IMG/VR virus record: IMGVR_UViG_3300021170_000008
Coordinates: 32,001 to 96,000 of that record
Source: a virus
Length of the DNA stretch: 64,000 nucleotides
Reading direction: 5' to 3' (one strand)
Shown: piece after piece, positions 1 to 64,000 of the stretch
Layout: each line of letters opens with the position of its first letter
How positions within the stretch are numbered: the first letter of the stretch is position 1
Notes under the pieces: model-generated
What the model was told of the DNA's origin: nothing
Seen by the model: only the letters and a program-made list of their open reading frames with translations
The model's database searches: none
Position numbers and translations under genes: made by a program

Positions 1-68
1 CCGCCAGAAACAGCAAGATCGATTGTTCAGGCGATGGCGAATAAGTTCGGTATGCACGAAGTCGAGAT

Positions 69-638
69 ATGAACCTTACGTTTGATCCAGTGTCGCACAC
101 GTACCGGCTGGACGGGGTAGAGATACCATCGGTTACGACCGTGCTGGACTGGGCGGGGTTTTCTCCGCCCTATCCTGCGACTGGAGACTATAAGGCCAGA
201 GGCACAGCAGTCCATACTGCTTGCTTGTACTACGACCAAGGTAAAAGGTTTAGAGTTGATCCGCGTATTGATGGATACTTGGCTAGTTACGAGATCTTCA
301 GAAAAGACTTCCCGATGAAGTGGGACCTAATGGAGATCCAGGCATTTCATCCGGTTCTGGTATACGCAGGTACGTTGGATCGTGGCTATCTAGGCAGGCA
401 CAGGGGAAATATGTTGATCGTGGACATCAAAACCGGAGAACCACCAAAGAAACGATTGGGGCTCCAAACAGCGGCTTACGCGATGCTCCACGCCAATCCT
501 CCGCGATCAGCCGAACGTATGGGCGTTCAGTTGGACAAAGACGGCGGGAGATATAAGCTGCATGAATGTTCGGACCCGGCTGATTTCGATGTCTGGGTCG
601 GACTGGTACACAGATGGCATTGGGAAAGGAAAAGATGA
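69..638 (+). CDS. PD-(D/E)XK / Cas4-like phage exonuclease
   Basis: PSVTTVL, RGTAVH, YAGTLD, IVDIKTG and QTAAY motifs. Confidence 0.8.
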   Translation: MNLTFDPVSHTYRLDGVEIPSVTTVLDWAGFSPPYPATGDYKARGTAVHTACLYYDQGKRFRVDPRIDGYLASYEIFRKDFPMKWDLMEIQAFHPVLVYAGTLDRGYLGRHRGNMLIVDIKTGEPPKKRLGLQTAAYAMLHANPPRSAERMGVQLDKDGGRYKLHECSDPADFDVWVGLVHRWHWERKR

Positions 639-994
639 ACACTGTAAAAGTAAACCGCGAAGAGCTTCTGACGACCGTCAAGGCTAACTTCGACAAGCAC
701 AAAGAGATCGTTACCGAGGCTTTCGCTAAGTATCGAGAGCTTGCGGTAGCTGAACTGGATGCGATGATCGCAGAAGCCAAAGCAGGCAAGCGCATCCGCA
801 GACAGGTGTCTCTTGTCGAGCCGATTGACCAGAGCGCTGAATATCTGACTGCGATCAGAAAGCTCGAAATGTCGGTAGATCCCGTTATCGAGATCGACGA
901 CGAAGACTTCCGGCACCTAGTCATGGACGAGTGGCGCTGGAAAGGGCAGTTCATGGCGTCCAACAGAACTTACACAACAAAGGCGGATCAGTAA
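635..994 (+). CDS. hypothetical phage protein
   Basis: ATGA overlap with upstream stop; SD-like AAGGA; MNTVKVNREELL start. Confidence 0.7.
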   Translation: MNTVKVNREELLTTVKANFDKHKEIVTEAFAKYRELAVAELDAMIAEAKAGKRIRRQVSLVEPIDQSAEYLTAIRKLEMSVDPVIEIDDEDFRHLVMDEWRWKGQFMASNRTYTTKADQ

Positions 995-995
995 A

Positions 996-1451
996 ATGAA
1001 GAAAATCAAAAAGCAGCAGAGCACGGCGCTCGGGATCGTCAGGAGATACTTCCCGAACGTCAGGAAAGTAGTTGACGCCAAAACAGCGATGAATGTCACG
1101 GTCAGCAAAAGAGACGCTGATAGCGCTAGCGCGAAGATGCCGGATGAGTGTGCCGTCGCCAAAGCTATGCAGCGACATCACACTGGCGCAATTATCTCCA
1201 AATCGACTTCGTATGTCATTGACGGGGATGTAGCGACTCGCTTCAAAACTCCCGAGAGCGTCACCAGGGAGATAGTCTCGTTCGACAGAAACAAAGTATT
1301 CGAGCCTGGAGAGTATACACTACGGGCACCGTCGAGCCACGAGCGCCTGGGGCCGAGAGACCGGCCACAATACAGTAAGAGTAGGACAACTGACACACCT
1401 CATCGGGCCTATCACGCAACAAAAGGCGTTAGATCCCTCAAGAGAAAGTGA
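996..1451 (+). CDS. hypothetical basic phage protein
   Basis: Tightly packed operon ORF. Confidence 0.65.
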   Translation: MKKIKKQQSTALGIVRRYFPNVRKVVDAKTAMNVTVSKRDADSASAKMPDECAVAKAMQRHHTGAIISKSTSYVIDGDVATRFKTPESVTREIVSFDRNKVFEPGEYTLRAPSSHERLGPRDRPQYSKSRTTDTPHRAYHATKGVRSLKRK

Positions 1452-1454
1452 TCA

Positions 1455-1697
1455 GTGACACAATCGCAACTACAATTCGTCTACGAGCTTTCGCTCTGGT
1501 TCAAGGAACATGCCATGTCAGGAAAGTCGATTACGCCTGACGCTATCTCATGGCGAGACGCATCCAATACTTTGAAGCAGATTTTGGAAGAGACGCCGAT
1601 GTCTACGCCTGTGCGCCGTAAAAAGATTAACGCGCAGGCGGCGGCTGAAGCAGCCAGGGACGACAAACCCCCGAAGTTGAGGGCGATAGAGCTATGA
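1455..1697 (+). CDS. hypothetical protein ending KLRAIEL
   Basis: GTG start; stop overlaps next ATG. Confidence 0.6.
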   Translation: MTQSQLQFVYELSLWFKEHAMSGKSITPDAISWRDASNTLKQILEETPMSTPVRRKKINAQAAAEAARDDKPPKLRAIEL

Positions 1698-2065
1698 AGA
1701 AAGGCAGATACATGATACAGTGCGCGTGCGGCAAGATACACGAAGTCCAAGCTGAATGTTTTCAGCCTAAGAAAGTTCTAGCAACGGTTCAGTACAAAGA
1801 CTGGGGCTTTGAAGTTTCGGAGGATCAGTCCTGGTTCCAGGTTCGCATTAACGACGAGCACAAGGGCCGTAAGTGGAAGCTCTCTCCGCACATGACCAAG
1901 TCCGAGATCGTCCAGACGGCGTTTCTGGCCGTTCTGACTGCCGAAGAGCATGAGACTCGCGAGCAGTTTAAGTATCGCGGCTATGCTATCTTCGGGCCAC
2001 ACTTCAACGTGGATCGCTTGGCGGATCTCATTCACCAGGGCGGAGCGCACCAGATCAGGGACTAA
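1694..2065 (+). CDS. hypothetical phage protein
   Basis: ATGA coupling; KSEIVQTAF..EEHETREQF segment. Confidence 0.65.
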   Translation: MKKGRYMIQCACGKIHEVQAECFQPKKVLATVQYKDWGFEVSEDQSWFQVRINDEHKGRKWKLSPHMTKSEIVQTAFLAVLTAEEHETREQFKYRGYAIFGPHFNVDRLADLIHQGGAHQIRD

Positions 2066-2070
2066 CCTAT

Positions 2071-2271
2071 ATGGACTTCATCGCCGTAACATCGTCAAAC
2101 ATCCAGGCATACGCAGTGGACGGCAGTACTTTGTATTTGCAATTCAAAGGGGGCGAAACTTACGCCTACCACCTACTGCCAGACACAGTGACCCAGGGAT
2201 TCGCGGATGCAAGTAGCAAGGGCGAGTTCTTCCATGGCCAGATCCGGCCATTCTACAAGGGGATAAAGTGA
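2071..2271 (+). CDS. KTSC domain protein
   Basis: V.SSNI..Y...L..QF.GG..Y.Y...A.SKG.FF...IR pattern. Confidence 0.85.
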   Translation: MDFIAVTSSNIQAYAVDGSTLYLQFKGGETYAYHLLPDTVTQGFADASSKGEFFHGQIRPFYKGIK

Positions 2272-2589
2272 ATGGACTCCAATTTCAAGTACATGATCGT
2301 ATGCCTTGCGGGGCCTGCAATCGATAAAATGGATTCCTTTTGGAGCAACAAACTTCAGTATCGTGACTTTAACGGAGCGTGGACGCTACGCAAGCGCGAC
2401 GCCGCGACGTTTACAGCCACGGAAGCTGAGGAAGAGATGAATAAAGTATCAACGCAGACAAACTCTGATTACTTCGTCTATCTCGTCAGGCTCCCGAAGG
2501 GAGTCCCCTATCTGAGAATGTTAGGGGAGGGCGACGAGCATAGACCAGAGAAGCAGGCTGCCGAGAAGCTGCGAGCAATTGAATTATGA
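2272..2589 (+). CDS. hypothetical protein ending KLRAIEL
   Basis: Abuts KTSC gene; coupled to next gene. Confidence 0.6.
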   Translation: MDSNFKYMIVCLAGPAIDKMDSFWSNKLQYRDFNGAWTLRKRDAATFTATEAEEEMNKVSTQTNSDYFVYLVRLPKGVPYLRMLGEGDEHRPEKQAAEKLRAIEL

Positions 2590-2951
2590 AGAAGCTAACC
2601 AAGAAACAGGCCAAAGAGGCTATTATCCAGGCTGTTGATGCCGGGCGTGTAAAGTTCTCCCACCCTGACGCGACCAAGATGCTCAGCGGGCCCGCGGTCG
2701 ATCCCAAAACAACCGAGTTCGACTACTTGGAATCTGAAATGATCGCGCCATTCAATCCGACCGAAGAAGACCGTAAGGCGTGGCAACATGACGGCGGGAT
2801 TCATTTTCGGTGGGGCCTGAAGGGTTTTGGGTTCGGCGAGGCCAGTATCGTGTCCCGTAATGGGAAGTGGGTCGCAGATACCGAGCACCTAGGTCGGGAC
2901 TTTTTGATCAAAATCCTGACTCGCTGGGCCAAGCAGATGAAAATCCGATGA
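2586..2951 (+). CDS. hypothetical phage protein
   Basis: ATGA coupling at both ends. Confidence 0.65.
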   Translation: MKKLTKKQAKEAIIQAVDAGRVKFSHPDATKMLSGPAVDPKTTEFDYLESEMIAPFNPTEEDRKAWQHDGGIHFRWGLKGFGFGEASIVSRNGKWVADTEHLGRDFLIKILTRWAKQMKIR

Positions 2952-3652
2952 GCGACACGACAATCTCTACTCCTGACACGTCAGAGCTACAGCCGCGCAT
3001 CTTAGCGCTTGAAGAGCTTCGTAACCTGAAGATCACCGACGCCGCTACGCTCCAGGCAGCCAAAGATGGCATAGACGCCTGCGCCGAGCTTCAGAAGCAT
3101 GAGACGCTCACTAAAATCTCCACAGCCTGCGCGGAAGCCAACTCACTCCATAAAACGCTCACAGCACTTAGAGATAGTTTTCTGGACCCAATCGAAAGTA
3201 TTTCTCGATACTTACGCGGGACTGTGGCGAGGTATTTAGAAGATCAAGAGCGCCTAGCCCTAGAGCGGCATCTTCAGGAACAGGCCGAGTTGGCTGATAA
3301 ACAAGCTGAGGAAGAGCGTGACCCGTGGGAACAGGCTCCAGAGCCTTCGTCGGTCAAAGTGTCTCTGGCTCCGTCTAAACCACTAGTAACCGGGTTGTCT
3401 CTTCGAAAGCTCCCCAAGAAAGCCGAGATTGTCGGCTATGCCGAGAAGGGTGTATTCTCGGAGGGCTTCAAGTTACTCGTATTGGCGGCGGCGGAGAAGC
3501 TCAAGCAGGGCGACGATTCTATGCTCGTGTTCCTAGAACCAAACGGAGTAGCTTTAACCGCTAGAGCCCGCGAGTGGGGCAAGAAGATATTCGAGGAACG
3601 TATCCCCGGCGTGGTCGTGATCGACGACAAGAAAACGGTGTCCAGGCGATGA
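2948..3652 (+). CDS. coiled-coil hypothetical phage protein
   Basis: Start re-called to ATG 2948 (ATGA overlap). Confidence 0.65.
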   Translation: MSDTTISTPDTSELQPRILALEELRNLKITDAATLQAAKDGIDACAELQKHETLTKISTACAEANSLHKTLTALRDSFLDPIESISRYLRGTVARYLEDQERLALERHLQEQAELADKQAEEERDPWEQAPEPSSVKVSLAPSKPLVTGLSLRKLPKKAEIVGYAEKGVFSEGFKLLVLAAAEKLKQGDDSMLVFLEPNGVALTARAREWGKKIFEERIPGVVVIDDKKTVSRR

Positions 3653-3936
3653 GATGCGAAGTCCAATGGGCGCTAGAAAAAGGGGCCAACTGGGACGGGG
3701 GACAGTGTATGAATCCGGCGACCAGAAGAGCTATCGCCACAGACTCGCATTGTATTTTCCGTGTATGTGAAGCTCACGCCAGAGATGTGGCCACGCTAAC
3801 ATGGGGCGGGCGTCTCGGTGAAGTCACCAAAATGCTCCCGACCGATCCCCTTTGGGTTATATGGCCACCACTTGGATGGCATAACGACGAGGAAGAAGTT
3901 CAGGAACGGAAGCGCTTGCGGGCAATCGAGCTATGA
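3649..3936 (+). CDS. Cys-rich hypothetical protein ending RLRAIEL
   Basis: Start re-called to ATG 3649 (ATGA overlap). Confidence 0.6.
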   Translation: MRCEVQWALEKGANWDGGQCMNPATRRAIATDSHCIFRVCEAHARDVATLTWGGRLGEVTKMLPTDPLWVIWPPLGWHNDEEEVQERKRLRAIEL

Positions 3937-4148
3937 AGCTAACCTGGGATGACTTCGAGATGATCATCTGCCCGAAGTGCTCCATCCACTTCGCGGTGAC
4001 TACAACTCTTAGCAAACTTCGCCGGAAAGACCAGCAGCCATTCTACTGTCCAATTGGACACGGAATGCACTGGCCGGAGGAAAAAGATCCCCCACCAACT
4101 GAAGACAAGGAGCTTAAAGAACTTCGCAGGATGATTGATCTACCATGA
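3933..4148 (+). CDS. small zinc-binding protein
   Basis: CPKC and YCPIGH motifs. Confidence 0.65.
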   Translation: MKLTWDDFEMIICPKCSIHFAVTTTLSKLRRKDQQPFYCPIGHGMHWPEEKDPPPTEDKELKELRRMIDLP

Positions 4149-4438
4149 CAGAGCAAGAGCAGAAAGAAAACGGCTTCGTGTACTACCGCGAAGTGAGCCA
4201 CGGGAAGTATCTAGCGGTGGTCCCACGTCCGTTTAATTCGATCTTGGTCATCGGAGACGCGGATAATTCGCGCTATTACGATACCCACTACTGTTACACC
4301 ACTCCAGGCGAAGCCATAATAGCGGCTGAAGACTGGGACCCAGCACAACATAAAGAGCCTGACGGGTGGTTCCGACACGCCGACACAGGGAGACGCAGGC
4401 CAGACGGAGACCGAACGAAAGAGTATATTGCGCCATGA
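4145..4438 (+). CDS. hypothetical phage protein
   Basis: YCY..EP.GW.RH..TGRRRPDGD motif; coupled to neighbours. Confidence 0.65.
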   Translation: MTEQEQKENGFVYYREVSHGKYLAVVPRPFNSILVIGDADNSRYYDTHYCYTTPGEAIIAAEDWDPAQHKEPDGWFRHADTGRRRPDGDRTKEYIAP

Positions 4439-4801
4439 ACGATATCACCCCAGTTAAACTGCCCCAAATGCAACAAGCTGCTCGAAGCGGCTTCGCATAT
4501 GACCGACGATGTCAGGCCCAGCGAGGGAGACTTTACGCTTTGTATTGGATGCGGTACGGTTTTAGTGTTTGGGGAGAATCTAATCGCGAGATTACCCAAA
4601 GATCACGAGTTAAAAGACTTGCCGAATCACCCTGAGCTATGCCGCGAGATCGCACGGATAAGATCCGCGATCTTGTGGGTTAGTCCCCGTCCCAGAAGTA
4701 GCTCGGCTGGTAGATCCCGGCTTGTCTTGTCGTCAACTGATACCACCCCAGATCGTGCCGGTAATGGCGCTTCGCTAGATTTCGAGCAGCGAAATGCGTG
4801 A
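4435..4801 (+). pseudogene. zinc-ribbon protein with apparent +1 frameshift near 4456
   Basis: The coupled ATG 4435 frame lacks Cys pairs; CPKC and CIGC lie in the +1 frame. Confidence 0.45.
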
Positions 4802-4994
4802 AGCGGATCGCCCACGGCAAAATATCCCTGTCGGAATCGTATGATGCCGACTTCAGATGCATATTGAGCATAGCTGCGCCGACGGCGTCTTCTGCGTCTT
4901 CGTAATTTCTCAATACTCGATACGCTACTTCATGGAGCTTGTTGTATTGCGAGTACGCACGCTCAAGTACTTCACACCCAGATATGTTGGACAT
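4680..4994 (-). CDS. ECF-type sigma-70 region-2-only protein
   Basis: AYRVLRNYEDAEDAV and W...A.N motifs; no region 4 HTH; own TTGACA-17-CAGAAT promoter (5038-5010). Confidence 0.7.
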   Translation of the reverse strand: MSNISGCEVLERAYSQYNKLHEVAYRVLRNYEDAEDAVGAAMLNMHLKSASYDSDRDILPWAIRFTHFAARNLAKRHYRHDLGWYQLTTRQAGIYQPSYFWDGD

Positions 4995-5034
4995 AGTGGC
5001 GGGAAACTCATTCTGCCACTACGCATGAAGTGTG

Positions 5035-5826
5035 TCAATTAGATTTTGCGGCTATTTCGCGGAGCTTCCGTAGCTCTTTTTTGTTGGCCTGTTTGATCTT
5101 AGTGAAAACCTGCGTGCCGCTTCTGCGACCACCGGAAACATTCGGCCACTCCGGATCAGGATAAGTATATCGGCGCCAGCGCTCGCCGGTCTGCTCTACG
5201 CCGTAAAAAGGAACTTCCCTATAGGTCCCGATGTACCAGACTCCCCTGATGCTTACAAACCACCTATCTCCGTCCGGAAATCTGTCCCCTTGCCTGCGTA
5301 CTACCGGAGGCTCTACCTTCACGTTACGATAGAGCAAATACCGTGGAAATTTGACTAGCTTAGTGCAGGCGCGAAGTGCTCGCGTCTCTGGCTCAACGTA
5401 GAATTCAGGGTAATTTGGGCTGCCGGATACCGGCCCAGGCCCGTATTTGTCAAAGTACCAAACATTCCCATCGATGCCGCGATAGGTGTTAATTTTTACA
5501 TCAACGTGCTGAGTGAGGATGTGCCGTACCGGCCACGTTCCCTGCCCGAGATTGCGGCTCAACTCGCTGAAGACATCATCCCATGGACGACCGCAGGAAT
5601 TTAGTAGGTATCCCTGGATCGGGCCAAGAACGTCAGTGAAGTCCTTGTCTCCGATCTTTTTGTGATAACCTTCCTGCTTTCTCGATACCGGCAGACGAGT
5701 GAGACCATCATAATCCAGGCCGTCTTCCGTATCTACAATTTTCCCGTACCACCGAGCCTTTGCGCTTGGGTTGGACGACCCACGGCGCGGGCGCTCTGTA
5801 ACGCACTTTGCCATATCCGAACGCAT
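5035..5826 (-). CDS. conserved hypothetical protein (MRxDMxKxxxERPR type)
   Basis: Strong SD AGGAGG; GRPWD.V.SE motif. Confidence 0.7.
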   Translation of the reverse strand: MRSDMAKCVTERPRRGSSNPSAKARWYGKIVDTEDGLDYDGLTRLPVSRKQEGYHKKIGDKDFTDVLGPIQGYLLNSCGRPWDDVFSELSRNLGQGTWPVRHILTQHVDVKINTYRGIDGNVWYFDKYGPGPVSGSPNYPEFYVEPETRALRACTKLVKFPRYLLYRNVKVEPPVVRRQGDRFPDGDRWFVSIRGVWYIGTYREVPFYGVEQTGERWRRYTYPDPEWPNVSGGRRSGTQVFTKIKQANKKELRKLREIAAKSN

Positions 5827-5848
5827 GTTTCGCCCCTCCTAAGGGCTG

Positions 5849-5866
5849 CTACGTGTTATCTGGCAT
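5849..5866 (-). promoter_or_regulatory. leader uORF MPDNT-UAG ahead of an SD-sequestering hairpin
   Basis: AGGAG 5878-5874, ATG 5866, TAG 5851-5849, then GCCCTT-AGG-AGGGGC covering the downstream SD. Confidence 0.5.
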
Positions 5867-5964
5867 GGCTTTTCTCCTGTTATTAAAAGTTTGGGGCCGG
5901 ATTGTGTCCAAGCAACCGGCCCCGACGTGCAGAGTGTAATGAGTCTACGATACTACTTGCGCTT

Positions 5965-5993
5965 ATTATTGCGCGACGGGAAGTATTTGTCAA
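5965..5993 (-). promoter_or_regulatory. sigma70-type promoter
   Basis: TTGACA-17-AATAAT. Confidence 0.55.
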
Positions 5994-6214
5994 TACAAAA
6001 ATAGTGAAAAAATTTGCCTGCGCCGCGTATTGCTTTCGACCGGCAGGCGGGTGTACACTGCTTGAGTCCTGCAATAAAAAGCGCCGAACCACTCATCATG
6101 GCCCGGCGCGGATTTCGCTGGAGTCTGTACCTCCAGGAATGTGTCCCGATCAAAAGGGTACCATAGCCTGCCCGGCGTAGTCAAGACTTTCCTGCTGGAC
6201 GGAAAGGTTGACCG

Positions 6215-6976
6215 GTGGATAAACCCCGTATTTACAAATACCTAACTTCTGGCCGTCCACGGCTCGGATGGCTCAAAAAATCCACTAATCAGGCTAAATT
6301 GGCCCTAGCGGATGCCTTTCGGTCTGATCTAAACACGCCAGAACGCTTGACCGGCGCGTGGTTAGATTCATTTGAGAGGCGGGGTGACGGATATCATTTC
6401 GACCGTCAGTATGTAGTCCTTGGCTGGATTGTGGATTTCTGGTGCGAAGAACTCTACTTAGCTATAGAGATCGACGGATCAGTCCACAACACCACCAAGA
6501 CTGCGGCTAGGGATCAAATCAAGAACACCAGCCTTACGCGATCCGGTATCGCGGTCGCCAGAATAAATCCGGACGCAGATCCATGGGTTTTCAGGCTGTC
6601 TCTAGCGTCCGCCATTATCACTAGACAACAAGAACTGTACTTAGCTGGATTTCCTATCGCGGATTCGAAAGTCACTGGGTGCCGAGCCGAACTACTTAAG
6701 TACAAAAGCGAAATTATCGACAGAATCAAAGCCGAGAAACAAAATGCTATATGGGCTTTCCGCACCAGGATCTTTGACGATAACGTAAACAAAATTTCGT
6801 ACGACGAGTGCGGCTATAGTAATTTTTTCTGGGAGTGGTATTTTGGCGAAAAAGAAGCTGACGACGAGCGGTTTGTTGGTATCACGGTTCGCGATATCCG
6901 CAGTGGGGTAGTGCTAGGCGATGGACCAAGGACCATGGCTGAGATTATGGATTCCATGGGGTTCAAGCGTGTCTAG
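6215..6976 (+). CDS. DUF559/Vsr-like endonuclease domain protein
   Basis: F.RQ.V..WIVDF.C....AIEIDGSVH....RD motif. Confidence 0.75.
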   Translation: MDKPRIYKYLTSGRPRLGWLKKSTNQAKLALADAFRSDLNTPERLTGAWLDSFERRGDGYHFDRQYVVLGWIVDFWCEELYLAIEIDGSVHNTTKTAARDQIKNTSLTRSGIAVARINPDADPWVFRLSLASAIITRQQELYLAGFPIADSKVTGCRAELLKYKSEIIDRIKAEKQNAIWAFRTRIFDDNVNKISYDECGYSNFFWEWYFGEKEADDERFVGITVRDIRSGVVLGDGPRTMAEIMDSMGFKRV

Positions 6977-8081
6977 TATTCTTCCATACTATCCGCTATA
7001 CGTGTACGACTTCGACGACGATCCAAACGTCCTGTCGATGAGCCTGCCTGAAGTTGGGTTGTACCAATTAGCACTAAACGAGGCGTGGAAGCGGGGGTCC
7101 ATCCCGGACGACCCTACGGCCCTCGCCGTCCTGATCCGCCGGAAGCCATCCGACGTGAAAAAGGCTTGGTTGAAAGTGCGCTCGTGCTGGATCGAAAGCG
7201 GCACGCCCGGAAAATTGGTAAATCCACGCCAGGAGAAAGAGAGGGAGCTTGCGTTGCAGAAGTCCGCTGCGGCATCTGCATCTATAAGAAAGCGTTGGAT
7301 TGATGCTAAATCAGATCCATACGGACGTATTACTACGCGATCTGAATCTGATTCTGTATCTGGTTCTTCGGGATCAGTGCGTTCAAACACAGATAGAGCT
7401 ACTACGCGCGCGAGGATTGAGCCGGAACGGTTCATGCGAATGTGGTCGGATCATCGCGGTTTCAAGAAGCCGTCACGCGGTCAGCGTCCCAGAATTCTCG
7501 AAAAGATGCAGACTATCGACATCACAGAAGACGAATTGGGACCGTCCATGGATGGTTTTTATAATTCGGACTGGGCTAAAGAACAGAGCTACCCAATTTT
7601 CGCTTTCCTGAAAGATCCGCTTTCCTGGAACGAGCCCGCCACGTACGACCCGCCTGCGCCATTAACTGGAAGTGTCCCGTCTTCCACCGGGGGCGCGGTA
7701 CAAGCTAATTACGCTGTACAGAATATCGATTTCGTGGCAATATGGAACACTGACGCTCCCAGCGCCCCAAAAGCTGGCATGTTTTCAGCGCAGGAGCAGC
7801 GCAGGATCAATTCTATCCAACGTGATGAACCAGACTTGGCGGATAATTACCGTGACGTTGTAGGGCGCGTGCAAGCCATCTGCGCGAATCTGCATTCGGA
7901 CTGGAAAGATGAGTCGGATTGGTTTAATTTCGAATGGGTGGTACTGAAAGGGAACTGGGGCCGGGTGCAACGTGGTGTCTGTAACTTTCTGACTCGTCCG
8001 AAGCGAGCAGGTGGTCCAGGTGGCGGGAAAGGTCGGGCAGTAGATCTCGCTGATCGTATTCTGAAAAGAAAGGGCGCATAA
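6969..8081 (+). CDS. phage replication initiator (DUF1376/YdaU-like N-terminus)
   Basis: LPYYPLYVYDF..MS..EVGLY N-terminus; SESDS linker; upstream of DnaB; start re-called to GTG 6969. Confidence 0.7.
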   Translation: MSSILPYYPLYVYDFDDDPNVLSMSLPEVGLYQLALNEAWKRGSIPDDPTALAVLIRRKPSDVKKAWLKVRSCWIESGTPGKLVNPRQEKERELALQKSAAASASIRKRWIDAKSDPYGRITTRSESDSVSGSSGSVRSNTDRATTRARIEPERFMRMWSDHRGFKKPSRGQRPRILEKMQTIDITEDELGPSMDGFYNSDWAKEQSYPIFAFLKDPLSWNEPATYDPPAPLTGSVPSSTGGAVQANYAVQNIDFVAIWNTDAPSAPKAGMFSAQEQRRINSIQRDEPDLADNYRDVVGRVQAICANLHSDWKDESDWFNFEWVVLKGNWGRVQRGVCNFLTRPKRAGGPGGGKGRAVDLADRILKRKGA

Positions 8082-8440
8082 TGCAGGAAACGCCGGAAGC
8101 CGTAGCGGCCATTTTGAAGATGGCGTCAAAAATGGAAAGTATGCCTGGATTTCCACGGACAGACGACGGCCTGGAGGGCTACGCCGAAGGGATCTGCCGG
8201 ATTATTCAAGATCAGCCCCAAAAGGAACTGCTAGCGATGGAGACGGCTCAAATTCTAATCAAGCGAGCCATGGATGATTTCGAGCGTTTCCCGACAGTTA
8301 GAGAGATGAGCGACTTTTACCGGGATGAACTTCGATTCCAACCAGCCTACAAAGGCCCCGTAGATATGGTCGAAGTCGAGTGGGCGCGAGCCAACCAGGA
8401 ACCAAAATGGGAGCGGTCGAAACAGGAGCCAGGAAAATGA
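8081..8440 (+). CDS. hypothetical protein, possible helicase loader/inhibitor type
   Basis: Follows initiator; RFPT..E motif. Confidence 0.5.
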   Translation: MQETPEAVAAILKMASKMESMPGFPRTDDGLEGYAEGICRIIQDQPQKELLAMETAQILIKRAMDDFERFPTVREMSDFYRDELRFQPAYKGPVDMVEVEWARANQEPKWERSKQEPGK

Positions 8441-8592
8441 TTGAAATCGAAGACGACGATCCACGCCAGAACAAAGCCGAGATCCCGTGTCCGGCCTGCG
8501 GCTCTGAGCGGGTATATTTCGAGTCCCTGCTTTTGTCTGACCGATATTACTGCCGCAATTGTGGACGGATCTGGGAGGAAGACGCTCTATGA
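8437..8592 (+). CDS. zinc-ribbon protein
   Basis: CPACGS and CRNCG motifs. Confidence 0.65.
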   Translation: MIEIEDDDPRQNKAEIPCPACGSERVYFESLLLSDRYYCRNCGRIWEEDAL

Positions 8593-8834
8593 AACGCGGA
8601 AACGGAACCCACGACAGCCGAGACGCACAGCCGATACTTGGCTACGAGTTTTTCGAGAATAATTTCCGGTGTACGCGATGCTTTGAGGTCGTCCCAGACG
8701 ATTCCCTGACCTGCCCATTTTGTCTCGCTAAGAATGCCCCTAAAAACCCGGCTCCGCCCCGGTCAAGAAAACGCAAGATCAATTCCGCTACTCAGGAACG
8801 CCTACCGCTTTACGGGAGTACACGCCTTGACTAA
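8589..8834 (+). CDS. zinc-ribbon protein
   Basis: CTRC and CPFC motifs; ATGA coupling. Confidence 0.55.
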   Translation: MKRGNGTHDSRDAQPILGYEFFENNFRCTRCFEVVPDDSLTCPFCLAKNAPKNPAPPRSRKRKINSATQERLPLYGSTRLD

Positions 8835-9300
8835 AAAATTCACGTTGTACATGGAAACGACTCGTATAGCCCCTGAACGGACGGTTGGGGAGGTAACGTC
8901 AGAACTAGTACGGGCTGGGGCATCGCAGATTTCGACTGACTACAAAGACGGGAAGCTCGTCGGTCTTCGGTGGATTATGCGGATCAACGGCGTAGACGCC
9001 CTATTTGACATGCCAGCACGAGTCGAGCCCGTCATGAAGCTATTTCTGGATCGCCGTAGCGACAAAGGTAGGTGGATCAACGCTAACGAAAAAGCCGAGC
9101 TACGCCTGAAAGCTGAGCGCGTGGCGTGGCGGCAACTTCTCCGTTGGTGCCAAGCACAAAACGCGATGATAGAGAGCCAGATGGTGCAGCCGAGCGAAGT
9201 CTTTCTGGCATACTTAGTCAACCCATCGACCAACCAGACCCTGTTCCAGCACATGATGGAGACGCGCTTCAAGGCGCTCCCTCCGGCTTCAGAGCAGTAG
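8827..9300 (+). CDS. conserved hypothetical phage protein
   Basis: AERVAWRQL..W..AQ motif; TTG start after GGGAG. Confidence 0.65.
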   Translation: MTKKFTLYMETTRIAPERTVGEVTSELVRAGASQISTDYKDGKLVGLRWIMRINGVDALFDMPARVEPVMKLFLDRRSDKGRWINANEKAELRLKAERVAWRQLLRWCQAQNAMIESQMVQPSEVFLAYLVNPSTNQTLFQHMMETRFKALPPASEQ

Positions 9301-9303
9301 CCC

Positions 9304-10644
9304 ATGGAGCCACTCCCGCCCGTTCCGCCGGAAGAGCTATCCCTTCCATCAAGCTCCGAGACTGAGCGTATAGTTTTAGGGTCCTGCTGTCTGGGGACGG
9401 CTTACGCAACGGAAGCCGTAGCGCGTTTAACGACTGACGATTTCTACGGCCAGACCAACCGGCGAACTTTCCAGTGCATAAAAGAACTCGTCACCGCCGG
9501 GATAACCGCAGACTACGTTACCGTTTTTGAAAAAGCAGTGCTCGCTGGATGGCACCTGGAGATCAGCCAGACGTTCCTGATGGGCCTGACGGAGGGCATC
9601 CCGGACCTGATCAGCCTGACGGCTTATATCGACATCCTGATCGAGAAATCCACGTTACGGCGGTTGATCCGGATCGGCATGGAGACCCAGGCGCTGGCCT
9701 TGCGTGGGGATTTTTCGTCCGGCGAGATCGTAGGTAAGTTGACCGAGCGCCTGGGCGGCGTAGTACGTGACAAGCAGGAAGGTCCGCGGTCGCTAAAAGT
9801 ATTCGTCGATACTTTTGAGGGTGGAATTGGGAAGCTGCTAGATCCGAGCTTGGCTGATCCAGGCATCCCGACCCGCTTTACGAGAATCGACGAGCTTACT
9901 GGAGGGTTTCATGAGTCAGAAATCTGGTTACTTGGCGGTTATACGGCATCCGGGAAAACCAGTATGCTACAGAACATCATCACCAACATCGCCCTATCCG
10001 GAAAGCGTGTTGTGTTTTTCAGCCTGGAGATGCCCACGCGCCGGATCTTCGAGCGCATGATCTGCGAACGCGCTGGGATCAGCATGACCCGTTTCCGTGC
10101 TGGTGGATTGCCAGCAGACGACAGAAAACTCATCCAAGAAGCCTCTAACGTCGTCTACGATCTTCCAGTTTTGATCGACCACCGCAGCGGTCGCAAGGCA
10201 TCCGACATCGCCATGGCGGTAAAAGCGATCCACCAAAAAACTCCTGTGTCGCTCGTGTGCATAGACTACATCCAGCTTGTGCGACCGGCGCATCGTAGCT
10301 CGTCTGGGAACGAACGTCTGACGGAAATAACGACCGACATCCAGCAGTTGGCGAAAGATACCGGCATCCCGTTCCTGATCGCGTCGCAGTTGAACCGCGA
10401 GTCGCAAAAACGCGGCTACCAATCGAAAAAAGAGATCGTCCCACAGCTTTCAGATTTTCGCGATTCTGGATCTATCGAACAGTGCGCTAACGTCGCGATG
10501 ATCATCAACCGTCCACAGGTTGATCAGGTTCGCGGTGACTCTAGCTCACGCGCCGACATTCACGTATTGAAGAATCGTGACGGCGCAATCGGCGTCGTGC
10601 CGCTGCGCTTTACGGGATGGAAGTTCAGCTTCGCAAATTCGTAA
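9304..10644 (+). CDS. dnaB: replicative DNA helicase
   Basis: N-terminal DnaB domain, Walker A GYTASGKT, FSLEM, IDYIQL, SQLNR, RDSGSIEQ, KNRDG. Confidence 0.95.
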   Translation: MEPLPPVPPEELSLPSSSETERIVLGSCCLGTAYATEAVARLTTDDFYGQTNRRTFQCIKELVTAGITADYVTVFEKAVLAGWHLEISQTFLMGLTEGIPDLISLTAYIDILIEKSTLRRLIRIGMETQALALRGDFSSGEIVGKLTERLGGVVRDKQEGPRSLKVFVDTFEGGIGKLLDPSLADPGIPTRFTRIDELTGGFHESEIWLLGGYTASGKTSMLQNIITNIALSGKRVVFFSLEMPTRRIFERMICERAGISMTRFRAGGLPADDRKLIQEASNVVYDLPVLIDHRSGRKASDIAMAVKAIHQKTPVSLVCIDYIQLVRPAHRSSSGNERLTEITTDIQQLAKDTGIPFLIASQLNRESQKRGYQSKKEIVPQLSDFRDSGSIEQCANVAMIINRPQVDQVRGDSSSRADIHVLKNRDGAIGVVPLRFTGWKFSFANS

Positions 10645-10650
10645 CGAAGT

Positions 10651-10682
10651 GCTTGACACGATGTACGGAAACGCCGCATACT
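10651..10682 (+). promoter_or_regulatory. sigma70-type promoter
   Basis: GCTTGACA-18-CATACT. Confidence 0.5.
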
Positions 10683-10725
10683 TAATCGTTCAGAAATCCA
10701 AACGCAGTACTTTTCGAGGTATCTA

Positions 10726-11496
10726 ATGGCCGACATCGCGATCCGCGACAACTCAGACGCCGTATTTCTATCTACAATACTCAGCCCGGAAGAGAAAGAG
10801 ATCATCCGCGAACTGCTCACAACTACGCGCCCGGCAAACGAGGTCATCCCGGATGATATTTCATCTTCCGACCTGTGGATGATGCTGGCGGCAACGTGTA
10901 AGGGCGTCAAGGGCGTAGAAGACGCTAAGAGCCGCCTGAAAATCTTCCTTGGAAGAATGTTGGTCCAGCTTCAAAAACACCCCGAACTGTATCAGGCCCA
11001 CGGCTATCCCAACTACAATTCCTTTATGACCGAGGGCGTCCAGGCGCTGTTCGGCGTCAGTCGCAACGAAGCGTTCGTCTGCAAGAAAATCATCGAAGAG
11101 CTTGGCGACCGTCTGACCATCGAAGAGATGTCCGACATGGGGATCAGCAACTTGAATCTGGTGGCCAATGCGATCCGGCAGAAGGTCCCAGACGGCGTCG
11201 CTTCGGACGTTCGGGAACGCGAGATAACGTACTGGGTCGATCACGGCAAGACCGATAATTACGCGACCCTCAAAGAGCGTCTAGTGATCCGTGGCATTAT
11301 CGATGAGGGCGAAATCGATATGCAGATGCTCAGTATAAATCTCCAGAAAAGTGTCCGGGATCGCTGGATGCGGTTCCGGAAACAAGACTGGGTCAAGGCT
11401 CACGCAGGCGAGACGGATTCGATGATCTTAGACGCGCTCATGTCTGAAGCAATGTGCTGGGAAGCGACTGTCGAACGGGAGCGGGAGCAGGCGTGA
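10726..11496 (+). CDS. hypothetical protein
   Basis: SD GAGG; 256-aa ORF with own promoter. Confidence 0.7.
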   Translation: MADIAIRDNSDAVFLSTILSPEEKEIIRELLTTTRPANEVIPDDISSSDLWMMLAATCKGVKGVEDAKSRLKIFLGRMLVQLQKHPELYQAHGYPNYNSFMTEGVQALFGVSRNEAFVCKKIIEELGDRLTIEEMSDMGISNLNLVANAIRQKVPDGVASDVREREITYWVDHGKTDNYATLKERLVIRGIIDEGEIDMQMLSINLQKSVRDRWMRFRKQDWVKAHAGETDSMILDALMSEAMCWEATVEREREQA

Positions 11497-12065
11497 AGAA
11501 GATCCCGACAATGTTCGAGCGTGACTGGGCTGGCGATAAAAGCCGGGTCATAAACAAGATCCATCCAGGCTGTGAATGGGTCGCTAGCGGTGAAGGCGTT
11601 GCCACGCGCAAGATCGACGGCACTAGCTGTATGGTGCGTGACGGCAGGCTTTATAAGCGCAAAGAGCTACGGGCCGGTGAGCCGCAGCCTGCGGACTTTG
11701 AACTTTCCGACAAAGACGAAGAGATCGGAAAAACGATAGGCTGGCTGCCGGTAGGCAACGGCCCGGAGGATAAGTGGCACCGTGAAGCATTCGCGGCAGT
11801 AGCATTGCCGGACGGTACGTACGAACTTGTCGGCCCTAAGATCCAGGGGAACCCGGAGGGGTTTACGTATCACTGCTTAGTGCCGCATGACGAGACCGGA
11901 GAGCTACCGGATGTCCCGCTAACCTTTGATGAACTTAAGGAATTTCTGGACGGTCAGGATATCGAAGGTATCGTTTTCCATCACCCAGACGGCAGGATGG
12001 CTAAGATCAAGTTGAAGGATTTTGGCTTGAAACGCATGAGGCCGATGGATGCGCTCAGCGCGTAG
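11493..12065 (+). CDS. RLIG1/DUF5565-type ATP-dependent RNA ligase
   Basis: KKIPT.FER start, motif I RKIDG, YELVGPKIQGNP, EGIVF and AKIK motifs. Confidence 0.75.
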   Translation: MKKIPTMFERDWAGDKSRVINKIHPGCEWVASGEGVATRKIDGTSCMVRDGRLYKRKELRAGEPQPADFELSDKDEEIGKTIGWLPVGNGPEDKWHREAFAAVALPDGTYELVGPKIQGNPEGFTYHCLVPHDETGELPDVPLTFDELKEFLDGQDIEGIVFHHPDGRMAKIKLKDFGLKRMRPMDALSA

Positions 12066-12363
12066 CAAGGGCCTCAAAGATCCGGCTTATTTAGCTTTTG
12101 TCCATGAATTTACCTGTGTTGCCTGCGCCGGAGTGGTCGTAAAAAGAGTATCAGGTAGGCCAGTCCAGGCTCATCATGCGGGAGCGCGGGGATTGGGGCA
12201 GAAATGCTCAGACAGGGAAACAATCCCGCTCTGTTCACTGCACCATTTGGTAGGAAAGGACGCTATCCATGTCCTTGGTAGGAGATTCTGGGATTACCAC
12301 GGACTAGACAAAGATCGAATAATCGAGACGCTAAACAAGCTGTATGATTCGCGGGAGAAGTAG
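12049..12363 (+). CDS. DUF968-like HNH/zinc protein
   Basis: YL.FV...CVAC, AHH, K.SD..TIPLC..HH motifs. Confidence 0.75.
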   Translation: MRSARSKGLKDPAYLAFVHEFTCVACAGVVVKRVSGRPVQAHHAGARGLGQKCSDRETIPLCSLHHLVGKDAIHVLGRRFWDYHGLDKDRIIETLNKLYDSREK

Positions 12364-12845
12364 TGATCACATTTACCGTCTACGGAACGCCTGCACCAAA
12401 GGGCAGCAAGAGATTTGTCGGGCTAAGTAAGCTCGGACGCGGAATCCTCGTAGAGTCAAGCAAGAAAGAAAAGCCATGGGCTGAGGCAGTTAAGTACGCC
12501 GCGCTACAAGCCAAGGAGGATGCCGGTGGCGGTCTTGATGGGCCGATCTCAGTCGTCATGTTTTTCACTCTCAAAAAACCGGCTTCCGCACCGAAACGTA
12601 AGATTACTTACCCAGACAAAAAGCCGGACTTGGACAAGATTATCCGGAGCACGGCAGACGCCATGGTTGCATCTGGGATAATTCATGACGACTCAAGGAT
12701 AGTTCAGATAGTAGCGGCTAAATTCTATCCTGGAGAAGCCTCACAGGCATTAACATCACCTGGGGTCAGGATTACCATCAGCGATTACCGCTTGACAAAT
12801 ACTCAGGCCGTGAGTGATTCTGGTACTGAAGGAGAACTTCAGTAA
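12363..12845 (+). CDS. rusA: Holliday junction resolvase, RusA family
   Basis: G.PAPKGS, KPDLDK..RST.DA and DDSRIV motifs. Confidence 0.9.
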   Translation: MITFTVYGTPAPKGSKRFVGLSKLGRGILVESSKKEKPWAEAVKYAALQAKEDAGGGLDGPISVVMFFTLKKPASAPKRKITYPDKKPDLDKIIRSTADAMVASGIIHDDSRIVQIVAAKFYPGEASQALTSPGVRITISDYRLTNTQAVSDSGTEGELQ

Positions 12846-13117
12846 TGAATATCGAGCAGATGGTTTTACAGTTGACCGCACAAAAGAATCGCCTGGATGT
12901 GGCGATCTCCGCGCTCCAGGCTTGCAATGGCACCCGGCGTGGACGACCACGAAAGATTTCTCTTCCTGAATTCGACTATCACCGTGGCCAGGAATTCGAA
13001 AGGCCGCGTAAGAAGAAGCGTCACATGAGCCCCGAAGGCCGTCTGGCGATCCAGAAAGCTATCCAGAAGATGTGGAAGCGCCGGAGAGCGGAAGCCAAGG
13101 CCAAGAAAACTAAGTAG
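12845..13117 (+). CDS. small basic nucleoid-associated-type protein
   Basis: Coiled coil + RRGRPRK + MSPEGRLAI..KMW; own TTGACA promoter near 12792. Confidence 0.65.
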   Translation: MNIEQMVLQLTAQKNRLDVAISALQACNGTRRGRPRKISLPEFDYHRGQEFERPRKKKRHMSPEGRLAIQKAIQKMWKRRRAEAKAKKTK

Positions 13118-13133
13118 GTAACAAGGAGAAAAT

Positions 13134-13541
13134 ATGCCTGGATGGTTTGGTGTTGGGTTGGATGGAACACTAGCTAAAAACGAGGGGGCCGATCTTGCGA
13201 AGACTATTGGCGAGCCAGTTCCTCTCATGGTTAAGCGAGTCCAAAAATGGATCTCTGGCGGTATCGAAGTCCGGATCTTCACGGATCGGGTGGCGGAAAC
13301 AGGCCACGAGGGATTCTACTCATATCATTCAAAACTAACCCCACAGGGGCAACGTAAGATCATCGAAGATTGGTGCCTTGATCACATCGGCACCGTGCTA
13401 CCGGTAACCTGCGTGAAGGATTGGGGTATGGTAGTACCTTACGATCATCGCGCCGTAAGTGTTGAAAGGAATACCGGAAGACTGGCTTCAGTCCATGGGG
13501 ACAGTGATGATGTCGATGTCGATACTGTTGAAGCCGCTTAA
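13134..13541 (+). CDS. HAD-superfamily (PNK phosphatase-like) protein, degenerate
   Basis: GVGLDGTLA (DxDGT with first Asp as Gly), IGEPVP, TCVKD, YDHRAV. Confidence 0.65.
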   Translation: MPGWFGVGLDGTLAKNEGADLAKTIGEPVPLMVKRVQKWISGGIEVRIFTDRVAETGHEGFYSYHSKLTPQGQRKIIEDWCLDHIGTVLPVTCVKDWGMVVPYDHRAVSVERNTGRLASVHGDSDDVDVDTVEAA

Positions 13542-14917
13542 TGACGCCGGTAATGATCCCAGACTTTCCACTTTCCGACCAAGACCTGCTTGAAGCCGGG
13601 ATGTTTGCGGCAAAGGAAGCAAAGTTCGATCTGGCCGAGCGCTTATTCCTGGGCTCGGTCAGTCTGAACGGGAGAAACTATCACTCTCTCGGGAATCTGG
13701 GATCGCTGCTGAGCCGTTCAGGCCGTCTGGATGAAGCCCAGGAGTACCTGACCAGAGCTATCGCGACACGTCCTAGCCACGCTGTCGCCTGGGCTATGCT
13801 AGCGACGGTCTACAATCATAAAAATCAGTTCCTTGACGCCCGGCTGTGCGATCAACGAGCTATCGAGCTTGATCCGTCTCACGCTGAGTTTCACAAGCAT
13901 CTAGCCGGGCAGTGGGAGATCGCCGGTAACTGGGACAAAGCCGAAGAGTGCTACAAAAAAGCCGTCGAACTGGCCCCTGCTGACGCCTATATCCGTACCG
14001 GCTGGGGCATGGTCAAGATGCTCCGGGGGGATTTCGCTTACGGGTTACCACTCTATGAGTGCCGCAGGCAGCTTTCTGAAGCGTATAACGTCGGAATCAA
14101 GGGAGTGACGCAGCATCCCATTGAGATCTTCGCCCGGTGGGCCACACACAACGAAGAGTGTGAGCAGATTGTAATTGAATGCGAACAGGGCGTGGGGGAT
14201 CTGTTCCAGATGTCCCGCTACGCGCCGATGCTTCAGAAGCTGTTCCCTAACGCCAATATCGTACTGCATTGTTTCCCGGCGCTCGTAGATCTCATGAAGC
14301 GTTTCTACGGGTTCCACGACATCGTATCGCAGGACGAAGAGATTGAACATGCTAGCAACTCGTTCTCGGTAGCCGTGATGTCGCTGCCCTATCTGGCGAC
14401 ACTGTTTGGTCAGGATATATATCAGCCACCGACGCAGGTGAATCTGGAGGGATTGCCGCCGGTGTTGCGGAATGTGCCTGGGAGAGATTTCAAGATTGGC
14501 GTCTGCTGGAAGGGCAATCCAGGGCATGGACTAGATCGCTTTCGGTCTGTCCCATTCGAAGCATTCAGGCAGGCGCTTCCGTATGTGCAGAGCTATACGA
14601 TAGTGAACTTACAGTACAAGGACACCGAAGCTCCGGATAACTGGGTGAGTGGCACTTTTACGTGGGAGCAGACTCTGGCCACAGTCTCTAAGATTGATCT
14701 TGTTTTGACTGTTGATACAGCCGTGGCACATCTTGCCGGAACCATCGGGAAACCTGTCTGGCTGCTCACCGCTGCGTTAAATGATTTTCGGTGGCAATTA
14801 GAAAAGGAGACCACCCCATGGTACAACTCTATGATACTTATAAGGCAGGAGAAATTATTGTCATGGGAGCCGGTAATGGCCAGGGTAAGGCAAATGCTGC
14901 AAAAATCCGTCCAATGA
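13541..14917 (+). CDS. TPR-repeat + GT9-like glycosyltransferase
   Basis: TPR repeats, EQGVGD.FQ..RY, IGVCW.GNP.H..D..RS, DLVLTVDTAVAHLAG. Confidence 0.85.
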   Translation: MTPVMIPDFPLSDQDLLEAGMFAAKEAKFDLAERLFLGSVSLNGRNYHSLGNLGSLLSRSGRLDEAQEYLTRAIATRPSHAVAWAMLATVYNHKNQFLDARLCDQRAIELDPSHAEFHKHLAGQWEIAGNWDKAEECYKKAVELAPADAYIRTGWGMVKMLRGDFAYGLPLYECRRQLSEAYNVGIKGVTQHPIEIFARWATHNEECEQIVIECEQGVGDLFQMSRYAPMLQKLFPNANIVLHCFPALVDLMKRFYGFHDIVSQDEEIEHASNSFSVAVMSLPYLATLFGQDIYQPPTQVNLEGLPPVLRNVPGRDFKIGVCWKGNPGHGLDRFRSVPFEAFRQALPYVQSYTIVNLQYKDTEAPDNWVSGTFTWEQTLATVSKIDLVLTVDTAVAHLAGTIGKPVWLLTAALNDFRWQLEKETTPWYNSMILIRQEKLLSWEPVMARVRQMLQKSVQ

Positions 14918-15390
14918 AGTTAAACGCCAAGTCCACGGCTCTTTTTTGGACTCACGTAAACGTAAGAGAAGAAGATAAATGCTGGGAGTGGATGGCGTAC
15001 CGGAATCCAGACGGATACGGGATTATGGGCGTTGGTCGTGGAACCGCATCAGCGCATAGATACAGCTACTTGCTAGCGTTCGGGGACTTCGATCTGTCTC
15101 TTCGTGTTCGACACACCTGCGACAATCCTCCGTGCGTTAATCCTAAACACCTATTACTTGGTACGCAGGGTGACAATGTGATTGATTGTATTACTAGGGG
15201 GCGTAGGGGTGATATGTCACGTCCAGGTTCGCGGAATGCTATGGCGAAGCTCACCGAAGAATTAGTACTGAGGTTACGGTCTGAATGGATTCCAAGGATT
15301 GTTACTGCGAGAGACCTTAGCGCAAAATTTAATGTGCCGCATAGCACGGTATCGAAGGTATTATTGCGAAAAACCTGGAAGCATGTCTGA
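14914..15390 (+). CDS. HNH homing endonuclease
   Basis: CWEW, AHRYSY, H.CDNPPCVNP.HL..GT..DN, C-terminal HTH. Confidence 0.9.
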   Translation: MKLNAKSTALFWTHVNVREEDKCWEWMAYRNPDGYGIMGVGRGTASAHRYSYLLAFGDFDLSLRVRHTCDNPPCVNPKHLLLGTQGDNVIDCITRGRRGDMSRPGSRNAMAKLTEELVLRLRSEWIPRIVTARDLSAKFNVPHSTVSKVLLRKTWKHV

Positions 15391-15489
15391 TTGCTCCAGC
15401 TTCGTGATCTCCGTCGTCACGGGTTCTGGTAGATATTTATTACCTACCGGGGGAGGCCGGTGGCGGCGGGGATCAGGAGGCTGTATAGC

Positions 15490-15627
15490 GTGATACGCGA
15501 TATCCCAGACTTCCCGAAGTATGGAGTTGATGATCTTGGAAAGTATCCGGAGCTTGGTAGAAAGTATGGCGTTAGTAGTAAAATGGCTGGCTATATTATT
15601 CGCCGTCAGTCTTGGACACATATATGA
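15490..15627 (+). pseudogene. internally deleted NUMOD4-HNH remnant (45 aa)
   Basis: IRDIPDFPKYGVDDLG joined directly to LGRKYGVS...RRQSWTHI; SD AGGAGG. Confidence 0.55.
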
Positions 15628-16658
15628 TCCGAGCTTGCTTGCCGGTAGGGGATACATGGGGTTGGGGGGTTTGTGGGCGCAATCTACTCCAAGAACTTAC
15701 CAAGCTAACCGATATAGGGCAAATCACAGATCCAGGATTGCCCCTATTGATGGCAGTGCAGGGAGCTAATTTCCAACCACTAAAGTACGTCCCATCCGGA
15801 CCTAGGAATGTTGGATTTGCCTTCATTGAACAACCATCGGAGGCTGTAAAATACATTGAGACATATAAGACCTACTACACCGATCTTATCTGCGGGTCAC
15901 AGTGGATGGCCGAGATGATGCGGGAGATTGGTGTAGAGCGTACCCGCGTAGTACTACAAGGGTTAGACTCGGAAATCTTTAAGCCATCACCAGAACCAAG
16001 AGATCTAAATTCCCCATTTACAGTCTTTGTTGGATCAAAAGCCGAACTCCGTAAAGGGACAGATATCGCTATCGCGGCCCTGGCGATCTTCCTGAGCAAG
16101 CACGCAGACGCGCAGGCGATCCTGGCTGTGGGTAACCAGTGGCCCATAACGATGCACACGCTAGCGAATAGTAAGTGGATCAACTACCAACCAATCAGCG
16201 ATGACTGGCGCATCCAGATCCGTGCTGTGCTTACTGGCAACAATATATCCTTGTCTCAGGTTGAGCTTCCTGAGCTTAGCACCAATCTGATGATGCCAGA
16301 TCTCTACCGGCGCTGCGACGTGGGATTATTTTTAAGTCGGGCCGAAGCCGGTACAAATATGGTCCTTAACGAAGCCGTGGCCTGCGGCGTCATGCCCATT
16401 GCGTCATTCGCCACGGGACACACAGATGTCCTACGTGGTTTGGCTGGGGCTCAGAGTCTTTGTAACGGCAAGACTGATGGACCTGACGGCTGGTGGGAGC
16501 CGAACGACCTGGATGATATTTTGAAATACCTAGAAATGGCTTATCAGGACCGACAGCTTACCCGCAACAACGGGTTAGCGGCAGCTAAGTCTATTAAGAA
16601 CGTCGTCAGGGACTGGCCCACTATGGCGAAGCGGATACTGGAGGTTTTGACTAAGTGA
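15624..16658 (+). CDS. GT-B (GT4-like) glycosyltransferase
   Basis: RKGTD, LYR.CD..LFLSRAE...L.EAVACG motifs. Confidence 0.85.
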   Translation: MIRACLPVGDTWGWGVCGRNLLQELTKLTDIGQITDPGLPLLMAVQGANFQPLKYVPSGPRNVGFAFIEQPSEAVKYIETYKTYYTDLICGSQWMAEMMREIGVERTRVVLQGLDSEIFKPSPEPRDLNSPFTVFVGSKAELRKGTDIAIAALAIFLSKHADAQAILAVGNQWPITMHTLANSKWINYQPISDDWRIQIRAVLTGNNISLSQVELPELSTNLMMPDLYRRCDVGLFLSRAEAGTNMVLNEAVACGVMPIASFATGHTDVLRGLAGAQSLCNGKTDGPDGWWEPNDLDDILKYLEMAYQDRQLTRNNGLAAAKSIKNVVRDWPTMAKRILEVLTK

Positions 16659-17032
16659 GAGAAAATATCGCCGCTAAGCTCATTGCGGCTGTTGTGATAT
16701 GCGTAGTTAGTGTTGGAACGACGGTAGTGGTTCTTCGTAGTCAGCCTAAGCCACCCGTGGCCCCACCCGACAAAGTCTCCCGGCTCAAGCTCGACATCGA
16801 GCGTGACCGCAGGTTGTGGTGGGCGACGCAGGCACAGTACGAGACCACGATTACAGATCAGCAGCGGCAGTTGCTCGGGACAATTCAGCAGCAGACTCAG
16901 AAAGTCCAGATGAAGATCAAGGAGCTTGACGGCTACCTGGGGTGCGAGTCACGCAAGCAGATCCTAGATGAAGATCTTCTGGAGTGTAAGGTGCCGGTTG
17001 GCCCAGGCTTACTATCAGGAAAAGACAAGTGA
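16655..17032 (+). CDS. membrane-anchored coiled-coil protein
   Basis: N-terminal hydrophobic helix, coiled coil, C-terminal Cys pair. Confidence 0.55.
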   Translation: MRENIAAKLIAAVVICVVSVGTTVVVLRSQPKPPVAPPDKVSRLKLDIERDRRLWWATQAQYETTITDQQRQLLGTIQQQTQKVQMKIKELDGYLGCESRKQILDEDLLECKVPVGPGLLSGKDK

Positions 17033-17658
17033 AGCTAACGCCGACCATCTCTTTATTGATCAAACAGACGATAGACACCTGCGCGAAGTCAATCTACCAG
17101 GAACAAGAAGGCGGAATCCATAGTGAGTTAGTACCGGCTGTCTGGAATTGGATTAAAGAGCGCGTTTCGATCCAGGTTGGTCAGCGAGTGCTAGATATAG
17201 GACCCGGCAACGGACTTGCTATAAATCTATTCCTTAAGGACGGCCTTGAGCCAATAGCTCTCTGCGGGAGCGAAGCTGAATGCGCCGCGATCAACACTTC
17301 AGGTACCGGCGCTGTCGCTCTCTGGGCCGACATGCACGAGATCTCGATGTTCAGTAACTTCTTTTCGGGCATCTTTGCTCGACACGCCCTGGAACATAGT
17401 TTCGCACCGTTAACTATGCTACTCGGGATGAAGTTCGCACTTAAGCCCGCTGGCTGGATTTACGTAGAGGTCCCTGCGCCGGGCACGGCCTGTAAGCATG
17501 ACTCTGACAATCCGAACCATTTCAGCGTCCTAAGCAGGCCGATGTGGCGCAAGCTGATCGCCGACGCAGGCTTCAAGATCATCGACGAAGCGTCTATCAC
17601 CTTCACCGTCCAGGCTGGCGACGACGAGTATTATAGTTTTCTCGCAGTTCACGCTTGA
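17029..17658 (+). CDS. class I SAM-dependent methyltransferase
   Basis: VLDIGPGNG, DMHE, RHALEH, LKPAG.IYVEVP. Confidence 0.85.
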   Translation: MKLTPTISLLIKQTIDTCAKSIYQEQEGGIHSELVPAVWNWIKERVSIQVGQRVLDIGPGNGLAINLFLKDGLEPIALCGSEAECAAINTSGTGAVALWADMHEISMFSNFFSGIFARHALEHSFAPLTMLLGMKFALKPAGWIYVEVPAPGTACKHDSDNPNHFSVLSRPMWRKLIADAGFKIIDEASITFTVQAGDDEYYSFLAVHA

Positions 17659-17707
17659 CAGCCCTTTCAAGCTCCGCCCCGAAGGCGACTATTTACTAAA
17701 ATAGCGC

Positions 17708-17736
17708 TTGACACGAAGTACGGCAAGATGTATGCT
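17708..17736 (+). promoter_or_regulatory. promoter of the Y RNA-Ro60 operon
   Basis: TTGACA-17-TATGCT; predicted +1 near 17743 equals the 5' end of Y RNA 1. Confidence 0.75.
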
Positions 17737-17742
17737 GGTTAA

Positions 17743-17865
17743 GTTCGGGTCGGCAGGTTAGCCTTATCTGGTTACCTTGGTTCGACTCCAAGACCCACGC
17801 AAGTGGGTTCTAGTAGCTCTGTTAAGGGGTTGCTAGTCGATGGCTGGCCACCCACTTATCCGGAC
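17743..17865 (+). ncRNA. Y RNA-like 1 (YrlA-type permuted tRNA mimic)
   Basis: GTTCGGGT/ATCCGGAC stem; T-arm CTTGG-TTCGACT-CCAAG; ACCCAC-GCAA-GTGGGT; TAGCTC-containing hairpin. Confidence 0.75.
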
Positions 17866-17881
17866 ACCTTTTAAGTTCTCA

Positions 17882-18015
17882 GATTCGGGTCGATAGATTA
17901 GGGTTATCTTTTATCAAAAGAGAGGTCGCTGGTTCGAGTCCAGCCGTGTCTCGCGAGGGGCGCGTAGCTCAGTTGGTAGGGCGCTAAAACGCCCTGGTTA
18001 ACACTTATCCGAGTC
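17882..18015 (+). ncRNA. yrlA: Y RNA-like 2 (canonical YrlA-type)
   Basis: GATTCGGGT/ATCCGAGTC stem; T-arm GCTGG-TTCGAGT-CCAGC, then loop-closed acceptor mimic, then D-arm TAGCTCAGTTGGTAGGGC. Confidence 0.85.
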
Positions 18016-18141
18016 GATACTGCGTAGTTTGACGGTGGTTGATGTGACTTGCCCGGAAACGGGCCGTGGAGCCACGGTTACCTTACTTGGGGCCACGGGT
18101 CTGTCGATCCATCTGCGTCCCGAAATAGGAGAAAAAATCAC

Positions 18142-19767
18142 ATGGCAAAGAACTATCTGGCTGGCGTTTTGAACCCGTTGTCAGTTCCACAGTCCGAGCC
18201 GCTTCCCGGCAAAGAGATGGTCGCCAATAACGCAGGCGGCTACGTGTTCTCTATCTCCACAATGAAGCAGGTAGAGCGCTTCCTGATCTTGGGATCTGAG
18301 GGCGGTTCGTATTACGTCACCGAGCGCAAAATGACGTTAGGCAACGTCAACGCCTTGAAGGCTGCGCTTGCCGCAGATGGACCTGCCGTTGTCCGGCTGA
18401 TCGTCGATATCAGCACTAAGGGACGTGCCCCCAAGAATGACTCCGCGCTGTTTGCTCTGGCATTGGCTGCGAGCCCGAAGTTTGCCGACGCTCGCACCAA
18501 CTCAATGGCGCTTGCCGCTCTGCCGCAGGTTGCACGTACTGGCACGCACTTGTTCCAGTTCGTAAACTTCGTCGAAGGCAACAAGCTCCGTGGTTGGGGC
18601 CGTGGTCTGCGTGCGGCTGTGGCTGACTGGTACCTGTCGAAGACGCCGGACAAGTTGGCGTATCAGGCTGTGAAGTACCAGAACCGCGAGCAGTGGTCGC
18701 ACCGCGATCTGCTTCGGCTGGTCCACGCGAATAATCCGGCGCTCCAGAATGTTTTCCACTGGATCGTGAAGGGTGAGATCGAAGGTCCGGTACCGGCGTT
18801 TATTGAGGCATTCGAAAAGGCCAAGGTCTCAACTGATCCGAAAGAGATCATCAGCCTGATCGAGAGCGCCAACCTGACTCGGGAAATGATCCCGACGCAA
18901 TTCCTGAACGATGTCGCTGTTTGGGACGCATTACTCCAGAAGATGCCGCTGACGGCTATGGTCCGTAACCTGGGTAAGATGACGCAGGTCGGTTTGATCA
19001 AGCCGTTGTCGGACGCATCTGCGCTTGTTAGCGGACGGCTCCGGAACCAGGAATGGCTGAACCGGGCGCGGGTCCACCCGATTGCTCTGCTGATGGCGGC
19101 TTCGACGTACGAGTCTGGCCGTGGTCTGCGTGGCAGTTTGACTTGGGAGGCCGTGAAGCCGGTTGTCGATGCGCTGGATGAAGCCTTCTATCTGGCCTTT
19201 GATAACATCGTTCCAACTGGCAAGCGGTTCTACCTTGGAATCGATGTCAGCGGATCGATGGGCATGGGAAGAGTGGCCGGTACGGCGCTTACCCCACGCG
19301 CAGGCGCGGCAGCGATGGCAATGGTGACGGCTCGCCGAGAGTCCAACTATTACATGGCAGGGTTCCAGGACAAGATGGTCCCGCTCGATATCGGGGCTCG
19401 TGACCGTCTGCCGGATGTTATCCGCAAGACCGATAATCTGCCGTTTGGAGCCACGGATTGCGCTCAGCCGATGATCGATGCGTTGAAGAAGAAGCTCGAA
19501 GCCGATGTCTTCATCGTGTACACCGACAACGAGACCTGGGCCGGTCCAAAGCACCCGACAGCAGCACTTCAGGAGTACCGGGAGAAGATGGGGATCAATT
19601 CGAAGTTGATCGTCTGTGGTTTGACGGCTACCGGCTTCTCTATCGCAGATCCGTCTGATCCTGGGATGCTTGATGTGGTTGGATTCGATACTTCTGTTCC
19701 TCAGGTAATCTCGTCGTTTGTCGGTGGAGGCGAGATGCCGGAGGAACAGGAAGTCGAAGCAGAGTAA
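18142..19767 (+). CDS. rsr: Ro60/TROVE domain RNA-binding protein
   Basis: NNAGGY, RFLILGSEGGSYY, KYQNR..WSHRDLLR, vWA MIDAS DVSGS, YTDNETW; start re-called to ATG 18142 after AGGAG. Confidence 0.95.
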   Translation: MAKNYLAGVLNPLSVPQSEPLPGKEMVANNAGGYVFSISTMKQVERFLILGSEGGSYYVTERKMTLGNVNALKAALAADGPAVVRLIVDISTKGRAPKNDSALFALALAASPKFADARTNSMALAALPQVARTGTHLFQFVNFVEGNKLRGWGRGLRAAVADWYLSKTPDKLAYQAVKYQNREQWSHRDLLRLVHANNPALQNVFHWIVKGEIEGPVPAFIEAFEKAKVSTDPKEIISLIESANLTREMIPTQFLNDVAVWDALLQKMPLTAMVRNLGKMTQVGLIKPLSDASALVSGRLRNQEWLNRARVHPIALLMAASTYESGRGLRGSLTWEAVKPVVDALDEAFYLAFDNIVPTGKRFYLGIDVSGSMGMGRVAGTALTPRAGAAAMAMVTARRESNYYMAGFQDKMVPLDIGARDRLPDVIRKTDNLPFGATDCAQPMIDALKKKLEADVFIVYTDNETWAGPKHPTAALQEYREKMGINSKLIVCGLTATGFSIADPSDPGMLDVVGFDTSVPQVISSFVGGGEMPEEQEVEAE

Positions 19768-19771
19768 TTCA

Positions 19772-19840
19772 AATCGGCGAGCCGATAGGGGATCGTTACC
19801 TATTGCAAAAAAGCGGTCCTCGGCAACTTGTTCGCCGGTT
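19772..19840 (+). ncRNA. Y RNA-like 3 (minimal)
   Basis: AATCGGCGAGC/GTTCGCCGGTT stem; GGGGATCGTT/AGCGGTCCTC inner stem; GTTACCT; A-rich loop. Confidence 0.7.
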
Positions 19841-19846
19841 AATTTT

Positions 19847-19990
19847 TCTACGAGCCGGAGTGGATTCGTTATCTTACTCCAAGCCGAAAGGCAAACAATC
19901 GCTGTCGTTAAACAGCCATGCCGGGTAACTCTGGTATGCTTCACGTCAGAAATGATGTGTTGAAATGGATTCACGACACTTGTTCGTAGA
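19847..19990 (+). ncRNA. Y RNA-like 4 (multi-hairpin payload)
   Basis: TCTACGAGC/GTTCGTAGA stem; GTGGATTCGTT/AATGGATTCAC inner stem; four internal hairpins. Confidence 0.7.
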
Positions 19991-19998
19991 GTAATCTG

Positions 19999-20068
19999 GC
20001 TTCGGGCCGAAGTGGGATGGTTATCTTTCTGAAAAAAAATATGCCATCCCGCACATACTTGTCCGAGC
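19999..20068 (+). ncRNA. Y RNA-like 5 (minimal)
   Basis: TCGGGC/GTCCGA stem; GTGGGATGGT/GCCATCCCGC inner stem; GTTATCT; A8 loop. Confidence 0.7.
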
Positions 20069-20093
20069 AAATCACTCCTGCTTCAGTTTCCGC

Positions 20094-20123
20094 TTGACAA
20101 TAAGTATCCATCAATGCTAAACT
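20094..20123 (+). promoter_or_regulatory. sigma70-type promoter
   Basis: TTGACA-18-(TGn)TAAACT. Confidence 0.6.
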
Positions 20124-20170
20124 TGAAGCTGTCCACAATTTCCAAGATAGAAGGTTGGTACCTATACCAC

Positions 20171-21703
20171 ATGGCAATAACCAGAAAAACGAAAGAGACG
20201 CTCGTGGACGATCTCGGCCAAGACTTTGAACTCCAGTTCAAGGAAGTGGGCCTGGACCGTCACGCGAAAGGAAAGATCGCCCTGCCAGAGAATATGACTC
20301 TGTCGGAGGGGATTTACTGGCTCAAACAGAAGCAGGCAGACGAAGAAACCATGGTCGTCGTCAACGAAAAAATTGACGGCTATCCGGTCGATGTCGCCTA
20401 TTGCCTTCAGTTGGCCGTCCAGGATATGTTCGGCTTCCGGGAACTGAAGACCATCCCGCCGGAGCACTTCTTCGACAAAGAGAAGCCGCCGACATTCATG
20501 ACCGTCCCGACCGACCACAAAGGCGGAACGGTTGAAGTATTCCTGGGTAGGTTCTCGGTGCCGGGCGCAGATGGATATCTTCAGACTGGCCGCATTAACA
20601 ACGACGCTCTGATCATCCAAGGAAAGCTACGTCAGAAGAACATCCCGATCCTCCGGGCGCTGATCGCCAAGACCAAGGAAACGCTGGCCAAGCAATCGCT
20701 CTACAAGGGCAAGTCGTTCCGCGTGAAGTTCAATGAAACGCTGGACGGCAAAATTATCGACAATCCGGAATTCATCGACGTAAGCAAGGCACCAGCCCGG
20801 CTGACGTTGAATGCCGAGACGGCGGAACTGGTCCGGGCGGCTCTGTGGACCCCGATTGAGCGCAGCAAGCAAACCAAGCATTTTGGGATGCCGCTCAAGC
20901 GTGGTGTTCTACTTTACGGCCACTACGGCACCGGCAAATCCCTGACGGCGCATGAGACGGCTCATCTGTGCTCGCAGCACGGCTGGACGTTCATCTATGT
21001 TAAGGATGTCACCGACCTGCGCGAGATGTATTCGTTCGCGGCGCGGTATTCGCCTGCGGTGCTCTTCGCTGAAGACATCGATCTGGTGATCAAGCATGAA
21101 GGCGACGACGGATCTGACTCCGTTAATGAACTGAACAACGTGCTCGACGGCGTGGACAGCAAAGACAAAGACATCATTGTGGTCTTGACCACAAATCATG
21201 TGGAAAAGATCCCGGTGTCTCTGCTCCGTCCTGGCCGGTTCGACGCCATCGTCGAGTACTTCCCGCCTGACCGGGCGACGGCTGCGGCGTTGGTTGAGCA
21301 GTACGCAGGCGATGAAATCGACCGGGACGACTGGGATTGCGAAGAAGTCGGAAATGTCCTGGCCGGTAACATCCCGGCGACGATCCATGAAGTCGTCAAG
21401 CGAGCCAAGCTGTTTTCGATTGGCCGCTACCCGGCAGACTACCGGGGCAAGCTCCTGCTATCGACATCGGACATCATCAATTCGATGAAGAGTATGAGCA
21501 AGCACCTGGATCTTCTGAACACGAAGCCGTCCGAGAACCCGTCGTTCACCGAAGTCCTGGGTGGAGCAGTCGGCGAGAGTATCGCAAAGAATCTCGCCGT
21601 AGCTCTAGACGTTACAAAGCGTGGCGATAACTGGGGTGAAAAGCGCTCCAAAATAGCGGAGGAACGTATCCTGGCTCCGCTCGAAAACGGCAGCAGCAAG
21701 TAG
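20171..21703 (+). CDS. AAA+ ATPase
   Basis: KRGVLLYGHYGTGKS Walker A, FAEDID Walker B, LTTN, LLRPGRFD. Confidence 0.9.
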   Translation: MAITRKTKETLVDDLGQDFELQFKEVGLDRHAKGKIALPENMTLSEGIYWLKQKQADEETMVVVNEKIDGYPVDVAYCLQLAVQDMFGFRELKTIPPEHFFDKEKPPTFMTVPTDHKGGTVEVFLGRFSVPGADGYLQTGRINNDALIIQGKLRQKNIPILRALIAKTKETLAKQSLYKGKSFRVKFNETLDGKIIDNPEFIDVSKAPARLTLNAETAELVRAALWTPIERSKQTKHFGMPLKRGVLLYGHYGTGKSLTAHETAHLCSQHGWTFIYVKDVTDLREMYSFAARYSPAVLFAEDIDLVIKHEGDDGSDSVNELNNVLDGVDSKDKDIIVVLTTNHVEKIPVSLLRPGRFDAIVEYFPPDRATAAALVEQYAGDEIDRDDWDCEEVGNVLAGNIPATIHEVVKRAKLFSIGRYPADYRGKLLLSTSDIINSMKSMSKHLDLLNTKPSENPSFTEVLGGAVGESIAKNLAVALDVTKRGDNWGEKRSKIAEERILAPLENGSSK

Positions 21704-21728
21704 GGTAGTTTCTCCTAGTGGCCGCAGG

Positions 21729-21926
21729 TTAGCTTCGTGCTGACTTGCGGCCTTTTTTCTTTTTACCGGCCTGTCTCTTCAAGACTCCGGATGCCATAGC
21801 AATAGCTCGGCCTTCTGAATAACCACGGTCAAGAGCGCTATTGGCTATGTGCGACCATTGGCGCTGCCTGCGTCCAGAAGTAGCTTTCTTGGTGTGTTTA
21901 CGCGCACTGCTCTTTGTCCACGGCAT
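21729..21926 (-). CDS. small basic virion-region protein
   Basis: MPWT..ARKHTKKA...RQW...ANS; KKGRK tail. Confidence 0.6.
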   Translation of the reverse strand: MPWTKSSARKHTKKATSGRRQRQWSHIANSALDRGYSEGRAIAMASGVLKRQAGKKKKGRKSARS

Positions 21927-21927
21927 A

Positions 21928-23433
21928 TTATTTTGGCGGAGTACCGGTCCATCCCAAGCCCTTCAGAAATGCATTGAGTGTTTCGTCCGAGGGCGGGGTC
22001 TTGAGCCCAAGTTCACCTTTCCAGTTCTTCCTATCTGCCCACCAGGACCTGGGCTTAGCAGCTAGTTTCGCTGCGTCTGGCCTTGCGAGAAGTTTGTTGA
22101 CAACCGCTTCACGTCCTGCCGTTACGCGAGCTAGAACCTCATCTTCGTATTGCTTCGGCGGAAGATCTTTATATGTTTTACCTGGCTTTTCGGTCGGCGC
22201 TGCGGTAGTTTCCGCTGCTTCGGATTCTTCTGCTCCGCCCGGCGGAGTGCCGGTTGAACGAGTTTTGACTCTGGAACTTGGCGGAGTAAATTGCTCTCCA
22301 GGATTAGTCCCGGATGAACGCTGTCCGGATGGCTTACCACGTACAAGTTTGTAATCAGCTTTTTCTACTTTCGGTTCCTCTATAGGCTTAGGGCCTTTTG
22401 GCTTAACGGTAGATGGACTGTAGTCTTCTTTGCCTGGGGTGAATTTATACGCGCTCTCTTTCCCGCGCACCGGAGTGTGCTCCGGCGGAGCCTCAGGTGT
22501 TACTTTTACTTTTGCGCGTGGGTACGATGGACCGCTGGGCGGCTCTGCCCCACCAGGAGTATACTTTCGGGCTTGCTTGGCGACTCCGCCTTTGTTGGCT
22601 TCCCAGGCTTCTATCGATGTCGCGGCAGCAGTTGGTGGCGGAGGGGTTGGCGTAGGGCTATACGCTTCCCTAGCTCCCTTAAAGGCCCCCCGTATGGCCG
22701 GTACAGCGGCACCACCAATACCGCCCTTAACTGCCCCACCTACTCCACCCACTTCCCAGCCAGCGGCACCGCCGGTAAGTCCACCAGCTACCCAGGCCGG
22801 AGCCTTTACGTTCTTGCCTGTTATCTTAACCGGAATCTCAACAGGAGCCGTAGCGCCTTCCCTGGCTCCCTTAGCCGCGCCAGCAGCAACATCCCCTAAC
22901 GGGAAATCCTTGACGGCCTTCGCGCCACGCGCTACCGTGCGAGCCGCCCCAGGTAGCTTCCATGGTATCTCAAACGATGCCCGTAAACCGGCGGCATGAC
23001 CGATAGCTTCGGCATACTTGCCTTGCTGAATCTCGCGAAGGATCTGCTCCCCGGCTGGCCCTAATAGCGGTACAGCGCCCGTCAGCGAAGTTGCGGCCTC
23101 CTTGTAGTCCTTAGCCTTAAGCGCCTTCTCGGTGCGATCCAGCGCGTCCACGGTAGCGTGAAATGAATTTGTAGCTGTCGTGGGGAGATGTATAAGTGCG
23201 TTGAACGCAGCGACCGGATTCAAATTTTCCGCTGCCGCGCCAAGTCCGCGCTTGGCTTGATCCGCCATTACGGAAGCTGTACCAGAAACAGACCATGGCT
23301 GATCGCCAAGCGGTGGCTCTTTCTTTTCCGGAGTCGCATTTTGTCGCTTCTCCATGAAGGCATCAGGGTCGAACGCAGCCTGCTGCCTGCCAGCCATGAA
23401 GCTGTCGGGATCAAATTGAGCGGCCTGAGGCAC
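21928..23433 (-). CDS. putative internal virion (ejection) protein
   Basis: FDPDxFM repeats; Ala/Gly/Pro-rich; end of structural module. Confidence 0.55.
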   Translation of the reverse strand: MPQAAQFDPDSFMAGRQQAAFDPDAFMEKRQNATPEKKEPPLGDQPWSVSGTASVMADQAKRGLGAAAENLNPVAAFNALIHLPTTATNSFHATVDALDRTEKALKAKDYKEAATSLTGAVPLLGPAGEQILREIQQGKYAEAIGHAAGLRASFEIPWKLPGAARTVARGAKAVKDFPLGDVAAGAAKGAREGATAPVEIPVKITGKNVKAPAWVAGGLTGGAAGWEVGGVGGAVKGGIGGAAVPAIRGAFKGAREAYSPTPTPPPPTAAATSIEAWEANKGGVAKQARKYTPGGAEPPSGPSYPRAKVKVTPEAPPEHTPVRGKESAYKFTPGKEDYSPSTVKPKGPKPIEEPKVEKADYKLVRGKPSGQRSSGTNPGEQFTPPSSRVKTRSTGTPPGGAEESEAAETTAAPTEKPGKTYKDLPPKQYEDEVLARVTAGREAVVNKLLARPDAAKLAAKPRSWWADRKNWKGELGLKTPPSDETLNAFLKGLGWTGTPPK

Positions 23434-25958
23434 TATTTCTTCTCCCAGCCTTTAGCTTTAAACGCAGCCTCAGCGTCCTTGGCACTTAAACCAGGGTGAT
23501 CTTTTACCGCTGCGTCCACGTCTGCCTGAGTATAGATTTTAGGTTTTGGCGGAGGTGGCGTCTGACCGGCTGAGGCTCTGCCGAGGGCGCTATCTTTAAC
23601 TTCGCCTTTCAGTTTATCAAGGCTATCCTTCATCCCAGCTTGTTCTAGCACGGCCTGAGTTTTGATCTGATTAACCAAGCCAACAACTTCGCCCAACGTA
23701 GCGTTCGGATCGACAATCTTGTCTACATTCTCCGCAGTACTTACAGGAAGTTGGGCTCTAGACAGACCACCGCCTGACGTAACAGTCGCGTACTGGCGCT
23801 GGAAGTCATTTAGTGCAACTAAGTATTGACGAATATCTGGATCTCCGACAGCTTCCAGCTTTATACCTCTCCATTTTTGGTTGAGCCAAGGCGACCCAGA
23901 CTGCGGAATCTTTTTTGCGAGATCCAAAATGTTCGGAGAAAAACGATCCATAATACTATTAAGTCTTTGGAGAGCCCCATAGCGTTCAACGGTGTCGCTA
24001 AGTGCCTTGATCTTATCTTTGTCAACAGCGGCAGCCGCCTGAAATTCAGACGGACTAAGGCCGGTGCGTCGAGCAAGTGCATCCTGTCCGGCTAATTTTC
24101 TGACGTTGGCCTTACCGCTTACCTTGGTTGTCCCCATCAGATCGCCAAGATAGATATCGATGTTCTTGTTTTCTTCTGCCGTCTGGGCGATTTGCTGTGG
24201 CGTTATAGCCGTAGCACCTACTGGCTTAGCGGCAGGCCTTGGCGCAGCCCCAGGTGGAGTCGCCGTCGTCGGCTTAGTGGTTGTGGGCGCTGGGGCCTGC
24301 CCACCAGGAGGTGCAGCTTGCGCGATAGGCTTGGCTACTGCTGGCGGAGTAGACGGTACCGGTGGCGTTGCTGCTGGCTTGCCGACCTGTCCCTTGAACG
24401 GGTCACCCGCGCCGACGCCAGTCAGCATCGCATCGATAGCTTCTTCTTGCTGTGTGCGACCAAGACGAATGCCTAGCGCCTTATATGTCTTTTTACCGGC
24501 GTCTTCCATCGCTTCGGCATTGGTCATCCCGAGCCCTCTTGCGGCACGGTAGAATTCACCGAACGTGCCGTAGGACTTAGATCGGATATCGGCGGTGATC
24601 TCTCCGGCAGTTTCAGTCCGGATCACATTTTCAACCGGTTTCCCGGTAGCAACAGACCTTGGTGGCTCATCCGGGTTTTGCGGGTCTACCCATACTTCAA
24701 CCGGATCGTCACTACCTTCCACAATGGCCCACGAAGTCTTGAGGTTATGCGGCTTAGTCGCAGCCTTGGCGTCTATTGGATAGAGCTTATCGTCCTTTCC
24801 TTGAACGTAATTACCGGTCTTTTTAACTGGCCCACCGAAGGCAGTCTTAGCGTTCGGATTACCCTCTAAGATATCCGCTCCGGGAATTCCCTTAATGTCT
24901 TCGGCTAGGGACTTATTAGCACGCACCTTGTCATTTTCGGCGATCCTATTAACGATCATCTTCGCGGTTGGATTGTTCGGATCTAATGTCAGCACCCGGT
25001 TGAGCCGCTTCATGAACTCCGGATCTTTCATTACATCCTGGGAGCCAGCCTGCGCTGGTGGGACTTGTGGCTGCTGTTGTGCCCCCGGAGGCGGAGCCGT
25101 CTGCGCTTGCTGTTGCGGTGCCGGTTGCTGACGCATAGCGGTCGGCATTTGCTGCTGAGCGCCAGTAGTAGCTACCGTCTGCGGAGGCTGGGCTTGCTGC
25201 GGCGCTGCCGCCTGGGGTGCCGGTTGCCCGCCCGGCGGTGGAGGGGTCTGTTGCGCTTGTTGCTGTTGCGCCCCAGACCCGTACGGAAGGATGTTCGGCT
25301 TCTGTTGCTGTGGCTGCGCTGGCTGCTGTGCCGGTGCTGATTGTTGTGGCTGTTGACCGCTCTGCGGCTGTCCGTAGTTCTGGCTGTAGTACTGTGTTAG
25401 ATCGTTAGCGGCTTTCTCTGCCGCCTGCGGTGCGGTCTGAGCCTTGTCCATGTCGGACCATATACCGCTGAGCGTCTTGTGGATTTGCTCTGGACCAAAC
25501 TCGAATTTATTTGGCGGAGGCCCAACCATTCCATCAAATACATTCTTCAGGGCCTTCAGCGCCGGATTTTCTTTGTCTTTTGACTTGTGCACCTCTTGGT
25601 ATACATCTGCCCAACGTAGCGCATCTAACTTGCCATATAGCTTCTGCTTGGTTACGGCATTCGGGTCATCTGAAGCATCCGGTAGGTTTGATTTTTCTAC
25701 CCTACCCCTAGCGTCGTCGATATCTTGCTTTAGCTGATTGCGCTGTTGTTCTTGTTTGTCGAAGGCCATCTTACGGCCACGACTAAACCCTTCAAGGAAC
25801 TTGTCGGCGATCATCGCCGAACCTTCGAGTGCTCCGCCGCCACCAGATACGGTTTGCGGTGCGGTTGACTGGTATTGCTGTGGCTGCAAAGATTCCGAGA
25901 ATGGAAATGCTGAAATACTATAGGGATTGTTGACTTGCCCTTGTTTTTCGTCTGCCAT
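23433..25958 (-). CDS. putative internal virion (ejection) protein, Q/P-rich
   Basis: Low-complexity helical protein; start re-called to MADEKQ. Confidence 0.55.
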   Translation of the reverse strand: MADEKQGQVNNPYSISAFPFSESLQPQQYQSTAPQTVSGGGGALEGSAMIADKFLEGFSRGRKMAFDKQEQQRNQLKQDIDDARGRVEKSNLPDASDDPNAVTKQKLYGKLDALRWADVYQEVHKSKDKENPALKALKNVFDGMVGPPPNKFEFGPEQIHKTLSGIWSDMDKAQTAPQAAEKAANDLTQYYSQNYGQPQSGQQPQQSAPAQQPAQPQQQKPNILPYGSGAQQQQAQQTPPPPGGQPAPQAAAPQQAQPPQTVATTGAQQQMPTAMRQQPAPQQQAQTAPPPGAQQQPQVPPAQAGSQDVMKDPEFMKRLNRVLTLDPNNPTAKMIVNRIAENDKVRANKSLAEDIKGIPGADILEGNPNAKTAFGGPVKKTGNYVQGKDDKLYPIDAKAATKPHNLKTSWAIVEGSDDPVEVWVDPQNPDEPPRSVATGKPVENVIRTETAGEITADIRSKSYGTFGEFYRAARGLGMTNAEAMEDAGKKTYKALGIRLGRTQQEEAIDAMLTGVGAGDPFKGQVGKPAATPPVPSTPPAVAKPIAQAAPPGGQAPAPTTTKPTTATPPGAAPRPAAKPVGATAITPQQIAQTAEENKNIDIYLGDLMGTTKVSGKANVRKLAGQDALARRTGLSPSEFQAAAAVDKDKIKALSDTVERYGALQRLNSIMDRFSPNILDLAKKIPQSGSPWLNQKWRGIKLEAVGDPDIRQYLVALNDFQRQYATVTSGGGLSRAQLPVSTAENVDKIVDPNATLGEVVGLVNQIKTQAVLEQAGMKDSLDKLKGEVKDSALGRASAGQTPPPPKPKIYTQADVDAAVKDHPGLSAKDAEAAFKAKGWEKK

Positions 25959-25959
25959 G

Positions 25960-26562
25960 TTAGAGCGTTCCGAATGCCCCGCCACCGGCGGCTGTGCCTG
26001 CTGCGCCCGCTAAACTTCCGAGGAACGACATAGTACTTGCCTTCCGTTGATTCTGCGCCGTCATGATATTCTGCAAAGCTCCCTGGCCTTGCTGAAATCC
26101 AGTTAACGCCTGACCCGTCCCAGTGAAGCCAGCGCCTTCCTGCTGGAGCCCGAGAGTAGCCTGACCTGCGGCAAGCTGGCCTAAATTCTGAAGCGCCCCA
26201 GTGTATGCCTGATTCATAGCTCCGGCGCTCGACTGGCTCTGCTGGATCTGGGCCTGCGCAAGAGCCACATCGCGCCCGGCTCCGGCTGGCACGGTATTGT
26301 AGATATTGTCTTCGGCCTGCTTTGCGCCTTGTGAAATTTGCCCGAGTAACGGAGCCGCAGCCGAGATGCGGTTAGCCTGACTCCCGGAGGCGATACCGGT
26401 ATAAAAATCTACCAGAGGCTGCTGGAGCGTGTTGCTTCGCTGGATCTCCTGCTGTCCCTGCTGGAGAAACTGCTGCCCCAGAGCGTTTTGCTGTTGTCCA
26501 AGGGCTACCTGCTGTTGTTCAAGCGCCTGCGACTGTTTTTCCGTACTCGAAGATCCGCCCAT
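25960..26562 (-). CDS. DNA transfer/pilot (P22 gp7-like) protein
   Basis: MGGSS start, Q/A/G-rich, hydrophobic glycine-zipper C-terminus. Confidence 0.6.
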   Translation of the reverse strand: MGGSSSTEKQSQALEQQQVALGQQQNALGQQFLQQGQQEIQRSNTLQQPLVDFYTGIASGSQANRISAAAPLLGQISQGAKQAEDNIYNTVPAGAGRDVALAQAQIQQSQSSAGAMNQAYTGALQNLGQLAAGQATLGLQQEGAGFTGTGQALTGFQQGQGALQNIMTAQNQRKASTMSFLGSLAGAAGTAAGGGAFGTL

Positions 26563-26612
26563 GAATACCTCACGGCCCGTATGTTATTGAGCCGTCGGTA
26601 TAATTATCGGAT

Positions 26613-27221
26613 CTAAGGCTTTAGATGCCGCTCCCGAACTTCCTGCCAATGCTTGCGTGTAACTCCGCTAATATAGGCCGCACATGTCGGATAGTTGCCG
26701 TCTCCGTCAGGGTAGCAGGTATAACCGTCAAGTGGACCGTAAACCTGCCATCCTAAAGCCTTTACGAAACGTAATGCGGCGCGGTTTTTTTCTGGGGTAC
26801 ACCCGCAAAGCATCTCAAGCCCGGTAACTTTATCAAATATCCATTCCGTACATAGTGCTGCTGCTATCAGCGTCTGCCTGGGCGGGGTGTGTCTAAAGTA
26901 TCCGTGGCCTACTTCCATCTTCTTCCCGCCGGATTTTCCGACCGGGACCAAATTATTCATCCATGAAAACCCGATGTGCTCAGCCTTGTCGATGCCGTTA
27001 GCAACCGAGAAGCAGGCTAAGATGGCTGTCATTTTCGTACAGAATTCGTTCAAGATCCAAGCTAGGGTGGGCTCTGGGCCTTCGTGGAATATAAGCGGCA
27101 AGGTTTTCTCGTCCTGGAATCGAAGGAACCCGTTGATCAATAATTTTTCAACGGGATACGGAGCTACAAGTATTTGTCCGTACTGGTATATCCCACTATC
27201 TTCCTTCTTCAACTCAGGCAT
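26613..27221 (-). CDS. GNAT-like protein preceding ejection genes
   Basis: TPEKNRAALRFVKALGW motif; podoviral synteny. Confidence 0.6.
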   Translation of the reverse strand: MPELKKEDSGIYQYGQILVAPYPVEKLLINGFLRFQDEKTLPLIFHEGPEPTLAWILNEFCTKMTAILACFSVANGIDKAEHIGFSWMNNLVPVGKSGGKKMEVGHGYFRHTPPRQTLIAAALCTEWIFDKVTGLEMLCGCTPEKNRAALRFVKALGWQVYGPLDGYTCYPDGDGNYPTCAAYISGVTRKHWQEVRERHLKP

Positions 27222-27245
27222 GTAGGATCGTAGCACGGTTTACGC

Positions 27246-27274
27246 TTGACAACAAGTATTTGGCGTGCTAGGGT
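27246..27274 (+). promoter_or_regulatory. sigma70-type promoter of a moron
   Basis: TTGACA-17-(TGn)TAGGGT. Confidence 0.55.
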
Positions 27275-27373
27275 TAGGTTCAGGCGGCAGACCAATCGCG
27301 TACGACAAAGGGGAGGTTTTCCTCCGATTGCTTCCCTCCCGCGCTGCCGCCTTAAGTTTCCTGGGGAGTAAAA

Positions 27374-27877
27374 ATGAACATTGAGTTGATGAACCGCGTC
27401 CGCGCCAAGGTGTTAGCCGAGCCAAACCGGGTGAACATGGAAAGATGGCAGCGGACGAAAAAGATACTCGGAATCTTCAAATGCGGAACGGTTTGCTGCA
27501 TAGCTGGTCACGCTATTGAATCCGAAGGGGACTGTATTCCATATCACCTGGGGCAACATGGGGTAGTCGAAACTGGAGCCGCACTGCTTCAGATCCCACT
27601 GGATGAGGCTTACCTGCTATTCTTTTTCCATAATGGGCAGGCGATGAAATTACCAGTATTTACTGGAGCTATAGACCCATATGTGGATCTGCGTATGCGC
27701 CTCGCCATTCGTCGTCCAGGCACCCCGCAGTATGCCGCCGTAGTAGCCGAAGCTATCGACCGGTGCATCGCACGGAACCACAAACCTGATCCGCAGCCGG
27801 AACCAGAGCCAGAGCCAGAGCCGATTGTCGTCGAGACAGACGAAGTTCGCGCTCACGCCTTAGGGGTGCGGCTGTAA
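27374..27877 (+). CDS. hypothetical protein (CGTxCCxAGH type), moron
   Basis: SD GGGGAG; opposite strand within structural module. Confidence 0.65.
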   Translation: MNIELMNRVRAKVLAEPNRVNMERWQRTKKILGIFKCGTVCCIAGHAIESEGDCIPYHLGQHGVVETGAALLQIPLDEAYLLFFFHNGQAMKLPVFTGAIDPYVDLRMRLAIRRPGTPQYAAVVAEAIDRCIARNHKPDPQPEPEPEPEPIVVETDEVRAHALGVRL

Positions 27878-28140
27878 TGGGTTGGTACGATCTGTCGATC
27901 TTGTTGAATATCGCCTGCGTGGCTGGGTTAATGGTGGTTCTGTGCTCAAGTGAAAACCGACGCAGGCTGGCTGCATGGTTACTAGCTTCGGCGCAGGCAA
28001 ACGACGAGATCCGAGCGGCTAAGCTAGCCATCATGGCCGAAGCCAAGATCAGGCGGGCCGATTTGGAGCAGCGCTTTAGATGCGGAAGTCAGTTAGAAGA
28101 ATCTGAGTCTACTGAACGTCAGTTAGCACGCCGCCAGTAA
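27877..28140 (+). CDS. small membrane-anchored protein
   Basis: N-terminal TM helix; TAATG coupling. Confidence 0.55.
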   Translation: MGWYDLSILLNIACVAGLMVVLCSSENRRRLAAWLLASAQANDEIRAAKLAIMAEAKIRRADLEQRFRCGSQLEESESTERQLARRQ

Positions 28141-28537
28141 ATACCAGCATAGTTTTTGCGACGCCTCCAACGGTAAAAGTTCCAACTATAGTTCCAGAGA
28201 AACCTCCGCCGACGGCTCCAATCGGCTGAGAGGTCTGTACGTTAGTACTGCTAGTCTGGAAAGCTCCAGACACTAGAGCCTGCCGCTGACTAGTTGGCGA
28301 GAACAGCGTTAGTCCGGAACGTAACGTCAGAACCGAATCTTTGTTGATTGGCGGGCTAGTCTGAGATGGAAGCTGAATGTCTGGGGCCGTCAGTAAGGCT
28401 GATAAGCTAACCGGCCCTGCTCCGCCAGATAGGGATATGATCTGCCCCCAGGCCCGCTGAAAATTTCTATTCAATTTTCCAAGCGTAGGATCTTTTAGAT
28501 CATCTTCGCTAATCTCTGGTAACGCTGGAGTTGACAT
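28109..28537 (-). CDS. hypothetical structural protein
   Basis: SD GGAG; C-terminal FTGGVLT fibre-like motif. Confidence 0.55.
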   Translation of the reverse strand: MSTPALPEISEDDLKDPTLGKLNRNFQRAWGQIISLSGGAGPVSLSALLTAPDIQLPSQTSPPINKDSVLTLRSGLTLFSPTSQRQALVSGAFQTSSTNVQTSQPIGAVGGGFSGTIVGTFTVGGVAKTMLVFTGGVLTDVQ

Positions 28538-28632
28538 AATTCTCCATTTCTTCTCCACCTGTAGTATAATAGGGGGCACTGGACGCTCTAACGTCCGATA
28601 CCCCCTCACCAGAGGGCCTTGATGGAGGCCAA

Positions 28633-29136
28633 ATGGCTAAGTACGATCCTAAGCCACTTCCTGCGCTAAGAGCAAAGGATATCTCAAAATTCTGGGCGAA
28701 CGTAGATCAATCCGCCGGGCCAAACGGATGCTGGCCGTGGACTGCCGGTTTATTCAAAACTGGAGGATACGGACAGATCAGGATAGGGAAAGCAAAGTAC
28801 CGCGCTCATCGCATTGGGTACATGCTTCGCTATCAGGAAGACGCCTTCCCGCTTGATGTACTTCACCGCTGCGACAACCCGCCGTGCTGCAACGGCAGAC
28901 ACCTCTACGCCGGAACCCCGTTGGATAACGCACGCGACACTATCGGTCGCGGAAGAAGGCCACGGGGGCTTCGTGGTGCAGATGTTTCTGGATCTAAACT
29001 GACCGAGTCCGACGTAATTCGCATACGGCAGCTAGCGCTTACCTTTCAGCACAAGCAAATAGCCCCGATGTTCTCCGTATCTGAATCCAATATAACGATG
29101 ATCGTAAATAGGCGAAGATGGAAACATATACCGTGA
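28633..29136 (+). CDS. HNH homing endonuclease
   Basis: CWPW, AHR..Y, VLHRCDNPPCCN..HL..GT..DN; SD inside GGCCTT/GAGGCC hairpin. Confidence 0.9.
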   Translation: MAKYDPKPLPALRAKDISKFWANVDQSAGPNGCWPWTAGLFKTGGYGQIRIGKAKYRAHRIGYMLRYQEDAFPLDVLHRCDNPPCCNGRHLYAGTPLDNARDTIGRGRRPRGLRGADVSGSKLTESDVIRIRQLALTFQHKQIAPMFSVSESNITMIVNRRRWKHIP

Positions 29137-29140
29137 ATGC

Positions 29141-30763
29141 TTACAGCAAATCACCCTGCCCACCGGACCTCATTTTTGCTACGCTAGAAAGATTCCACTT
29201 TCCAAGCCTTGGTTTGGCCACTGGCAACAGCATCTGCTGATTGATCGGCATTAAGTTGAATGCTTTGATCTGATCTTCTCCAAAACCTATGAATTCGATA
29301 CGAGAATTCGCGTAGAGCTTGAATTTGGCGCAGGGATTGGGCGGGATGAACGTAGGAGTTACAAAAAACTCTGACCCGCAGAAGTCGTTCAACATTCCAC
29401 AGGTTCCCATCATTTGGCCATTACTCCTGAAGGACATAGCAATTGAGTTTAGTTCGGCAGGTGGCGGCACGGTGCCATTGATATGGTACGGCGGGATGAG
29501 AAGTTGGTTCAGTTCGTTATCGAAAAACACCGTCGGGCCAGTCCAGCTTGTATCGCTTGCTGCCCGAGTGTAGGTAATAATCTGCTCCCAACCTTCACCG
29601 AGTGGGCCTTCGTCATCAAAAGCGTTGCGCGTGTGGCAGATCGCAACGTAATACCTAGATTCGTCGGCATTTGTAAAGAAATACGGAGGCCCCTCCTCTG
29701 AATCCTCGAAGTCATAAACGGAGTCTATAAGCTCAAACGTAAAAGATGGACCAGATGCCGAGCTAGTGATCAAAAACCAGCAATTTGGTATGACCGGCGG
29801 AGCCGGAGACCAGACTCCGGGATCTATCTCACTACAAATCGTAGGGAAAATAATTTTATTTACAGACGCAAGATACCTGGGAACGCTACTGACTGCGAAC
29901 AGCGAAAACCCAGGACCGGCTGTTCCGAGCGTGGTCGATACAAGCGTATCATCCACCAATGCTCCTGTTGAATTTATCCTGGCACAGCGAAATTGCGTAA
30001 CATCGGTAACGTTACTCTGCGGAAAAGTGTAATACACGTCAGCGGTGAAGTAGAACACCCATGAAATACCGCTTCCGTCTACGCAGGCACCGACTACATC
30101 ACCAGATAGGTTATGAATATTGGATGTGTTTTGAGGGCCAAATTGACCCTGGAAGATAGTGAGAGGCGAACTCCAAGAGCTTCCATTCCATAGGGTAGCC
30201 TTAACGTTGCTATATGAATCCCCAGCAGAGAAGCCTCCGTTTGTAAAATACTCATCATAGACAACTAGGAACGTAGTGGCGTTGATCATCGTCGCTGTGA
30301 ACCACGGAAAGACTCTATCATTCCCTAACAGGAAATGTGGAACCACTCCGTTTGAGGTTATTGGCGATCCGTACGATCCTAGTCCATTGGCAGAAAGATT
30401 GAATGGGACTATCTCTATTTCTCCTGTGTCATTGCGCTGATACACCCCAAGAGCGCGCGTGTTAGCTATATCCAAGATCCAATACACAAGCGATGACTGC
30501 GGGGCATTGAGCCTTGGAGCGTTTGCCGAGTCCAGTACCGTCCATACAACGCCGTCGGGGCTAGATGATACACCCATCACGTCATTATCGAAGTTATCCA
30601 CGTATGGGTCGATTAAATTTGAATAAAATACATAGATATAGCCACCGTACTCTATTGGCGGTACAGTGAAGTTAGCCCCCCTATAGAAACCACCATCCCA
30701 CAAGGATGGTTGCCCAAGGGATACGTGCGGGTCGAGTTGATTGACTAGATACGGTACTGGCAT
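29141..30763 (-). CDS. beta-rich putative receptor-binding protein with shared C-terminal CAKFKLY tag
   Basis: Aromatic/beta-rich, propeller-like body; tail region. Confidence 0.55.
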   Translation of the reverse strand: MPVPYLVNQLDPHVSLGQPSLWDGGFYRGANFTVPPIEYGGYIYVFYSNLIDPYVDNFDNDVMGVSSSPDGVVWTVLDSANAPRLNAPQSSLVYWILDIANTRALGVYQRNDTGEIEIVPFNLSANGLGSYGSPITSNGVVPHFLLGNDRVFPWFTATMINATTFLVVYDEYFTNGGFSAGDSYSNVKATLWNGSSWSSPLTIFQGQFGPQNTSNIHNLSGDVVGACVDGSGISWVFYFTADVYYTFPQSNVTDVTQFRCARINSTGALVDDTLVSTTLGTAGPGFSLFAVSSVPRYLASVNKIIFPTICSEIDPGVWSPAPPVIPNCWFLITSSASGPSFTFELIDSVYDFEDSEEGPPYFFTNADESRYYVAICHTRNAFDDEGPLGEGWEQIITYTRAASDTSWTGPTVFFDNELNQLLIPPYHINGTVPPPAELNSIAMSFRSNGQMMGTCGMLNDFCGSEFFVTPTFIPPNPCAKFKLYANSRIEFIGFGEDQIKAFNLMPINQQMLLPVAKPRLGKWNLSSVAKMRSGGQGDLL

Positions 30764-31032
30764 TAGGTCTTAGGGATAGCCGCTTCACACGCCGCAATAT
30801 CCTCATCGCTTATCGTGATCTTGTGATCTGCTGCCCATTTCTGAGCCTGCTCTATTGAGTCCACGAAACGGGACATATGTATTTCAGGTATAGCTAAAAT
30901 GAACTTAAGTACCGCTCCCTTTCTACTTCCTTCCGTGCTCTTGATAATTATCCCGCCACAGTGCTGCACATCTGAGCAAGGATGCCGAAACGGCACTAAT
31001 CGCGCCACCTTAACGCCTAACATCATACCCAC
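30763..31032 (-). CDS. hypothetical protein
   Basis: GTG after GGAGGG; TAATG coupling. Confidence 0.5.
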   Translation of the reverse strand: MGMMLGVKVARLVPFRHPCSDVQHCGGIIIKSTEGSRKGAVLKFILAIPEIHMSRFVDSIEQAQKWAADHKITISDEDIAACEAAIPKT

Positions 31033-31034
31033 GT

Positions 31035-31487
31035 TTACCCCTCCGTCTCTCCAGCCGCAGTTAGGTTCCACATCCCAACTCGTGGCTCCGTCACCGGTAG
31101 CATCATCTCTTCGTCAACCTGGACTAAATTAAAGGATTGGATCTGATCTTCCCCGAAACCAATAAATTCGATAATTGAACTGGAGTAAAGTTTGAACTTG
31201 GCGCATTGCGATACCGAAGTATCGTATAATACTTCGAATATATTACCAGTAGTACCAAGGAGGAATATACTGGATAGATCGTACGAGCTACCGGCGATAG
31301 GGAAAAACTGAGATCCACCACCGACTATAATAGCCCCACGGCCAGACCCTATATTGGCGTCTCCGACCCTTGTGTCCGAGTTACCGATACTGGATTGAAT
31401 CTGAATCCAGGAAGCTAATACGGAGATCGAAGATAGCGGAACTTTTTGCCCCGTAGTAGCCGTAACGTCGGATATCGATACAATCAC
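31035..31487 (-). CDS. small structural protein (paralog of 34930-35217) with CAKFKLY tag
   Basis: N-terminal ~93 aa aligns with 34930-35217; C-terminus aligns with the end of 29141-30763. Confidence 0.65.
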   Translation of the reverse strand: MIVSISDVTATTGQKVPLSSISVLASWIQIQSSIGNSDTRVGDANIGSGRGAIIVGGGSQFFPIAGSSYDLSSIFLLGTTGNIFEVLYDTSVSQCAKFKLYSSSIIEFIGFGEDQIQSFNLVQVDEEMMLPVTEPRVGMWNLTAAGETEG

Positions 31488-31499
31488 AGTAGAGGTCTT

Positions 31500-31784
31500 T
31501 CATTGCTTCGTATCTGGCTTTGCGTCCTGCTTAGATTGAGTAGGCGCAGGCGGCAGAGCTAGCGTACATACCGGTTCCTGGAATTGGTCTATTTGCAAAA
31601 CCATTCCGCGAGTCTGGCAATCCGCAATCTTTACCTTCAGGTGATCCTCACGTTCCTGCTGAGCTTTGCGGAGATTGGCCGTTAGGCGATGATATTCGCG
31701 AAGCCATTGTGCGTCAGATTTTTGCTGTGATGTTTCCGCTAGAATTAGCGTAGCTAGGCAAGCCATAGCGAGTATTATTTTCAT
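31500..31784 (-). CDS. signal-peptide coiled-coil protein with Cys pair
   Basis: MKIILAMACLATLILA signal peptide. Confidence 0.55.
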   Translation of the reverse strand: MKIILAMACLATLILAETSQQKSDAQWLREYHRLTANLRKAQQEREDHLKVKIADCQTRGMVLQIDQFQEPVCTLALPPAPTQSKQDAKPDTKQ

Positions 31785-31872
31785 GGATTTATTTTACACC
31801 ATAGCCTCTTCCCTGAATATTATCCTACGCCGATGTTCTGGCGTTTTGCAAACCCGTCTAACCTGGATAGAC

Positions 31873-32901
31873 TCATGGGGTGTTACTCGTCATCCCCTCG
31901 ATTGTGGTAACTAGCGTAGAGATAGGCATGGGGGCAATCGTCAGCTTAATGTGTGAGTGCCCCGTGACGGAAGTCCCGGCATTCGTACCTGTGTAGTATT
32001 TGTAAGTCGAGCCGTTGACCTCAAGATGCCATCCGTCGGCCAGCCCGCCCCCGTCGGTTGTCAGTTCATCAGGACTTGCAGGATAAAAGGTTTGCCCGGT
32101 GAAATAGGTACTCCTGTCTGGGTTAAGAGTCCACGGACCAGCCAGCGATGTAGCGGTCCAGCGTGCTATTCCCCAGTGTGCGACCACCTGGGCGGCCCAC
32201 ACCCAATAGTTGCTGCCGACCTTTGCAATCCACGGGCCGCTGCATCCCGGTCCGCTGATGATCAGATTACCGGAATTGACCTTGGTCCATGGGCCGGTCA
32301 GCGCCGTGGCTGTAGCCCCTCCACACTCAAAGTCCCCGCCGTTATTTCCTTCGTAGACCATCGTCCAGGTCCCGCCGTCATTGAACATGCTGGAGTTTTC
32401 AATCGCGTCCTGATCGAAGGCCCCACTCGATCCTTTTGTCAGGACGTTTGAGGCGGCTAGGGTCCACGTCAGCCCGTCGCTGTCGGGGCTTGTCAGCACG
32501 TCCATGTTATTTGTGCTAAAATTCTTGGCGAACTCGTAAAACGTCGAGCCGTTGTGAACGATGTTCCCTCGGTGGTAATTAGTGATAACCGGATTGCCCG
32601 AATACTTGGTCCAGCCCGTCATGCCATCCGCGCTTTCCGCGTATCCTATCCCGGTCGCTCCACTCCATCCATCGCCTGAATACCACATGGCAAAGCACGG
32701 GCTAGGGATAAGTTGACATCCGGTCGCTCGCTGAAGTACTCGCGGCTCCTCAATCGAAGTGTTTTCCCATGCCTGTGTTGCTGTTAGCACGGTTCCCTGC
32801 CGAACCCAAACTGGGGCAGGGGGATCAGTGGTATTAATATACCGAGAAGCACGTGTTCCCGTTGATAAAAAGAGCAGTAGCAGCAGAAGTAGAGCCTTCG
32901 T
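31873..32901 (-). CDS. five-bladed beta-propeller glycoside hydrolase-like protein (GH43/32/130-like)
   Basis: EEPRV, MWYSG, IGYAES.DG..WTK...NPVI, GPWT repeats; start codon uncertain. Confidence 0.7.
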   Translation of the reverse strand, partial: TKALLLLLLLFLSTGTRASRYINTTDPPAPVWVRQGTVLTATQAWENTSIEEPRVLQRATGCQLIPSPCFAMWYSGDGWSGATGIGYAESADGMTGWTKYSGNPVITNYHRGNIVHNGSTFYEFAKNFSTNNMDVLTSPDSDGLTWTLAASNVLTKGSSGAFDQDAIENSSMFNDGGTWTMVYEGNNGGDFECGGATATALTGPWTKVNSGNLIISGPGCSGPWIAKVGSNYWVWAAQVVAHWGIARWTATSLAGPWTLNPDRSTYFTGQTFYPASPDELTTDGGGLADGWHLEVNGSTYKYYTGTNAGTSVTGHSHIKLTIAPMPISTLVTTIEGMTSNTP

Positions 32902-34927
32902 ATTGGAATACTCCTGCGGTCGTGATGTTGAACTCGTCCACGCCCCCCGCCGCGCCGGTTCGAGTGTCATACGCAAAGGCTACTTGGACTGATGCGGGGC
33001 GATAACCACCCGGAAGAGTGGCCATTGTCGTACCCGCTGTTAGCGTCCCTAATGAAAGCAACCCACGAATGCACACGTTTCCAAAATTATCTTTTTTGAA
33101 CTGACCGACTTGATTGCCAGATCCAAAGTCACCCCAACCATTGCTATACGATAAGCCTGTCCATGTAGTATCCGGGCCGCTGATTTTGCGTAACGCTGTA
33201 CCATCATACTCAAGTACGTACACACCGCCTGCGATTATATCACTGGCAACAAGGGCTGAACCCGTCGTATTTGCCGCGATAACGCTCTTGGCTGTGAACC
33301 CGCACCAAGCCACCGTGGACGCGCCGGTATTAGAGGCCTGAGGAACAAATATAAATTGGGCTCCAGTTGTTAGCGAGGTAGGACAAAAACTAGCAGATGG
33401 GCATGTGTATGTTGTTGTAGACCCGGTAGCATCAGCACAATAGGATAAACCGCTTATACTTACGGTCCCAGTCGATCCATTCACACTCGTCACAGGAGCA
33501 GCAGTCGCGGCAAACGGCATCACGCCACCTGAGCGCTGCGTGATCGAGTTGCTCGTACTCCCCGTTGAAGTAGTTACCGTGAAGTCCACAAACAGCGAGG
33601 CAGTGAGATCGATATTACTAGATACCGCCGTGTTGGTATCGTTAAAAACGCTATCCGGAGAAGTCGAAAGAGATCCTAGGTCAACCGTCAACGGCCCGTG
33701 GATTTCAAGATTCCCAGTTGTTCCGGTTGCCGACGTATACCCAAGGAAATTCACGTTCCATGTGTTATTCGTGGAGTTGGCTAATGTGGCCGTTGAAGCA
33801 ATCGACGCGAGCGTAACCACCGTGCCGCTTCCACAGCCTGATACCGTGCAGAGCTTCACCTTGAATGTAAGAGTCGGAGTCTGCCCTATAGGTGTTGTAT
33901 AGACACCCGCGCCGTTGAACAAAAAAGGCTGACGAAGGCTATTGAAATAACCAGACCCCAGGGTAAGTTCAATCAATTGCTGCTCAGAAGTACTATTAGC
34001 CGATACGGTTACTGGGGTTACGCTGGTAACCGAAGTACCGGTAGCGCCGCTACCCGTCCCGCAAGCGGCTCCCGCGTCCGCAATGTTGAACTTCCCTCCG
34101 CTAGAAACGAGCTTAGCGCAATCGTTATTAACATAAGAAGCATCCGTTGGCAGCTTTAAGGATGCTGCCGCTGTGGCGGCACTCATATCTAACGTCATCG
34201 CTGATGTTCCGGTGTTGGTGCCCTGATTGCGAACTAAGTTCGCCGTATCAGCAAGATTTGTAGACGTAAACCCGGTGAACACTCCAGTAGATATACCAGA
34301 AGAAGGAGACCCCCACAGAAGAAAATTATTCGCGGACGGAGCCGCTCCAGGATAAAGCAGTCCATAGCTAGTTACGGAGGCTGGGGCGAGTAAACTTACC
34401 GCCGTCGTCCCAAGTACTGGTAGTGTACCTTGACCAAGGTCGAGCGCACCAGCTACGCCCGACCCAGACCCGGACGTGAGCGCCCCGGTAACAGTTAGGC
34501 TGGTGCCCGTAGCTACTCCGATTACCGGAGTTATGAGTGTCGGCGTATTATTAAATACAGCAAGTCCGGTACCGGTTGGGTTTGAAAGAATACCAAGTAG
34601 TTGCGCTGAAGTGGTCGAAGCGAACTGACTAAGTGGGTTTAATACGGATGCTGCGTTAGTTACCTGCCCTACGGTATAATCTCCGGATGTCGCAACAACC
34701 GCTCCGGTCCTAGAAAATACACTCGACACGGCTCCGCCGCCACCGGAAATAGCACCCCATGTGCCGCTCTGGCAGGTGTAGAATGTACCATTCGGAGTTA
34801 ACAAGCGAATCTGCGTGTTTCCACAAGCCCCAGATGGGGTAGCCGTCACGAATTGTATTTGTGGGTTGTTCGGCTGTGCCAATGCCACCCCGAGCAACAT
34901 AAATAGCAAAAGTGGAAGTTTTCGCAT
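32834..34927 (-). CDS. tail-fibre-like protein with Sec-type signal peptide
   Basis: VSSVFSRTGAV repeat, Thr/Gly-rich, C-terminal LPGGYRP domain; MRKLPLLLFMLLGVALA start. Confidence 0.7.
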   Translation of the reverse strand: MRKLPLLLFMLLGVALAQPNNPQIQFVTATPSGACGNTQIRLLTPNGTFYTCQSGTWGAISGGGGAVSSVFSRTGAVVATSGDYTVGQVTNAASVLNPLSQFASTTSAQLLGILSNPTGTGLAVFNNTPTLITPVIGVATGTSLTVTGALTSGSGSGVAGALDLGQGTLPVLGTTAVSLLAPASVTSYGLLYPGAAPSANNFLLWGSPSSGISTGVFTGFTSTNLADTANLVRNQGTNTGTSAMTLDMSAATAAASLKLPTDASYVNNDCAKLVSSGGKFNIADAGAACGTGSGATGTSVTSVTPVTVSANSTSEQQLIELTLGSGYFNSLRQPFLFNGAGVYTTPIGQTPTLTFKVKLCTVSGCGSGTVVTLASIASTATLANSTNNTWNVNFLGYTSATGTTGNLEIHGPLTVDLGSLSTSPDSVFNDTNTAVSSNIDLTASLFVDFTVTTSTGSTSNSITQRSGGVMPFAATAAPVTSVNGSTGTVSISGLSYCADATGSTTTYTCPSASFCPTSLTTGAQFIFVPQASNTGASTVAWCGFTAKSVIAANTTGSALVASDIIAGGVYVLEYDGTALRKISGPDTTWTGLSYSNGWGDFGSGNQVGQFKKDNFGNVCIRGLLSLGTLTAGTTMATLPGGYRPASVQVAFAYDTRTGAAGGVDEFNITTAGVFQYEGSTSAATALFINGNTCFSVY

Positions 34928-34929
34928 AG

Positions 34930-35217
34930 TTATACCGTATTGTAAATTACCTGAAACGTATCTGACGTGGTCCCTCTAATGAATATCTGCGAAAGATCAT
35001 ATTGATTAGTGGATGCCGCAGGTGGAGCAAACTGAGAACCGGATGCGGATATTATGGCCCCCCTTGTGGCCGAGATGTTGCCATCGCCGATCCTAGCCGT
35101 GGCTGAGTTATTTGAGGAAGCCTGGACCTGAACCCAATTAGCCAAAACCGAAGTGGATGAAAGAGCTACATTAGAATTAGTCGTAGCTGTAACGTCAGGC
35201 AGTGATAGGATTGCCAT
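34930..35217 (-). CDS. small structural protein
   Basis: Paralog of the N-terminus of 31035-31487; SD GGAG. Confidence 0.6.
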   Translation of the reverse strand: MAILSLPDVTATTNSNVALSSTSVLANWVQVQASSNNSATARIGDGNISATRGAIISASGSQFAPPAASTNQYDLSQIFIRGTTSDTFQVIYNTV

Positions 35218-35378
35218 CTGCATCTCCAATATAGACAGGTATTCATAAATACTCCCGCCGTCTTGGGCATTAGCCCTTCGTTAAGTATTATCGGATCAGG
35301 ATGTTTGCTGACATGCTGTCGGCGTACCGGTACGCTTAGCGGTAGGACATGGAGACATATCGGGCCGATCTCAATTTA

Positions 35379-38300
35379 TCAAGAAGTAGCCGATCCTGGG
35401 TCTGGACAAGGAGTGGAAAGCTGGAACCTATAGTTCCTGCTTTTGTTTAACACTCCGTCTAGCTTGGCTGGGAAATAGAATCTCTCAGTGTCGCGATTTG
35501 CGTGAGCTGGAAGTACTAATTGATAAAACTCAACTGCGTTCTCCACGTAGAACGTCACGGTAAGCGGGCCAGAAGACCAGTATGTCAACCAACACTCTTT
35601 GAGAGCCTTCCACCCCGGATATCCCATATTTGTCTCAAAGCTATCATACCAGACGAGTTCCGCAGGCTCTGGTATGTAATCCAACCCGGTAGTAAAAACC
35701 TGAGCCTTTCCGCCGTTCCCAGGTGTCAGGACGATCCTCCACAGCCTACCAACAAGTAGCCTAGGGTCCTGCTCAGAGTTCAACCCAATTATCCTCTCCC
35801 TGTCGTTGAAGTTAGTGGTAACCGTGATGGTCTTCCTGGTTGTCCCATCTGCCTGGATCTGAATAGTACACGGTACCCCGGCAGTGTCTATATTCATAAC
35901 AAGATTACGCGCTACTTTCTCGTAAGGATGTCCGAGATCTGACCACTCTGTCCAAAAGAGCACGTCCGGTGGATACTTCTCGAAAGAGATTTTATACTTC
36001 CTAACGATCTGAGCATTCGCGTCGAGTGTCGTCGGCCTCAGCCTGATCTTCTTAACAATTGTTCCATCGTTGATCGGAAAAGTCACTTGCGTCCAGCTTG
36101 GACCCGTGAACGTCCCCGTAAGCGGCTCTAGGGTGAAGCTCTGGACACCCTGCGTTACGACCTGAGAGTTGGTAATTCCCGTGATTGTATCCATCGTCCA
36201 GGTATGCGGCGTAGATTTCATGTCATACCAGATTGATATTTCGTAGAGCCTTTTATCGTCCGGAGTACCTAGGTCGTCCCAATCGAAAGCTCGGCCAACC
36301 TGAATTTGGTCCAGCGAGAATACATTGAACGTATTCGTATAGAAGTTTACGTTCGTTGTCGTTGTTCCAGAGAACCGCATCTGGATCGCATAGGCTTCTT
36401 TGCCGAAGCCGTTCTGGAAACGCTGAGGGATTCGTCTGCGGCCTTGCGCTGCACCGGCAGCCAGCGTCACGGAGTCCGTTGGGTCCGGAGTTAAGGAATA
36501 GTCGTATGTCACCTGGACATTGATCGCTCCGCCGTCGTTGTTTGTCTCCAGAACGTAATCCGCGAACTGTTTATTTATGGATGGCTGACCGGCAGTGTAG
36601 GCCGCTGATTCGAAAGCATAGGCAATGCCAGCCCCGTCGCTATAAGCATTTATCCATCCCTCTGATGTCCCAACGTCGTCAAAATATAAATTAGCCGTCG
36701 TGTTCGGTGTAAGGGTGACCGACTTAGCGATCAGTGTGTTACTTTCTACCGTCTGAGAGCTATTGATGTCGTACCGAAAACCGTCATCCTGTTCGGCATA
36801 TTGAGCGGTTACAGCTACGCCACCTACTGGGTTGTGTGGGTCCAGATCTCCGATATCCTCCATCGACCAGCGGTCGTAGAGCATGTCATAGCGAAGACGA
36901 TGATAAGATCCAGAGATGCCCGCGTAAACCATGTAGATACGCTGCTTGGAGTACATCATCGTGATGATGTCCTTGGGCGCGATTTCGGGCAGGGAGATCT
37001 GAACGGTACCGCTGGCTCCTGAGCCTCCTGGCTCAATAAAAGAAACAAGCGGTGTAGAGGTATATCCAGACCCACCGTTAGTGATCGTTACTGATGTCAC
37101 CTGACCACCGCTTACAGTAGCTGTTGCTGTCGCCCCAGACCCACCCCCACCGGAGAAAACTACCTGCGGGGCAAATCCATAGAACGACCCGCCGCTGGTA
37201 ATCGTGACTCCTGTGATAGCCCCAGGGTTATTGCTGTTGCCGGTGAGATCGATTGGCTCGTAAGGGCCTATGGTGTATCCATGAAACAGCGGATCGATAG
37301 CTTCGCTGCGCTTAACTGCTCGGCCACCAGACCAGGAATAGATGCCGTCGTAGCCTAAATACCAGATCTCATTTTGAGCCCGGCACCACGCCATACTACC
37401 GTAGAGACCACGCTCAGCTAGTGTTTCTACCGGGGATTGCATCTGTCCCTCAAAAACAGCGACAAGATACAACTTCTCCAGATTCATACAGAGTATTTCA
37501 CCGTTGAACTCGGTGATGTTCATGATCGCGTTTGACGGAGATCCTACGTTGATCTGGTCAAAAACACCGGTATTGAACTCTTCAACTGGGAATGCTTCCG
37601 GCCTGCCGTTTTTAGATTTGTACAGAACATGCGGGTTATTTTGGTCACCGGCGCAGAATACGGCATCAAAGGCCGCTACCGTAAATCTTGCTGGCTGAGC
37701 GCAGACGGCATCGCATGACACAAACACTGATGTCCCGAGAGTGGCCGCATCGGTATGATCGTATTGGAAATATGCAGTGATCGTCACCGGGCTCACCGCG
37801 ATTACATATGCCGTTTCCTGTTTTGAGGTGTTCGGGGCAATCGTCAGTGTAGATCCAACCCTCAAGAAAGATGTCAAATCCGTTGTCGATAGACCAGATA
37901 TTATGTTTACCTTAAAGGCATTGACCCCAATCTTGCCAGTACCTGCCGTATAGGAAACAAACGATGCAGTCAGGGGCGTCGGCAGGGTACTCAAAACAGG
38001 CGGATCGTTGTCGAAGGAAATAATCGGAGCATTGATAATCGAAGCATCCGACTGACTATCCACAAACGTGACGACCTGTGGTATCTGGTTGATGTCTACG
38101 CTGTTGATGGCATACCCCAGAAACCTATATAGGCCGTCAGAGAAGGCACCGCCGCTGCGATAGACAGCGATAGCGGCATTGTTGGTCGTCGGCGCAGATG
38201 GGTTAGCGGGCGCTCCTGAAATCTGGTTATCCGAACTGGAGATGAGCGTCAGCTTTACGCGCTGCCTGAGTGGAGTAACGGTATTCGTATCGAGCATGAG

Positions 38301-39821
38301 CGTGCATGGATTGCTCTCAAATCCAGTGATAGTGTTCCTATAGGTATAGGCATAGGAGTAGGCGTTCAAGGGCGCGTTGAACGATGTCGTGAAGGCATTC
38401 GGCCCGAATCCTCCGGCGATATAAATGTTCCCAATCCAGAGAGTAATAGACGGATCTCCAACGGAGACGATCTGAAATCCGACTACATTGGCCCAGTTAT
38501 ACTTACCCTGACCGGCCAAACCAACCGGAAGGAAGTTCGGCTTGGGGATGTCAATCTCGGTCCAGACAGGTACGCTGGTAGACTGATCGGGACCAACTTG
38601 GGCCAATTCCTCTGCTTTAGCGGAAGTCGCTGTCGGATCGGCGATATCGAAATTACCGCTTACGCCAGTAGCGACATTAGTGGCGACTCCAGGAAGCGTC
38701 TGGGTTGCTGTAGCTAGTACCGATGCTTGCATTTGAAGCTGGCTCGGAAGAATCTCTTTTTCGTAGTAATCAGTTCCGGATGCGCTATTGACCATTACCC
38801 GGATACGGAGATCGGTGAGTAGGTCAGGCTGGGAGATGCCGATAGCCACATGAACAACGTCGTCGGTTTCATATCCGTCGTCCGGCTGACCGTCAAAATT
38901 AGCCGGTACCGGACTGACAGATCCACCCGGCAATGGGATTACAGTTACGGTCCCAGGAGCAGCCGTGGGAGTGTCTGTTATGAATCCCGAGATGACCTGT
39001 TGGCCAGCTACCGGGGTCCCCGGAAGGTAGACCTGGAATGACGTACTCGTGGTCTGTTCTACGATCCCAAGGTTGATGGCTCCGACCTTAACTAATAGGC
39101 CGACAATAATACCTGACATGGAGACAGGAGTTATGGCCACTAACCCAGGGCCGGTTCCTGATACAGATAAGATAGTCGTATTGATTCTGGAGTTATTATC
39201 TACAACCGCAAGCGGAGTGCCTGCGCCGTTCTGCGGCAAAAGTGTTATCTGATCAAGCCGTGCCTGTACTGGTTGCGTCGGAGGCAAGATCCCCCAGCGC
39301 TGAATAATCGTAGTCGGGATACCGCTGCCGTCTCCGCTGTTCAGGAATCCGGTATCTTTGAGCATTTTACGCTGAGCGCCGATGAAGGCGTACGGCGTAC
39401 CGTTCGCGCCGGAGTTGTAGCGCGTCAGGGAGAATCGCTGCTGGTCGTAGGTGGCTTGGACATCGGCGCAGTCCCCGGCCACGCTATGGAACGTCTGTGT
39501 GGCACCGGTGGGTGCTAGGGGACCGGTCGCTCGAAAGATCTCGCCGCCATTTCCACAGTAAAAAACATCCGTTGTCGATGATGTCCGGAGCTTATTGATG
39601 GTATGAATGAGAGACAGGCTGATCGGCCCAGTTTGCCGAATCCAGCCGGTATGAGCCGTAACTCGCCTATTCCCCGGTCGCTGAGTGATCACCCCCTCTT
39701 GGATGGATGTGATATTAGTGGCTTCCGATAGCTCCCCATCCTGTAGCTGCGCCACGTCTTTCTTTAGCACCAACCCCTTAACGGAGAATGGTACGACAAC
39801 GGGATTGAACGGAGTAGGCAT
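35379..39821 (-). CDS. tail hub / DNA stabilization protein (P22 gp10 / T7 gp12-like), 1480 aa
   Basis: N-terminal N....G....RPG, propeller region, four C-terminal G.P..K repeats; follows adaptors. Confidence 0.65.
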   Translation of the reverse strand: MPTPFNPVVVPFSVKGLVLKKDVAQLQDGELSEATNITSIQEGVITQRPGNRRVTAHTGWIRQTGPISLSLIHTINKLRTSSTTDVFYCGNGGEIFRATGPLAPTGATQTFHSVAGDCADVQATYDQQRFSLTRYNSGANGTPYAFIGAQRKMLKDTGFLNSGDGSGIPTTIIQRWGILPPTQPVQARLDQITLLPQNGAGTPLAVVDNNSRINTTILSVSGTGPGLVAITPVSMSGIIVGLLVKVGAINLGIVEQTTSTSFQVYLPGTPVAGQQVISGFITDTPTAAPGTVTVIPLPGGSVSPVPANFDGQPDDGYETDDVVHVAIGISQPDLLTDLRIRVMVNSASGTDYYEKEILPSQLQMQASVLATATQTLPGVATNVATGVSGNFDIADPTATSAKAEELAQVGPDQSTSVPVWTEIDIPKPNFLPVGLAGQGKYNWANVVGFQIVSVGDPSITLWIGNIYIAGGFGPNAFTTSFNAPLNAYSYAYTYRNTITGFESNPCTLMLDTNTVTPLRQRVKLTLISSSDNQISGAPANPSAPTTNNAAIAVYRSGGAFSDGLYRFLGYAINSVDINQIPQVVTFVDSQSDASIINAPIISFDNDPPVLSTLPTPLTASFVSYTAGTGKIGVNAFKVNIISGLSTTDLTSFLRVGSTLTIAPNTSKQETAYVIAVSPVTITAYFQYDHTDAATLGTSVFVSCDAVCAQPARFTVAAFDAVFCAGDQNNPHVLYKSKNGRPEAFPVEEFNTGVFDQINVGSPSNAIMNITEFNGEILCMNLEKLYLVAVFEGQMQSPVETLAERGLYGSMAWCRAQNEIWYLGYDGIYSWSGGRAVKRSEAIDPLFHGYTIGPYEPIDLTGNSNNPGAITGVTITSGGSFYGFAPQVVFSGGGGSGATATATVSGGQVTSVTITNGGSGYTSTPLVSFIEPGGSGASGTVQISLPEIAPKDIITMMYSKQRIYMVYAGISGSYHRLRYDMLYDRWSMEDIGDLDPHNPVGGVAVTAQYAEQDDGFRYDINSSQTVESNTLIAKSVTLTPNTTANLYFDDVGTSEGWINAYSDGAGIAYAFESAAYTAGQPSINKQFADYVLETNNDGGAINVQVTYDYSLTPDPTDSVTLAAGAAQGRRRIPQRFQNGFGKEAYAIQMRFSGTTTTNVNFYTNTFNVFSLDQIQVGRAFDWDDLGTPDDKRLYEISIWYDMKSTPHTWTMDTITGITNSQVVTQGVQSFTLEPLTGTFTGPSWTQVTFPINDGTIVKKIRLRPTTLDANAQIVRKYKISFEKYPPDVLFWTEWSDLGHPYEKVARNLVMNIDTAGVPCTIQIQADGTTRKTITVTTNFNDRERIIGLNSEQDPRLLVGRLWRIVLTPGNGGKAQVFTTGLDYIPEPAELVWYDSFETNMGYPGWKALKECWLTYWSSGPLTVTFYVENAVEFYQLVLPAHANRDTERFYFPAKLDGVLNKSRNYRFQLSTPCPDPGSATS

Positions 39822-40054
39822 TAAGACATCCTGGTGGCGAGATACGTGAAAGCTCCCCCTGAATTCAGGTAGACCCCGCCCACGGGAACACCGGCTGCGC
39901 TGGCGGCAGCGTCGCTAGCAGCGATAACAAACGGAGTCACCACAACACCAGAACCCAAACCAAGCACCGTGTCAGTTGTTTGCGCGAATGTGGCGGATTG
40001 GGCTAGATCTTCCACGTAGAGCGGCCTGGGCTGTACTGTAATTGCATCTGGCAT
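39821..40054 (-). CDS. small structural protein
   Basis: A.AAGVPVGG.Y motif; coupled to neighbours. Confidence 0.6.
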   Translation of the reverse strand: MPDAITVQPRPLYVEDLAQSATFAQTTDTVLGLGSGVVVTPFVIAASDAAASAAGVPVGGVYLNSGGAFTYLATRMS

Positions 40055-40881
40055 TATTGTGCATTCTCCTGTTCAAAGGCTTGGCTCATTATAGCCCCAA
40101 ATAAGTTAATCCCCTCAGTGTAGCGAGCATTCGCGTAGACGGCCTTAAATTCGTCCTTTTGCTCTCCGTCCTGAGACCATATTCTTGCCAAGATTCCGTA
40201 CTTTATATACGGCGTAGCGCTATCCGGAATCAAGTCGATAGTGTCTCCCAGTTGCCAGTTTGTGATCTTCCTGGGGATCGCTGTTGCTATCGTTTCTAGA
40301 TTCGTAACAGAGACCGTCATCGATGCGATAGTCCCAAATAGTGGCGTCAGAGTCTCCAGGTAAGGCGTTCCGGAAAATCCATTTATGGTTCCAAAAAGGC
40401 CAGCAGGTGGTCCTATGATCTGGAGATCGTTCGTATTTGAAGTCGCGGCGATCTGACCATATAGACCTTGACCAAGTAGCGTATTTACTGGATCTCCGTT
40501 TTCATTTGGTATTGGGCTCACTTGAAGCTGTTTGGCCTGAACTTCGTCCTGCTTCCAGGTTGTAGGGACATCAGTGGTACCAGCCCAGATTGAATCGGAG
40601 TTGTCCAAGTAGAATGTACTTGTGCGATGCAGGTAGGACTGGTCGTACGCTGCATAGACAGTATCGCTTACGTAATCGCTGATCGTATAAGTATCAACCC
40701 CAGCCTGAACATCGATGCAGTTTAATTTTTTAGCGAGACTTACTTTGGTCATGAAATCGTTGACCACTTCGCCGAACCATCCCAGAAAGTCGTTAACAGT
40801 GATGAGACCGAGCACGAGCCCGCCCGGTTCTAACAGTTCGTCGCAAATTTGAAGATAAACATCCCGTACTTGCGTAGCCAT
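40054..40881 (-). CDS. head-tail adaptor-like protein
   Basis: Adaptor-like layout; synteny. Confidence 0.55.
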   Translation of the reverse strand: MATQVRDVYLQICDELLEPGGLVLGLITVNDFLGWFGEVVNDFMTKVSLAKKLNCIDVQAGVDTYTISDYVSDTVYAAYDQSYLHRTSTFYLDNSDSIWAGTTDVPTTWKQDEVQAKQLQVSPIPNENGDPVNTLLGQGLYGQIAATSNTNDLQIIGPPAGLFGTINGFSGTPYLETLTPLFGTIASMTVSVTNLETIATAIPRKITNWQLGDTIDLIPDSATPYIKYGILARIWSQDGEQKDEFKAVYANARYTEGINLFGAIMSQAFEQENAQ

Positions 40882-40884
40882 GGA

Positions 40885-41538
40885 CTAATCTTTCTGAACT
40901 GTCTCCGGGATGTAAAATTTTGGCATAACGGTTCCGCGCCAGATACTTGCTCGTTTCATGATATGGAGATACTGCTGGTAGTAAGCCGCAGACTGTTTGA
41001 ATAGCGCCGCCGTCTCTTTGATCGTGACTACCTGGGAAGCCATCAATACCACTGGGTCAGTATACTCATTGGGGATCACAACAGTGTCCGTGTCATTCAC
41101 CAGAAGCGCCGGTTCTGCTACCCCGGTCATCGTTAGAGCGGCTCCGCCGAGTGAGTCAGCAGGATGTATAGCGAACTTCTTAAAACCGCAGGGGACCCAT
41201 TGGGACACCGGCAAGGCGGTGTTGTCTGTAGTATCCCTAACCCAAGTAGCGTTTGACTTACCGATCTGGTTGGCGAAGGTCTTCTGGAGGTAGGTATCTT
41301 CGAACTGGACTCTGATAGGTATGAAGATCGATTCCGGAACGTCGTACCACACGCGCCCTGGTTCGGTTATTCCAGTGCCGACCGGAACGGTCGTCTGGAT
41401 CATCCCGGTGAAGTTATTAAAGCAGCGGATACACTCGTTGATAGCGTTAGTTAGCTCAGATTCCGCGTAGAAGAGTCGATTGTCATCGATACGTGAAAAT
41501 ACGCGGTTTTTGAGTTGTAGGAGCGTGACCGTTGGCAC
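40885..41538 (-). CDS. head-tail adaptor-like protein
   Basis: TL..LK.RV..R.D...EL...INE N-terminus. Confidence 0.6.
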   Translation of the reverse strand: MPTVTLLQLKNRVFSRIDDNRLFYAESELTNAINECIRCFNNFTGMIQTTVPVGTGITEPGRVWYDVPESIFIPIRVQFEDTYLQKTFANQIGKSNATWVRDTTDNTALPVSQWVPCGFKKFAIHPADSLGGAALTMTGVAEPALLVNDTDTVVIPNEYTDPVVLMASQVVTIKETAALFKQSAAYYQQYLHIMKRASIWRGTVMPKFYIPETVQKD

Positions 41539-41549
41539 GTCGCCTCATC

Positions 41550-41861
41550 TTACTTCCCGATAATATCGCCGCGATTAAACGTCTTGCCGCCGGGCTCGTT
41601 CATGCGCTGCCACGATCTCCGCCGGACTTCGTTCTCGCCGAAGATGTGCCGCACAAACTCTTCTTCGCGACGTTCCCACTCAGGCTCCGCAGGCCCACGT
41701 ACCGCAGCAGACAGTGGCGTTGTCGGGCTGTAGCTGGTCATGTCGTCGATAGGACTGAGATAGTCCTCGAAGTGCCGACCTGAGAGATGATCTGAGGTGA
41801 CATCTGGCTTCGGTGGTTCGTATCCAGGGACAGGAGCTACTTGTGCTTTACGGTTACCCAT
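41550..41861 (-). CDS. hypothetical protein
   Basis: ORF in structural operon. Confidence 0.55.
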   Translation of the reverse strand: MGNRKAQVAPVPGYEPPKPDVTSDHLSGRHFEDYLSPIDDMTSYSPTTPLSAAVRGPAEPEWERREEEFVRHIFGENEVRRRSWQRMNEPGGKTFNRGDIIGK

Positions 41862-41883
41862 AAGTATTGCTCAGAAGTATTCG

Positions 41884-42024
41884 TTAATACCTGCTAGCCT
41901 TGCGGCCCTTTTTGCCGCGTTTCTTTTTCATGTCGTGGCCGAACTGTCCCATACTTCCGCCTGATCCGCCAGCCATGCCATCGTTTCCACGGCCTTTCAT
42001 GACTTTCTTTTTGCGTTTTGCCAT
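41884..42024 (-). CDS. 46-aa Lys/Arg/Gly-rich peptide
   Basis: SD GGAGG; MAKRKKKVMKGRG...KKKRGKKGRKASRY; below ORF-track cutoff. Confidence 0.6.
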   Translation of the reverse strand: MAKRKKKVMKGRGNDGMAGGSGGSMGQFGHDMKKKRGKKGRKASRY

Positions 42025-42055
42025 TTATTACCTCCCCGCTATTATTATCGGATAG

Positions 42056-43213
42056 CTAGAACATCCAGTCTCCGTCCGCCGAAATTGCGTGATCTTGCTC
42101 GTAATTCGAACCCCGTACTCCCCAAGCATCGAAGTTCCAGGTATAGTCGGTCTGCGCCTTCGAGTTGTCAGCGTTAATTAAATCAGCTACCCCGCGTTCG
42201 AACTTCTGCTCGTAATCGTCGGCAGCTTTGGGGTTGTACCACGGATCGTCAAACTTGGGAGGCTGAGGGAACTTCATACGGAAAGCGTCCGCCAGAGCGC
42301 CGTGGATCAGAACCGTAGGGTTCAAGAAGTATGGCGGACGATCTCCTGGGGCAACCATGTCTTTCCACTGCTTGTAGTATGCGAAGTACAAATTGTACTG
42401 GACTAAGCTTGGTGGATAGATTTCGTACTGCATATTCCCTTGGGCATTGGGGATATAGTCAGCCAACCAGATCGGTGAATTTGAGTTCTGCCTAATAGGA
42501 TCGTTTGAATTCAGCCATTTTTGCGGAACGTGAATGTTCAACGGTAGCGGCTGGATCGGGTCTATGACGAAAAAGATCTCCTTGATGTCGCTTGCCAGCG
42601 TCGTGTACGCCAGGACTATCTGATACCCGGCGTCGGTCAGCGTCGTCGCGCCCCAGGCGTTGTCCAGGATCAAGCCGGTTGAGCTAGTAACGCCCAGGAT
42701 CGTGTAGTACGGGTTATTCGAGCTTATAAGTAACTGAAGATTGGCCAGGGAACTTTGAGTAGCCGTACAGCCGCCGTTGTGAGATACCTGGAAATTAGCC
42801 AGTGCCTGCGTGCCTCTAATTTGCTGGATCGTAACAATCTCCGGGGTACCAGTGGCATCGACATATAAGATGGAGTTATCGTTGATGTTCGACATCGACG
42901 CCGGAGTGAACCACTGGTTGCCTGGGCGCGTGATTCCGTTCGGGATGATTGTATTTACGACATCGGAGACAGGCCATGCCGTGGCGGTCCCGGTGACTAT
43001 ATTTGAGCCCGTTGTTAGTGTGACTCCACCGGTGGTGTAGGCCGCAGGGATCGACAGAACGCCACGCGCCGCGAGTCCAGCCCAGTAGGGACGACGATCT
43101 AAGATGGTTCTAATTCTGTCGTTCAGTAAATCAATTCCCAAAGAACGATCCAGATTTGGCCGACTACGTATAAGTCTCCCGAGCAATGTTGCGCACGTGT
43201 CCGGATACTGCAC
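42056..43213 (-). CDS. head-tail adaptor-like protein with beta insertion
   Basis: Synteny; YTTG.V..T.GS..VTG.. insert. Confidence 0.55.
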   Translation of the reverse strand: MQYPDTCATLLGRLIRSRPNLDRSLGIDLLNDRIRTILDRRPYWAGLAARGVLSIPAAYTTGGVTLTTGSNIVTGTATAWPVSDVVNTIIPNGITRPGNQWFTPASMSNINDNSILYVDATGTPEIVTIQQIRGTQALANFQVSHNGGCTATQSSLANLQLLISSNNPYYTILGVTSSTGLILDNAWGATTLTDAGYQIVLAYTTLASDIKEIFFVIDPIQPLPLNIHVPQKWLNSNDPIRQNSNSPIWLADYIPNAQGNMQYEIYPPSLVQYNLYFAYYKQWKDMVAPGDRPPYFLNPTVLIHGALADAFRMKFPQPPKFDDPWYNPKAADDYEQKFERGVADLINADNSKAQTDYTWNFDAWGVRGSNYEQDHAISADGDWMF

Positions 43214-43214
43214 C

Positions 43215-43877
43215 TTATGCCGCCTCCCACTGAACGGTGGCTAGGCGGTACTGGAGCGTGCGGATTTCTTCTAGCGTGAGGGGATCGTTCTGATAATTGT
43301 TAAGGTGGAGAACAAAGCGATGACACCGGACGCAGGCCGTAAGACCGTTAGCTACATCAAAACGGAGACCAGGATGACTAGCGAAAGTTTTAATGTGATG
43401 AGCGTGTAGTCGCCCTCCACGCTCCCGGCAAATCTGACAGGTATAATCGTCGCGAACCAAGACCGCCTTAATCCATTCCCTGCCCTGCGTGGATTCTCTC
43501 TGTCTTTTTTTTTCTGGAGTTACTCCACCCTTCCAGTTAATATTAGCCGACCCTCGGACCTGTTCCGAAGAAAATATATTTCCGCCTGGAATAGGCCCGT
43601 ACTTGGAAAATATAGCCTTACCGCTAGCTATAGACTTCTTAAGCCTCTCGGGGCGCACATTAGAGCAACGGTTACATAAACCGAGATTTGGCTGATCTCG
43701 GTCATACTGTACGACGCGAGTATATCCGCAGTCTGGGCAGGTTAGTGGACCGATTATGCCGGTTTTTCTTAGATGAGACCTCTGTTCTGCTAGTTGCTTT
43801 CTCTTAGCCACAGAGGCTGCTATCCCGGACTTATAGCCATTCGTCTCCGTAGTCCGTTTAGCCGAGCAAGATACCAT
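43215..43877 (-). CDS. HNH endonuclease
   Basis: WKGG, V..RDDYTCQIC, HAHHIK, NGLT.C..CH. Confidence 0.9.
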   Translation of the reverse strand: MVSCSAKRTTETNGYKSGIAASVAKRKQLAEQRSHLRKTGIIGPLTCPDCGYTRVVQYDRDQPNLGLCNRCSNVRPERLKKSIASGKAIFSKYGPIPGGNIFSSEQVRGSANINWKGGVTPEKKRQRESTQGREWIKAVLVRDDYTCQICRERGGRLHAHHIKTFASHPGLRFDVANGLTACVRCHRFVLHLNNYQNDPLTLEEIRTLQYRLATVQWEAA

Positions 43878-43892
43878 AGAAGTACTTGAGTA

Positions 43893-44651
43893 TCAATCAG
43901 CTACAACAAAAAAGTTAGTTGAGTCTGTGATGATTGTTGCGTTTTGACCGGCAGTGAGAGTGATCGCCGCAGCGCCAGAAATTTGACCTGAAGCTGGAGT
44001 AGCCGTTACTGTTCCCGTCGCATGGATAGTAAAAGGTTTGCCTCTTACGTATCCAGCCGGTGCCGGTATTGTAAGAGCACCAGCGCCACTAACTACCCAA
44101 CGGTCACGTACCGTAAGCGTCGCCGGTGGAGTAGGCGTGCTGATCTGATACTCCGGGTCCCGAGTCATAGTAAACCAGTTAGTCCCGTCCGTCATGCAGG
44201 TGAAGTCTTCCTGCGACATGATCGTTTGACTACCTGGGGTAGCTACACCATCCAATGAACCTGCTGCCGTAGAAATCGTAACTGGTTGCGCGGTTGCTTT
44301 GATGTCGTATTGGTGTTGCGAAAGCGCCGTAGAGGGAGCAGGTAGCGTCACCGTCCCCGCAGCCGTAATGAACAGGTACCGGTCAGAAGAAGCTAGCGTT
44401 GCAGATCCAGCCACTGTCCTGGTAGCGGTACCTCCGCCAGTAATCGGACCAGACGTGAATACTGGGCTAGATCCAGCGGTAGTACACACCCAGAACGCAG
44501 GTGCGCCGATTGTGCCACTTAAATTGAGGATCAGATCCCCAAGCTGAATGACGCCACTAGTGTTGGTCGTTGGAATATCCGCCGCTCCGGTATCGGTAGC
44601 GAAGACATTCTGTCTGCCGAATTGGAATTCTTTTGCGTCTAATAGCGCCAT
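43893..44651 (-). CDS. capsid decoration / head fibre-like protein
   Basis: Tandem T.TLP...DGTNW repeats; follows capsid gene. Confidence 0.55.
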   Translation of the reverse strand: MALLDAKEFQFGRQNVFATDTGAADIPTTNTSGVIQLGDLILNLSGTIGAPAFWVCTTAGSSPVFTSGPITGGGTATRTVAGSATLASSDRYLFITAAGTVTLPAPSTALSQHQYDIKATAQPVTISTAAGSLDGVATPGSQTIMSQEDFTCMTDGTNWFTMTRDPEYQISTPTPPATLTVRDRWVVSGAGALTIPAPAGYVRGKPFTIHATGTVTATPASGQISGAAAITLTAGQNATIITDSTNFFVVAD

Positions 44652-44669
44652 GATTTATTCGGCCTCCGC

Positions 44670-45305
44670 TTACTGCGTATTTATTGCGTGGAAATTAGTT
44701 CCGTCCGTAAACACCGTAAAGCTCTTTAAGGTGGTGAGTGTGAACGAAGCGGTTGTGTCCACCGTCCCAGAAACTGGTGTCAGCGTTAACGATCCAGTGC
44801 TCTCATTTATGATCGTGTACGGCCTTCCGATACCCAGCGTAGTCGGGATCGTTACCGTAGCCGCCGCGCTCAAGATCAAATAGCGTGTATTTGGCGAAAG
44901 CGTCGTCGCGCCAGCAGCGGTCGTTATACCGGTAGCGGCACCACCGGGGGTAATGGCTCGCCAGACGCTGTTCGCTGCATCAGCCTCCAGCCACACCGCA
45001 TCGCCGCTATTAGAGATCAACGCAACGTCGCAAGTATCCCCTGAAGCCGGAGTAATAGTCGTCGGGAACTGGGCGATGTTCTTGATCAGTAGAGTGTACC
45101 CGTCACTGATCCCAGGAGTCGTTCCAGGAGTTCCCGGAGCCGTCGGCGGGACCTGATTGATCTTCGGTAGCGTCACCGTTCCACCTGCGGCCAAGTTCTG
45201 GATCAGGTACATCGGAGTTGGCGTTTGGCTGGGTCCGGTACCGAGAACTAAGGCAACATTGGTGTTGATGAGATTGTTGTATCCGGTGTTTGTAAAACTA
45301 TACAT
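44670..45305 (-). CDS. capsid decoration / head fibre-like protein
   Basis: TVTLP and TDGTNF repeats. Confidence 0.55.
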   Translation of the reverse strand: MYSFTNTGYNNLINTNVALVLGTGPSQTPTPMYLIQNLAAGGTVTLPKINQVPPTAPGTPGTTPGISDGYTLLIKNIAQFPTTITPASGDTCDVALISNSGDAVWLEADAANSVWRAITPGGAATGITTAAGATTLSPNTRYLILSAAATVTIPTTLGIGRPYTIINESTGSLTLTPVSGTVDTTASFTLTTLKSFTVFTDGTNFHAINTQ

Positions 45306-45318
45306 TTAATGAACCTCG

Positions 45319-46326
45319 TTAATTGATTGACTGCTTGCCTTTCTCCGGCACGGCGTCTACCGTAGCCTTGAATAACTCCGCAAAAGATCCCTTTGGCTTC
45401 TTACTGGATTTTCTGGATTCGATCATTCTGCGCTTTTCTATGGTGGTAAAATCCACCGAAGTAACATACGATCCGCCCCAGAATACTTCCCGGTTAAATT
45501 CCAACGGCTCCGGCCTGACAGCGCCGGGCATACACCAATATGCACATACCTTTTCCATGTACTTGTGAACCAAGGAGTGCTCGAACTTACGCAATACGGC
45601 TAAGTTTTCTACACGATTGTCCAACTTGATGAGATTCAAGTGGTGAACCACTTCGTCGATCTCCAGATATCTACCAATAGCCGACTCAGCCACATAGCGG
45701 TGCTCTGACACATATCCTTCCGGATTGGCACCAGGATGTCCCGGCATCTGGATTTTACGATAACCCTGACATTCAAACCGGTAGGTATATTTTTTCCTGT
45801 TTGCCTCAAGCCTTCTGCTGGCGACTTCGGATCTATCGATACCCAGGCCATATCGGATAATGTTGGTTCTGACGGTGGATTCGCCACATCCAAAATGCTT
45901 GCAGATTTCCCCCATGGTCTGTTTTTTATTAACGTACATCTCGTGGAGTTCTTCGCGCGGAATCTCGTGGACGACTAGCGCTGTCTCCCGCCTGATCCCA
46001 TGCCTTTTCCGATAAATGGCCACAGTTACATTACTCACGCCAAGCTGGCGACCAATTTCAGCATCCGTCAATTTTTGGTCAATATATAGTGCCCGCAGTT
46101 CGTCAGCCGTCAATTTAAACTTCCTGGGCGGAGCTACGTACGGCAGGCGGTCTACCTTTAGCCGAAGGGCGATCTCTTTCTGGATACCGTACTCCTTCAA
46201 GCGCTTCTCCACTACGCCGCCAGAGACGCCAAAATACTTGGCGATGTGCGTCACCTTCATATTCCGGGTAATGTACATCTCCCGGAGCGTCTCTGCGGTT
46301 TCGTTGAATGTTCTTGGTCTGGCCAT
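45319..46326 (-). CDS. HNH endonuclease with three HTH repeats
   Basis: YVSEHRYV.E..IGR.L...EVVHH.N..K.DNR.ENL; leaderless promoter TTGACG-17-GATCAT. Confidence 0.85.
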   Translation of the reverse strand: MARPRTFNETAETLREMYITRNMKVTHIAKYFGVSGGVVEKRLKEYGIQKEIALRLKVDRLPYVAPPRKFKLTADELRALYIDQKLTDAEIGRQLGVSNVTVAIYRKRHGIRRETALVVHEIPREELHEMYVNKKQTMGEICKHFGCGESTVRTNIIRYGLGIDRSEVASRRLEANRKKYTYRFECQGYRKIQMPGHPGANPEGYVSEHRYVAESAIGRYLEIDEVVHHLNLIKLDNRVENLAVLRKFEHSLVHKYMEKVCAYWCMPGAVRPEPLEFNREVFWGGSYVTSVDFTTIEKRRMIESRKSSKKPKGSFAELFKATVDAVPEKGKQSIN

Positions 46327-46366
46327 AATTGATGATCTCACGTTTTGTGTGGATCGTCAAGTTATA

Positions 46367-47452
46367 TTACAACAATGAGGTGCCCACGAGCTTAGCCGAG
46401 GTTCTGGGATTAGCGCAGACCAAATTTCCAGCCCAAACGAACTGCCCTGCTACGTCGAGAGATTGCTGCGCTTCCTTGAATCCAGTGAACCCAAACTGCG
46501 CCGATTTCGCATCAGAACTGAACATTTCGAGGTAGTTGGTGTTCAAAAGTAGCATGACCCCGTTAACAGAATCTGACGGCAAATATTTGTCTACGACGAC
46601 AGTGCTCGCGTTGAACTGGAACGCATTGAAACCGATCTTCCCCACGTCCGTGCCGCTGGCGTCCATGTTGTAGCGCTGGAGCGGCTGGATCGAGTTCCAC
46701 ATCCGGTTGTAGCCGGTCTGCGTGGTCGTGATCAGGTCCGGAAAATCTCTTCCAAACCAAGCGTTTCCGTATGCCGTATTTACGTCATTTAGCGTAAATG
46801 GGCTGAACGACCGGTTGGTATAGGAGTTTAATCCCTGGATCGCACTAGTAGGCGTCGTCGCGCCGGTGAACACCGGGGCCGTGGTGAAGAAGTCGGATCT
46901 CGTCTGTCCGCCGACCGCTAAGAACGACTTGGTCGAATCCGTGGCCGTCGAGTACGATCCGGAGCTATTCCCGTCGTCTACCCAGGCCAGAAGTCCATCA
47001 AGTGACTTCGTACCAGACAGAGCGCCGGTAAACGGCGGTGCTACAGAGGACTGACCGTCCTGGTAGAGCGCCGTCGCGATCAGCTTAGCCATCGTCATCG
47101 AAGCGTTAGCGAACTTCGACTCGACGATTGAGAATGCCGCCTGCGGACCACGGTTTAAGATGTTATCGATGAAGTACAGGCTGACGTTTACGTAAACCGT
47201 CTTCACGTTCACCGTTACCGCCGTGTCGGTGGTAACGTAGGCGATATTTATAGCATCGCCCTTCCCGAACCAGTCTCCGTTAAGCTGTGCGTATATCAAC
47301 GGAGACTGGATGTAGGTACCACCCGCGAATCGCATTCTCCGGCGTCCCAACATCCGCGCCAGAAGTGGCGACTCTTTAAAAATTACATCGGTCGTTCTCT
47401 CGACGATGTACTGCTCTGTATAAGCAGTCAGATCCGATAGCGATAGCGCCAT
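46367..47452 (-). CDS. major capsid protein
   Basis: 361 aa after scaffold; GG..I..P..YA and GL motifs typical of HK97-fold capsids. Confidence 0.8.
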   Translation of the reverse strand: MALSLSDLTAYTEQYIVERTTDVIFKESPLLARMLGRRRMRFAGGTYIQSPLIYAQLNGDWFGKGDAINIAYVTTDTAVTVNVKTVYVNVSLYFIDNILNRGPQAAFSIVESKFANASMTMAKLIATALYQDGQSSVAPPFTGALSGTKSLDGLLAWVDDGNSSGSYSTATDSTKSFLAVGGQTRSDFFTTAPVFTGATTPTSAIQGLNSYTNRSFSPFTLNDVNTAYGNAWFGRDFPDLITTTQTGYNRMWNSIQPLQRYNMDASGTDVGKIGFNAFQFNASTVVVDKYLPSDSVNGVMLLLNTNYLEMFSSDAKSAQFGFTGFKEAQQSLDVAGQFVWAGNLVCANPRTSAKLVGTSLL

Positions 47453-47523
47453 GATTTAGGCTCCCAATTCCCCTTAATTTTGACTAAACTTCGAACCTTC
47501 TCGTGGCGTACGCTGCCGCAAAA

Positions 47524-48459
47524 CTAACTTGCGCGTCGTTCCGCCTGCTTCCTCATGTATTCCCGAGCGGCGAATGCCGCGACACTGCCGTCACCCAATG
47601 GAACATCCGGAATCTTTGGCGCTTCACCATCCGCCGGTGCGCTCGGGACCAATTGCTTCTGGAGTACACCTAACTCTGGTCCACCCATATCCACCGGCCC
47701 GCCAGAATTCTGCCCCATCGCCTGCGCCTTTAATCTTTCTGTCTTTTCTTCTGCGGCTTTCAGCTTAGCGTCGGTCTCTTCCTGTAATTTCTTCATTTCA
47801 GCGTCGTGCTTCTCTTGCATGGCTTTTTGACGCCGCTCAACCACCCAGTCCTTCTCATAGAAGTCACGGAGGTCGAAATTATTCTTTTCTGCTGCTGCCT
47901 TCACGAGCGGCTTAGGATCAAGCACTTCCCCGAACTCGGCTTGGTGCTTCTGCATGATATACGGAACATCTAACGCTGCTGTCGCCACCGGTTGGGTATA
48001 CGATTTAACGTAATCCGTCAGGGATGTTTCTTTTTCTTTAAGTGTCTTTTCCAGCCCAGCGTTCGTCACCAGACCCTTATCCTTCATGAAGCCTTCAGAC
48101 CACTGCCCAAGCTGTTCGAATGTCATTTGATCCCCCTGTCCCAAAGCTGCCTGCCGAGCCGTCTCCAGATCCGTCTCCAGCGCCTGGATCTTCTCGGCCT
48201 TTTCAAATTCGGACTTCGTCATCTTCTGTTCGTCCAACCAGTAATCGTCGCGCCACTTCTTCCATTGCTGAGCGAGATTCACGTCTCCGCGAACTTCGTC
48301 CATCTTGCGCGAAAATTCCGACTGTGCCAGTACGGAATCCCGAATCTTTGGGATCTTTTGCCCTAGTTCCTCCATTGCCTTTCGTACCGGACCCTTAAAT
48401 TCAAATTCTTCATCCGGTAGCGTCTCTAGCAATAGTTCGAAACTACTCTTACCTGCCAT
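47524..48459 (-). CDS. scaffolding protein
   Basis: Charged coiled coil; QSEFSRKMDE; between portal and capsid. Confidence 0.65.
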   Translation of the reverse strand: MAGKSSFELLLETLPDEEFEFKGPVRKAMEELGQKIPKIRDSVLAQSEFSRKMDEVRGDVNLAQQWKKWRDDYWLDEQKMTKSEFEKAEKIQALETDLETARQAALGQGDQMTFEQLGQWSEGFMKDKGLVTNAGLEKTLKEKETSLTDYVKSYTQPVATAALDVPYIMQKHQAEFGEVLDPKPLVKAAAEKNNFDLRDFYEKDWVVERRQKAMQEKHDAEMKKLQEETDAKLKAAEEKTERLKAQAMGQNSGGPVDMGGPELGVLQKQLVPSAPADGEAPKIPDVPLGDGSVAAFAAREYMRKQAERRAS

Positions 48460-48484
48460 AAATCACCTCCAGCTAAGTCTTAGA

Positions 48485-48865
48485 TTACGCCGCTATGGCG
48501 TTTGTGGGTTGACCTTCCGTACCCTGCCGGGTCGGTTCCAGTCCTGCCCTTTGACTTGAGCCTTGCGATTGTTGCTTCTGTTTTGCAGCTTGGATTTCCT
48601 GCATGAACTGCGCCCCAACCTGAGCGATCTTTTTAACGTACTCGATCAGAACGGGGTTTTCCATCGCCAACACCTTGGCTACATCCGTCAACTTCTGAGA
48701 AATATCGTTCATCAGCGACTCAGCCAGATCCATGCCGGTCTTCTGCTGGGGCTGCATCGAGCCCGCCTGAGAAGCCTTATCCGCATATGCAGCCAGAGGT
48801 GAATCAGACTGCTGAGCCGTCACGTCCGGCGCTTGCGGTGGAATGCTGGTGTCGCCTGCGGCCAC
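48485..48865 (-). CDS. hypothetical head-region protein
   Basis: Operon ORF. Confidence 0.55.
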   Translation of the reverse strand: MAAGDTSIPPQAPDVTAQQSDSPLAAYADKASQAGSMQPQQKTGMDLAESLMNDISQKLTDVAKVLAMENPVLIEYVKKIAQVGAQFMQEIQAAKQKQQSQGSSQRAGLEPTRQGTEGQPTNAIAA

Positions 48866-49147
48866 CTACTTACCGTCCCCCTGCTGTTTCTTTGCCCGCT
48901 CGCTCATCGGCGTCGGGTAGGAATCCCAGCCCTTGACCGGAGTACGCCCCATCGGAGCCTCACTCGCTACGGTCTGCCGGGTGCCTTCACTCACTTCGCT
49001 GCGGAAGTCTTCTACCGGTGTCCGTGACAGGTCACATTTTGAACCGACCATCTGCATCTCCGGTTTGCCTGCGCGGTCGTCGAATTCGCCGCGAAGAGGA
49101 CTCTTTTTGTCGAGCGGCATTTCCGATCCGTTAAATTCTTTCATCAT
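48866..49147 (-). CDS. hypothetical head-region protein
   Basis: SD AGGAG. Confidence 0.55.
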   Translation of the reverse strand: MMKEFNGSEMPLDKKSPLRGEFDDRAGKPEMQMVGSKCDLSRTPVEDFRSEVSEGTRQTVASEAPMGRTPVKGWDSYPTPMSERAKKQQGDGK

Positions 49148-49225
49148 GATCTTTACTCCTGATTTACTGCTTTAAGCCAAGGGGCCATCTGGAATCCCTT
49201 CAGGCCCCTCGTGGAACGGGCCTAA

Positions 49226-49282
49226 CTACTTCCGTTTCCCCTTGCGGCCCTTCTTCCGACGATTTGCCATTTCACCTACCAT
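49226..49282 (-). CDS. 18-aa basic micro-peptide MVGEMANRRKKGRKGKRK
   Basis: SD AAAGGAGG; paralog of 49378-49428. Confidence 0.55.
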   Translation of the reverse strand: MVGEMANRRKKGRKGKRK

Positions 49283-49377
49283 GGTTGGGATTCCTCCTTT
49301 CTGGCTCCCGACCCGTTCTTTATACTCGTGGACCGGAGCCGCCGAGTTACTGCTTCGAAATCCCAATACGCTAACGC

Positions 49378-49428
49378 CTAGCGCTTGTGCTTGCGGCCAC
49401 GCTTGCGGTTTGCCTGTTCTCCAGCCAT
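49378..49428 (-). CDS. 16-aa basic micro-peptide MAGEQANRKRGRKHKR
   Basis: SD AAAGGAG; TCCGATAAT motif upstream. Confidence 0.55.
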   Translation of the reverse strand: MAGEQANRKRGRKHKR

Positions 49429-49514
49429 TGTTGGTATCTCCTTTCTTTTGAAACTATCGTTACGATTATCGGACGACTGTTGAAAGCAAAGGAGAATTAT
49501 GTATTGATTAATAC

Positions 49515-51371
49515 TTATAGCTTGCCGGACTTCTCTTGCTTGCCGCGTGGAGATTTTCCGGACGGAGAAAGACCTGATTCTTTCTCCTGCATAAGTTGCT
49601 TTATAAGCTCGTCGGCGTTAGGAAGTTCAAGGACCCGATACAGTTCCTTGAGTGGGAGAGCCCCACGGGCATATAGCTGCATTGCGAACATCTTCTCGCG
49701 GTCGCGAGATCCACCATGGATAGATCCAGATTTGATCCGCATTCCGAAGTTCTTCCAGTGATCCCATTTAGGAAGCTGGTAATTTGGAACAAGCGATCCT
49801 GGGTCGTAATCGAAATCAGCAAGGGTCACACCATCAGCGCCGTACTGCTTCATGCGTTGCTGGGTCGTGTAGAACTGGAAGACATTCGATAATGCCTGCG
49901 TCCCTACATCACGTATAAATACCTCTACGTAACGCTCTTCCAGGCGCAGTGAAGTGTTAAGTGAGTCGCGCATCTGATCCAGGGTTTCCCCGCTCGGGAC
50001 CTGTTTCTTTTTCGAAAGCGCGTTAACATCTACAGCGTTTGACATCCGGTCAAATTCTGGGATCAGGTACTGCAAAAGCAACTGAAACACATAGGCCGGA
50101 ATGTCTGGCGGGTCCATGTAGCGTAGATCCGTAGCTACATTCGCCATCGGACCCATGTATAACTTAGCCCCAGGCATGTCCGAGAAAAACTCTTTCCAGG
50201 ACGCCGATGGGATCGCTCCAGTCTTTGTAATGGCCTGCGGGTTAAGCGCCCGCTTGACCATATCGAGGACACCAGCTACGATCTCGTTGATGGCGTTGTT
50301 GATTGGCAGTAAATCCCGATACTGACTTAGTCCCCAGAACGACCATGGGATCGGGTTTAATCTGAGCGCCGCAAACGGATACAGCCCGTGCCAAAAAGGA
50401 GACGGGCCGTCGTATAGCCGCCTACGTCCGCCGAAAATTATCAGGCGTTTTCTAGGATAGAGACGTTCCCCAGGCTGGACCCAGTACCACCAATTGTAAG
50501 CATCAAGTGGCCAATATGGGTGCCGCATCAGAACCGGCCTGCGGGATTCGTTGATGCTCGGATCGTCTACATAAATCTCTTGAAGCTCAACTGACCTAAA
50601 AATAGAAGATACGGCCTCCGGTGGTGGGTTTGCCCCACCGAGGGCTCTTTGCATCGCCGGTGATAATCCATTCCAGACATACTCGTCTACGTTGTCGGGG
50701 CGGTTGTACTTAGCGTTCTGTCCACGGACATCAAATACAGATGCTTCTTTGTCAATCCCCTCAGAGTCGAACGGGAAGCGTGTCCTGTAATACGATATGG
50801 CCTTCCAGGTCTTATATAGAACACCAGTCGATTCCTGGATACCAAACCCAGGCTGTACTGGCATAACAGAGTCAGGACCACAGGAAATAACACGCATTGA
50901 TCCAGGGTAAGCAGCCCCAATCTTCCAGAATCCTGTACCCATGAGCTTGGTGATGTCGGCGACACGGACCAGATCGAGGTCCATGTCTTTGTCCATCCAC
51001 TCGTGTTCGAAGATTCTCTTTACGATCTCAGATTGCTGCTGAAGATCCGGTCTGCGGCTGAATACGTCGATTACCGGCCTGGAGTCTGTCAACATCGACA
51101 GATTGTCGATCCTGGCTTTGTTGAGACGGTTGCTACTAAAAGCCGATTTGTAGCGTGGACGGCGGCGATCCCAGTAATCTCCACTTATACTTTTTATGTA
51201 GGTGGGGATTTTCTTGAGTTCTTCGTTCAGGCGAGCCGTGTCTTGGGCTTCCTGCTTGAACTGCTCACGCCAGTATTGTAACTTTTTTTCGTACCCATCC
51301 GGAGATGAAGAACGGGCCTCAGGCGAAGAGTCGAACCACATTGGACCATTAGGGAGCGTTTCCGACGGCAT
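49515..51371 (-). CDS. portal protein
   Basis: 618 aa; GTGF.K, PF.HG.YPF, SFWG.S and N.IN motifs; downstream of terminase. Confidence 0.85.
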   Translation of the reverse strand: MPSETLPNGPMWFDSSPEARSSSPDGYEKKLQYWREQFKQEAQDTARLNEELKKIPTYIKSISGDYWDRRRPRYKSAFSSNRLNKARIDNLSMLTDSRPVIDVFSRRPDLQQQSEIVKRIFEHEWMDKDMDLDLVRVADITKLMGTGFWKIGAAYPGSMRVISCGPDSVMPVQPGFGIQESTGVLYKTWKAISYYRTRFPFDSEGIDKEASVFDVRGQNAKYNRPDNVDEYVWNGLSPAMQRALGGANPPPEAVSSIFRSVELQEIYVDDPSINESRRPVLMRHPYWPLDAYNWWYWVQPGERLYPRKRLIIFGGRRRLYDGPSPFWHGLYPFAALRLNPIPWSFWGLSQYRDLLPINNAINEIVAGVLDMVKRALNPQAITKTGAIPSASWKEFFSDMPGAKLYMGPMANVATDLRYMDPPDIPAYVFQLLLQYLIPEFDRMSNAVDVNALSKKKQVPSGETLDQMRDSLNTSLRLEERYVEVFIRDVGTQALSNVFQFYTTQQRMKQYGADGVTLADFDYDPGSLVPNYQLPKWDHWKNFGMRIKSGSIHGGSRDREKMFAMQLYARGALPLKELYRVLELPNADELIKQLMQEKESGLSPSGKSPRGKQEKSGKL

Positions 51372-51394
51372 CTGATTCTATTACGTTTATCGGA

Positions 51395-51571
51395 TTACTT
51401 CAGGATGTTGCTGTGCCGACTAAGGATATGTTCGCAGACTTCATTTGGTCCGCCACGGTACAATTCGAATGATCGCTGACAGTCTGGGCAAAATATGACT
51501 ATGTAGTCAGGAGACTCGCTACCGCGCATGGCCTCGCTGTATGACGCTTCTAATTCCTTAAGGTCGCTCAT
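51395..51571 (-). CDS. small zinc-binding protein
   Basis: CPDC and CEH motifs. Confidence 0.5.
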   Translation of the reverse strand: MSDLKELEASYSEAMRGSESPDYIVIFCPDCQRSFELYRGGPNEVCEHILSRHSNILK

Positions 51572-52035
51572 TATTCGTCCGTCTCTAGCCACGGCAAGCC
51601 GTCTTTAGGCTTGACCGGACCCCAGGCTTCTGCGCCGACGCCTACGGTGTCTAAGCGCCTTCCGTCTGCCGAGATGATAGAGTTGGGATTCATCTCGTCT
51701 GGCATGATCAGTCCCTCTTCGCGACAGTAACTTTTTTGCTCGCTGTGGGTACGGATTAAACACTTCTCGGGGCCACCATCCGCGAGCCTGCTAGACTTAT
51801 TCCTCCAGACGAAGTGGCCGTCACCGAATTTTTGGTGCCGTTCCATGCCCGGAACTTCAAACTTGTCGAGAGTCCCGGTCCAGAGAGCATTGAAAGTAGA
51901 GATCTGTCGTATCATCTGCTGGCCGCACTTGGGGCAGTTTGGATCTGGCTTTGATATCGTCCTGGCGAACCACTCGTAGCGGATGCCTGAGATCTCGCAG
52001 GCTGGCGTTTCGCAAACTAGCTCCCTTATCGGCAT
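51571..52035 (-). CDS. FmdB-like zinc-ribbon protein
   Basis: MPI.E..C...C and CPKCG..M.R.IS. Confidence 0.7.
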   Translation of the reverse strand: MPIRELVCETPACEISGIRYEWFARTISKPDPNCPKCGQQMIRQISTFNALWTGTLDKFEVPGMERHQKFGDGHFVWRNKSSRLADGGPEKCLIRTHSEQKSYCREEGLIMPDEMNPNSIISADGRRLDTVGVGAEAWGPVKPKDGLPWLETDE

Positions 52036-52478
52036 TAGTAGAACTGCGCCCTCGGACCCTTTATTCTGCCTTCTAGTTCAACGAACTCGATCAGGCGCAA
52101 CAGAGCCCAATCCTTAGCGGCTTCTCGCTTGTCGTTGGAGGAATCGATGTTTATTTCGTACCCGCTCTGGGTGAGGCCGATATTAAAGCAGTCTCCACGG
52201 TTATACCAATCCCCGCACCCAGTAGTACACCAGTAGGCATTATTGCGATGACTGAAGTCGTGCTCTCCGCCAATGGGATCGATTCGAGCCGCTAGCCATT
52301 GCCCAACTTCAAATAGTCCGTCGCTTCTGGTTTTGAACCCAGTCCATCGGAACTTCCAGCCAGAATGCTCGAAAACATCCCTTGTCTCCACCCTGGACGG
52401 AGATGCGCTAGCAGTAGACACTACGGCAGTCGCCGCGCCTGCGCCGCCAAGCAACCCGAAGAATTGCTTCCTGGTCAT
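52035..52478 (-). CDS. protein with Tat-like signal
   Basis: MTRKQFFGLLGGAGAATAV. Confidence 0.55.
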   Translation of the reverse strand: MTRKQFFGLLGGAGAATAVVSTASASPSRVETRDVFEHSGWKFRWTGFKTRSDGLFEVGQWLAARIDPIGGEHDFSHRNNAYWCTTGCGDWYNRGDCFNIGLTQSGYEINIDSSNDKREAAKDWALLRLIEFVELEGRIKGPRAQFY

Positions 52479-53035
52479 GCAGCCACTCCTGCCGTATCTT
52501 GCTGCTTAATCAGGGATAGTATATCTGCCCCGCTGAACTTCTTTTTGCCGAGCAGCTTTTCGAGCTTCCGTCCGTCTTTCTCGGTTAGATATACGACCGG
52601 CTCGTAGGTCTGGTTGTTTACGTAGAACGCCAAACTGTCCCGAATCATGCGCATCGCCATGTCTGTCATGACTTCTTCTGGCGTCATCCCGATGACCTGG
52701 GCGTGCTCGGCAATCGCTGGCCAGAGCGCTGGTTCTACGTTGACCTTGATCGTGTACTGACCTTCTTCGCGACCTGCGGATTTCTGGATGACTTCGAGAA
52801 GATCCGTGTCGTTGGCTACGGGTGACCCGACGGCTTCCTCGATCTTTTTAAGATTCTCCGGCTTGACCATGATTCCACCGTTGGCAAACTGATCCAGGAA
52901 CTGAGCGCACATAATGCTAAGTGCTAATGCCAAATTCCCGCCATCGGTTTTCTTAACAGCGGCGATCTTCTCGTATGCGTCTTTTGAAATCGTTAGCTCG
53001 ACCGGTAGGGTCAACTTATTATCTTTGCCTGCCAT
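52475..53035 (-). CDS. hypothetical protein
   Basis: SD GAGG; 186-aa ORF. Confidence 0.6.
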   Translation of the reverse strand: MAGKDNKLTLPVELTISKDAYEKIAAVKKTDGGNLALALSIMCAQFLDQFANGGIMVKPENLKKIEEAVGSPVANDTDLLEVIQKSAGREEGQYTIKVNVEPALWPAIAEHAQVIGMTPEEVMTDMAMRMIRDSLAFYVNNQTYEPVVYLTEKDGRKLEKLLGKKKFSGADILSLIKQQDTAGVAA

Positions 53036-53114
53036 GGGTTCCTCTAGTTAAGGAATTGTAGAGCAAAATTTCAATTAAATCAAGAGCTTGAAAGTATTTA
53101 TAGATACTTCACGC

Positions 53115-53143
53115 TTGACGCAAAGTATTCCAGGTGATAGAAT
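53115..53143 (+). promoter_or_regulatory. sigma70-type promoter of the DNA methyltransferase
   Basis: TTGACG-17-(TGn)TAGAAT. Confidence 0.7.
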
Positions 53144-53149
53144 GTACAT

Positions 53150-53923
53150 CTGCCCAACACATTTACAATCCACTGCGGCGATTGCCTGGACGTGATGCGA
53201 ACGCTGCCATCAAAAAGTATTGATATTGTTTTTACGAGTCCTCCATACAACCTGCAAACCCACATAACAAAAGGTAAGAACTACTGGTTAACTGTTGGCA
53301 AGATGAAAAAATCTAGGCTAGGCAAGGGGTATGCCGCCAGCAAAGATGACATGCCGTATGACGAGTATGTGCGCTGGCAGAAATCTGTACTGCTTGAATG
53401 CTGGAGATTATTAACCGATACCGGGGCTATATTCTACAATCACAAGCCGCGTATCCAGGATGGGCTTCTGTACACTCCGTTAGACCTTAATCCTGGATTG
53501 CCTGTACGGCAGATCCTGATCTGGAAACGCGCCGGTGGCATAAACTGCTCACCTACGTTCTTCATGTCAACACATGAGTGGATTGTGATATTCGCCAAGC
53601 CAGCGTTCCAGATACGCGACCGCTCGGCGTCTGGGATCGGGGATGTCTGGGAGATCCACCAGGGCAATCAGTCAAACCAGCCAAAGCACCCGGCTCCATT
53701 CCCTATGGAATTGCCGCTGCGGGCACTGACGGCGTTACGCAAGGAAGAGCGGGTAATCTTGGACCCGTTCATGGGCTCCGGAACTACCGGCGCAGCCTGC
53801 ATGAAGACCAAGCGCGACTTCATCGGTATAGACATCTCAAAAGAATACTGCGATATGGCCAGAAATAGAATATCCTTGGCGCAGCGTGGAGATTTCTATT
53901 CCTGGATGGAGTACGGAAACTAA
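53150..53923 (+). CDS. orphan N4/N6 DNA methyltransferase, beta class
   Basis: GDCL, TSPPYN, HPAPFP, LDPFMGSGTT; start probably CTG 53150. Confidence 0.9.
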   Translation: MPNTFTIHCGDCLDVMRTLPSKSIDIVFTSPPYNLQTHITKGKNYWLTVGKMKKSRLGKGYAASKDDMPYDEYVRWQKSVLLECWRLLTDTGAIFYNHKPRIQDGLLYTPLDLNPGLPVRQILIWKRAGGINCSPTFFMSTHEWIVIFAKPAFQIRDRSASGIGDVWEIHQGNQSNQPKHPAPFPMELPLRALTALRKEERVILDPFMGSGTTGAACMKTKRDFIGIDISKEYCDMARNRISLAQRGDFYSWMEYGN

Positions 53924-56232
53924 AGCTCCCAATACTCTGGCGTCTTGCCCATAGAGCGACCTGATTCCGATCCAAATACTTCGTCGTAGATCTTCTCTGG
54001 GTCCATCCCTGGATCAGTTATCATACGGTTGCGCTCCATGGAAATCTTGATCGACTTACATTTTTCGCATCTCACAAACCCGTGGTCGTGATCCTGCGGC
54101 GGGGTATTTGAGAACCAAGTATTGTTACACGACTTGCAGGTATATTTAAGCTCTGCGCTTTCGTCGTTATTGTCCTTGAATATAGGGATGTATCCACGAG
54201 AGTCGTCGTAGTGGCCTTCGTAGGCGCACCACAGGGCCATCATAGTTGCGAAAAGCTCGTCGTCGTGCGTATCCGAGTCGGCTCCGGCTACGCGGTCGTC
54301 GTAGTCGTCCTTGACGAAGTTTTTCATTTCTTCGGCGGTGATCGAAGACCGCACGAAGAACATCTTGTATTCCAGAAATCTACGGAAGTTCTGATGGAGC
54401 CGTGGGCGTGATTGTTGGTTCGTGAACCAGCCGATTTTATTGGACATCACATTAATAGAATCCATGTGTTTCCAACGATAAAGATTCGGGTATTGACAGA
54501 TAGTCCGTAACCATGTAGCGGCGGTGTCGTAGCGGTTTACTTCGACCGATACCTCACACTCGTTATAGAGCCTTCCGAGCACGTTGATCTGTTCTGCAAA
54601 ATCCTGTGGGCTGGTTCGGTTAGATCTCCAGACGGCTACCTGATGTGTCGGACCAATTTGACTAGATACGCTCATCTTGATAACAGAAGCCACGCTGTAG
54701 TCGCAATTTCCGCCCAGGCCCTCCGATACGTCGGCACCGATATAGTACCGGTCTTCCTGGGTTGGATATTCCCATATCCGCAGAGGACAGAAATCGTACA
54801 GGTGATTCTCTTTGCAGTCTTCTATAATGCAACGCGCCGAAGCTGGGTCGATCTGGCCGCTCTCCGTGACTCTCGTGTACTTTGGGTCTACAGCATGGAT
54901 TCTACCGGCTCGATCCAGAAATCCAGTCAGTAGGGGGTGCCGGACGTTGACGTTGGCGAAGTCCTGGGCGGTCTTACCGAAAACCTGATACCCCGATACC
55001 TGGAACGCGTCTTCGGCAGTCCCTGCTTGTTCTTGAGCAAGTAGTTTTTGGGATTTTTCATCGCCCCTGGTATTAGCTATAAGATACTGCATCCAGGCAA
55101 GTTGGTCGTCTACTAGTTTTAACGGATACGTCGATCCAACTTTGCAAATCCTGCACTTCTCTTCTGATTGGTCCAGGTTTTTGATCCAGCGATTGAAGAA
55201 CCTAAAGCAGTTATCGCAACGCACCCAATCATGCTCTGCGCGGGAACGCATATCAAACAATTCTTTGTCGAATATCTGCCCCGGTGTCGGCTTTCTAAAG
55301 TGCCTGCGGTCCACAAACCACGGCAGGAATAGCGGGCTCCAGTCCGATTCATCCCCTAGCGCCTCGCAGCGCTTCCAGAACTCGTGAGAGAAAGTATTGG
55401 CACCCTTAGCGGTGGATTCAAGGAAGGCGAAGACTTCCGTTCCGCCTTCAAGAGCATACTTCAAATCTTCTTCGATGATCTGGCGGGCTCTCCAGGGGTC
55501 GTAAGAGGACCACTCGCTAAGATGGGCCGCAGAGATACGATATCCCTGCCCGACGCCACTGATAGCGTTAGCGCTCTTCACCATCACCCGGCTCATATTG
55601 CCTGGGTCTACGCGCCGCATGGTGTCGTCAGGATTGTCAAATATCAGACCGGCTTCGAACGTACGGCTGGAGTAGCGCGGTTTGATCCACCATGGCAACT
55701 TGTCATAGATGTTCGCCATGATGCCGAACAGGTCCTTGGTGTGATCCCGGTCGTAGGAAACGACCACGGCGTTGACGCCAGTATGGAAGATGCTCTTCCA
55801 GGCTATCAGGGCTTCGATTAAAGTCGAGCAGCCCAATCTGCGTGACTTGATTATGACTATCTTCTGGGGCTTACCTTGAGCCTTCAAGTCTAACATTCTT
55901 TGATAGATAAGCTCTTGAGAGTCCCACAATCCAAAGAGTGCTTCCTGACCCCGGTCGTCGATGATCCAGAAGTAGTTTCTGGCGGCGTAGACGAAGTCCT
56001 TGCGGCACTTATTGATCTCGCCTTCGACGGCCCTAAGTTCGTCTTTGGTGAGAGCGTCCCAGTTGTCGCGCTCTTTCTGGTCCATGTGCTTGATCAAGTC
56101 AAGCACAGCAGAATCCTGCACCCAACGGGATTTAGGTGGTTCAGCCTGGAATTGTCTATATTGTGGAATCTCTGGAGGTGGAATCTCAACAACAGACTGA
56201 TTTGGTACTATAACCATCGAAGTATTGGCCAA
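53920..56232 (-). CDS. terL: terminase large subunit
   Basis: KSRRLGCST, HLSE, ESTAKG ATPase motifs; YIGADVSEG..DYS, EVN, HDD nuclease motifs. Confidence 0.9.
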   Translation of the reverse strand: MANTSMVIVPNQSVVEIPPPEIPQYRQFQAEPPKSRWVQDSAVLDLIKHMDQKERDNWDALTKDELRAVEGEINKCRKDFVYAARNYFWIIDDRGQEALFGLWDSQELIYQRMLDLKAQGKPQKIVIIKSRRLGCSTLIEALIAWKSIFHTGVNAVVVSYDRDHTKDLFGIMANIYDKLPWWIKPRYSSRTFEAGLIFDNPDDTMRRVDPGNMSRVMVKSANAISGVGQGYRISAAHLSEWSSYDPWRARQIIEEDLKYALEGGTEVFAFLESTAKGANTFSHEFWKRCEALGDESDWSPLFLPWFVDRRHFRKPTPGQIFDKELFDMRSRAEHDWVRCDNCFRFFNRWIKNLDQSEEKCRICKVGSTYPLKLVDDQLAWMQYLIANTRGDEKSQKLLAQEQAGTAEDAFQVSGYQVFGKTAQDFANVNVRHPLLTGFLDRAGRIHAVDPKYTRVTESGQIDPASARCIIEDCKENHLYDFCPLRIWEYPTQEDRYYIGADVSEGLGGNCDYSVASVIKMSVSSQIGPTHQVAVWRSNRTSPQDFAEQINVLGRLYNECEVSVEVNRYDTAATWLRTICQYPNLYRWKHMDSINVMSNKIGWFTNQQSRPRLHQNFRRFLEYKMFFVRSSITAEEMKNFVKDDYDDRVAGADSDTHDDELFATMMALWCAYEGHYDDSRGYIPIFKDNNDESAELKYTCKSCNNTWFSNTPPQDHDHGFVRCEKCKSIKISMERNRMITDPGMDPEKIYDEVFGSESGRSMGKTPEYWEL

Positions 56233-56235
56233 TAC

Positions 56236-56628
56236 TTACTGCGGAGTAACGTCAACCATGGCGTTACGTGGGGAATCCGTACTTTCAAGCCTCCGCAAAA
56301 TTCCTTCGAAGCTCTGCGTTGATTGAGATGGGCCTTCTTCGGAAGGAGCTACCGCTACGTTCTGATTTCGGTTGTAAATCTGAGTAACTACACTGACTCC
56401 GTTTTGCGGCTTCAGTACGTTAGCCACCTGCAAGCCCATCTCCAGGGCCTTCATGTTTCCATCACGGATCTTCTCAATCAGCATTGGATACGCCGCGTTT
56501 ACGAGATCTGCGATATTCTCGCAATACTTTTTCTGCTGGAATTTTTCGATGTTGGAGAGGGTTACTTTGGACTTATTGCGGCGTGGCTTAACCGCTGCGT
56601 CCTGTTTAGAAATAGCTACTTCGGCCAT
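56236..56628 (-). CDS. putative terminase small subunit
   Basis: Small helical ORF directly upstream of terL; DVTP end. Confidence 0.5.
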   Translation of the reverse strand: MAEVAISKQDAAVKPRRNKSKVTLSNIEKFQQKKYCENIADLVNAAYPMLIEKIRDGNMKALEMGLQVANVLKPQNGVSVVTQIYNRNQNVAVAPSEEGPSQSTQSFEGILRRLESTDSPRNAMVDVTPQ

Positions 56629-56656
56629 TTCTATTATTGTCGGACGGTGGGAGTAG

Positions 56657-56729
56657 TGCCGGTGGAGGGACTTGCACCCACACTTGGACGGCTTTTAAGG
56701 CCGTTTTCTCTGCGTTGGAATACACCGGC
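56657..56729 (-). tRNA. tRNA-Leu(TAA), short variable loop
   Basis: ACGGC-CTTAAAA-GCCGT arm. Confidence 0.8.
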
Positions 56730-56735
56730 GAGATG

Positions 56736-56827
56736 TGGTGGGCGACGAGGGAGTTGAACCCCCAGCGGGTCCGAAGGACCTCCAGTTCTACAGACTGGCG
56801 CGGGCTACCGATACCCGCAAGACGCCC
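56736..56827 (-). tRNA. tRNA-Tyr(GTA)
   Basis: CCAGT-CTGTAGA-ACTGG; long V arm; CCA. Confidence 0.8.
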
Positions 56828-56828
56828 A

Positions 56829-56915
56829 TGGCGGAAGCGGCGTGACTCGAACACGCATGACCTATTCGGTCCCGATATTAGCAGTATCGTGGGATACCAT
56901 TTACCCGACGCTTCC
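56829..56915 (-). tRNA. tRNA-Ser(GCT)
   Basis: CGATA-CTGCTAA-TATCG; V arm; CCA. Confidence 0.85.
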
Positions 56916-57383
56916 GTTTGAAATGGCAGGGCTGGCAAGGGTCGAACTCGCAATCGCTGTTTTGGAAGCAGCTACCGTCACCGTCCGGTCAGCCCTATAA
57001 ATTCTACGCTTTCTGTTTGCCTCCGCACGGAAAACCATACAGATATCACACTTGCATTTCCGCTTGAATGCAAAGGACCAGCCACCATGTGTTGCCTTCT
57101 GATTATCCCCATTTTCTCTTGTCTTTTCCAGATGGCACGGCTTGCATAATAACTGGCACTTCAAAAGCTCAGCCTCAAATAAATCCTTTCTCTTCTGCCA
57201 CATCCTTCCGATGTCGCCAACCTTAGTGGCCGGATCGATATGGTCAAAATCAAGATTCTTGGTAGCCCCACATCGGACGCATTTGCCTCCTAATTTAGCT
57301 AGCGCGTACTGCCTGCGGCGCTCCCTCCACTTCGGTAGATAATCCCGAAGATATTCCTGCATTTTCTTGCGAGTGTAGGCCAT
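56901..57383 (-). CDS. HNH endonuclease in tRNA array
   Basis: LGGKC..CG...L.FDHIDP..K, KCQLLC..CH; leaderless promoter TTGCGC-17-TAAACT. Confidence 0.85.
   Translation of the reverse strand: MAYTRKKMQEYLRDYLPKWRERRRQYALAKLGGKCVRCGATKNLDFDHIDPATKVGDIGRMWQKRKDLFEAELLKCQLLCKPCHLEKTRENGDNQKATHGGWSFAFKRKCKCDICMVFRAEANRKRRIYRADRTVTVAASKTAIASSTLASPAISNGSVG
56924..56996 (-). tRNA. tRNA-Trp(CCA)
   Basis: TTCCAAA loop; CCA. Confidence 0.75.
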
Positions 57384-57425
57384 GCGGAAGTTTATCACGC
57401 AGGCACTCACCGCGCAAATTAAAAG

Positions 57426-57519
57426 TGGAGGAGGACCAGGGTCTCCAACCCTGACACCCGTTTAGGGTCTGCTGGGTTCGGGCCAGTGGCCGTTAGGGCG
57501 AATCTCGGCTTAGTCCTCC
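57426..57519 (-). tRNA. atypical tRNA-Ser(CGA)
   Basis: GGAGGAC acceptor; CC-CGA-AC loop; T-loop TTGGAGA; CCA. Confidence 0.55.
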
Positions 57520-57520
57520 A

Positions 57521-57598
57521 TGGTACCCGCCCTCGGATTCGAACCGAGACTGTTCAGTTTCTAAAACTGAGGACTCCTGCCAGTTGGTCTAGGCGGGC
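57521..57598 (-). tRNA. tRNA-Leu(TAG), short variable loop
   Basis: TCAGT-TTTAGAA-ACTGA; CCA. Confidence 0.85.
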
Positions 57599-57617
57599 AA
57601 AATGAATGTCAAAGATC

Positions 57618-57691
57618 TGGAGAGCTAGCGCAGAGTCGAACTGCGTACGTCTCTTTTGCAGAGAGATCCCTGGCCGGTCGGGGTCTAGCTC
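57618..57691 (-). tRNA. tRNA-Cys(GCA)
   Basis: TCTCT-CTGCAAA-AGAGA; U73; CCA. Confidence 0.8.
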
Positions 57692-57796
57692 AAACTGAGT
57701 TTTTGGGATTTAATAACTTGAGAGTTGCAGTCGGGATGACCACAAACAGGAACGCGACAGGAGGGATAAAATGTGTGCGCGGTTCATGTTTAGATA

Positions 57797-58012
57797 TTAC
57801 TTCAATACTTGCGGCGCGTCAAGCATTTTCTTTCTCGTATAGTACTCCCTAGCCGAGAAGTCCATCCCTAAGGCACGCTTAATAACTTCCTCTAGGGGGC
57901 GTAACCCTTGATAGTGGTCTCGCACCGGGAACAATATCTCCTTCCCGTCTACGCACCACATCCACTCGGCCTGCGGCAAATCATTCTTACGGATAACGAC
58001 ACGCGGCTTCAT
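57797..58012 (-). CDS. hypothetical protein
   Basis: MKPRVVIRK start; packed operon. Confidence 0.5.
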   Translation of the reverse strand: MKPRVVIRKNDLPQAEWMWCVDGKEILFPVRDHYQGLRPLEEVIKRALGMDFSAREYYTRKKMLDAPQVLK

Positions 58013-58016
58013 TCTA

Positions 58017-58256
58017 CTAGCCCGGCTCGTGGCCCGTCCCTTCGCAGCGTGGACAATCATACCTTCCATGCACGCACGCTAGGAACCCACTACCGGCGCA
58101 GCGCTGGCAGGCGATTGTCTGGATTGTGTTTTCGATAGGCGGATCTGGGTACTTCGGGTCGCGATGGATCTTGGGAACGATCACCCGCGTCGTCTTGACC
58201 CGGCCTACCCGCTCACGGGCTATCCATTTGATTTCCTTGGGGACGTTGCGCTTCAT
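58017..58256 (-). CDS. small basic protein with CxxCxGxG zinc finger
   Basis: CQRCAGSG and CPRCEGTG. Confidence 0.55.
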   Translation of the reverse strand: MKRNVPKEIKWIARERVGRVKTTRVIVPKIHRDPKYPDPPIENTIQTIACQRCAGSGFLACVHGRYDCPRCEGTGHEPG

Positions 58257-58423
58257 TCTGAATCTCTATCGATCACCACGACCGTAACTCCCTCTTCTGA
58301 CATCAGAATGAAATTACGCGCCTTCGTATCCGGATCAAAGAACCGGTCTCGCTCCTGGGGGAATACGTGATGCAGTAGAGTTGCCCAGGCAGCATACGGC
58401 AGCCTTACGTGAATTTTAGCCAC
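58253..58423 (-). CDS. hypothetical protein
   Basis: GTG start overlapping upstream stop. Confidence 0.45.
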   Translation of the reverse strand: MAKIHVRLPYAAWATLLHHVFPQERDRFFDPDTKARNFILMSEEGVTVVVIDRDSE

Positions 58424-58844
58424 GCTCTTTCTCCAGCATCGCCTTGATGAACGGCTCAATACCGCCGTCGAGTACCGGTTCCAGCGGCAATTCAACGCCG
58501 GTGCGATGGTCAAGCACCGTGCCACGCTTGAAGTTGTACGTCCTGATCTTTTCGCCCTTCTCGGCGGTCTGGCGCGTTCTTTCTACCGGCACTCCAGCCA
58601 TTCTTCTGGCGCATTCTATCCGGTGCCAGTCCTGGAACTCCTTTGATGCTACCAGACGCTTGAATGCAGCTTCCCGGTTCTTGGTATTGCTGCGGTGTTC
58701 ACGGCCTTCGCCACGGGCTCCGGATGCTTTGTGGATCAGACGTACGCCGCTGTTGGACGTGTCTTTACCTCCGCCTCCAGCCCCTCCTACCGAGAAGGTC
58801 TGAATCTAGAAGTCTTTCTTGGTGACACTAAAAAGCAGTTCCAT
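58416..58844 (-). pseudogene. class I release factor-like protein (RF-1 domain) with GGG for GGQ and in-frame TAG at codon 13
   Basis: MELLFSVTKKDF*IQTFSVGGAGGGGKDTSNSGVRLIH...RS..KNRE.A...IRTYNF...V.DHRTG. Confidence 0.75.
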
Positions 58845-59053
58845 TACGCCCTCGCCGCCATTCTCTCCGCTCTCCTGGCTGCTGCCGCAGACGACCGGAT
58901 CTGCCCTACGTGAAACCCGTTACAGAACGGACACCGATACGCCCTGAACTTGGCCTTCTTGAGCTTATGTAAGCTCTTAGCCCGTATCTGGGCGTCCTCC
59001 AGGGTGTGGTGGATCTTCTTCCTGCCGCATTGTCTTTGCTGAAGGTCTGTCAT
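58844..59053 (-). CDS. small zinc-finger phage protein
   Basis: C..K..H and AYRCPFC.GFH. Confidence 0.65.
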   Translation of the reverse strand: MTDLQQRQCGRKKIHHTLEDAQIRAKSLHKLKKAKFRAYRCPFCNGFHVGQIRSSAAAARRAERMAARA

Positions 59054-59058
59054 AAATT

Positions 59059-59134
59059 TGGCTGGGAGTCTTGGGATCGAACCAAGGACCTTCTCTTTCA
59101 GAGAGAGACGCTCTGCCGACTGAGCTAACCCCCA
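59059..59134 (-). tRNA. tRNA-Gln(CTG)
   Basis: TCTCT-CTCTGAA-AGAGA; CCA. Confidence 0.9.
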
Positions 59135-59361
59135 GTAAGACTATCTTTTTCTGTATCGAACGGCTCCATCGGTTCCGTGATCGACGTGTCTTCGCACTCT
59201 TCGTAGTTGCCTACCCGGCGCAGGTACTCCTTGCCTCCGTCCACGGAGATATTTCCGCACTTACAGGACCGGAAGTCATGTACCGACTTCGACTCGATCT
59301 CTTCCCCGCACTTCAAGCACTTGACGCTGTTGCGGATGATTTTCTCTCGCGGTATTTTCAT
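59125..59361 (-). CDS. small zinc-binding phage protein
   Basis: N..KCLKCG..IES...HDF..C.CG...VDGG.EY.RR. Confidence 0.7.
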   Translation of the reverse strand: MKIPREKIIRNSVKCLKCGEEIESKSVHDFRSCKCGNISVDGGKEYLRRVGNYEECEDTSITEPMEPFDTEKDSLTGG

Positions 59362-59750
59362 TTGTATTTACCTACCGCCAGCCGCAATTTAGCGTTTTCC
59401 GTACGTAGGGCCAGCAGTTCGTGCCAAGTAAACTCAGCGTTCATCTTATCAGAGATGAAAGATCCTTCCAGATACGCAATCCACGCCTTGTCCGATAGCT
59501 GCTTGTTTAACTTGCGAAGTCTTTTGGATTCCTTCAGCCAGTCTGATGCCCTCTTAAAAACTCTGTCTATATAACGCTGATCAACACTCTCCTGACGGGT
59601 ATGGCAAATCCCCTGAGCCGCGTGCTTCCCTTTGAATTTACAGTCAGCCTGAACACAGAAGCTCTCCCAGATCTCGCGCTGGAACACGCGGGTCTCGGTC
59701 TTGTGCTTCCCGCCGTGCTTGATGATCTTGACTGGTTTTTCTTGTTTCAT
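59358..59750 (-). CDS. hypothetical protein
   Basis: ORF overlapping next start. Confidence 0.5.
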   Translation of the reverse strand: MKQEKPVKIIKHGGKHKTETRVFQREIWESFCVQADCKFKGKHAAQGICHTRQESVDQRYIDRVFKRASDWLKESKRLRKLNKQLSDKAWIAYLEGSFISDKMNAEFTWHELLALRTENAKLRLAVGKYK

Positions 59751-59755
59751 AAATT

Positions 59756-59785
59756 TGGTAGCGCCGGAGCGACTCGAACGCTCAT
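59756..59785 (-). pseudogene. isolated tRNA 3' half (T arm + acceptor strand + CCA)
   Basis: GAGCG-TTCGAGT-CGCTC-CGGCGCT-A-CCA. Confidence 0.65.
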
Positions 59786-59790
59786 AAAAT

Positions 59791-59867
59791 TGGTGGCTGG
59801 AATCGGTTTCGAACCGCCTTTCAGCGTTTTCAGCGCTGCTCTGTCACCAGACCAGATCCATCCAGCC
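59791..59867 (-). tRNA. tRNA-Phe(GAA), atypical D arm
   Basis: CAGCG-CTGAAAA-CGCTG; CCA. Confidence 0.7.
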
Positions 59868-60390
59868 CTTGCTTAACCAAACGAGAATATATAGCATCGA
59901 CCGCCGTCAGCATATCCGCGTTAGTTATCACGTTACCGTGCTCTATCCTATGACAGTTAGCGCACAACAATCGACACTTCTTTATCTCAGCCGCAATAGC
60001 ACTCCACGATCTACTTGCCGAAGTCCCAACAGTAAAATCCTTGCCTCCGACATGATGGAAATCAAGAGCCGCTAGCGGGACCACGGAACTACACCTAGTA
60101 CAGCTTCCTCCCATTATCTTAACGGCTGCCATTTTTGTAGCAGTGCGCCTGATCTTGGATATACATGCTCCGCAACGCCTTGACCTCCCACGACAGTCTT
60201 TCCCGCAGAAGCGGCATGACCCACTAATTTCTCTGCTCTTTCTGTCCTTCTTAGGGATGTGGATTCTTTTAGTATTATGAGATAGATACGGAGAGCAATC
60301 CAAGCAATACTTACGATCCCTGAACCATTTTCTCTTTCCATCAATCACCATAGTTGACGGGAAGATAGATTGACACTTACGGCACACCAT
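59830..60390 (-). CDS. HNH endonuclease in tRNA array
   Basis: GG.C..C...AALDFHH, KC.LLCANCHR..H. Confidence 0.85.
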   Translation of the reverse strand: MVCRKCQSIFPSTMVIDGKRKWFRDRKYCLDCSPYLSHNTKRIHIPKKDRKSREISGSCRFCGKDCRGRSRRCGACISKIRRTATKMAAVKIMGGSCTRCSSVVPLAALDFHHVGGKDFTVGTSASRSWSAIAAEIKKCRLLCANCHRIEHGNVITNADMLTAVDAIYSRLVKQGLDGSGLVTEQR

Positions 60391-60406
60391 GCACTATTGT
60401 ATCACA

Positions 60407-60853
60407 TCATGCCTTGACCCCGTTGGCTACAGCGCTATTGTCAGTAACAATTCTTTCGAAGATCTTCAGCCCATCCGTCTGAGCATTGAACTTCATGTTC
60501 TTGCTGCCTGGGCTCGTTCCTGACCAGATCAAAATTAACCCGCCGTCGCCTTTCGCCCACTCCGACATCTGCATATTCCGAATGATTCCGGCTTGTTTCC
60601 CGAACTTTTTCCAGTCGGCCTTCATGACCTCAGGCTTCACTTTAAGTTCGTACCGAAGCCACGCTTCAGCTACCTCGTCTACGCCTTTGGCCCCGCCGAC
60701 GCAGAACTTGCTGTTCACCCAGCCATCAAGCTCGTCCAGGCCCTGTCTGATGTACTCGTAGATCAACTGGCGCTCGCCGATCACGTCGGACATGCGCTTG
60801 CCTTCTTTCTCGGCCCCGATCCAGCGCGACCCGGCGATAACTATACGCCGCAT
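60407..60853 (-). CDS. DUF2493 / SLOG (YspA-like) protein
   Basis: IVIAGSR, GGAKGVD, ADW...GK.AG.IRN..M, W.G.SPGS; start re-called to 60853. Confidence 0.8.
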   Translation of the reverse strand: MRRIVIAGSRWIGAEKEGKRMSDVIGERQLIYEYIRQGLDELDGWVNSKFCVGGAKGVDEVAEAWLRYELKVKPEVMKADWKKFGKQAGIIRNMQMSEWAKGDGGLILIWSGTSPGSKNMKFNAQTDGLKIFERIVTDNSAVANGVKA

Positions 60854-61404
60854 AGCCTGCGCCAAAGCAAAACAGCAAGACCGGTCAGTACAAGAGCCGC
60901 AGACCCAGGCTCCGGAACATCCGTAACATAGTACGGAAATAATCTGATCCAACCTCCGCCGTCGCATTCCGAACAAGACCCGGAAACAGATCCAGCTATC
61001 GTAAACTGCTCTCCAGAATAGAACTCATACTCGGGCATACCGTGCGGTCCAATGCCGACATTGGGTAGACTGACACTGAATCCAGACCGTCCCCATATTG
61101 CCGTGGCATCTTGCGCTGCGTATAGCTCAATCATCCCAGGCAATCCAGAAGTCGTCACGATGTCCATCTCAATTGAGAACGACGCTGACCCCGAAGCCTC
61201 CGTACATTGATCGAAAGCATTACACCAAGACGACAGTAAGACTGTAGCTACCGGCAGGTTCGAAAACGGATCAACTTCAGCGTAAGCGCTGGCGGTAGCG
61301 CCTGATCCTGACGCCTGCTGAGACGTGTTAAACACAGCAGGGCCAAGTGAAACCGTATCGGCCAACAGCGGCAACGAAAGCGCCAGTAGCAGCATGGCCT
61401 TCAT
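60841..61404 (-). CDS. PEP-CTERM sorting domain protein
   Basis: Signal peptide; VPEPGS + TM helix + RR; leaderless promoter TTGACA-17-GATAAT. Confidence 0.85.
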   Translation of the reverse strand: MKAMLLLALSLPLLADTVSLGPAVFNTSQQASGSGATASAYAEVDPFSNLPVATVLLSSWCNAFDQCTEASGSASFSIEMDIVTTSGLPGMIELYAAQDATAIWGRSGFSVSLPNVGIGPHGMPEYEFYSGEQFTIAGSVSGSCSECDGGGWIRLFPYYVTDVPEPGSAALVLTGLAVLLWRRLCGV

Positions 61405-61514
61405 ATCTTTATTATCGCTCTACGCAAAGTATCTGTCAAGACTAATCAGGCCGTCCGCCGGGCTTCCCGCTAGGTTAGGGCTGGGTAAGCAACAACGTGA
61501 CGGCCTGAACTTGT

Positions 61515-61590
61515 TGGCGTCCCTGCGGAGAATTGAACTCCGATTGTCGGCTTGAGAAACCGATTTCCTTGCCGTTTAGAAGACAGGGAC
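61515..61590 (-). tRNA. tRNA-Glu(CTC)
   Basis: TCGGT-TTCTCAA-GCCGA; CCA. Confidence 0.85.
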
Positions 61591-61591
61591 G

Positions 61592-61666
61592 TGGCGGGCG
61601 CGAGCAGAATCGAACTGCCGTCGAGGCATAGACAGTGCCCCATCTTGGCCACTAGAAGACGCGCCC
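61592..61666 (-). tRNA. tRNA-Asp(GTC)
   Basis: GGGCA-CTGTCTA-TGCCT; CCA. Confidence 0.85.
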
Positions 61667-61672
61667 TAAACT

Positions 61673-61747
61673 TGGTGCTCGGCTCCGGACTTGAACCGGA
61701 ATTGTCAGATTCGTAATCTGAAGACCTATCCATTGATCGAACCGAGC
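61673..61747 (-). tRNA. tRNA-Arg(ACG)
   Basis: TCAGA-TTACGAA-TCTGA; CCA. Confidence 0.9.
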
Positions 61748-61748
61748 A

Positions 61749-61822
61749 TGGTACCGCCAGCGAGAATCGGACTCGCGTTGCAGGAGTGAAAATCCTGATT
61801 CCTACCACTAGAAGATGGCGGC
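61749..61822 (-). tRNA. tRNA-Glu(TTC)
   Basis: CAGGA-TTTTCAC-TCCTG; CCA. Confidence 0.85.
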
Positions 61823-61832
61823 ATAAATCTAA

Positions 61833-61906
61833 TGAGCCCGGAGAGAATCGAACTCTCGATGTACGGATTAAAAATCCGTTGCTCGGCCAACGTGAGCGAC
61901 GGGCTC
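61833..61906 (-). tRNA. tRNA-Lys(TTT)
   Basis: ACGGA-TTTTTAA-TCCGT; no encoded CCA. Confidence 0.85.
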
Positions 61907-61913
61907 GCAAAAC

Positions 61914-61991
61914 TGGTGGACCGCCTCGGACTCGAACCGAGAATCGCCGGAGTAAGAATCCGGAGCTTTAATCCAATTTAGCTAACGGTCC
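61914..61991 (-). tRNA. tRNA-Lys(CTT)
   Basis: CCGGA-TTCTTAC-TCCGG; CCA. Confidence 0.9.
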
Positions 61992-61997
61992 AAACTT

Positions 61998-62076
61998 TGG
62001 TGCCTCTTCTTGGATTCGAACCAAGGGCCTACCGATTATGAGCCGGTTGCTCTGGGCCAGACTGAGCTAAAGAGGC
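61998..62076 (-). tRNA. tRNA-Met/Ile2(CAT)
   Basis: ACCGG-CTCATAA-TCGGT; CCA. Confidence 0.9.
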
Positions 62077-62080
62077 AAAA

Positions 62081-62155
62081 TGGTTGGGAGTGACAGACTC
62101 GAACTGTCGTAGTAAGATTCAAAATCTTACGTCCTAGCCGCTGAACGAACTCCCA
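62081..62155 (-). tRNA. tRNA-Gln(TTG)
   Basis: TAAGA-TTTTGAA-TCTTA; CCA. Confidence 0.9.
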
Positions 62156-62162
62156 TCAAAAT

Positions 62163-62239
62163 TGGTGCGCCTGGGAGGAATCGAACCCCCGTAGTCTCCG
62201 GTAGAAACGGAGCGCATAAATCCGCTCTGCCACAGGCGC
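62163..62239 (-). tRNA. tRNA-Arg(TCT)
   Basis: CTCCG-TTTCTAC-CGGAG; CCA. Confidence 0.85.
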
Positions 62240-62243
62240 TTAA

Positions 62244-62337
62244 TGGCCACCGACTGGGCGACTCACACCCTCGACTCTCGCCGGGGTAACTTGCGGCATA
62301 CGATCCGCATGGCGACGATCCCAGCATCTAGTGGCCA
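62244..62337 (-). ncRNA. unidentified structured RNA in a tRNA-sized slot
   Basis: Nested stems TGGCCACT/GGTGGCCA, CTGGG/CCCAG, TCGCC/GGCGA, TGCGG/CCGCA. Confidence 0.5.
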
Positions 62338-62340
62338 ACT

Positions 62341-62414
62341 TGGTCCCTTCGGAACGAGTCGCACGTTCGTCGGTCGGTTATCAGCCGACTGCATTGCTCT
62401 TATGCTACGAAGGG
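62341..62414 (-). tRNA. tRNA-Ile(GAT)
   Basis: GTCGG-CTGATAA-CCGAC; CCA. Confidence 0.8.
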
Positions 62415-62419
62415 GAAAT

Positions 62420-62495
62420 TGGTACCGGTATCCAGACTCGAACTGGAATTCCTGCCTTCGGAGGACAGTGCCCTGATCCCTTGGACGATACCGGC
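62420..62495 (-). tRNA. tRNA-Arg(CCG)
   Basis: CTGTC-CTCCGAA-GGCAG; CCA. Confidence 0.85.
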
Positions 62496-62501
62496 GAAAC
62501 T

Positions 62502-62575
62502 TTTAGGCGTCGAGATTTGAACTCGAATTTGCCCCTTAGGAGGGGGCCGTCGTATCCGGGTTGGACCACGCCCAA
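62502..62575 (-). tRNA. tRNA-Arg(CCT), weak acceptor stem
   Basis: GCCCC-CTCCTAA-GGGGC; no CCA. Confidence 0.65.
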
Positions 62576-62577
62576 CT

Positions 62578-62653
62578 TGGTACCGGGGTAGAGGATCGAA
62601 CTCTACTGCAACTGTGTGTAGGACAGTGGCCCTCTCCAGAAGGCGACCCCGGC
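62578..62653 (-). tRNA. tRNA-Val(TAC)
   Basis: ACTGT-CCTACAC-ACAGT; CCA. Confidence 0.8.
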
Positions 62654-62660
62654 ATTGAAA

Positions 62661-62750
62661 TGGCTCACGGGGCAGGATTCGAACCTGCGGCGGGGACTGA
62701 GTCCCTCCTGATTAACAGTCAGGCTCCTGCTACCACTCGGATACCCGTGA
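62661..62750 (-). tRNA. tRNA-Asn(GTT) with long variable arm
   Basis: CCTGA-CTGTTAA-TCAGG; V arm GGGAC-TCA-GTCCC; CCA. Confidence 0.8.
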
Positions 62751-62757
62751 ATAAAAT

Positions 62758-62832
62758 TGGTCGGGGTAGGTGTTCTCGACTCACCGGCCTCAGCTTCCCA
62801 AAAGCCGCGCTCTGCCTCTGAGCTATACCCCG
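62758..62832 (-). tRNA. tRNA-Pro(TGG), atypical T loop
   Basis: CGGCT-TTTGGGA-AGCTG; CCA. Confidence 0.75.
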
Positions 62833-62836
62833 AAAT

Positions 62837-62911
62837 TGGTTGCGGAGGGGAGAATCGAACTCCCGATCCCGTGCGCCCGAGGCACGTACCATACCACTTG
62901 GCTACTCCGCA
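62837..62911 (-). tRNA. tRNA-Pro(CGG)
   Basis: CGTGC-CTCGGGC-GCACG; U1-A72; CCA. Confidence 0.8.
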
Positions 62912-62917
62912 AAAACT

Positions 62918-62981
62918 TGATGCCGGGGTGCCGGATTTTCACCGACCGCCCATGGTTGAAACCGCGTGCTCCGACCCCGGC
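62918..62981 (-). ncRNA. D-armless tRNA-like RNA
   Basis: 8-bp GCCGGGGT/ACCCCGGC stem + T-like arm GTCGG-TGAAAAT-CCGGC. Confidence 0.5.
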
Positions 62982-63032
62982 GCATTGGACTGCATTCTAT
63001 TGTCAAACAACTCAGCCCAACCAACTAATGAG

Positions 63033-63143
63033 CTATGTGTACTTCTTAACCCAGCGGCACACGCCGCAGATGATGCAGCGTAACTTCTCTACGTTCTCCG
63101 TCACCTTGCCGCATCGCTTGCAGAAGATCGCTTCTTGATCCAT
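63033..63143 (-). CDS. 36-aa zinc-ribbon peptide
   Basis: CKRCG and CIICG; below ORF-track cutoff. Confidence 0.45.
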   Translation of the reverse strand: MDQEAIFCKRCGKVTENVEKLRCIICGVCRWVKKYT

Positions 63144-63149
63144 AACTTT

Positions 63150-63225
63150 TGGGAGGCTATGTCAGGATCGAACTGACGTAAACGGTTCCACAGACCGTCC
63201 CCTGAACCACTCGGGTAATAGCCCC
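63150..63225 (-). tRNA. tRNA-His(GTG)
   Basis: ACGGT-CTGTGGA-ACCGT; G-1/C73; CCA. Confidence 0.85.
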
Positions 63226-63236
63226 GCATTCAAACT

Positions 63237-63316
63237 TGGTGGAGCACTGGAGTAACGATCTCCACTGAAATTCCGCATTGCAAGTGCGGCGACCACCCCA
63301 TGCAGTCCCGTGCCCC
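63237..63316 (-). tRNA. tRNA-Ala(TGC), atypical T loop
   Basis: CCGCA-CTTGCAA-TGCGG; G3-U70; CCA. Confidence 0.75.
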
Positions 63317-63321
63317 AAAAC

Positions 63322-63399
63322 TGGAGCGAGTGGAGCGATTTGAACGCTCGGCCTGTTCGTTGGCAACGAACCGCTCTAGCCAGACTGAGCTACACCCGC
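63322..63399 (-). tRNA. tRNA-Gly(GCC)
   Basis: GTTCG-TTGCCAA-CGAAC; U73; CCA. Confidence 0.9.
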
Positions 63400-63792
63400 C
63401 GAATACATTCCCGGTATACGCTTAGGATTTCTCTCCCGCTGCGCCTTCAATCTCTGCCGTTGATGTTCTCTACACAATTCGCACCGGCAGCCACGCCTAT
63501 ACGATGCGTGCGTTCCGTGTACAGCATCCCTACGAAATTCCTCCGCCGTCTTTTTCTCATGGCACTTCCTGCACAGGACCTGACACTTCTTTAATTCCTC
63601 AGTCCTAGTACTTTCCTTCCATGACCAGATCCTGTGCGACACTTTCGTCTTTGGGTCGATGTGGTCAACTTCAAGCCTTTCCCATGACCCACACCGCCTG
63701 CACGGCCCGTTTGCGGAAAGCCATTCATTCCGACGTTTCCGAATCCATTTGAGCCTATATTCTTTTTGCTCCACCGGATCAATGTAAGGCAT
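63376..63792 (-). CDS. HNH endonuclease in tRNA array
   Basis: PC..CGS...LEVDHIDP, KCQVLC..CH, HGT..SY..GCRC; leaderless promoter TTGACT-17-TAACAT. Confidence 0.85.
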   Translation of the reverse strand: MPYIDPVEQKEYRLKWIRKRRNEWLSANGPCRRCGSWERLEVDHIDPKTKVSHRIWSWKESTRTEELKKCQVLCRKCHEKKTAEEFRRDAVHGTHASYRRGCRCELCREHQRQRLKAQRERNPKRIPGMYSAGVAQSG

Positions 63793-63835
63793 GGAGCGAT
63801 GTTACAGGACAAACCCGACAGAGTCAATCTCAAAA

Positions 63836-63909
63836 TGGAGCGGATGGCGAGAATCGGACTCGCGTCTTGAGTTTGGAAGACTCAGGCCCTACCACTGGAC
63901 GACATCCGC
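63836..63909 (-). tRNA. tRNA-Gly(TCC)
   Basis: TGAGT-CTTCCAA-ACTCA; CCA. Confidence 0.85.
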
Positions 63910-64000
63910 CCTAACTTAGTCTGCTCCGCTTGCGCCGGTCGCATCCGATACCGACGCCAGCATCATCGCTTCAACAGCGTCAGCAAAATCGTCTTGCTCG

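What the first reader, a model, noticed from the sequence alone, without database searches (positions are those of the whole stretch)
17708..20068. Phage Ro60 flanked by five modular Y RNA-like genes
Seen: five separate RNAs surround the Ro60/TROVE gene (17743-17865, 17882-18015, 19772-19840, 19847-19990, 19999-20068). All share a 5' CGRGYCGR, an internal TTAYCT at the end of a second stem, and a 3' ACTTRTYCG. The terminal helix covaries (CGGGT/ATCCG twice, CGAGC/GTTCG twice, CGGGC/GTCCG once) around a fixed G-U pair. The promoter's predicted +1 falls on the first base of RNA 1. Payloads differ: two permuted tRNA mimics (T arm, loop-closed acceptor, D arm), one four-hairpin module and two minimal A-rich loops. 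Known: bacterial Ro60 (Rsr) binds Y RNAs through a bulged terminal helix, YrlA mimics tRNA, and the distal part tethers effectors such as PNPase; Ro60/YrlA also occur in some phages. Inference: one phage Ro60 is loaded with a family of interchangeable adaptor RNAs, which could act as decoys for tRNA-cleaving defences or recruit different RNA decay/repair enzymes.
Basis: partly seen in the sequence, partly recalled or inferred. Interest (0 to 1): 0.92.

Follow-up and report, generated by a model that had tools for sequence, protein, structure and literature searches.

The report
Phage Ro60 with five Y RNAs
An uncultured 106-kb soil phage carries the gene for the ring-shaped RNA-binding protein Ro60 flanked by five (perhaps six) small RNA genes that share Ro60's known docking stem but carry different cargo domains. 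This is a richer version of a known protein-RNA partnership, and it turns out to be common among phages and bacteria with this type of Ro60.

Summary
All share one scaffold: a terminal helix, CG(A/G) internal loop, second helix, UUAYCU, and 3' ACUU(G/A). The scaffold covaries strongly across 41 distinct sequences.

RNA2 is a clear YrlA-type tRNA mimic and RNA1 a degenerate one. RNA3 and RNA5 are minimal hairpins. RNA4's four-hairpin cargo had no short-word BLAST match in the 21 other loci held then.

These are Y RNA genes, probably one operon whose products dock on Ro60 and link it to host factors. That function is inferred.

The array is not unique. Relatives carry 1-7 copies per Ro60 locus, including cultured phages (Forza 7, Cali 3) and bacterial MAGs. 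This scan has also reported similar arrays on other DNA.

Phage Ro60 with two bound Y RNAs is published, so this is a new variant of a known kind. The decoy idea is untested and partly disfavoured, because the mimics have no anticodon arm.

A sixth, loop-closed copy of the docking stem lies in the Ro60 leader.

The parts
17708..17736 (+). Sigma-70-like promoter (TTGACA-17-TATGCT) of the Y RNA/Ro60 operon; predicted +1 near 17743.
   Evidence: 10 of 12 matches. No metatranscriptome contig lies upstream of 17761, while contigs cover the operon (weak evidence).
17743..17865 (+). Y RNA 1: open docking scaffold (8-bp terminal helix, CGGCA loop, 8-bp second helix, UUAUCU) with a degenerate YrlA-type cargo. 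T arm and 6-bp loop-closed acceptor are clear; the D arm is poor.
   Evidence: Exact motif. Fold z -3.4. R2 places both ends exactly but scores weakly, 12.9 bits, E 0.63. T-loop motif found. No Rfam YrlA match.
17882..18015 (+). Y RNA 2: YrlA-type tRNA mimic. It has a V hairpin, T arm, 7-bp acceptor closed by GCGA, and a D arm with GG.
   Evidence: Rfam YrlA 33.5 bits, E 7.4e-5, model positions 24-84, below the gathering score of 69. R2 E 1.6e-4. Motifs.
18033..18082 (+). Candidate sixth, loop-closed (circularly permuted) docking module in the Ro60 leader. Order: second-helix 3' strand, ACUU, GCCCG-GAAA-CGGGC, CG, second-helix 5' strand, UUACC. It is either a separate RNA or an operator on the Ro60 mRNA.
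   Evidence: One-mismatch motif hit. Descriptor hit (but the descriptor was partly derived from this site). The same closed module recurs in 10 independent Ro60 loci. The single-sequence fold is not significant, z -1.1.
18142..19767 (+). Ro60 (TROVE + vWA), 541 aa. AGGAG lies 9 nt before the ATG. The MIDAS DxSxS motif is intact (IDVSGSMG at codons 367-374).
   Evidence: Pfam. PDB matches: RO60 9nen 3.6e-129, Xenopus Ro 1yvp 1.4e-126, Deinococcus Rsr 2nvo 5.3e-120. Sequence read.
19772..19840 (+). Y RNA 3: minimal hairpin Y RNA (YrlB-like) with an 11-bp terminal helix and a UUACCU...A-rich loop.
   Evidence: Single-sequence model R1, built from RNA5 alone, finds it at E 0.004. R2 E 3e-10, but it was in R2's training set. 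Fold z -2.9.
19847..19990 (+). Y RNA 4: the same scaffold carrying a four-hairpin cargo without T-loop or D-loop signatures; an orphan cargo.
   Evidence: R2 E 1.6e-6; it was not in the training set. Fold z -4.6. No blastn-short match of the cargo in the 21 other loci held at that point.
19999..20068 (+). Y RNA 5: minimal hairpin Y RNA. It is closest to the canonical Ro-binding sequence (GGGCCGAAG...GGUUAUCU...ACUUGUCCG).
   Evidence: Rfam nematode sbRNA family 27.6 bits, E 0.0075, and Deinococcus Y RNA 22.9 bits, E 0.49, both full length and below gathering scores. It was the seed of R1 and R2.

Best explanation
The locus is a phage-borne Ro60/Y RNA module. One promoter (17708-17736) probably drives a single precursor in the order Y1-Y2-leader-ro60-Y3-Y4-Y5. 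Host RNases trim this precursor to five small RNAs of about 65-145 nt.

Each RNA pairs its own 5' and 3' ends into the conserved bulged helix. The 5' strand of that helix (G-G/A-G-C/U-C-G-A/G) is the phage version of the GGUCCGA / GNCGAA element that Ro60 contacts in frog and bacterial Y RNAs. Ro60 docks there, which also protects the RNA ends.

The variable distal part is the adaptor end: two tRNA-elbow mimics, one four-hairpin module and two short U/C-then-A-rich loops. By analogy with Deinococcus, Salmonella and Thermus phage phiLo, it ties the Ro60 ring to host partners such as PNPase or other exoribonucleases. This would retarget host RNA decay or quality control during infection. The phage encodes no such enzyme itself.

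Shown here: gene identity, the shared scaffold, its covariation, and its obligate same-strand neighbourhood with Ro60.
Inferred: co-transcription, processing, Ro60 binding, partner recruitment, and the benefit to the phage.
For: - Motif and fold statistics in the window.
- R2, built mainly from other loci, finds RNA4 and RNA2 significantly and places RNA1's ends exactly.
- At E <= 1 across the window and 17 IMG/VR Ro60 loci there are 49 hits, all on the Ro60 strand and all flanking Ro60. In six cultured phages 17 of 18 hits are on the Ro60 strand. In 15 MAG loci all 36 hits are.
- Covariation: 89% of cells are paired against 59.5% in shuffles and at most 47% when slid, and 17 of 17 pairs show compensatory changes.
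- RNA-first test: an exact 16-base handle motif hits 42 IMG/VR stretches. Of these, 28 are full Y RNAs or lie next to Ro60, and 21 are on a contig with a same-strand Ro60: 20 within about 3.3 kb, most under 1 kb, plus L046, whose contig holds Ro60 in L048.
- Rfam gives YrlA sub-threshold matches on RNA2 and on relatives, and nematode sbRNA matches on the minimal RNAs, two of them above the gathering score in relatives.
- Ro60 is full length with an intact MIDAS motif.
- Soil metatranscriptome contigs at 100% identity, from a different study than the DNA source, bridge Y1-Y2-leader, ro60-Y3, Y3-Y4-Y5 and Y5-downstream. None lies in the 1.7 kb upstream.
- Published: Ro60 binds the 5' strand motif, and a conserved YUAY follows it in YrlA (PMC4201824). 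phiLo Ro60 binds two phage Y RNAs and forms a ternary complex with host PNPase (PMC12135203).
Against: - No direct evidence of discrete small RNAs, of their ends, or of Ro60 binding.
- The RNA-seq evidence consists of assembled contigs from a run chosen because it holds this stretch. It has no strand or end information, and DNA carry-over is not excluded.
- None of the five reaches any Rfam gathering score, and the metazoan Y_RNA family gives no match at E <= 10.
- RNA1 scores only 12.9 bits with R2.
- Only RNA5 matches GNCGAAN0-1G exactly.
- No terminator was found after RNA5.
- The partner of any cargo is unknown.
Confidence: 0.78

Rival explanations
1. The array is mostly the product of recent tandem duplication. 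Only one or two copies (for example RNA2 and RNA5) are working Y RNAs, and the rest are decaying or merely add dosage, so the different cargoes have no distinct roles.
For: Neighbouring copies share identical terminal helices (RNA1/2, RNA3/4). RNA1 has a poor D arm, a weak R2 score and no YrlA match. RNA4's cargo has no relative in the loci searched. Other loci also reuse one helix sequence across neighbouring copies, for example L004.
Against: All five keep perfect scaffold pairing and all three motifs, and fold better than shuffles. Arrays of 3-7 with mixed cargo classes persist across loci whose Ro60 proteins are only 40-55% identical. That argues for selection on multiplicity.
Confidence: 0.12
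2. The tRNA-like RNAs act mainly on their own. They serve as decoys or sponges for host tRNA-directed enzymes or defence nucleases, and Ro60 only stabilises them.
For: RNA1 and RNA2 carry tRNA elbow elements. The phage invests heavily in tRNAs, with 25 genes. YrlA RNAs are substrates of tRNA-modifying enzymes and, in M. smegmatis, of RNase P (PMC4201824). A Ro60-like protein of phage Bas63 counters the ppl defence (PMC11482910).
Against: There is no anticodon arm, so anticodon nucleases have no target (sequence; YrlA structure preprint 10.1101/312249). Three of the five RNAs have no tRNA features. The conserved element in every copy is the Ro60 dock, not the cargo.
Confidence: 0.07
3. The elements are cis-acting stem-loops (processing or stability signals, or terminator-like insulators) for the ro60 mRNA, not independent RNAs.
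For: They flank the coding region closely, with 5-16-nt spacers. No classical terminator was found. Metatranscriptome contigs bridge them to ro60.
Against: The scaffold matches the Ro-binding helix of established Y RNAs in sequence and structure. In relatives, arrays of up to 7 extend more than 1.5 kb from Ro60 and are interleaved with tRNA genes. Cargo domains mimic tRNA.
Confidence: 0.03

Closest known systems
Thermus phage phiLo Ro60 with Yrl1 and Yrl2 (PMC12135203)
   Same: A phage-encoded Ro60 with Y-RNA-like genes next to it on the same strand. It has a CGAA-type motif in a stem-bulge-stem. Binding and a ternary complex with host PNPase were shown there. Neither phage has its own PNPase.
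   Different: phiLo has two RNAs, both upstream. Here there are five (plus a leader module) on both sides, with three cargo classes. The phiLo protein is so divergent that it is not among the PDB sequence matches of this Ro60.
Bacterial Rsr with YrlA and YrlB (Salmonella, M. smegmatis; Rfam RF02553; PMC4201824; 10.1101/312249)
   Same: RNA2, and less clearly RNA1, has the YrlA order: dock, YUAY, V, T arm, closed acceptor, D arm, dock. RNA3 and RNA5 resemble the hairpin-type second Y RNA (YrlB/Yrn2). They lie within 4 kb of Ro60 on the same strand, which was the criterion used in that work.
   Different: They fall below the Rfam gathering score (33.5 against 69 bits). There are five copies rather than two. 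There is no rtcBA repair operon. RNA4's cargo has no counterpart.
Deinococcus radiodurans Rsr-Yrn1/Yrn2-PNPase (RYPER)
   Same: The 5' strand of RNA5 aligns full length with the Deinococcus Y RNA model. The proposed tethering mechanism is taken from this system.
   Different: The score is weak (22.9 against 80 bits). The cargo is unrelated. The partner would have to be a host enzyme.
Metazoan Y RNAs and nematode sbRNAs (Rfam RF00019, RF01656)
   Same: They share the terminal bulged helix with GG(U/G)CCGA and the UUAUC element after the second helix. The Rfam sbRNA model matches the minimal RNAs full length, and above its gathering score in two relatives. There are several Y RNAs per genome.
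   Different: There is no RF00019 match and no 3' U-tract. The loop is very short. The genes are tandem and co-transcribed rather than Pol III units.
Listeria phage CKA15: three highly expressed non-coding regions upstream of an Rsr-like gene (PMC12282133)
   Same: Several abundant RNAs lie within 2 kb of a phage Ro60-like gene on the same strand and were proposed to be Y RNAs.
   Different: No shared scaffold or structure was described there. Here the scaffold is defined and covarying, but expression is only hinted at.

Membership tests
Ro60 / TROVE protein | TROVE (HEAT-repeat ring) domain followed by a vWA domain with a MIDAS motif | tested here: met
   PF05731 at 8.8e-49 and PF25045 at 1.3e-66. 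DxSxS is read at codons 368-372. E-values of 1e-120 to 1e-129 to solved Ro60/Rsr structures over nearly the full length.
Y RNA in the broad sense (Ro60-bound small RNA) | 5' and 3' ends pair into a conserved helix that carries the Ro60 contact sequence | tested here: met
   All five fold this way. The helix covaries in 41 distinct relatives. The 5' strand G(G/A)G(C/U)CG(A/G) resembles the GGUCCGA / GNCGAA cited in PMC4201824.
Y RNA in the broad sense (Ro60-bound small RNA) | Encoded next to Ro60 on the same strand (within 4 kb, the criterion of Chen et al. 2014) | tested here: met
   All five lie within 400 nt of the gene on the + strand. The same holds for all 49 hits, 17 of 18 and all 36. 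The genome has no strong copy elsewhere: a filtered whole-genome search finds only the locus, and an unfiltered search of the 64-kb window gives no off-locus match better than E 0.12.
Y RNA in the broad sense (Ro60-bound small RNA) | Physically bound and stabilised by Ro60 | not testable with these tools
   Needs RIP or EMSA.
Y RNA in the broad sense (Ro60-bound small RNA) | Expressed as a discrete small RNA | tested here: inconclusive
   Metatranscriptome contigs cover all five at 100% identity, but contigs give no ends, strand or level, and the run was selected using this stretch.
YrlA (Rfam RF02553) | Score at or above the curated gathering score (69 bits) | tested here: not met
   RNA2 scores 33.5 bits, a partial match to model positions 24-84. 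RNA1, 3, 4 and 5 have no match at E <= 10. Relatives, including mycobacteriophage Cali, also stay below the threshold.
YrlA (Rfam RF02553) | tRNA-like domain: T arm, loop-closed acceptor-like stem and D arm, preceded by YUAY/V | tested here: met
   RNA2 has all elements, aligned by the Rfam model. RNA1 has the T arm and closed acceptor, but its D arm is degenerate. The feature is therefore met for RNA2, partly met for RNA1 and absent in RNA3-5.
YrlA (Rfam RF02553) | GNCGAAN0-1G motif near the 5' end | tested here: inconclusive
   Exact only in RNA5 (GCCGAAG). RNA4 has GCCGGAG, RNA2 and RNA3 have G(U/C)CGAUAG, and RNA1 has GUCGGCAG.
Nematode sbRNA (RF01656) and metazoan Y_RNA (RF00019) | Rfam gathering score | tested here: not met
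   RNA5 scores 27.6 against 38 bits for RF01656, and there is no RF00019 match. Relatives L030 1899-1969 (44.9 bits) and L066 2768-2840 (40.2 bits) do pass RF01656.

The most novel reading that the evidence does not exclude
The Ro60 docking helix is a portable tag that these phages graft onto different RNAs in either topology. This phage would then have six tagged RNAs. The sixth is a loop-closed (circularly permuted) dock in Ro60's own leader, through which Ro60 senses or regulates its own mRNA or is loaded co-transcriptionally. Relatives place the same closed dock where the anticodon arm of an otherwise complete, open-ended tRNA body would be. That is an un-permuted YrlA with free acceptor ends, which RNase P, CCA-adding enzyme or even synthetases could handle. 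It would link Ro60 directly to the tRNA pool, and it looks like the missing intermediate between tRNA and YrlA.
Probability: 0.3. Interest if true: 0.75.

Novelty: new variant of a known kind. Interest (0 to 1): 0.5.

Why it matters
What the different Y RNAs of one organism do is still an open question, even in humans. Phage and bacterial loci that keep 3-7 Y RNAs with one fixed Ro60 dock and swappable cargo domains are natural experiments in cargo function.

Several of these loci sit in cultured, tractable phages: Gordonia phage Forza and Mycobacterium phages Cali and Sparky. In those records the RNAs are unannotated, and at least once one is annotated as a tRNA.

The covariance model built here recovers candidates that Rfam's YrlA threshold misses. 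The locus also adds to growing evidence that phages bring their own Ro60 particles to reshape host RNA decay or evade defence.

Tried and rejected
- MAFFT of RNA3 with RNA5 misaligned the 3' strand, so I seeded a model from RNA5 alone.
- That single-sequence model (R1) found only RNA3 in the window. The cargo-bearing copies needed the 19-sequence model R2 run with filters off.
- Rfam at gathering thresholds finds none of the five.
- Rfam RF00019 gives no match even at E <= 10.
- A conserved protein partner was not found. The downstream AAA ATPase (phrog_10440) recurs next to only one other array (L006) among 23 loci, and the upstream methyltransferase and glycosyltransferase genes recur in none.
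- Phage-encoded RNA repair or decay partners are absent from the complete 106-kb genome: no RtcB, RNA_ligase (Rnl2-type) or RNase PH/PNPase domain.
- RNA4's cargo has no blastn-short match in the 21 other loci held at that point.
- Sinorhizobium phage Phosso has a Ro60 gene but no R2 hit at E <= 0.5.
- The over-long tRNA hit in L014 (2676-2813) first looked like a tRNA-embedded dock. It is an artefact that spans two tandem YrlA copies.
- The strict closed-dock regex mostly returned trivial junctions between tandem copies.
- About 14 of the 42 motif-only hits in IMG/VR are probably chance half-sites.
- Stretches of the window without metatranscriptome contigs (for example 18170-18820) say nothing.
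- Two reviews (PMC10870794, PMC6047535) are not held, so I could not check what they say about Y RNA copy number.
Full report
**What is there.** The window is part of a 106,134-bp IMG/VR virus record that CheckV rates as complete. It carries phage hallmark genes: DnaB-like helicase, portal, large terminase and major head protein. It also has 25 tRNA genes at 56.6-63.9 kb on the minus strand.

At 18142-19767 (+) lies a 541-aa Ro60, with Pfam TROVE at 8.8e-49 and vWA_Ro60 at 1.3e-66. It matches RO60 (9nen), Xenopus Ro60 (1yvp) and Deinococcus Rsr (2nvo) over nearly its full length, with E-values of 1e-120 to 1e-129. The DxSxS MIDAS motif is intact (read).

**The five RNAs.** With one mismatch allowed, 0.42 matches are expected and no shuffle reaches six. 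Each of the five is closed by ACTTRTYCG.

All five fold into the same architecture, with z-scores of -2.4 to -4.6:
- a terminal helix;
- a 4-5-nt 5' loop starting with CG;
- a second helix of 8-10 bp ending in UUAYCU;
- an 8-nt 3' loop ending in ACUU.

However, identical helices belong to neighbouring copies, so within the window the "covariation" may simply record two duplications.

**Independent support from other loci.** A protein-first scan gave 17 IMG/VR loci whose Ro60 is 41-55% identical. A model seeded from RNA5 alone (R1) pulled out 19 minimal RNAs next to those genes. On these, 92% of cells are paired against 62% in shuffles, and 14 of 17 pairs show compensatory changes.

The model rebuilt from them (R2) finds 49 elements across the window and those loci. 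All are on the Ro60 strand and all flank Ro60. On 41 distinct sequences, 89% of cells pair against 59.5% when shuffled and at most 47% when slid, and all 17 pairs show double changes.

With filters off, R2 gives these results in the window:
- RNA4 at E 1.6e-6 and RNA2 at E 1.6e-4, neither of which was in the training set;
- no other match in the window better than E 0.12.

**Copy number in relatives.**

| Source | R2 candidates |
|---|---|
| Gordonia phage Forza | 7 |
| Mycobacterium phage Cali | 3 |
| Mycobacterium phage Sparky | 2 |
| Gordonia phage Cashline | 2 |
| Streptomyces phage Comrade | 2-3 |
| Sinorhizobium phage Phosso | 0 |
| 15 bacterial MAG loci | 36 in total, up to 7 per locus |

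None of these RNAs is annotated in the phage records. All 36 MAG hits are on the Ro60 strand.

**RNA-first test.** An exact 16-base handle motif hits 42 IMG/VR stretches. Of these, 28 are full Y RNAs or lie next to Ro60, and 21 are on a contig with a same-strand Ro60. Twenty are within about 3.3 kb, most under 1 kb; the other is L046, whose contig holds Ro60 in L048.

**Relation to curated families.** None of the five reaches an Rfam gathering score. At relaxed thresholds:
- RNA2 matches YrlA across T arm, closed acceptor and D arm (33.5 bits, E 7.4e-5);
- RNA5 matches the nematode Y-RNA homologues (sbRNA, 27.6 bits, E 0.0075) full length;
- RNA5 also matches the Deinococcus Y RNA model (22.9 bits) full length.

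In relatives, sub-threshold full-length YrlA matches recur. The sbRNA model passes its own threshold twice. The UUAYC element corresponds to the conserved YUAY of YrlA, and the 5' strand corresponds to the GNCGAA/GGUCCGA Ro contact (PMC4201824).

**Cargoes.**
- RNA2 is a full YrlA-type tRNA mimic with a 7-bp closed acceptor.
- RNA1 keeps the T arm and closed acceptor but has a poor D arm.
- RNA3 and RNA5 are minimal hairpins of the YrlB/Yrn2 kind.
- RNA4 has four hairpins without tRNA signatures and no relative in the 21 other loci held at that point.

**Expression and operon.** A sigma-70-like promoter ends 6 nt before RNA1. No terminator or promoter was found until a second promoter at 20094. 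Spacers between copies are 6-16 nt.

A soil metatranscriptome from a different study than the DNA source yields 100%-identical contigs. They bridge RNA1-RNA2-leader, ro60-RNA3, RNA3-RNA4-RNA5 and RNA5-downstream. None lies in the 1.7 kb upstream. This is only a hint. The evidence consists of contigs without strand or end information, and the run was chosen using this stretch.

**Mechanism.** The best-supported reading is a Ro60/Y RNA particle system. Ro60 docks on the conserved helix, and the distal domain ties it to host partners. The phage has no PNPase-type, RtcB or Rnl2-type gene of its own, so any partner would be a host enzyme, as shown for phage phiLo and host PNPase (PMC12135203).

The decoy idea is weakened for anticodon nucleases, because the mimics have no anticodon arm. 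A defence-related role remains possible; phage Bas63's Ro60-like gp130 counters the ppl defence (PMC11482910).

**Novelty.** The following are already published:
- YrlA in 22 phages, and at least two Y RNAs in three bacteria (PMC4201824);
- two bound Y RNAs in phage phiLo (PMC12135203);
- three suspected Y RNAs in Listeria phage CKA15 (PMC12282133).

I found no paper in the held library that describes arrays of five or more with one scaffold and mixed cargoes. The array is not unique to this phage, and this scan has reported similar arrays near Ro60-like genes on other DNA. I therefore rate it a new variant of a known kind, of moderate interest.

**Leader and closed docks.** The sixth motif hit lies in the 126-nt Ro60 leader. 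Its partner strand is upstream, joined by a GAAA loop, which makes a loop-closed, circularly permuted dock (18033-18082). The single-sequence fold gives no support.

A descriptor derived from this site and two relatives was then applied to independent loci. It finds 23 matches against about 1.5 in shuffles. Fourteen of them lie in ten Ro60 loci, all on the Ro60 strand. Most sit in tRNA-shaped bodies with open acceptor stems. Six of these bodies pass Rfam's tRNA threshold as 120-130-nt "tRNAs". These look like un-permuted YrlA. The published view is that YrlA resembles a circularly permuted tRNA (10.1101/312249). Whether the window's leader element is an operator, a sixth RNA or a relic remains open.

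Noticed in passing
window 18016-18141 (core 18033-18082): The Ro60 leader holds a loop-closed, circularly permuted copy of the docking module (ACUU-GCCCG-GAAA-CGGGC-CG...UUACC). It is flanked by outer stems at about 18022-18035 and 18101-18117, which partly compete with the module's second helix. It could be an autoregulatory Ro60 site, a sixth RNA or a relic.
   Followed up: partly
L002 2737-2856; L005 2545-2666; L026 2933-3052; L031 1827-1950; L051 12455-12326 (-); L058 8250-8379; also L039, L052, L065, L080: Relatives encode tRNA-shaped RNAs of 120-130 nt with a normal open acceptor stem, D arm and T arm. The anticodon arm is replaced by a loop-closed Ro60 dock plus a V hairpin. This is the un-permuted counterpart of YrlA. 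They pass Rfam's tRNA threshold, but ARAGORN did not call the two it was run on (L002, L005). I found no description of them in the held papers.
   Followed up: partly
L024 (Gordonia phage Forza, MK814760) 4722-4849: The annotated 68-nt tRNA-Gln (locus 4725-4792) lies inside a Y RNA match and is not called by ARAGORN. It is probably the tRNA-like domain of a YrlA-type RNA. Forza has seven Y RNA candidates interleaved with its tRNA and tmRNA genes.
   Followed up: partly
L041 2747-2817; L056 6301-6366; L057 7705-7643 (-); L071 2445-2516; L074 6968-7029: Full minimal Y RNA matches lie in viral contigs with no close Ro60 homologue in the held flanks. Either Ro60 lies elsewhere in those genomes, or these phages carry an orphan Y RNA that could use a host Ro60.
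   Followed up: partly
L030 1899-1969; L066 2768-2840: Minimal Y RNAs next to bacterial and phage Ro60 pass the Rfam gathering score of the nematode sbRNA family RF01656. This shows how close this prokaryotic scaffold is to eukaryotic Y RNA homologues.
   Followed up: no
window 20094-21703: A second promoter (TTGACA-18-TAAACT with an extended TG) precedes an AAA ATPase gene (phrog_10440, function unknown). Its likely start is at 20171, not the longest-ORF start at 20114. A 36%-identical homologue sits just upstream of the Y RNA array in L006 (979-2280) but in no other locus.
   Followed up: partly
window 56656-63909 (-), and relatives L001, L007, L010, L011, L015, L023, L024, L025: The phage has 25 tRNA genes. 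In about 8 of 21 related phage loci, Ro60 and its Y RNAs sit within 3 kb of a same-strand tRNA array. This hints at a link between phage Ro60 particles and phage tRNA supply or quality control.
   Followed up: no
window 17686-17707: An imperfect 9-bp inverted repeat (GCGACTATTT-ACTA-AAATAGCGC) abuts the -35 box of the Y RNA/Ro60 promoter. It may be an operator or the end of the upstream methyltransferase transcript.
   Followed up: no
L014 2309-2880: This locus has five tandem Y RNAs, three of them YrlA-type. The Rfam tRNA model bridges two neighbouring YrlA copies and reports a spurious 138-nt tRNA. This is a likely annotation trap in such arrays.
   Followed up: yes

Follow-up and report, generated by a model that had tools for sequence, protein, structure and literature searches.

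A predicted podophage nozzle protein lacking the end of its last beta-sandwich repeat, and two tail-module proteins carrying this end as a C-terminal tag

Phage receptor-binding proteins are usually thought to attach via N-terminal anchor domains. Another way of joining proteins is found in the chaperone-usher pili (Pap/Fim), where an Ig-like fold short of its final strand borrows one from another polypeptide; there, N-terminal extensions act as donors, assembly makes use of an usher and a periplasmic chaperone, and the subunits polymerise. There are also man-made versions: in SpyTag/SpyCatcher (CnaB2) and in split GFP with its strand 11, a terminal strand cut from a beta-rich domain serves as a portable docking tag, locked in SpyTag by an isopeptide bond. 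The locus described here, found in a window of 64,000 nt from an uncultured soil phage (the whole stretch of DNA analysed, positions 32,001 to 96,000 of IMG/VR record IMGVR_UViG_3300021170_000008), has only the principle in common with chaperone-usher pili: its putative donors are C-terminal, its incomplete fold demonstrably goes back to a complete one that underwent fission, and neither chaperone nor usher families were found in the module. It differs from SpyTag and split GFP in being natural, with at most a possible disulfide as a lock.

In phage tails, the nozzle protein gp17 of SU10 has four Ig-like “nozzle domains” in its chain, and the short tail fibre is touched by the last one; these complete domains are inserted between propeller blades, and the fibres bind by their N-termini to a dock loop (PMC9509320). 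The platform and beta-propeller core of SU10 gp17, T7 gp12 and cyanophage A4 gp31 (PMC12002296) is also the fold predicted here, whereas in the window the added domains are C-terminal and the last is without its final strands, which other proteins carry. In Pseudomonas phage A1002, gp39 and gp42 represent, as is proposed here, an ancestral single nozzle split over two reassembling polypeptides (PMC13730344). There, the platform and propeller core is divided between two dedicated nozzle proteins, whereas the window core is contiguous in one 1480-aa ORF that aligns end to end with single-chain nozzles, which sets it apart from A1002-type split nozzles; what has come off is just the end of the final added domain, which forms a tag common to two otherwise unrelated passengers. 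The PilC/PilY adhesins of type IV pili also are two alternative large proteins; a short, conserved tail at the C-terminus of both docks in a beta-sheet of the fibre tip complex, but this tail of about 10 residues augments the sheet and restores no strands removed from the acceptor (PMC13711793). Among papers on phage tails, we found none describing attachment by completion of a nozzle fold.

A nozzle protein that stops within its last repeat

The acceptor side of the locus comprises the following features:

35379..39821, minus strand: nozzle protein gene, 1480 aa, predicted podophage nozzle core followed by C-terminal beta-sandwich repeats R1-R4
35646..36614, minus strand: repeats R1-R3, residues 1070-1392, complete beta-sandwiches ending strand-turn-strand (hhalign, DSSP)
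35382..35645, minus strand: repeat R4, residues 1393-1480, truncated putative acceptor (alignment with about 80 uncut homologues)
35376..35414, minus strand: break point, tail TPCPDPGSATS followed by TGA TAA, with Cys1471 in a loop equivalent to the hairpin loop of uncut relatives
40885..41538, minus strand: adaptor protein gene upstream of the nozzle gene (Pfam SU10_adaptor PF24175, E 1.2e-7, above the curated cut-off)

An initial annotation of the sequence had called the 1480-aa product a tail hub protein. This supposed hub is the nozzle: structure prediction on a homologue identifies it as a podophage nozzle (T7 gp12/SU10 gp17 fold) to which a series of beta-sandwich repeats is appended. 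The platform and beta-propeller were recognised on the uncut homologue P0052, whose alignment with the window nozzle spans the whole window protein. The AF2 model of P0052 (pLDDT 87.5) resembles solved nozzles, with Foldseek matches to cyanophage A4 (E 1.7e-20), SU10 gp17 (E 1.8e-17) and T7 (about 1e-12), and with VIA scores of Z 24.4 for SU10 gp17 (462 residues aligned) and about 20.5 for T7 gp12. By homology, the window nozzle would form a hexameric ring closing the tail channel. Its genomic setting places it in the head-tail module, with the adaptor gene separated from it by two small genes and the terminase, portal and major head genes located upstream. The query P0001 alone found no matches in IMG/VR, and the sole match in the phage collection searched was a 27%-identical stretch in Tunturiibacter phages.

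The initial annotation had also described four repeats starting with G.P..K at the end of this protein, the fourth of them stopping early. All the strings it quoted are present, the repeats start at residues 1077, 1184, 1296 and 1399, and their homology is real by profile-profile comparison with hhalign (R1~R2 E 7.5e-6, R1~R3 6.9e-6, R2~R3 2.7e-34, R4~R2 1.4e-4, R4~R3 1.8e-3). DSSP on the P0052 model gives six strands in each repeat. Alignment with about 80 uncut homologues confirms that R4 of the window ends in the loop after strand 5: strands 1-5 and all the family motifs (YPGWK, LPAH..R..ERFY.P, LNKS..YR) are retained and the final strands are absent. The ORF ends in ...LNKSRNYRFQLSTPCPDPGSATS, then TGA TAA, and no frameshifted or pseudogenised tag remnant was found in any frame of the 150-nt gap downstream of the stop. 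The R4-like domain is present as a single copy in the whole genome. In other repeats (R2), the corresponding hairpin may mark a further site of fission. As to other chain ends, P0072 ends at RLRPK, and P0074 and P0075 end in RASFVFYDMPLEKQGS.

The proposed check, namely whether homologues continue into an FKLY..IEF segment, gave a clear answer: about 80 distinct ones run past the “LNKS..YR....S” strand into a ~45-aa “FKLY..S.IE..G.DQ” end within their own chain, and the window nozzle terminates in the hairpin loop immediately before this segment. Homologues do not, therefore, end at the same place, the exception being a second lineage, likewise cut in this loop, whose tag sits on another protein. 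Wherever the nozzle is tag-less, the locus also encodes a detached tag; none of the loci with an uncut nozzle has an extra one. One uncut form, P0050, has a C-terminal extension.

The missing end as a tag on two other proteins

Downstream of the nozzle gene lie the genes of the two tagged proteins and their neighbours:

29144..29332, minus strand: tag copy 1, CAKFKLYANSRIEFIGFGEDQ...GKWNL, end of the 540-aa protein P0002 (profile E 3e-18), preceded by a Pro-rich linker
29333..30763, minus strand: passenger of P0002, candidate beta-propeller with sialidase, polysaccharide lyase or glycoside hydrolase-like folds
31038..31205, minus strand: tag copy 2, CAKFKLYSSSIIEFIGFGEDQ...GMWNL, end of the 150-aa protein P0003 (profile E 6.2e-16)
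31206..31487, minus strand: passenger of P0003, a 92-aa domain with an untagged paralogue
31500..34927, minus strand: tail-module genes lying in between (697, about 367 and 94 aa), without notable Pfam or PHROG match
34930..35229, minus strand: untagged 99-aa paralogue, matching the N-terminal 92 aa of the 150-aa protein (58%, E 3e-33)

As first noticed by the initial annotation, the 540-aa (29141-30763) and 150-aa (31035-31487) proteins are otherwise unrelated and share an end: their similarity is confined to the C-terminal 55 aa (32 identical, 58%, E 8e-24), and the 99-aa paralogue indeed stops before the tag. The tag DNAs are 71% identical over 143 nt (29190-29332 versus 31063-31205). The further proposal that the tag is the last strand missing from the nozzle was right as to its homology with the missing end and wrong as to a single strand, the detached piece being about 45-50 aa long with three predicted strands. 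BLAST aligned tag copy 1 with P0016 (46% over 59 aa, E 2.6e-14) and tag copy 2 with the P0016 C-terminus (E 1.7e-12). When a profile of 17 in-chain ends from the window's own clade was run against the whole 106-kb genome (1440 six-frame ORFs), it matched the two tag ORFs and nothing else; one built from 18 more distant in-chain tags found the P0002 tag at only E 5e-4 and missed that of P0003. Phe, Tyr and Glu are near-invariant across in-chain and detached copies. The last third of the segment (LPVA..G.W.L) is variable, and the aligned tags differed too much to be searched for by pattern.

It is conceivable, though in our view unlikely, that the C-terminal segment does not complete R4 at all and is an independent interaction module whose partner is an adjacent nozzle subunit, the tail needle or something else; its transfer to other proteins would then bring these to the partner in question. 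Such a module would agree with a segment that exceeds one strand and varies in its last third, and one has to consider that the uncut model is known by DSSP and pLDDT only. In the P0052 model, the segment forms strands 1094-1096, 1101-1106 and 1116-1119 directly after strand 5 (pLDDT 81-92), and its packing into R4 is read from DSSP, pLDDT and a weak repeat homology (E 1e-3 to 1e-4) that pairs PFKLY with the last strand of R3 (GKAQLF). Against an independent module, the first strand of the segment aligns with the last strand of the homologous R2 and R3, R4 without the segment has five strands versus six in R3, and the chain is cut in the hairpin loop in two lineages, with an insertion in the same loop in L046 (see below). 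At the level of sequence, then, an acceptor lacks its terminal strands and another polypeptide supplies them, here as in the second split lineage.

Could the tags have no function and simply be what illegitimate recombination or gene decay left behind at the 3' end of the nozzle gene? Recombination hot spots lie in tail-gene regions, and a direct repeat of 143 nt is made up by the DNA of the two tags. We nevertheless hold this to be improbable: sequence comparison indicates that both tags are under strong purifying selection, since synonymous sites are saturated (pS 0.83) while pN is 0.19. The tags are, moreover, in frame and C-terminal in both lineages and retain the near-invariant residues, all the R4 family motifs are intact, and many contigs and samples show this arrangement conserved.

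Regarding the passengers, structure matches of P0002 in the ESM Atlas were BNR/sialidase clusters (TM 0.60-0.80), and Foldseek with its AF2 model (pTM 0.68, pLDDT only 58.8, a low-confidence model from a 5-sequence alignment) returned the PL25 ulvan lyase (E 2.9e-7) and the sialidase Neu2; a glycan-degrading-like beta-propeller is thus a lead, not proof. Tag copy 1 has a pLDDT below 50 in this model of P0002 alone, where it is unpacked. The P0002 family alignment had no matches in IMG/VR and metagenome contigs. The search with P0003 matched only itself, and the ESM Atlas suggested no function for it. Two possible kinships were discarded: the P0002 passenger has no similarity to the ~410-aa C-terminal domain of P0058/P0069, and the P0003/P0004 domain is not related to the C-terminus of P0056-type nozzles.

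A second split lineage and the probable order of events

The second lineage, here called L002-type, comprises 9 IMG/VR loci where the nozzle, too, breaks off in this loop. Its single tagged protein, located downstream and found on 52 contigs, measures 206, 365 or 687 aa and has a TVT-rich or poly-Pro linker and the tag at its end; in P0088, an uncut relative of this lineage, both halves are contiguous. An intermediate situation is seen in L046, where a ~365-aa malectin-containing insert occupies the same loop within a single ORF. In the phylogenetic tree, L046 is sister to the L002-type split clade (support 99) and the outgroups are uncut. The window lineage is separate, grouped with the uncut P0012 and P0014 (99), which indicates that fission arose at least twice. 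As reconstructed from these sequences, the series runs from an uncut chain to loop insertion and then to fission. The most likely origin of the window arrangement would be the insertion of a passenger domain into the last hairpin loop of R4, followed by a split of the gene between nozzle and passenger.

The cysteines at the cut deserve a separate word. A CxxC motif is present in the loop of 6 of the 80 uncut tails (PCDTCAK, PCNTC and SCDEC were seen); the PCDTCAK of P0071 matches the TPC and CAK of the window, where the cut falls between the two Cys positions. Some uncut relatives having PC..CAK or PCNTC in this loop makes a Cys-Cys lock across the cut plausible, and in the window lineage a disulfide between nozzle C1471 and the CAK of a tag may form after lysis. 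The L002-type lineage has no cysteines at the cut, so that a disulfide would not be part of the general mechanism. These same residues could bring to mind protein trans-splicing (through a split intein of atypical type whose +1 residue is Cys) or some other ligation rejoining nozzle and tag, given that Cys directly precedes AKFKLY in both tags and that the nozzle tail begins with Cys. We rejected this very improbable reading: no Hint/intein family was matched in Pfam, the residue before Cys is Gln in one protein and Pro in the 540-aa one with no His-Asn, the 475-aa passenger looks like a beta-propeller, the 92-aa one has an untagged paralogue, and the L002 junction has no nucleophile.

Least probable of all is an assembly artefact, or a DNA rearrangement restoring the intact gene in part of the population: the window does derive from an assembled metagenome, the best-matching DNA run may be the one it was built from and rare rearrangements remain compatible with contig-level read data, but a single contig of 105,910 nt covers the region without any difference or joint, an RNA library from a separate study contains identical fragments (on contigs that do not cover the tags), and an unrelated lineage, known from many samples, has this architecture as well.

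Proposed completion of the nozzle in trans and what it would mean

Taken as a whole, the explanation we favour, with a probability of roughly 0.7, is that R4 of the nozzle is completed in trans by the C-terminal tags of two passenger proteins. R4, the last beta-sandwich of the nozzle, is incomplete, with its final ~45 residues encoded as the tails of two other tail-module proteins; the missing part consists of the predicted strand 6 (FKLY..S.IEF) and one or two more strands. During tail assembly, each tag probably inserts in an R4 of the nozzle, hexameric by homology, completing its fold in trans, and the docked tag would tether its passenger via the short Pro-rich linker. The passengers look glycan-binding or glycan-degrading (beta-propeller, F5/8 type C and malectin domains across the lineages) and may serve in receptor binding. 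A broader proposal, to which we give even odds, is that of a tag-and-socket system with at least two origins, built on an obligately incomplete terminal Ig-like domain on which any protein bearing the ~45-aa tag could be mounted; in the window, two passengers would share six sockets, in mixed or alternative virions, and be locked by disulfides.

The evolutionary stages (uncut, loop insertion and fission) are all visible. If true, docking by a C-terminal tag, itself the very end that a nozzle domain lacks, would be an attachment principle different from N-terminal anchors, and the way in which a conserved tail acquires new glycan-binding modules would be explained. Annotators would gain a sequence signature tying orphan tail proteins to their socket, and a compact natural tag-and-socket pair would become available for host-range module swaps in laboratory phage engineering and for protein display.

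The nozzle and its genomic setting

The window spans positions 32001-96000 of an uncultured soil phage genome, 106,134 bp on a single contig. No close relative was found among deposited phages, the sole match being a 27%-identical stretch of Tunturiibacter phages. The 1480-aa ORF follows the adaptor in the head-tail module:

53920-56232, minus strand, terminase
49515-51371, minus strand, portal
46367-47452, minus strand, major head protein
40885-41538, minus strand, SU10-type adaptor (PF24175)
35379-39821, minus strand, nozzle ORF, 1480 aa

An HNH endonuclease gene (45319-46341, minus strand; PHROG E 5.6e-32) stands among the head genes, adjoining that of the major head protein, and 25 tRNA genes are clustered downstream of the terminase region (56656-63909, minus strand). 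The operon is tightly packed, with overlapping starts and stops, except for a non-coding gap of 150 nt after the nozzle's double stop (35230-35378), which may contain a promoter or regulatory element.

The uncut homologue P0052, of 1130 aa, served for structure prediction, based on an alignment of 70 sequences (pLDDT 87.5, pTM 0.68). Its residues 4-787 resemble solved podophage nozzles in Foldseek (cyanophage A4 gp31, E 1.7e-20; SU10 gp17, E 1.8e-17; T7 gp12, about 1e-12), with VIA Z scores of 24.4 for SU10 and about 20.5 for T7. These matches identify the 1480-aa protein, the “tail hub” of the initial annotation, as the nozzle and not a generic hub. No solved nozzle covers the beta-sandwich repeats beyond the core; they are reminiscent of SU10, which has four Ig-like nozzle domains, the fourth of them in contact with the short fibre (PMC9509320). 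Roughly residues 860-945 of the nozzle (window about 36987-37244) are a Gly-rich Ig-like insert (GGGSGATATATVSGGQVTSVTITNGGSGY...), which has many matches among PHROG virion proteins (E down to 2.8e-13) and is missing in the closest relative, P0058.

The missing end and its detached copies

All the strings quoted in the initial annotation are found in the window proteins, and profile comparison backs the four repeats (R1 to R4) that it described, R4 being the most divergent and the only domain of its type in the genome. The window nozzle terminates at ...LNKSRNYRFQLSTPCPDPGSATS, then TGA TAA, with no remnant of a further segment after the stop in any frame. The check named in the initial annotation, for homologues that run on into FKLY..IEF, came out positive: of 70 homologues retrieved from 5.8 billion proteins, nearly all extend beyond “LNKS..YR....S” to “FKLY.D.SR.E....G.DQR...”, stopping after another 35-50 residues (80 distinct uncut tails, all sets pooled).

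The 540-aa (29141-30763) and 150-aa (31035-31487) proteins have only their last 55 residues in common (58% identity, E 8e-24; 71% over 143 nt of DNA), and the 99-aa ORF (34930-35229), a paralogue of the first 92 residues of the 150-aa protein, stops ahead of this tag. Both tags correspond to the missing end: that of the 540-aa protein is 46% identical to homologue P0016 over 59 aa (E 2.6e-14), and that of the 150-aa protein matches the in-chain end at E 1.7e-12. The profile of in-chain ends, built only from 17 sequences of the window nozzle's own clade, matched, out of 1440 ORFs in the six frames of the entire genome, just the two tag ORFs (E 3e-18 and 6e-16).

R3 comprises six strands in the model of P0052 and R4 five, up to HSVDTIP (the counterpart of YRFQLST in the window), after which come the segment strands FKL, QLEIVP and VQVK (pLDDT 81-92). 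In profile alignments, PFKLY coincides with the last strand of R3 (GKAQLF) and likewise of R2 (E 1.8e-3 and 1.4e-4). We infer that the segment packs with R4; the main alternative is that it has another binding partner. In a model of the 540-aa protein by itself, residues 471-540, the tag, stay below pLDDT 50.

A CxxC motif occupies the hairpin loop in 6 of the 80 uncut tails (PCDTCAK, PCNTC, SCDEC, PCNAC), and a single Cys in only 2. In the window, the nozzle ends in ...STPC and both tags carry CAKFKLY, the arrangement of a P0071-type loop cut between its two cysteines, so a disulfide could plausibly bridge the two sides in this lineage. Such a bond cannot be a general feature, since the second split lineage, described below, has no cysteines there.

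Recurrence of the cut

Nine L002-type IMG/VR loci encode a nozzle that terminates at ...SLNKSKRKRMTIDTVAS, in the same loop as in the window; one downstream protein (206, 365 or 687 aa; recorded from 52 contigs) ends with a TVT-rich or poly-Pro linker and ..FKLYADGSRLEWMACGADQRSAYQQ... The uncut relative P0088 has both halves joined (KSKRKRITI...PFKLYADGSRIEWMPCGADQRSAYQQ). Locus L046 (9986-15361) is an in-chain intermediate between uncut and split: a single 1792-aa nozzle ORF, with an insert of ~365 aa containing a malectin domain (PF11721, E 2.8e-8) in the last R4 hairpin, before the tag, flanked by ...KRKRITIDS and ...PFKVYADGSRLEWMACG.... The nozzle-core tree joins L046 to the split clade as its sister (support 99) and leaves uncut L045 and P0065 outside both; the window nozzle groups in another clade (support 99) with uncut P0012 and P0014. 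The cut therefore arose at least twice. A detached tag is present in every locus with a tag-less nozzle, and a second tag copy is absent from all loci with an uncut one. In the L002-type locus L005, a family-2 glycosyltransferase-like gene (12545-13165; PF00535, E 5e-9) separates the gene of the truncated nozzle from that of the tagged 687-aa protein.

The window nozzle's closest relatives (P0056, P0058, P0059, P0069, P0072, P0074, P0075, P0079) depart from the family directly after KK[IV]RLRPK, the penultimate strand of R2. A ~410-aa unrelated domain follows, then an end, ..TIYDINTVQF, similar to the last R2 strand; P0072 stops exactly at RLRPK. P0074 and P0075, homologues of the 540-aa protein, end in RASFVFYDMPLEKQGS, also like that strand, and P0079 is a fragment joining a propeller end like that of the 540-aa protein to the last R2 strand, R3 and R4. 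These sequences may mark the last R2 hairpin as another place of insertion and fission.

Passengers, alternatives and known systems

The first 475 residues of the 540-aa protein are predicted to form a beta-propeller, with ESM Atlas structure matches to BNR/sialidase clusters (TM 0.60-0.80); its low-confidence model resembles PL25 ulvan lyase (E 2.9e-7), other propeller glycosidases and sialidases. The 365-aa tagged protein of L007 has an F5/8 type C domain. Together with the malectin domain of L046, these features fit glycan-binding or glycan-degrading receptor modules. For the other window passenger, 92 aa long and carried by the 150-aa protein, the ESM Atlas gave no assignment.

Could the tags be relics of decay or recombination? 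This is unlikely, as they are in reading frame and under selection (pN 0.19 between the two window tags, against a pS of 0.83, with synonymous sites saturated), R4 is intact and the cut recurs. Trans-splicing that rejoins nozzle and tag is also unlikely: no Hint domain was found, one tagged protein has Pro before the Cys, and the L002-lineage junction offers no nucleophile. Nor is the split likely to be an artefact, since a single 105,910-nt contig covers the region with no joints, an unrelated lineage has the same design and another study's RNA library contains fragments that are 100% identical. These fragments are four soil metatranscriptome contigs (33844-34232, 34775-34970, 38048-38316 and 38873-39023; tags not covered), which extends the occurrence of the phage, or of its transcripts, to a second data set. 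The observation of the initial annotation is confirmed, and comparative evidence supports its reading, in which the tags would dock on the nozzle by supplying the strands that R4 lacks.

Chaperone-usher pili are a classic case of strand complementation. PilC/PilY adhesins use a shared C-terminal tail for docking (PMC13711793), and a split nozzle was recently described in phage A1002, where, unlike in the window, the core is itself distributed over two dedicated proteins (PMC13730344). We found no paper combining strand complementation or augmentation with phage nozzle or receptor-binding proteins. In our reading, the split nozzle would be a form of fold complementation.
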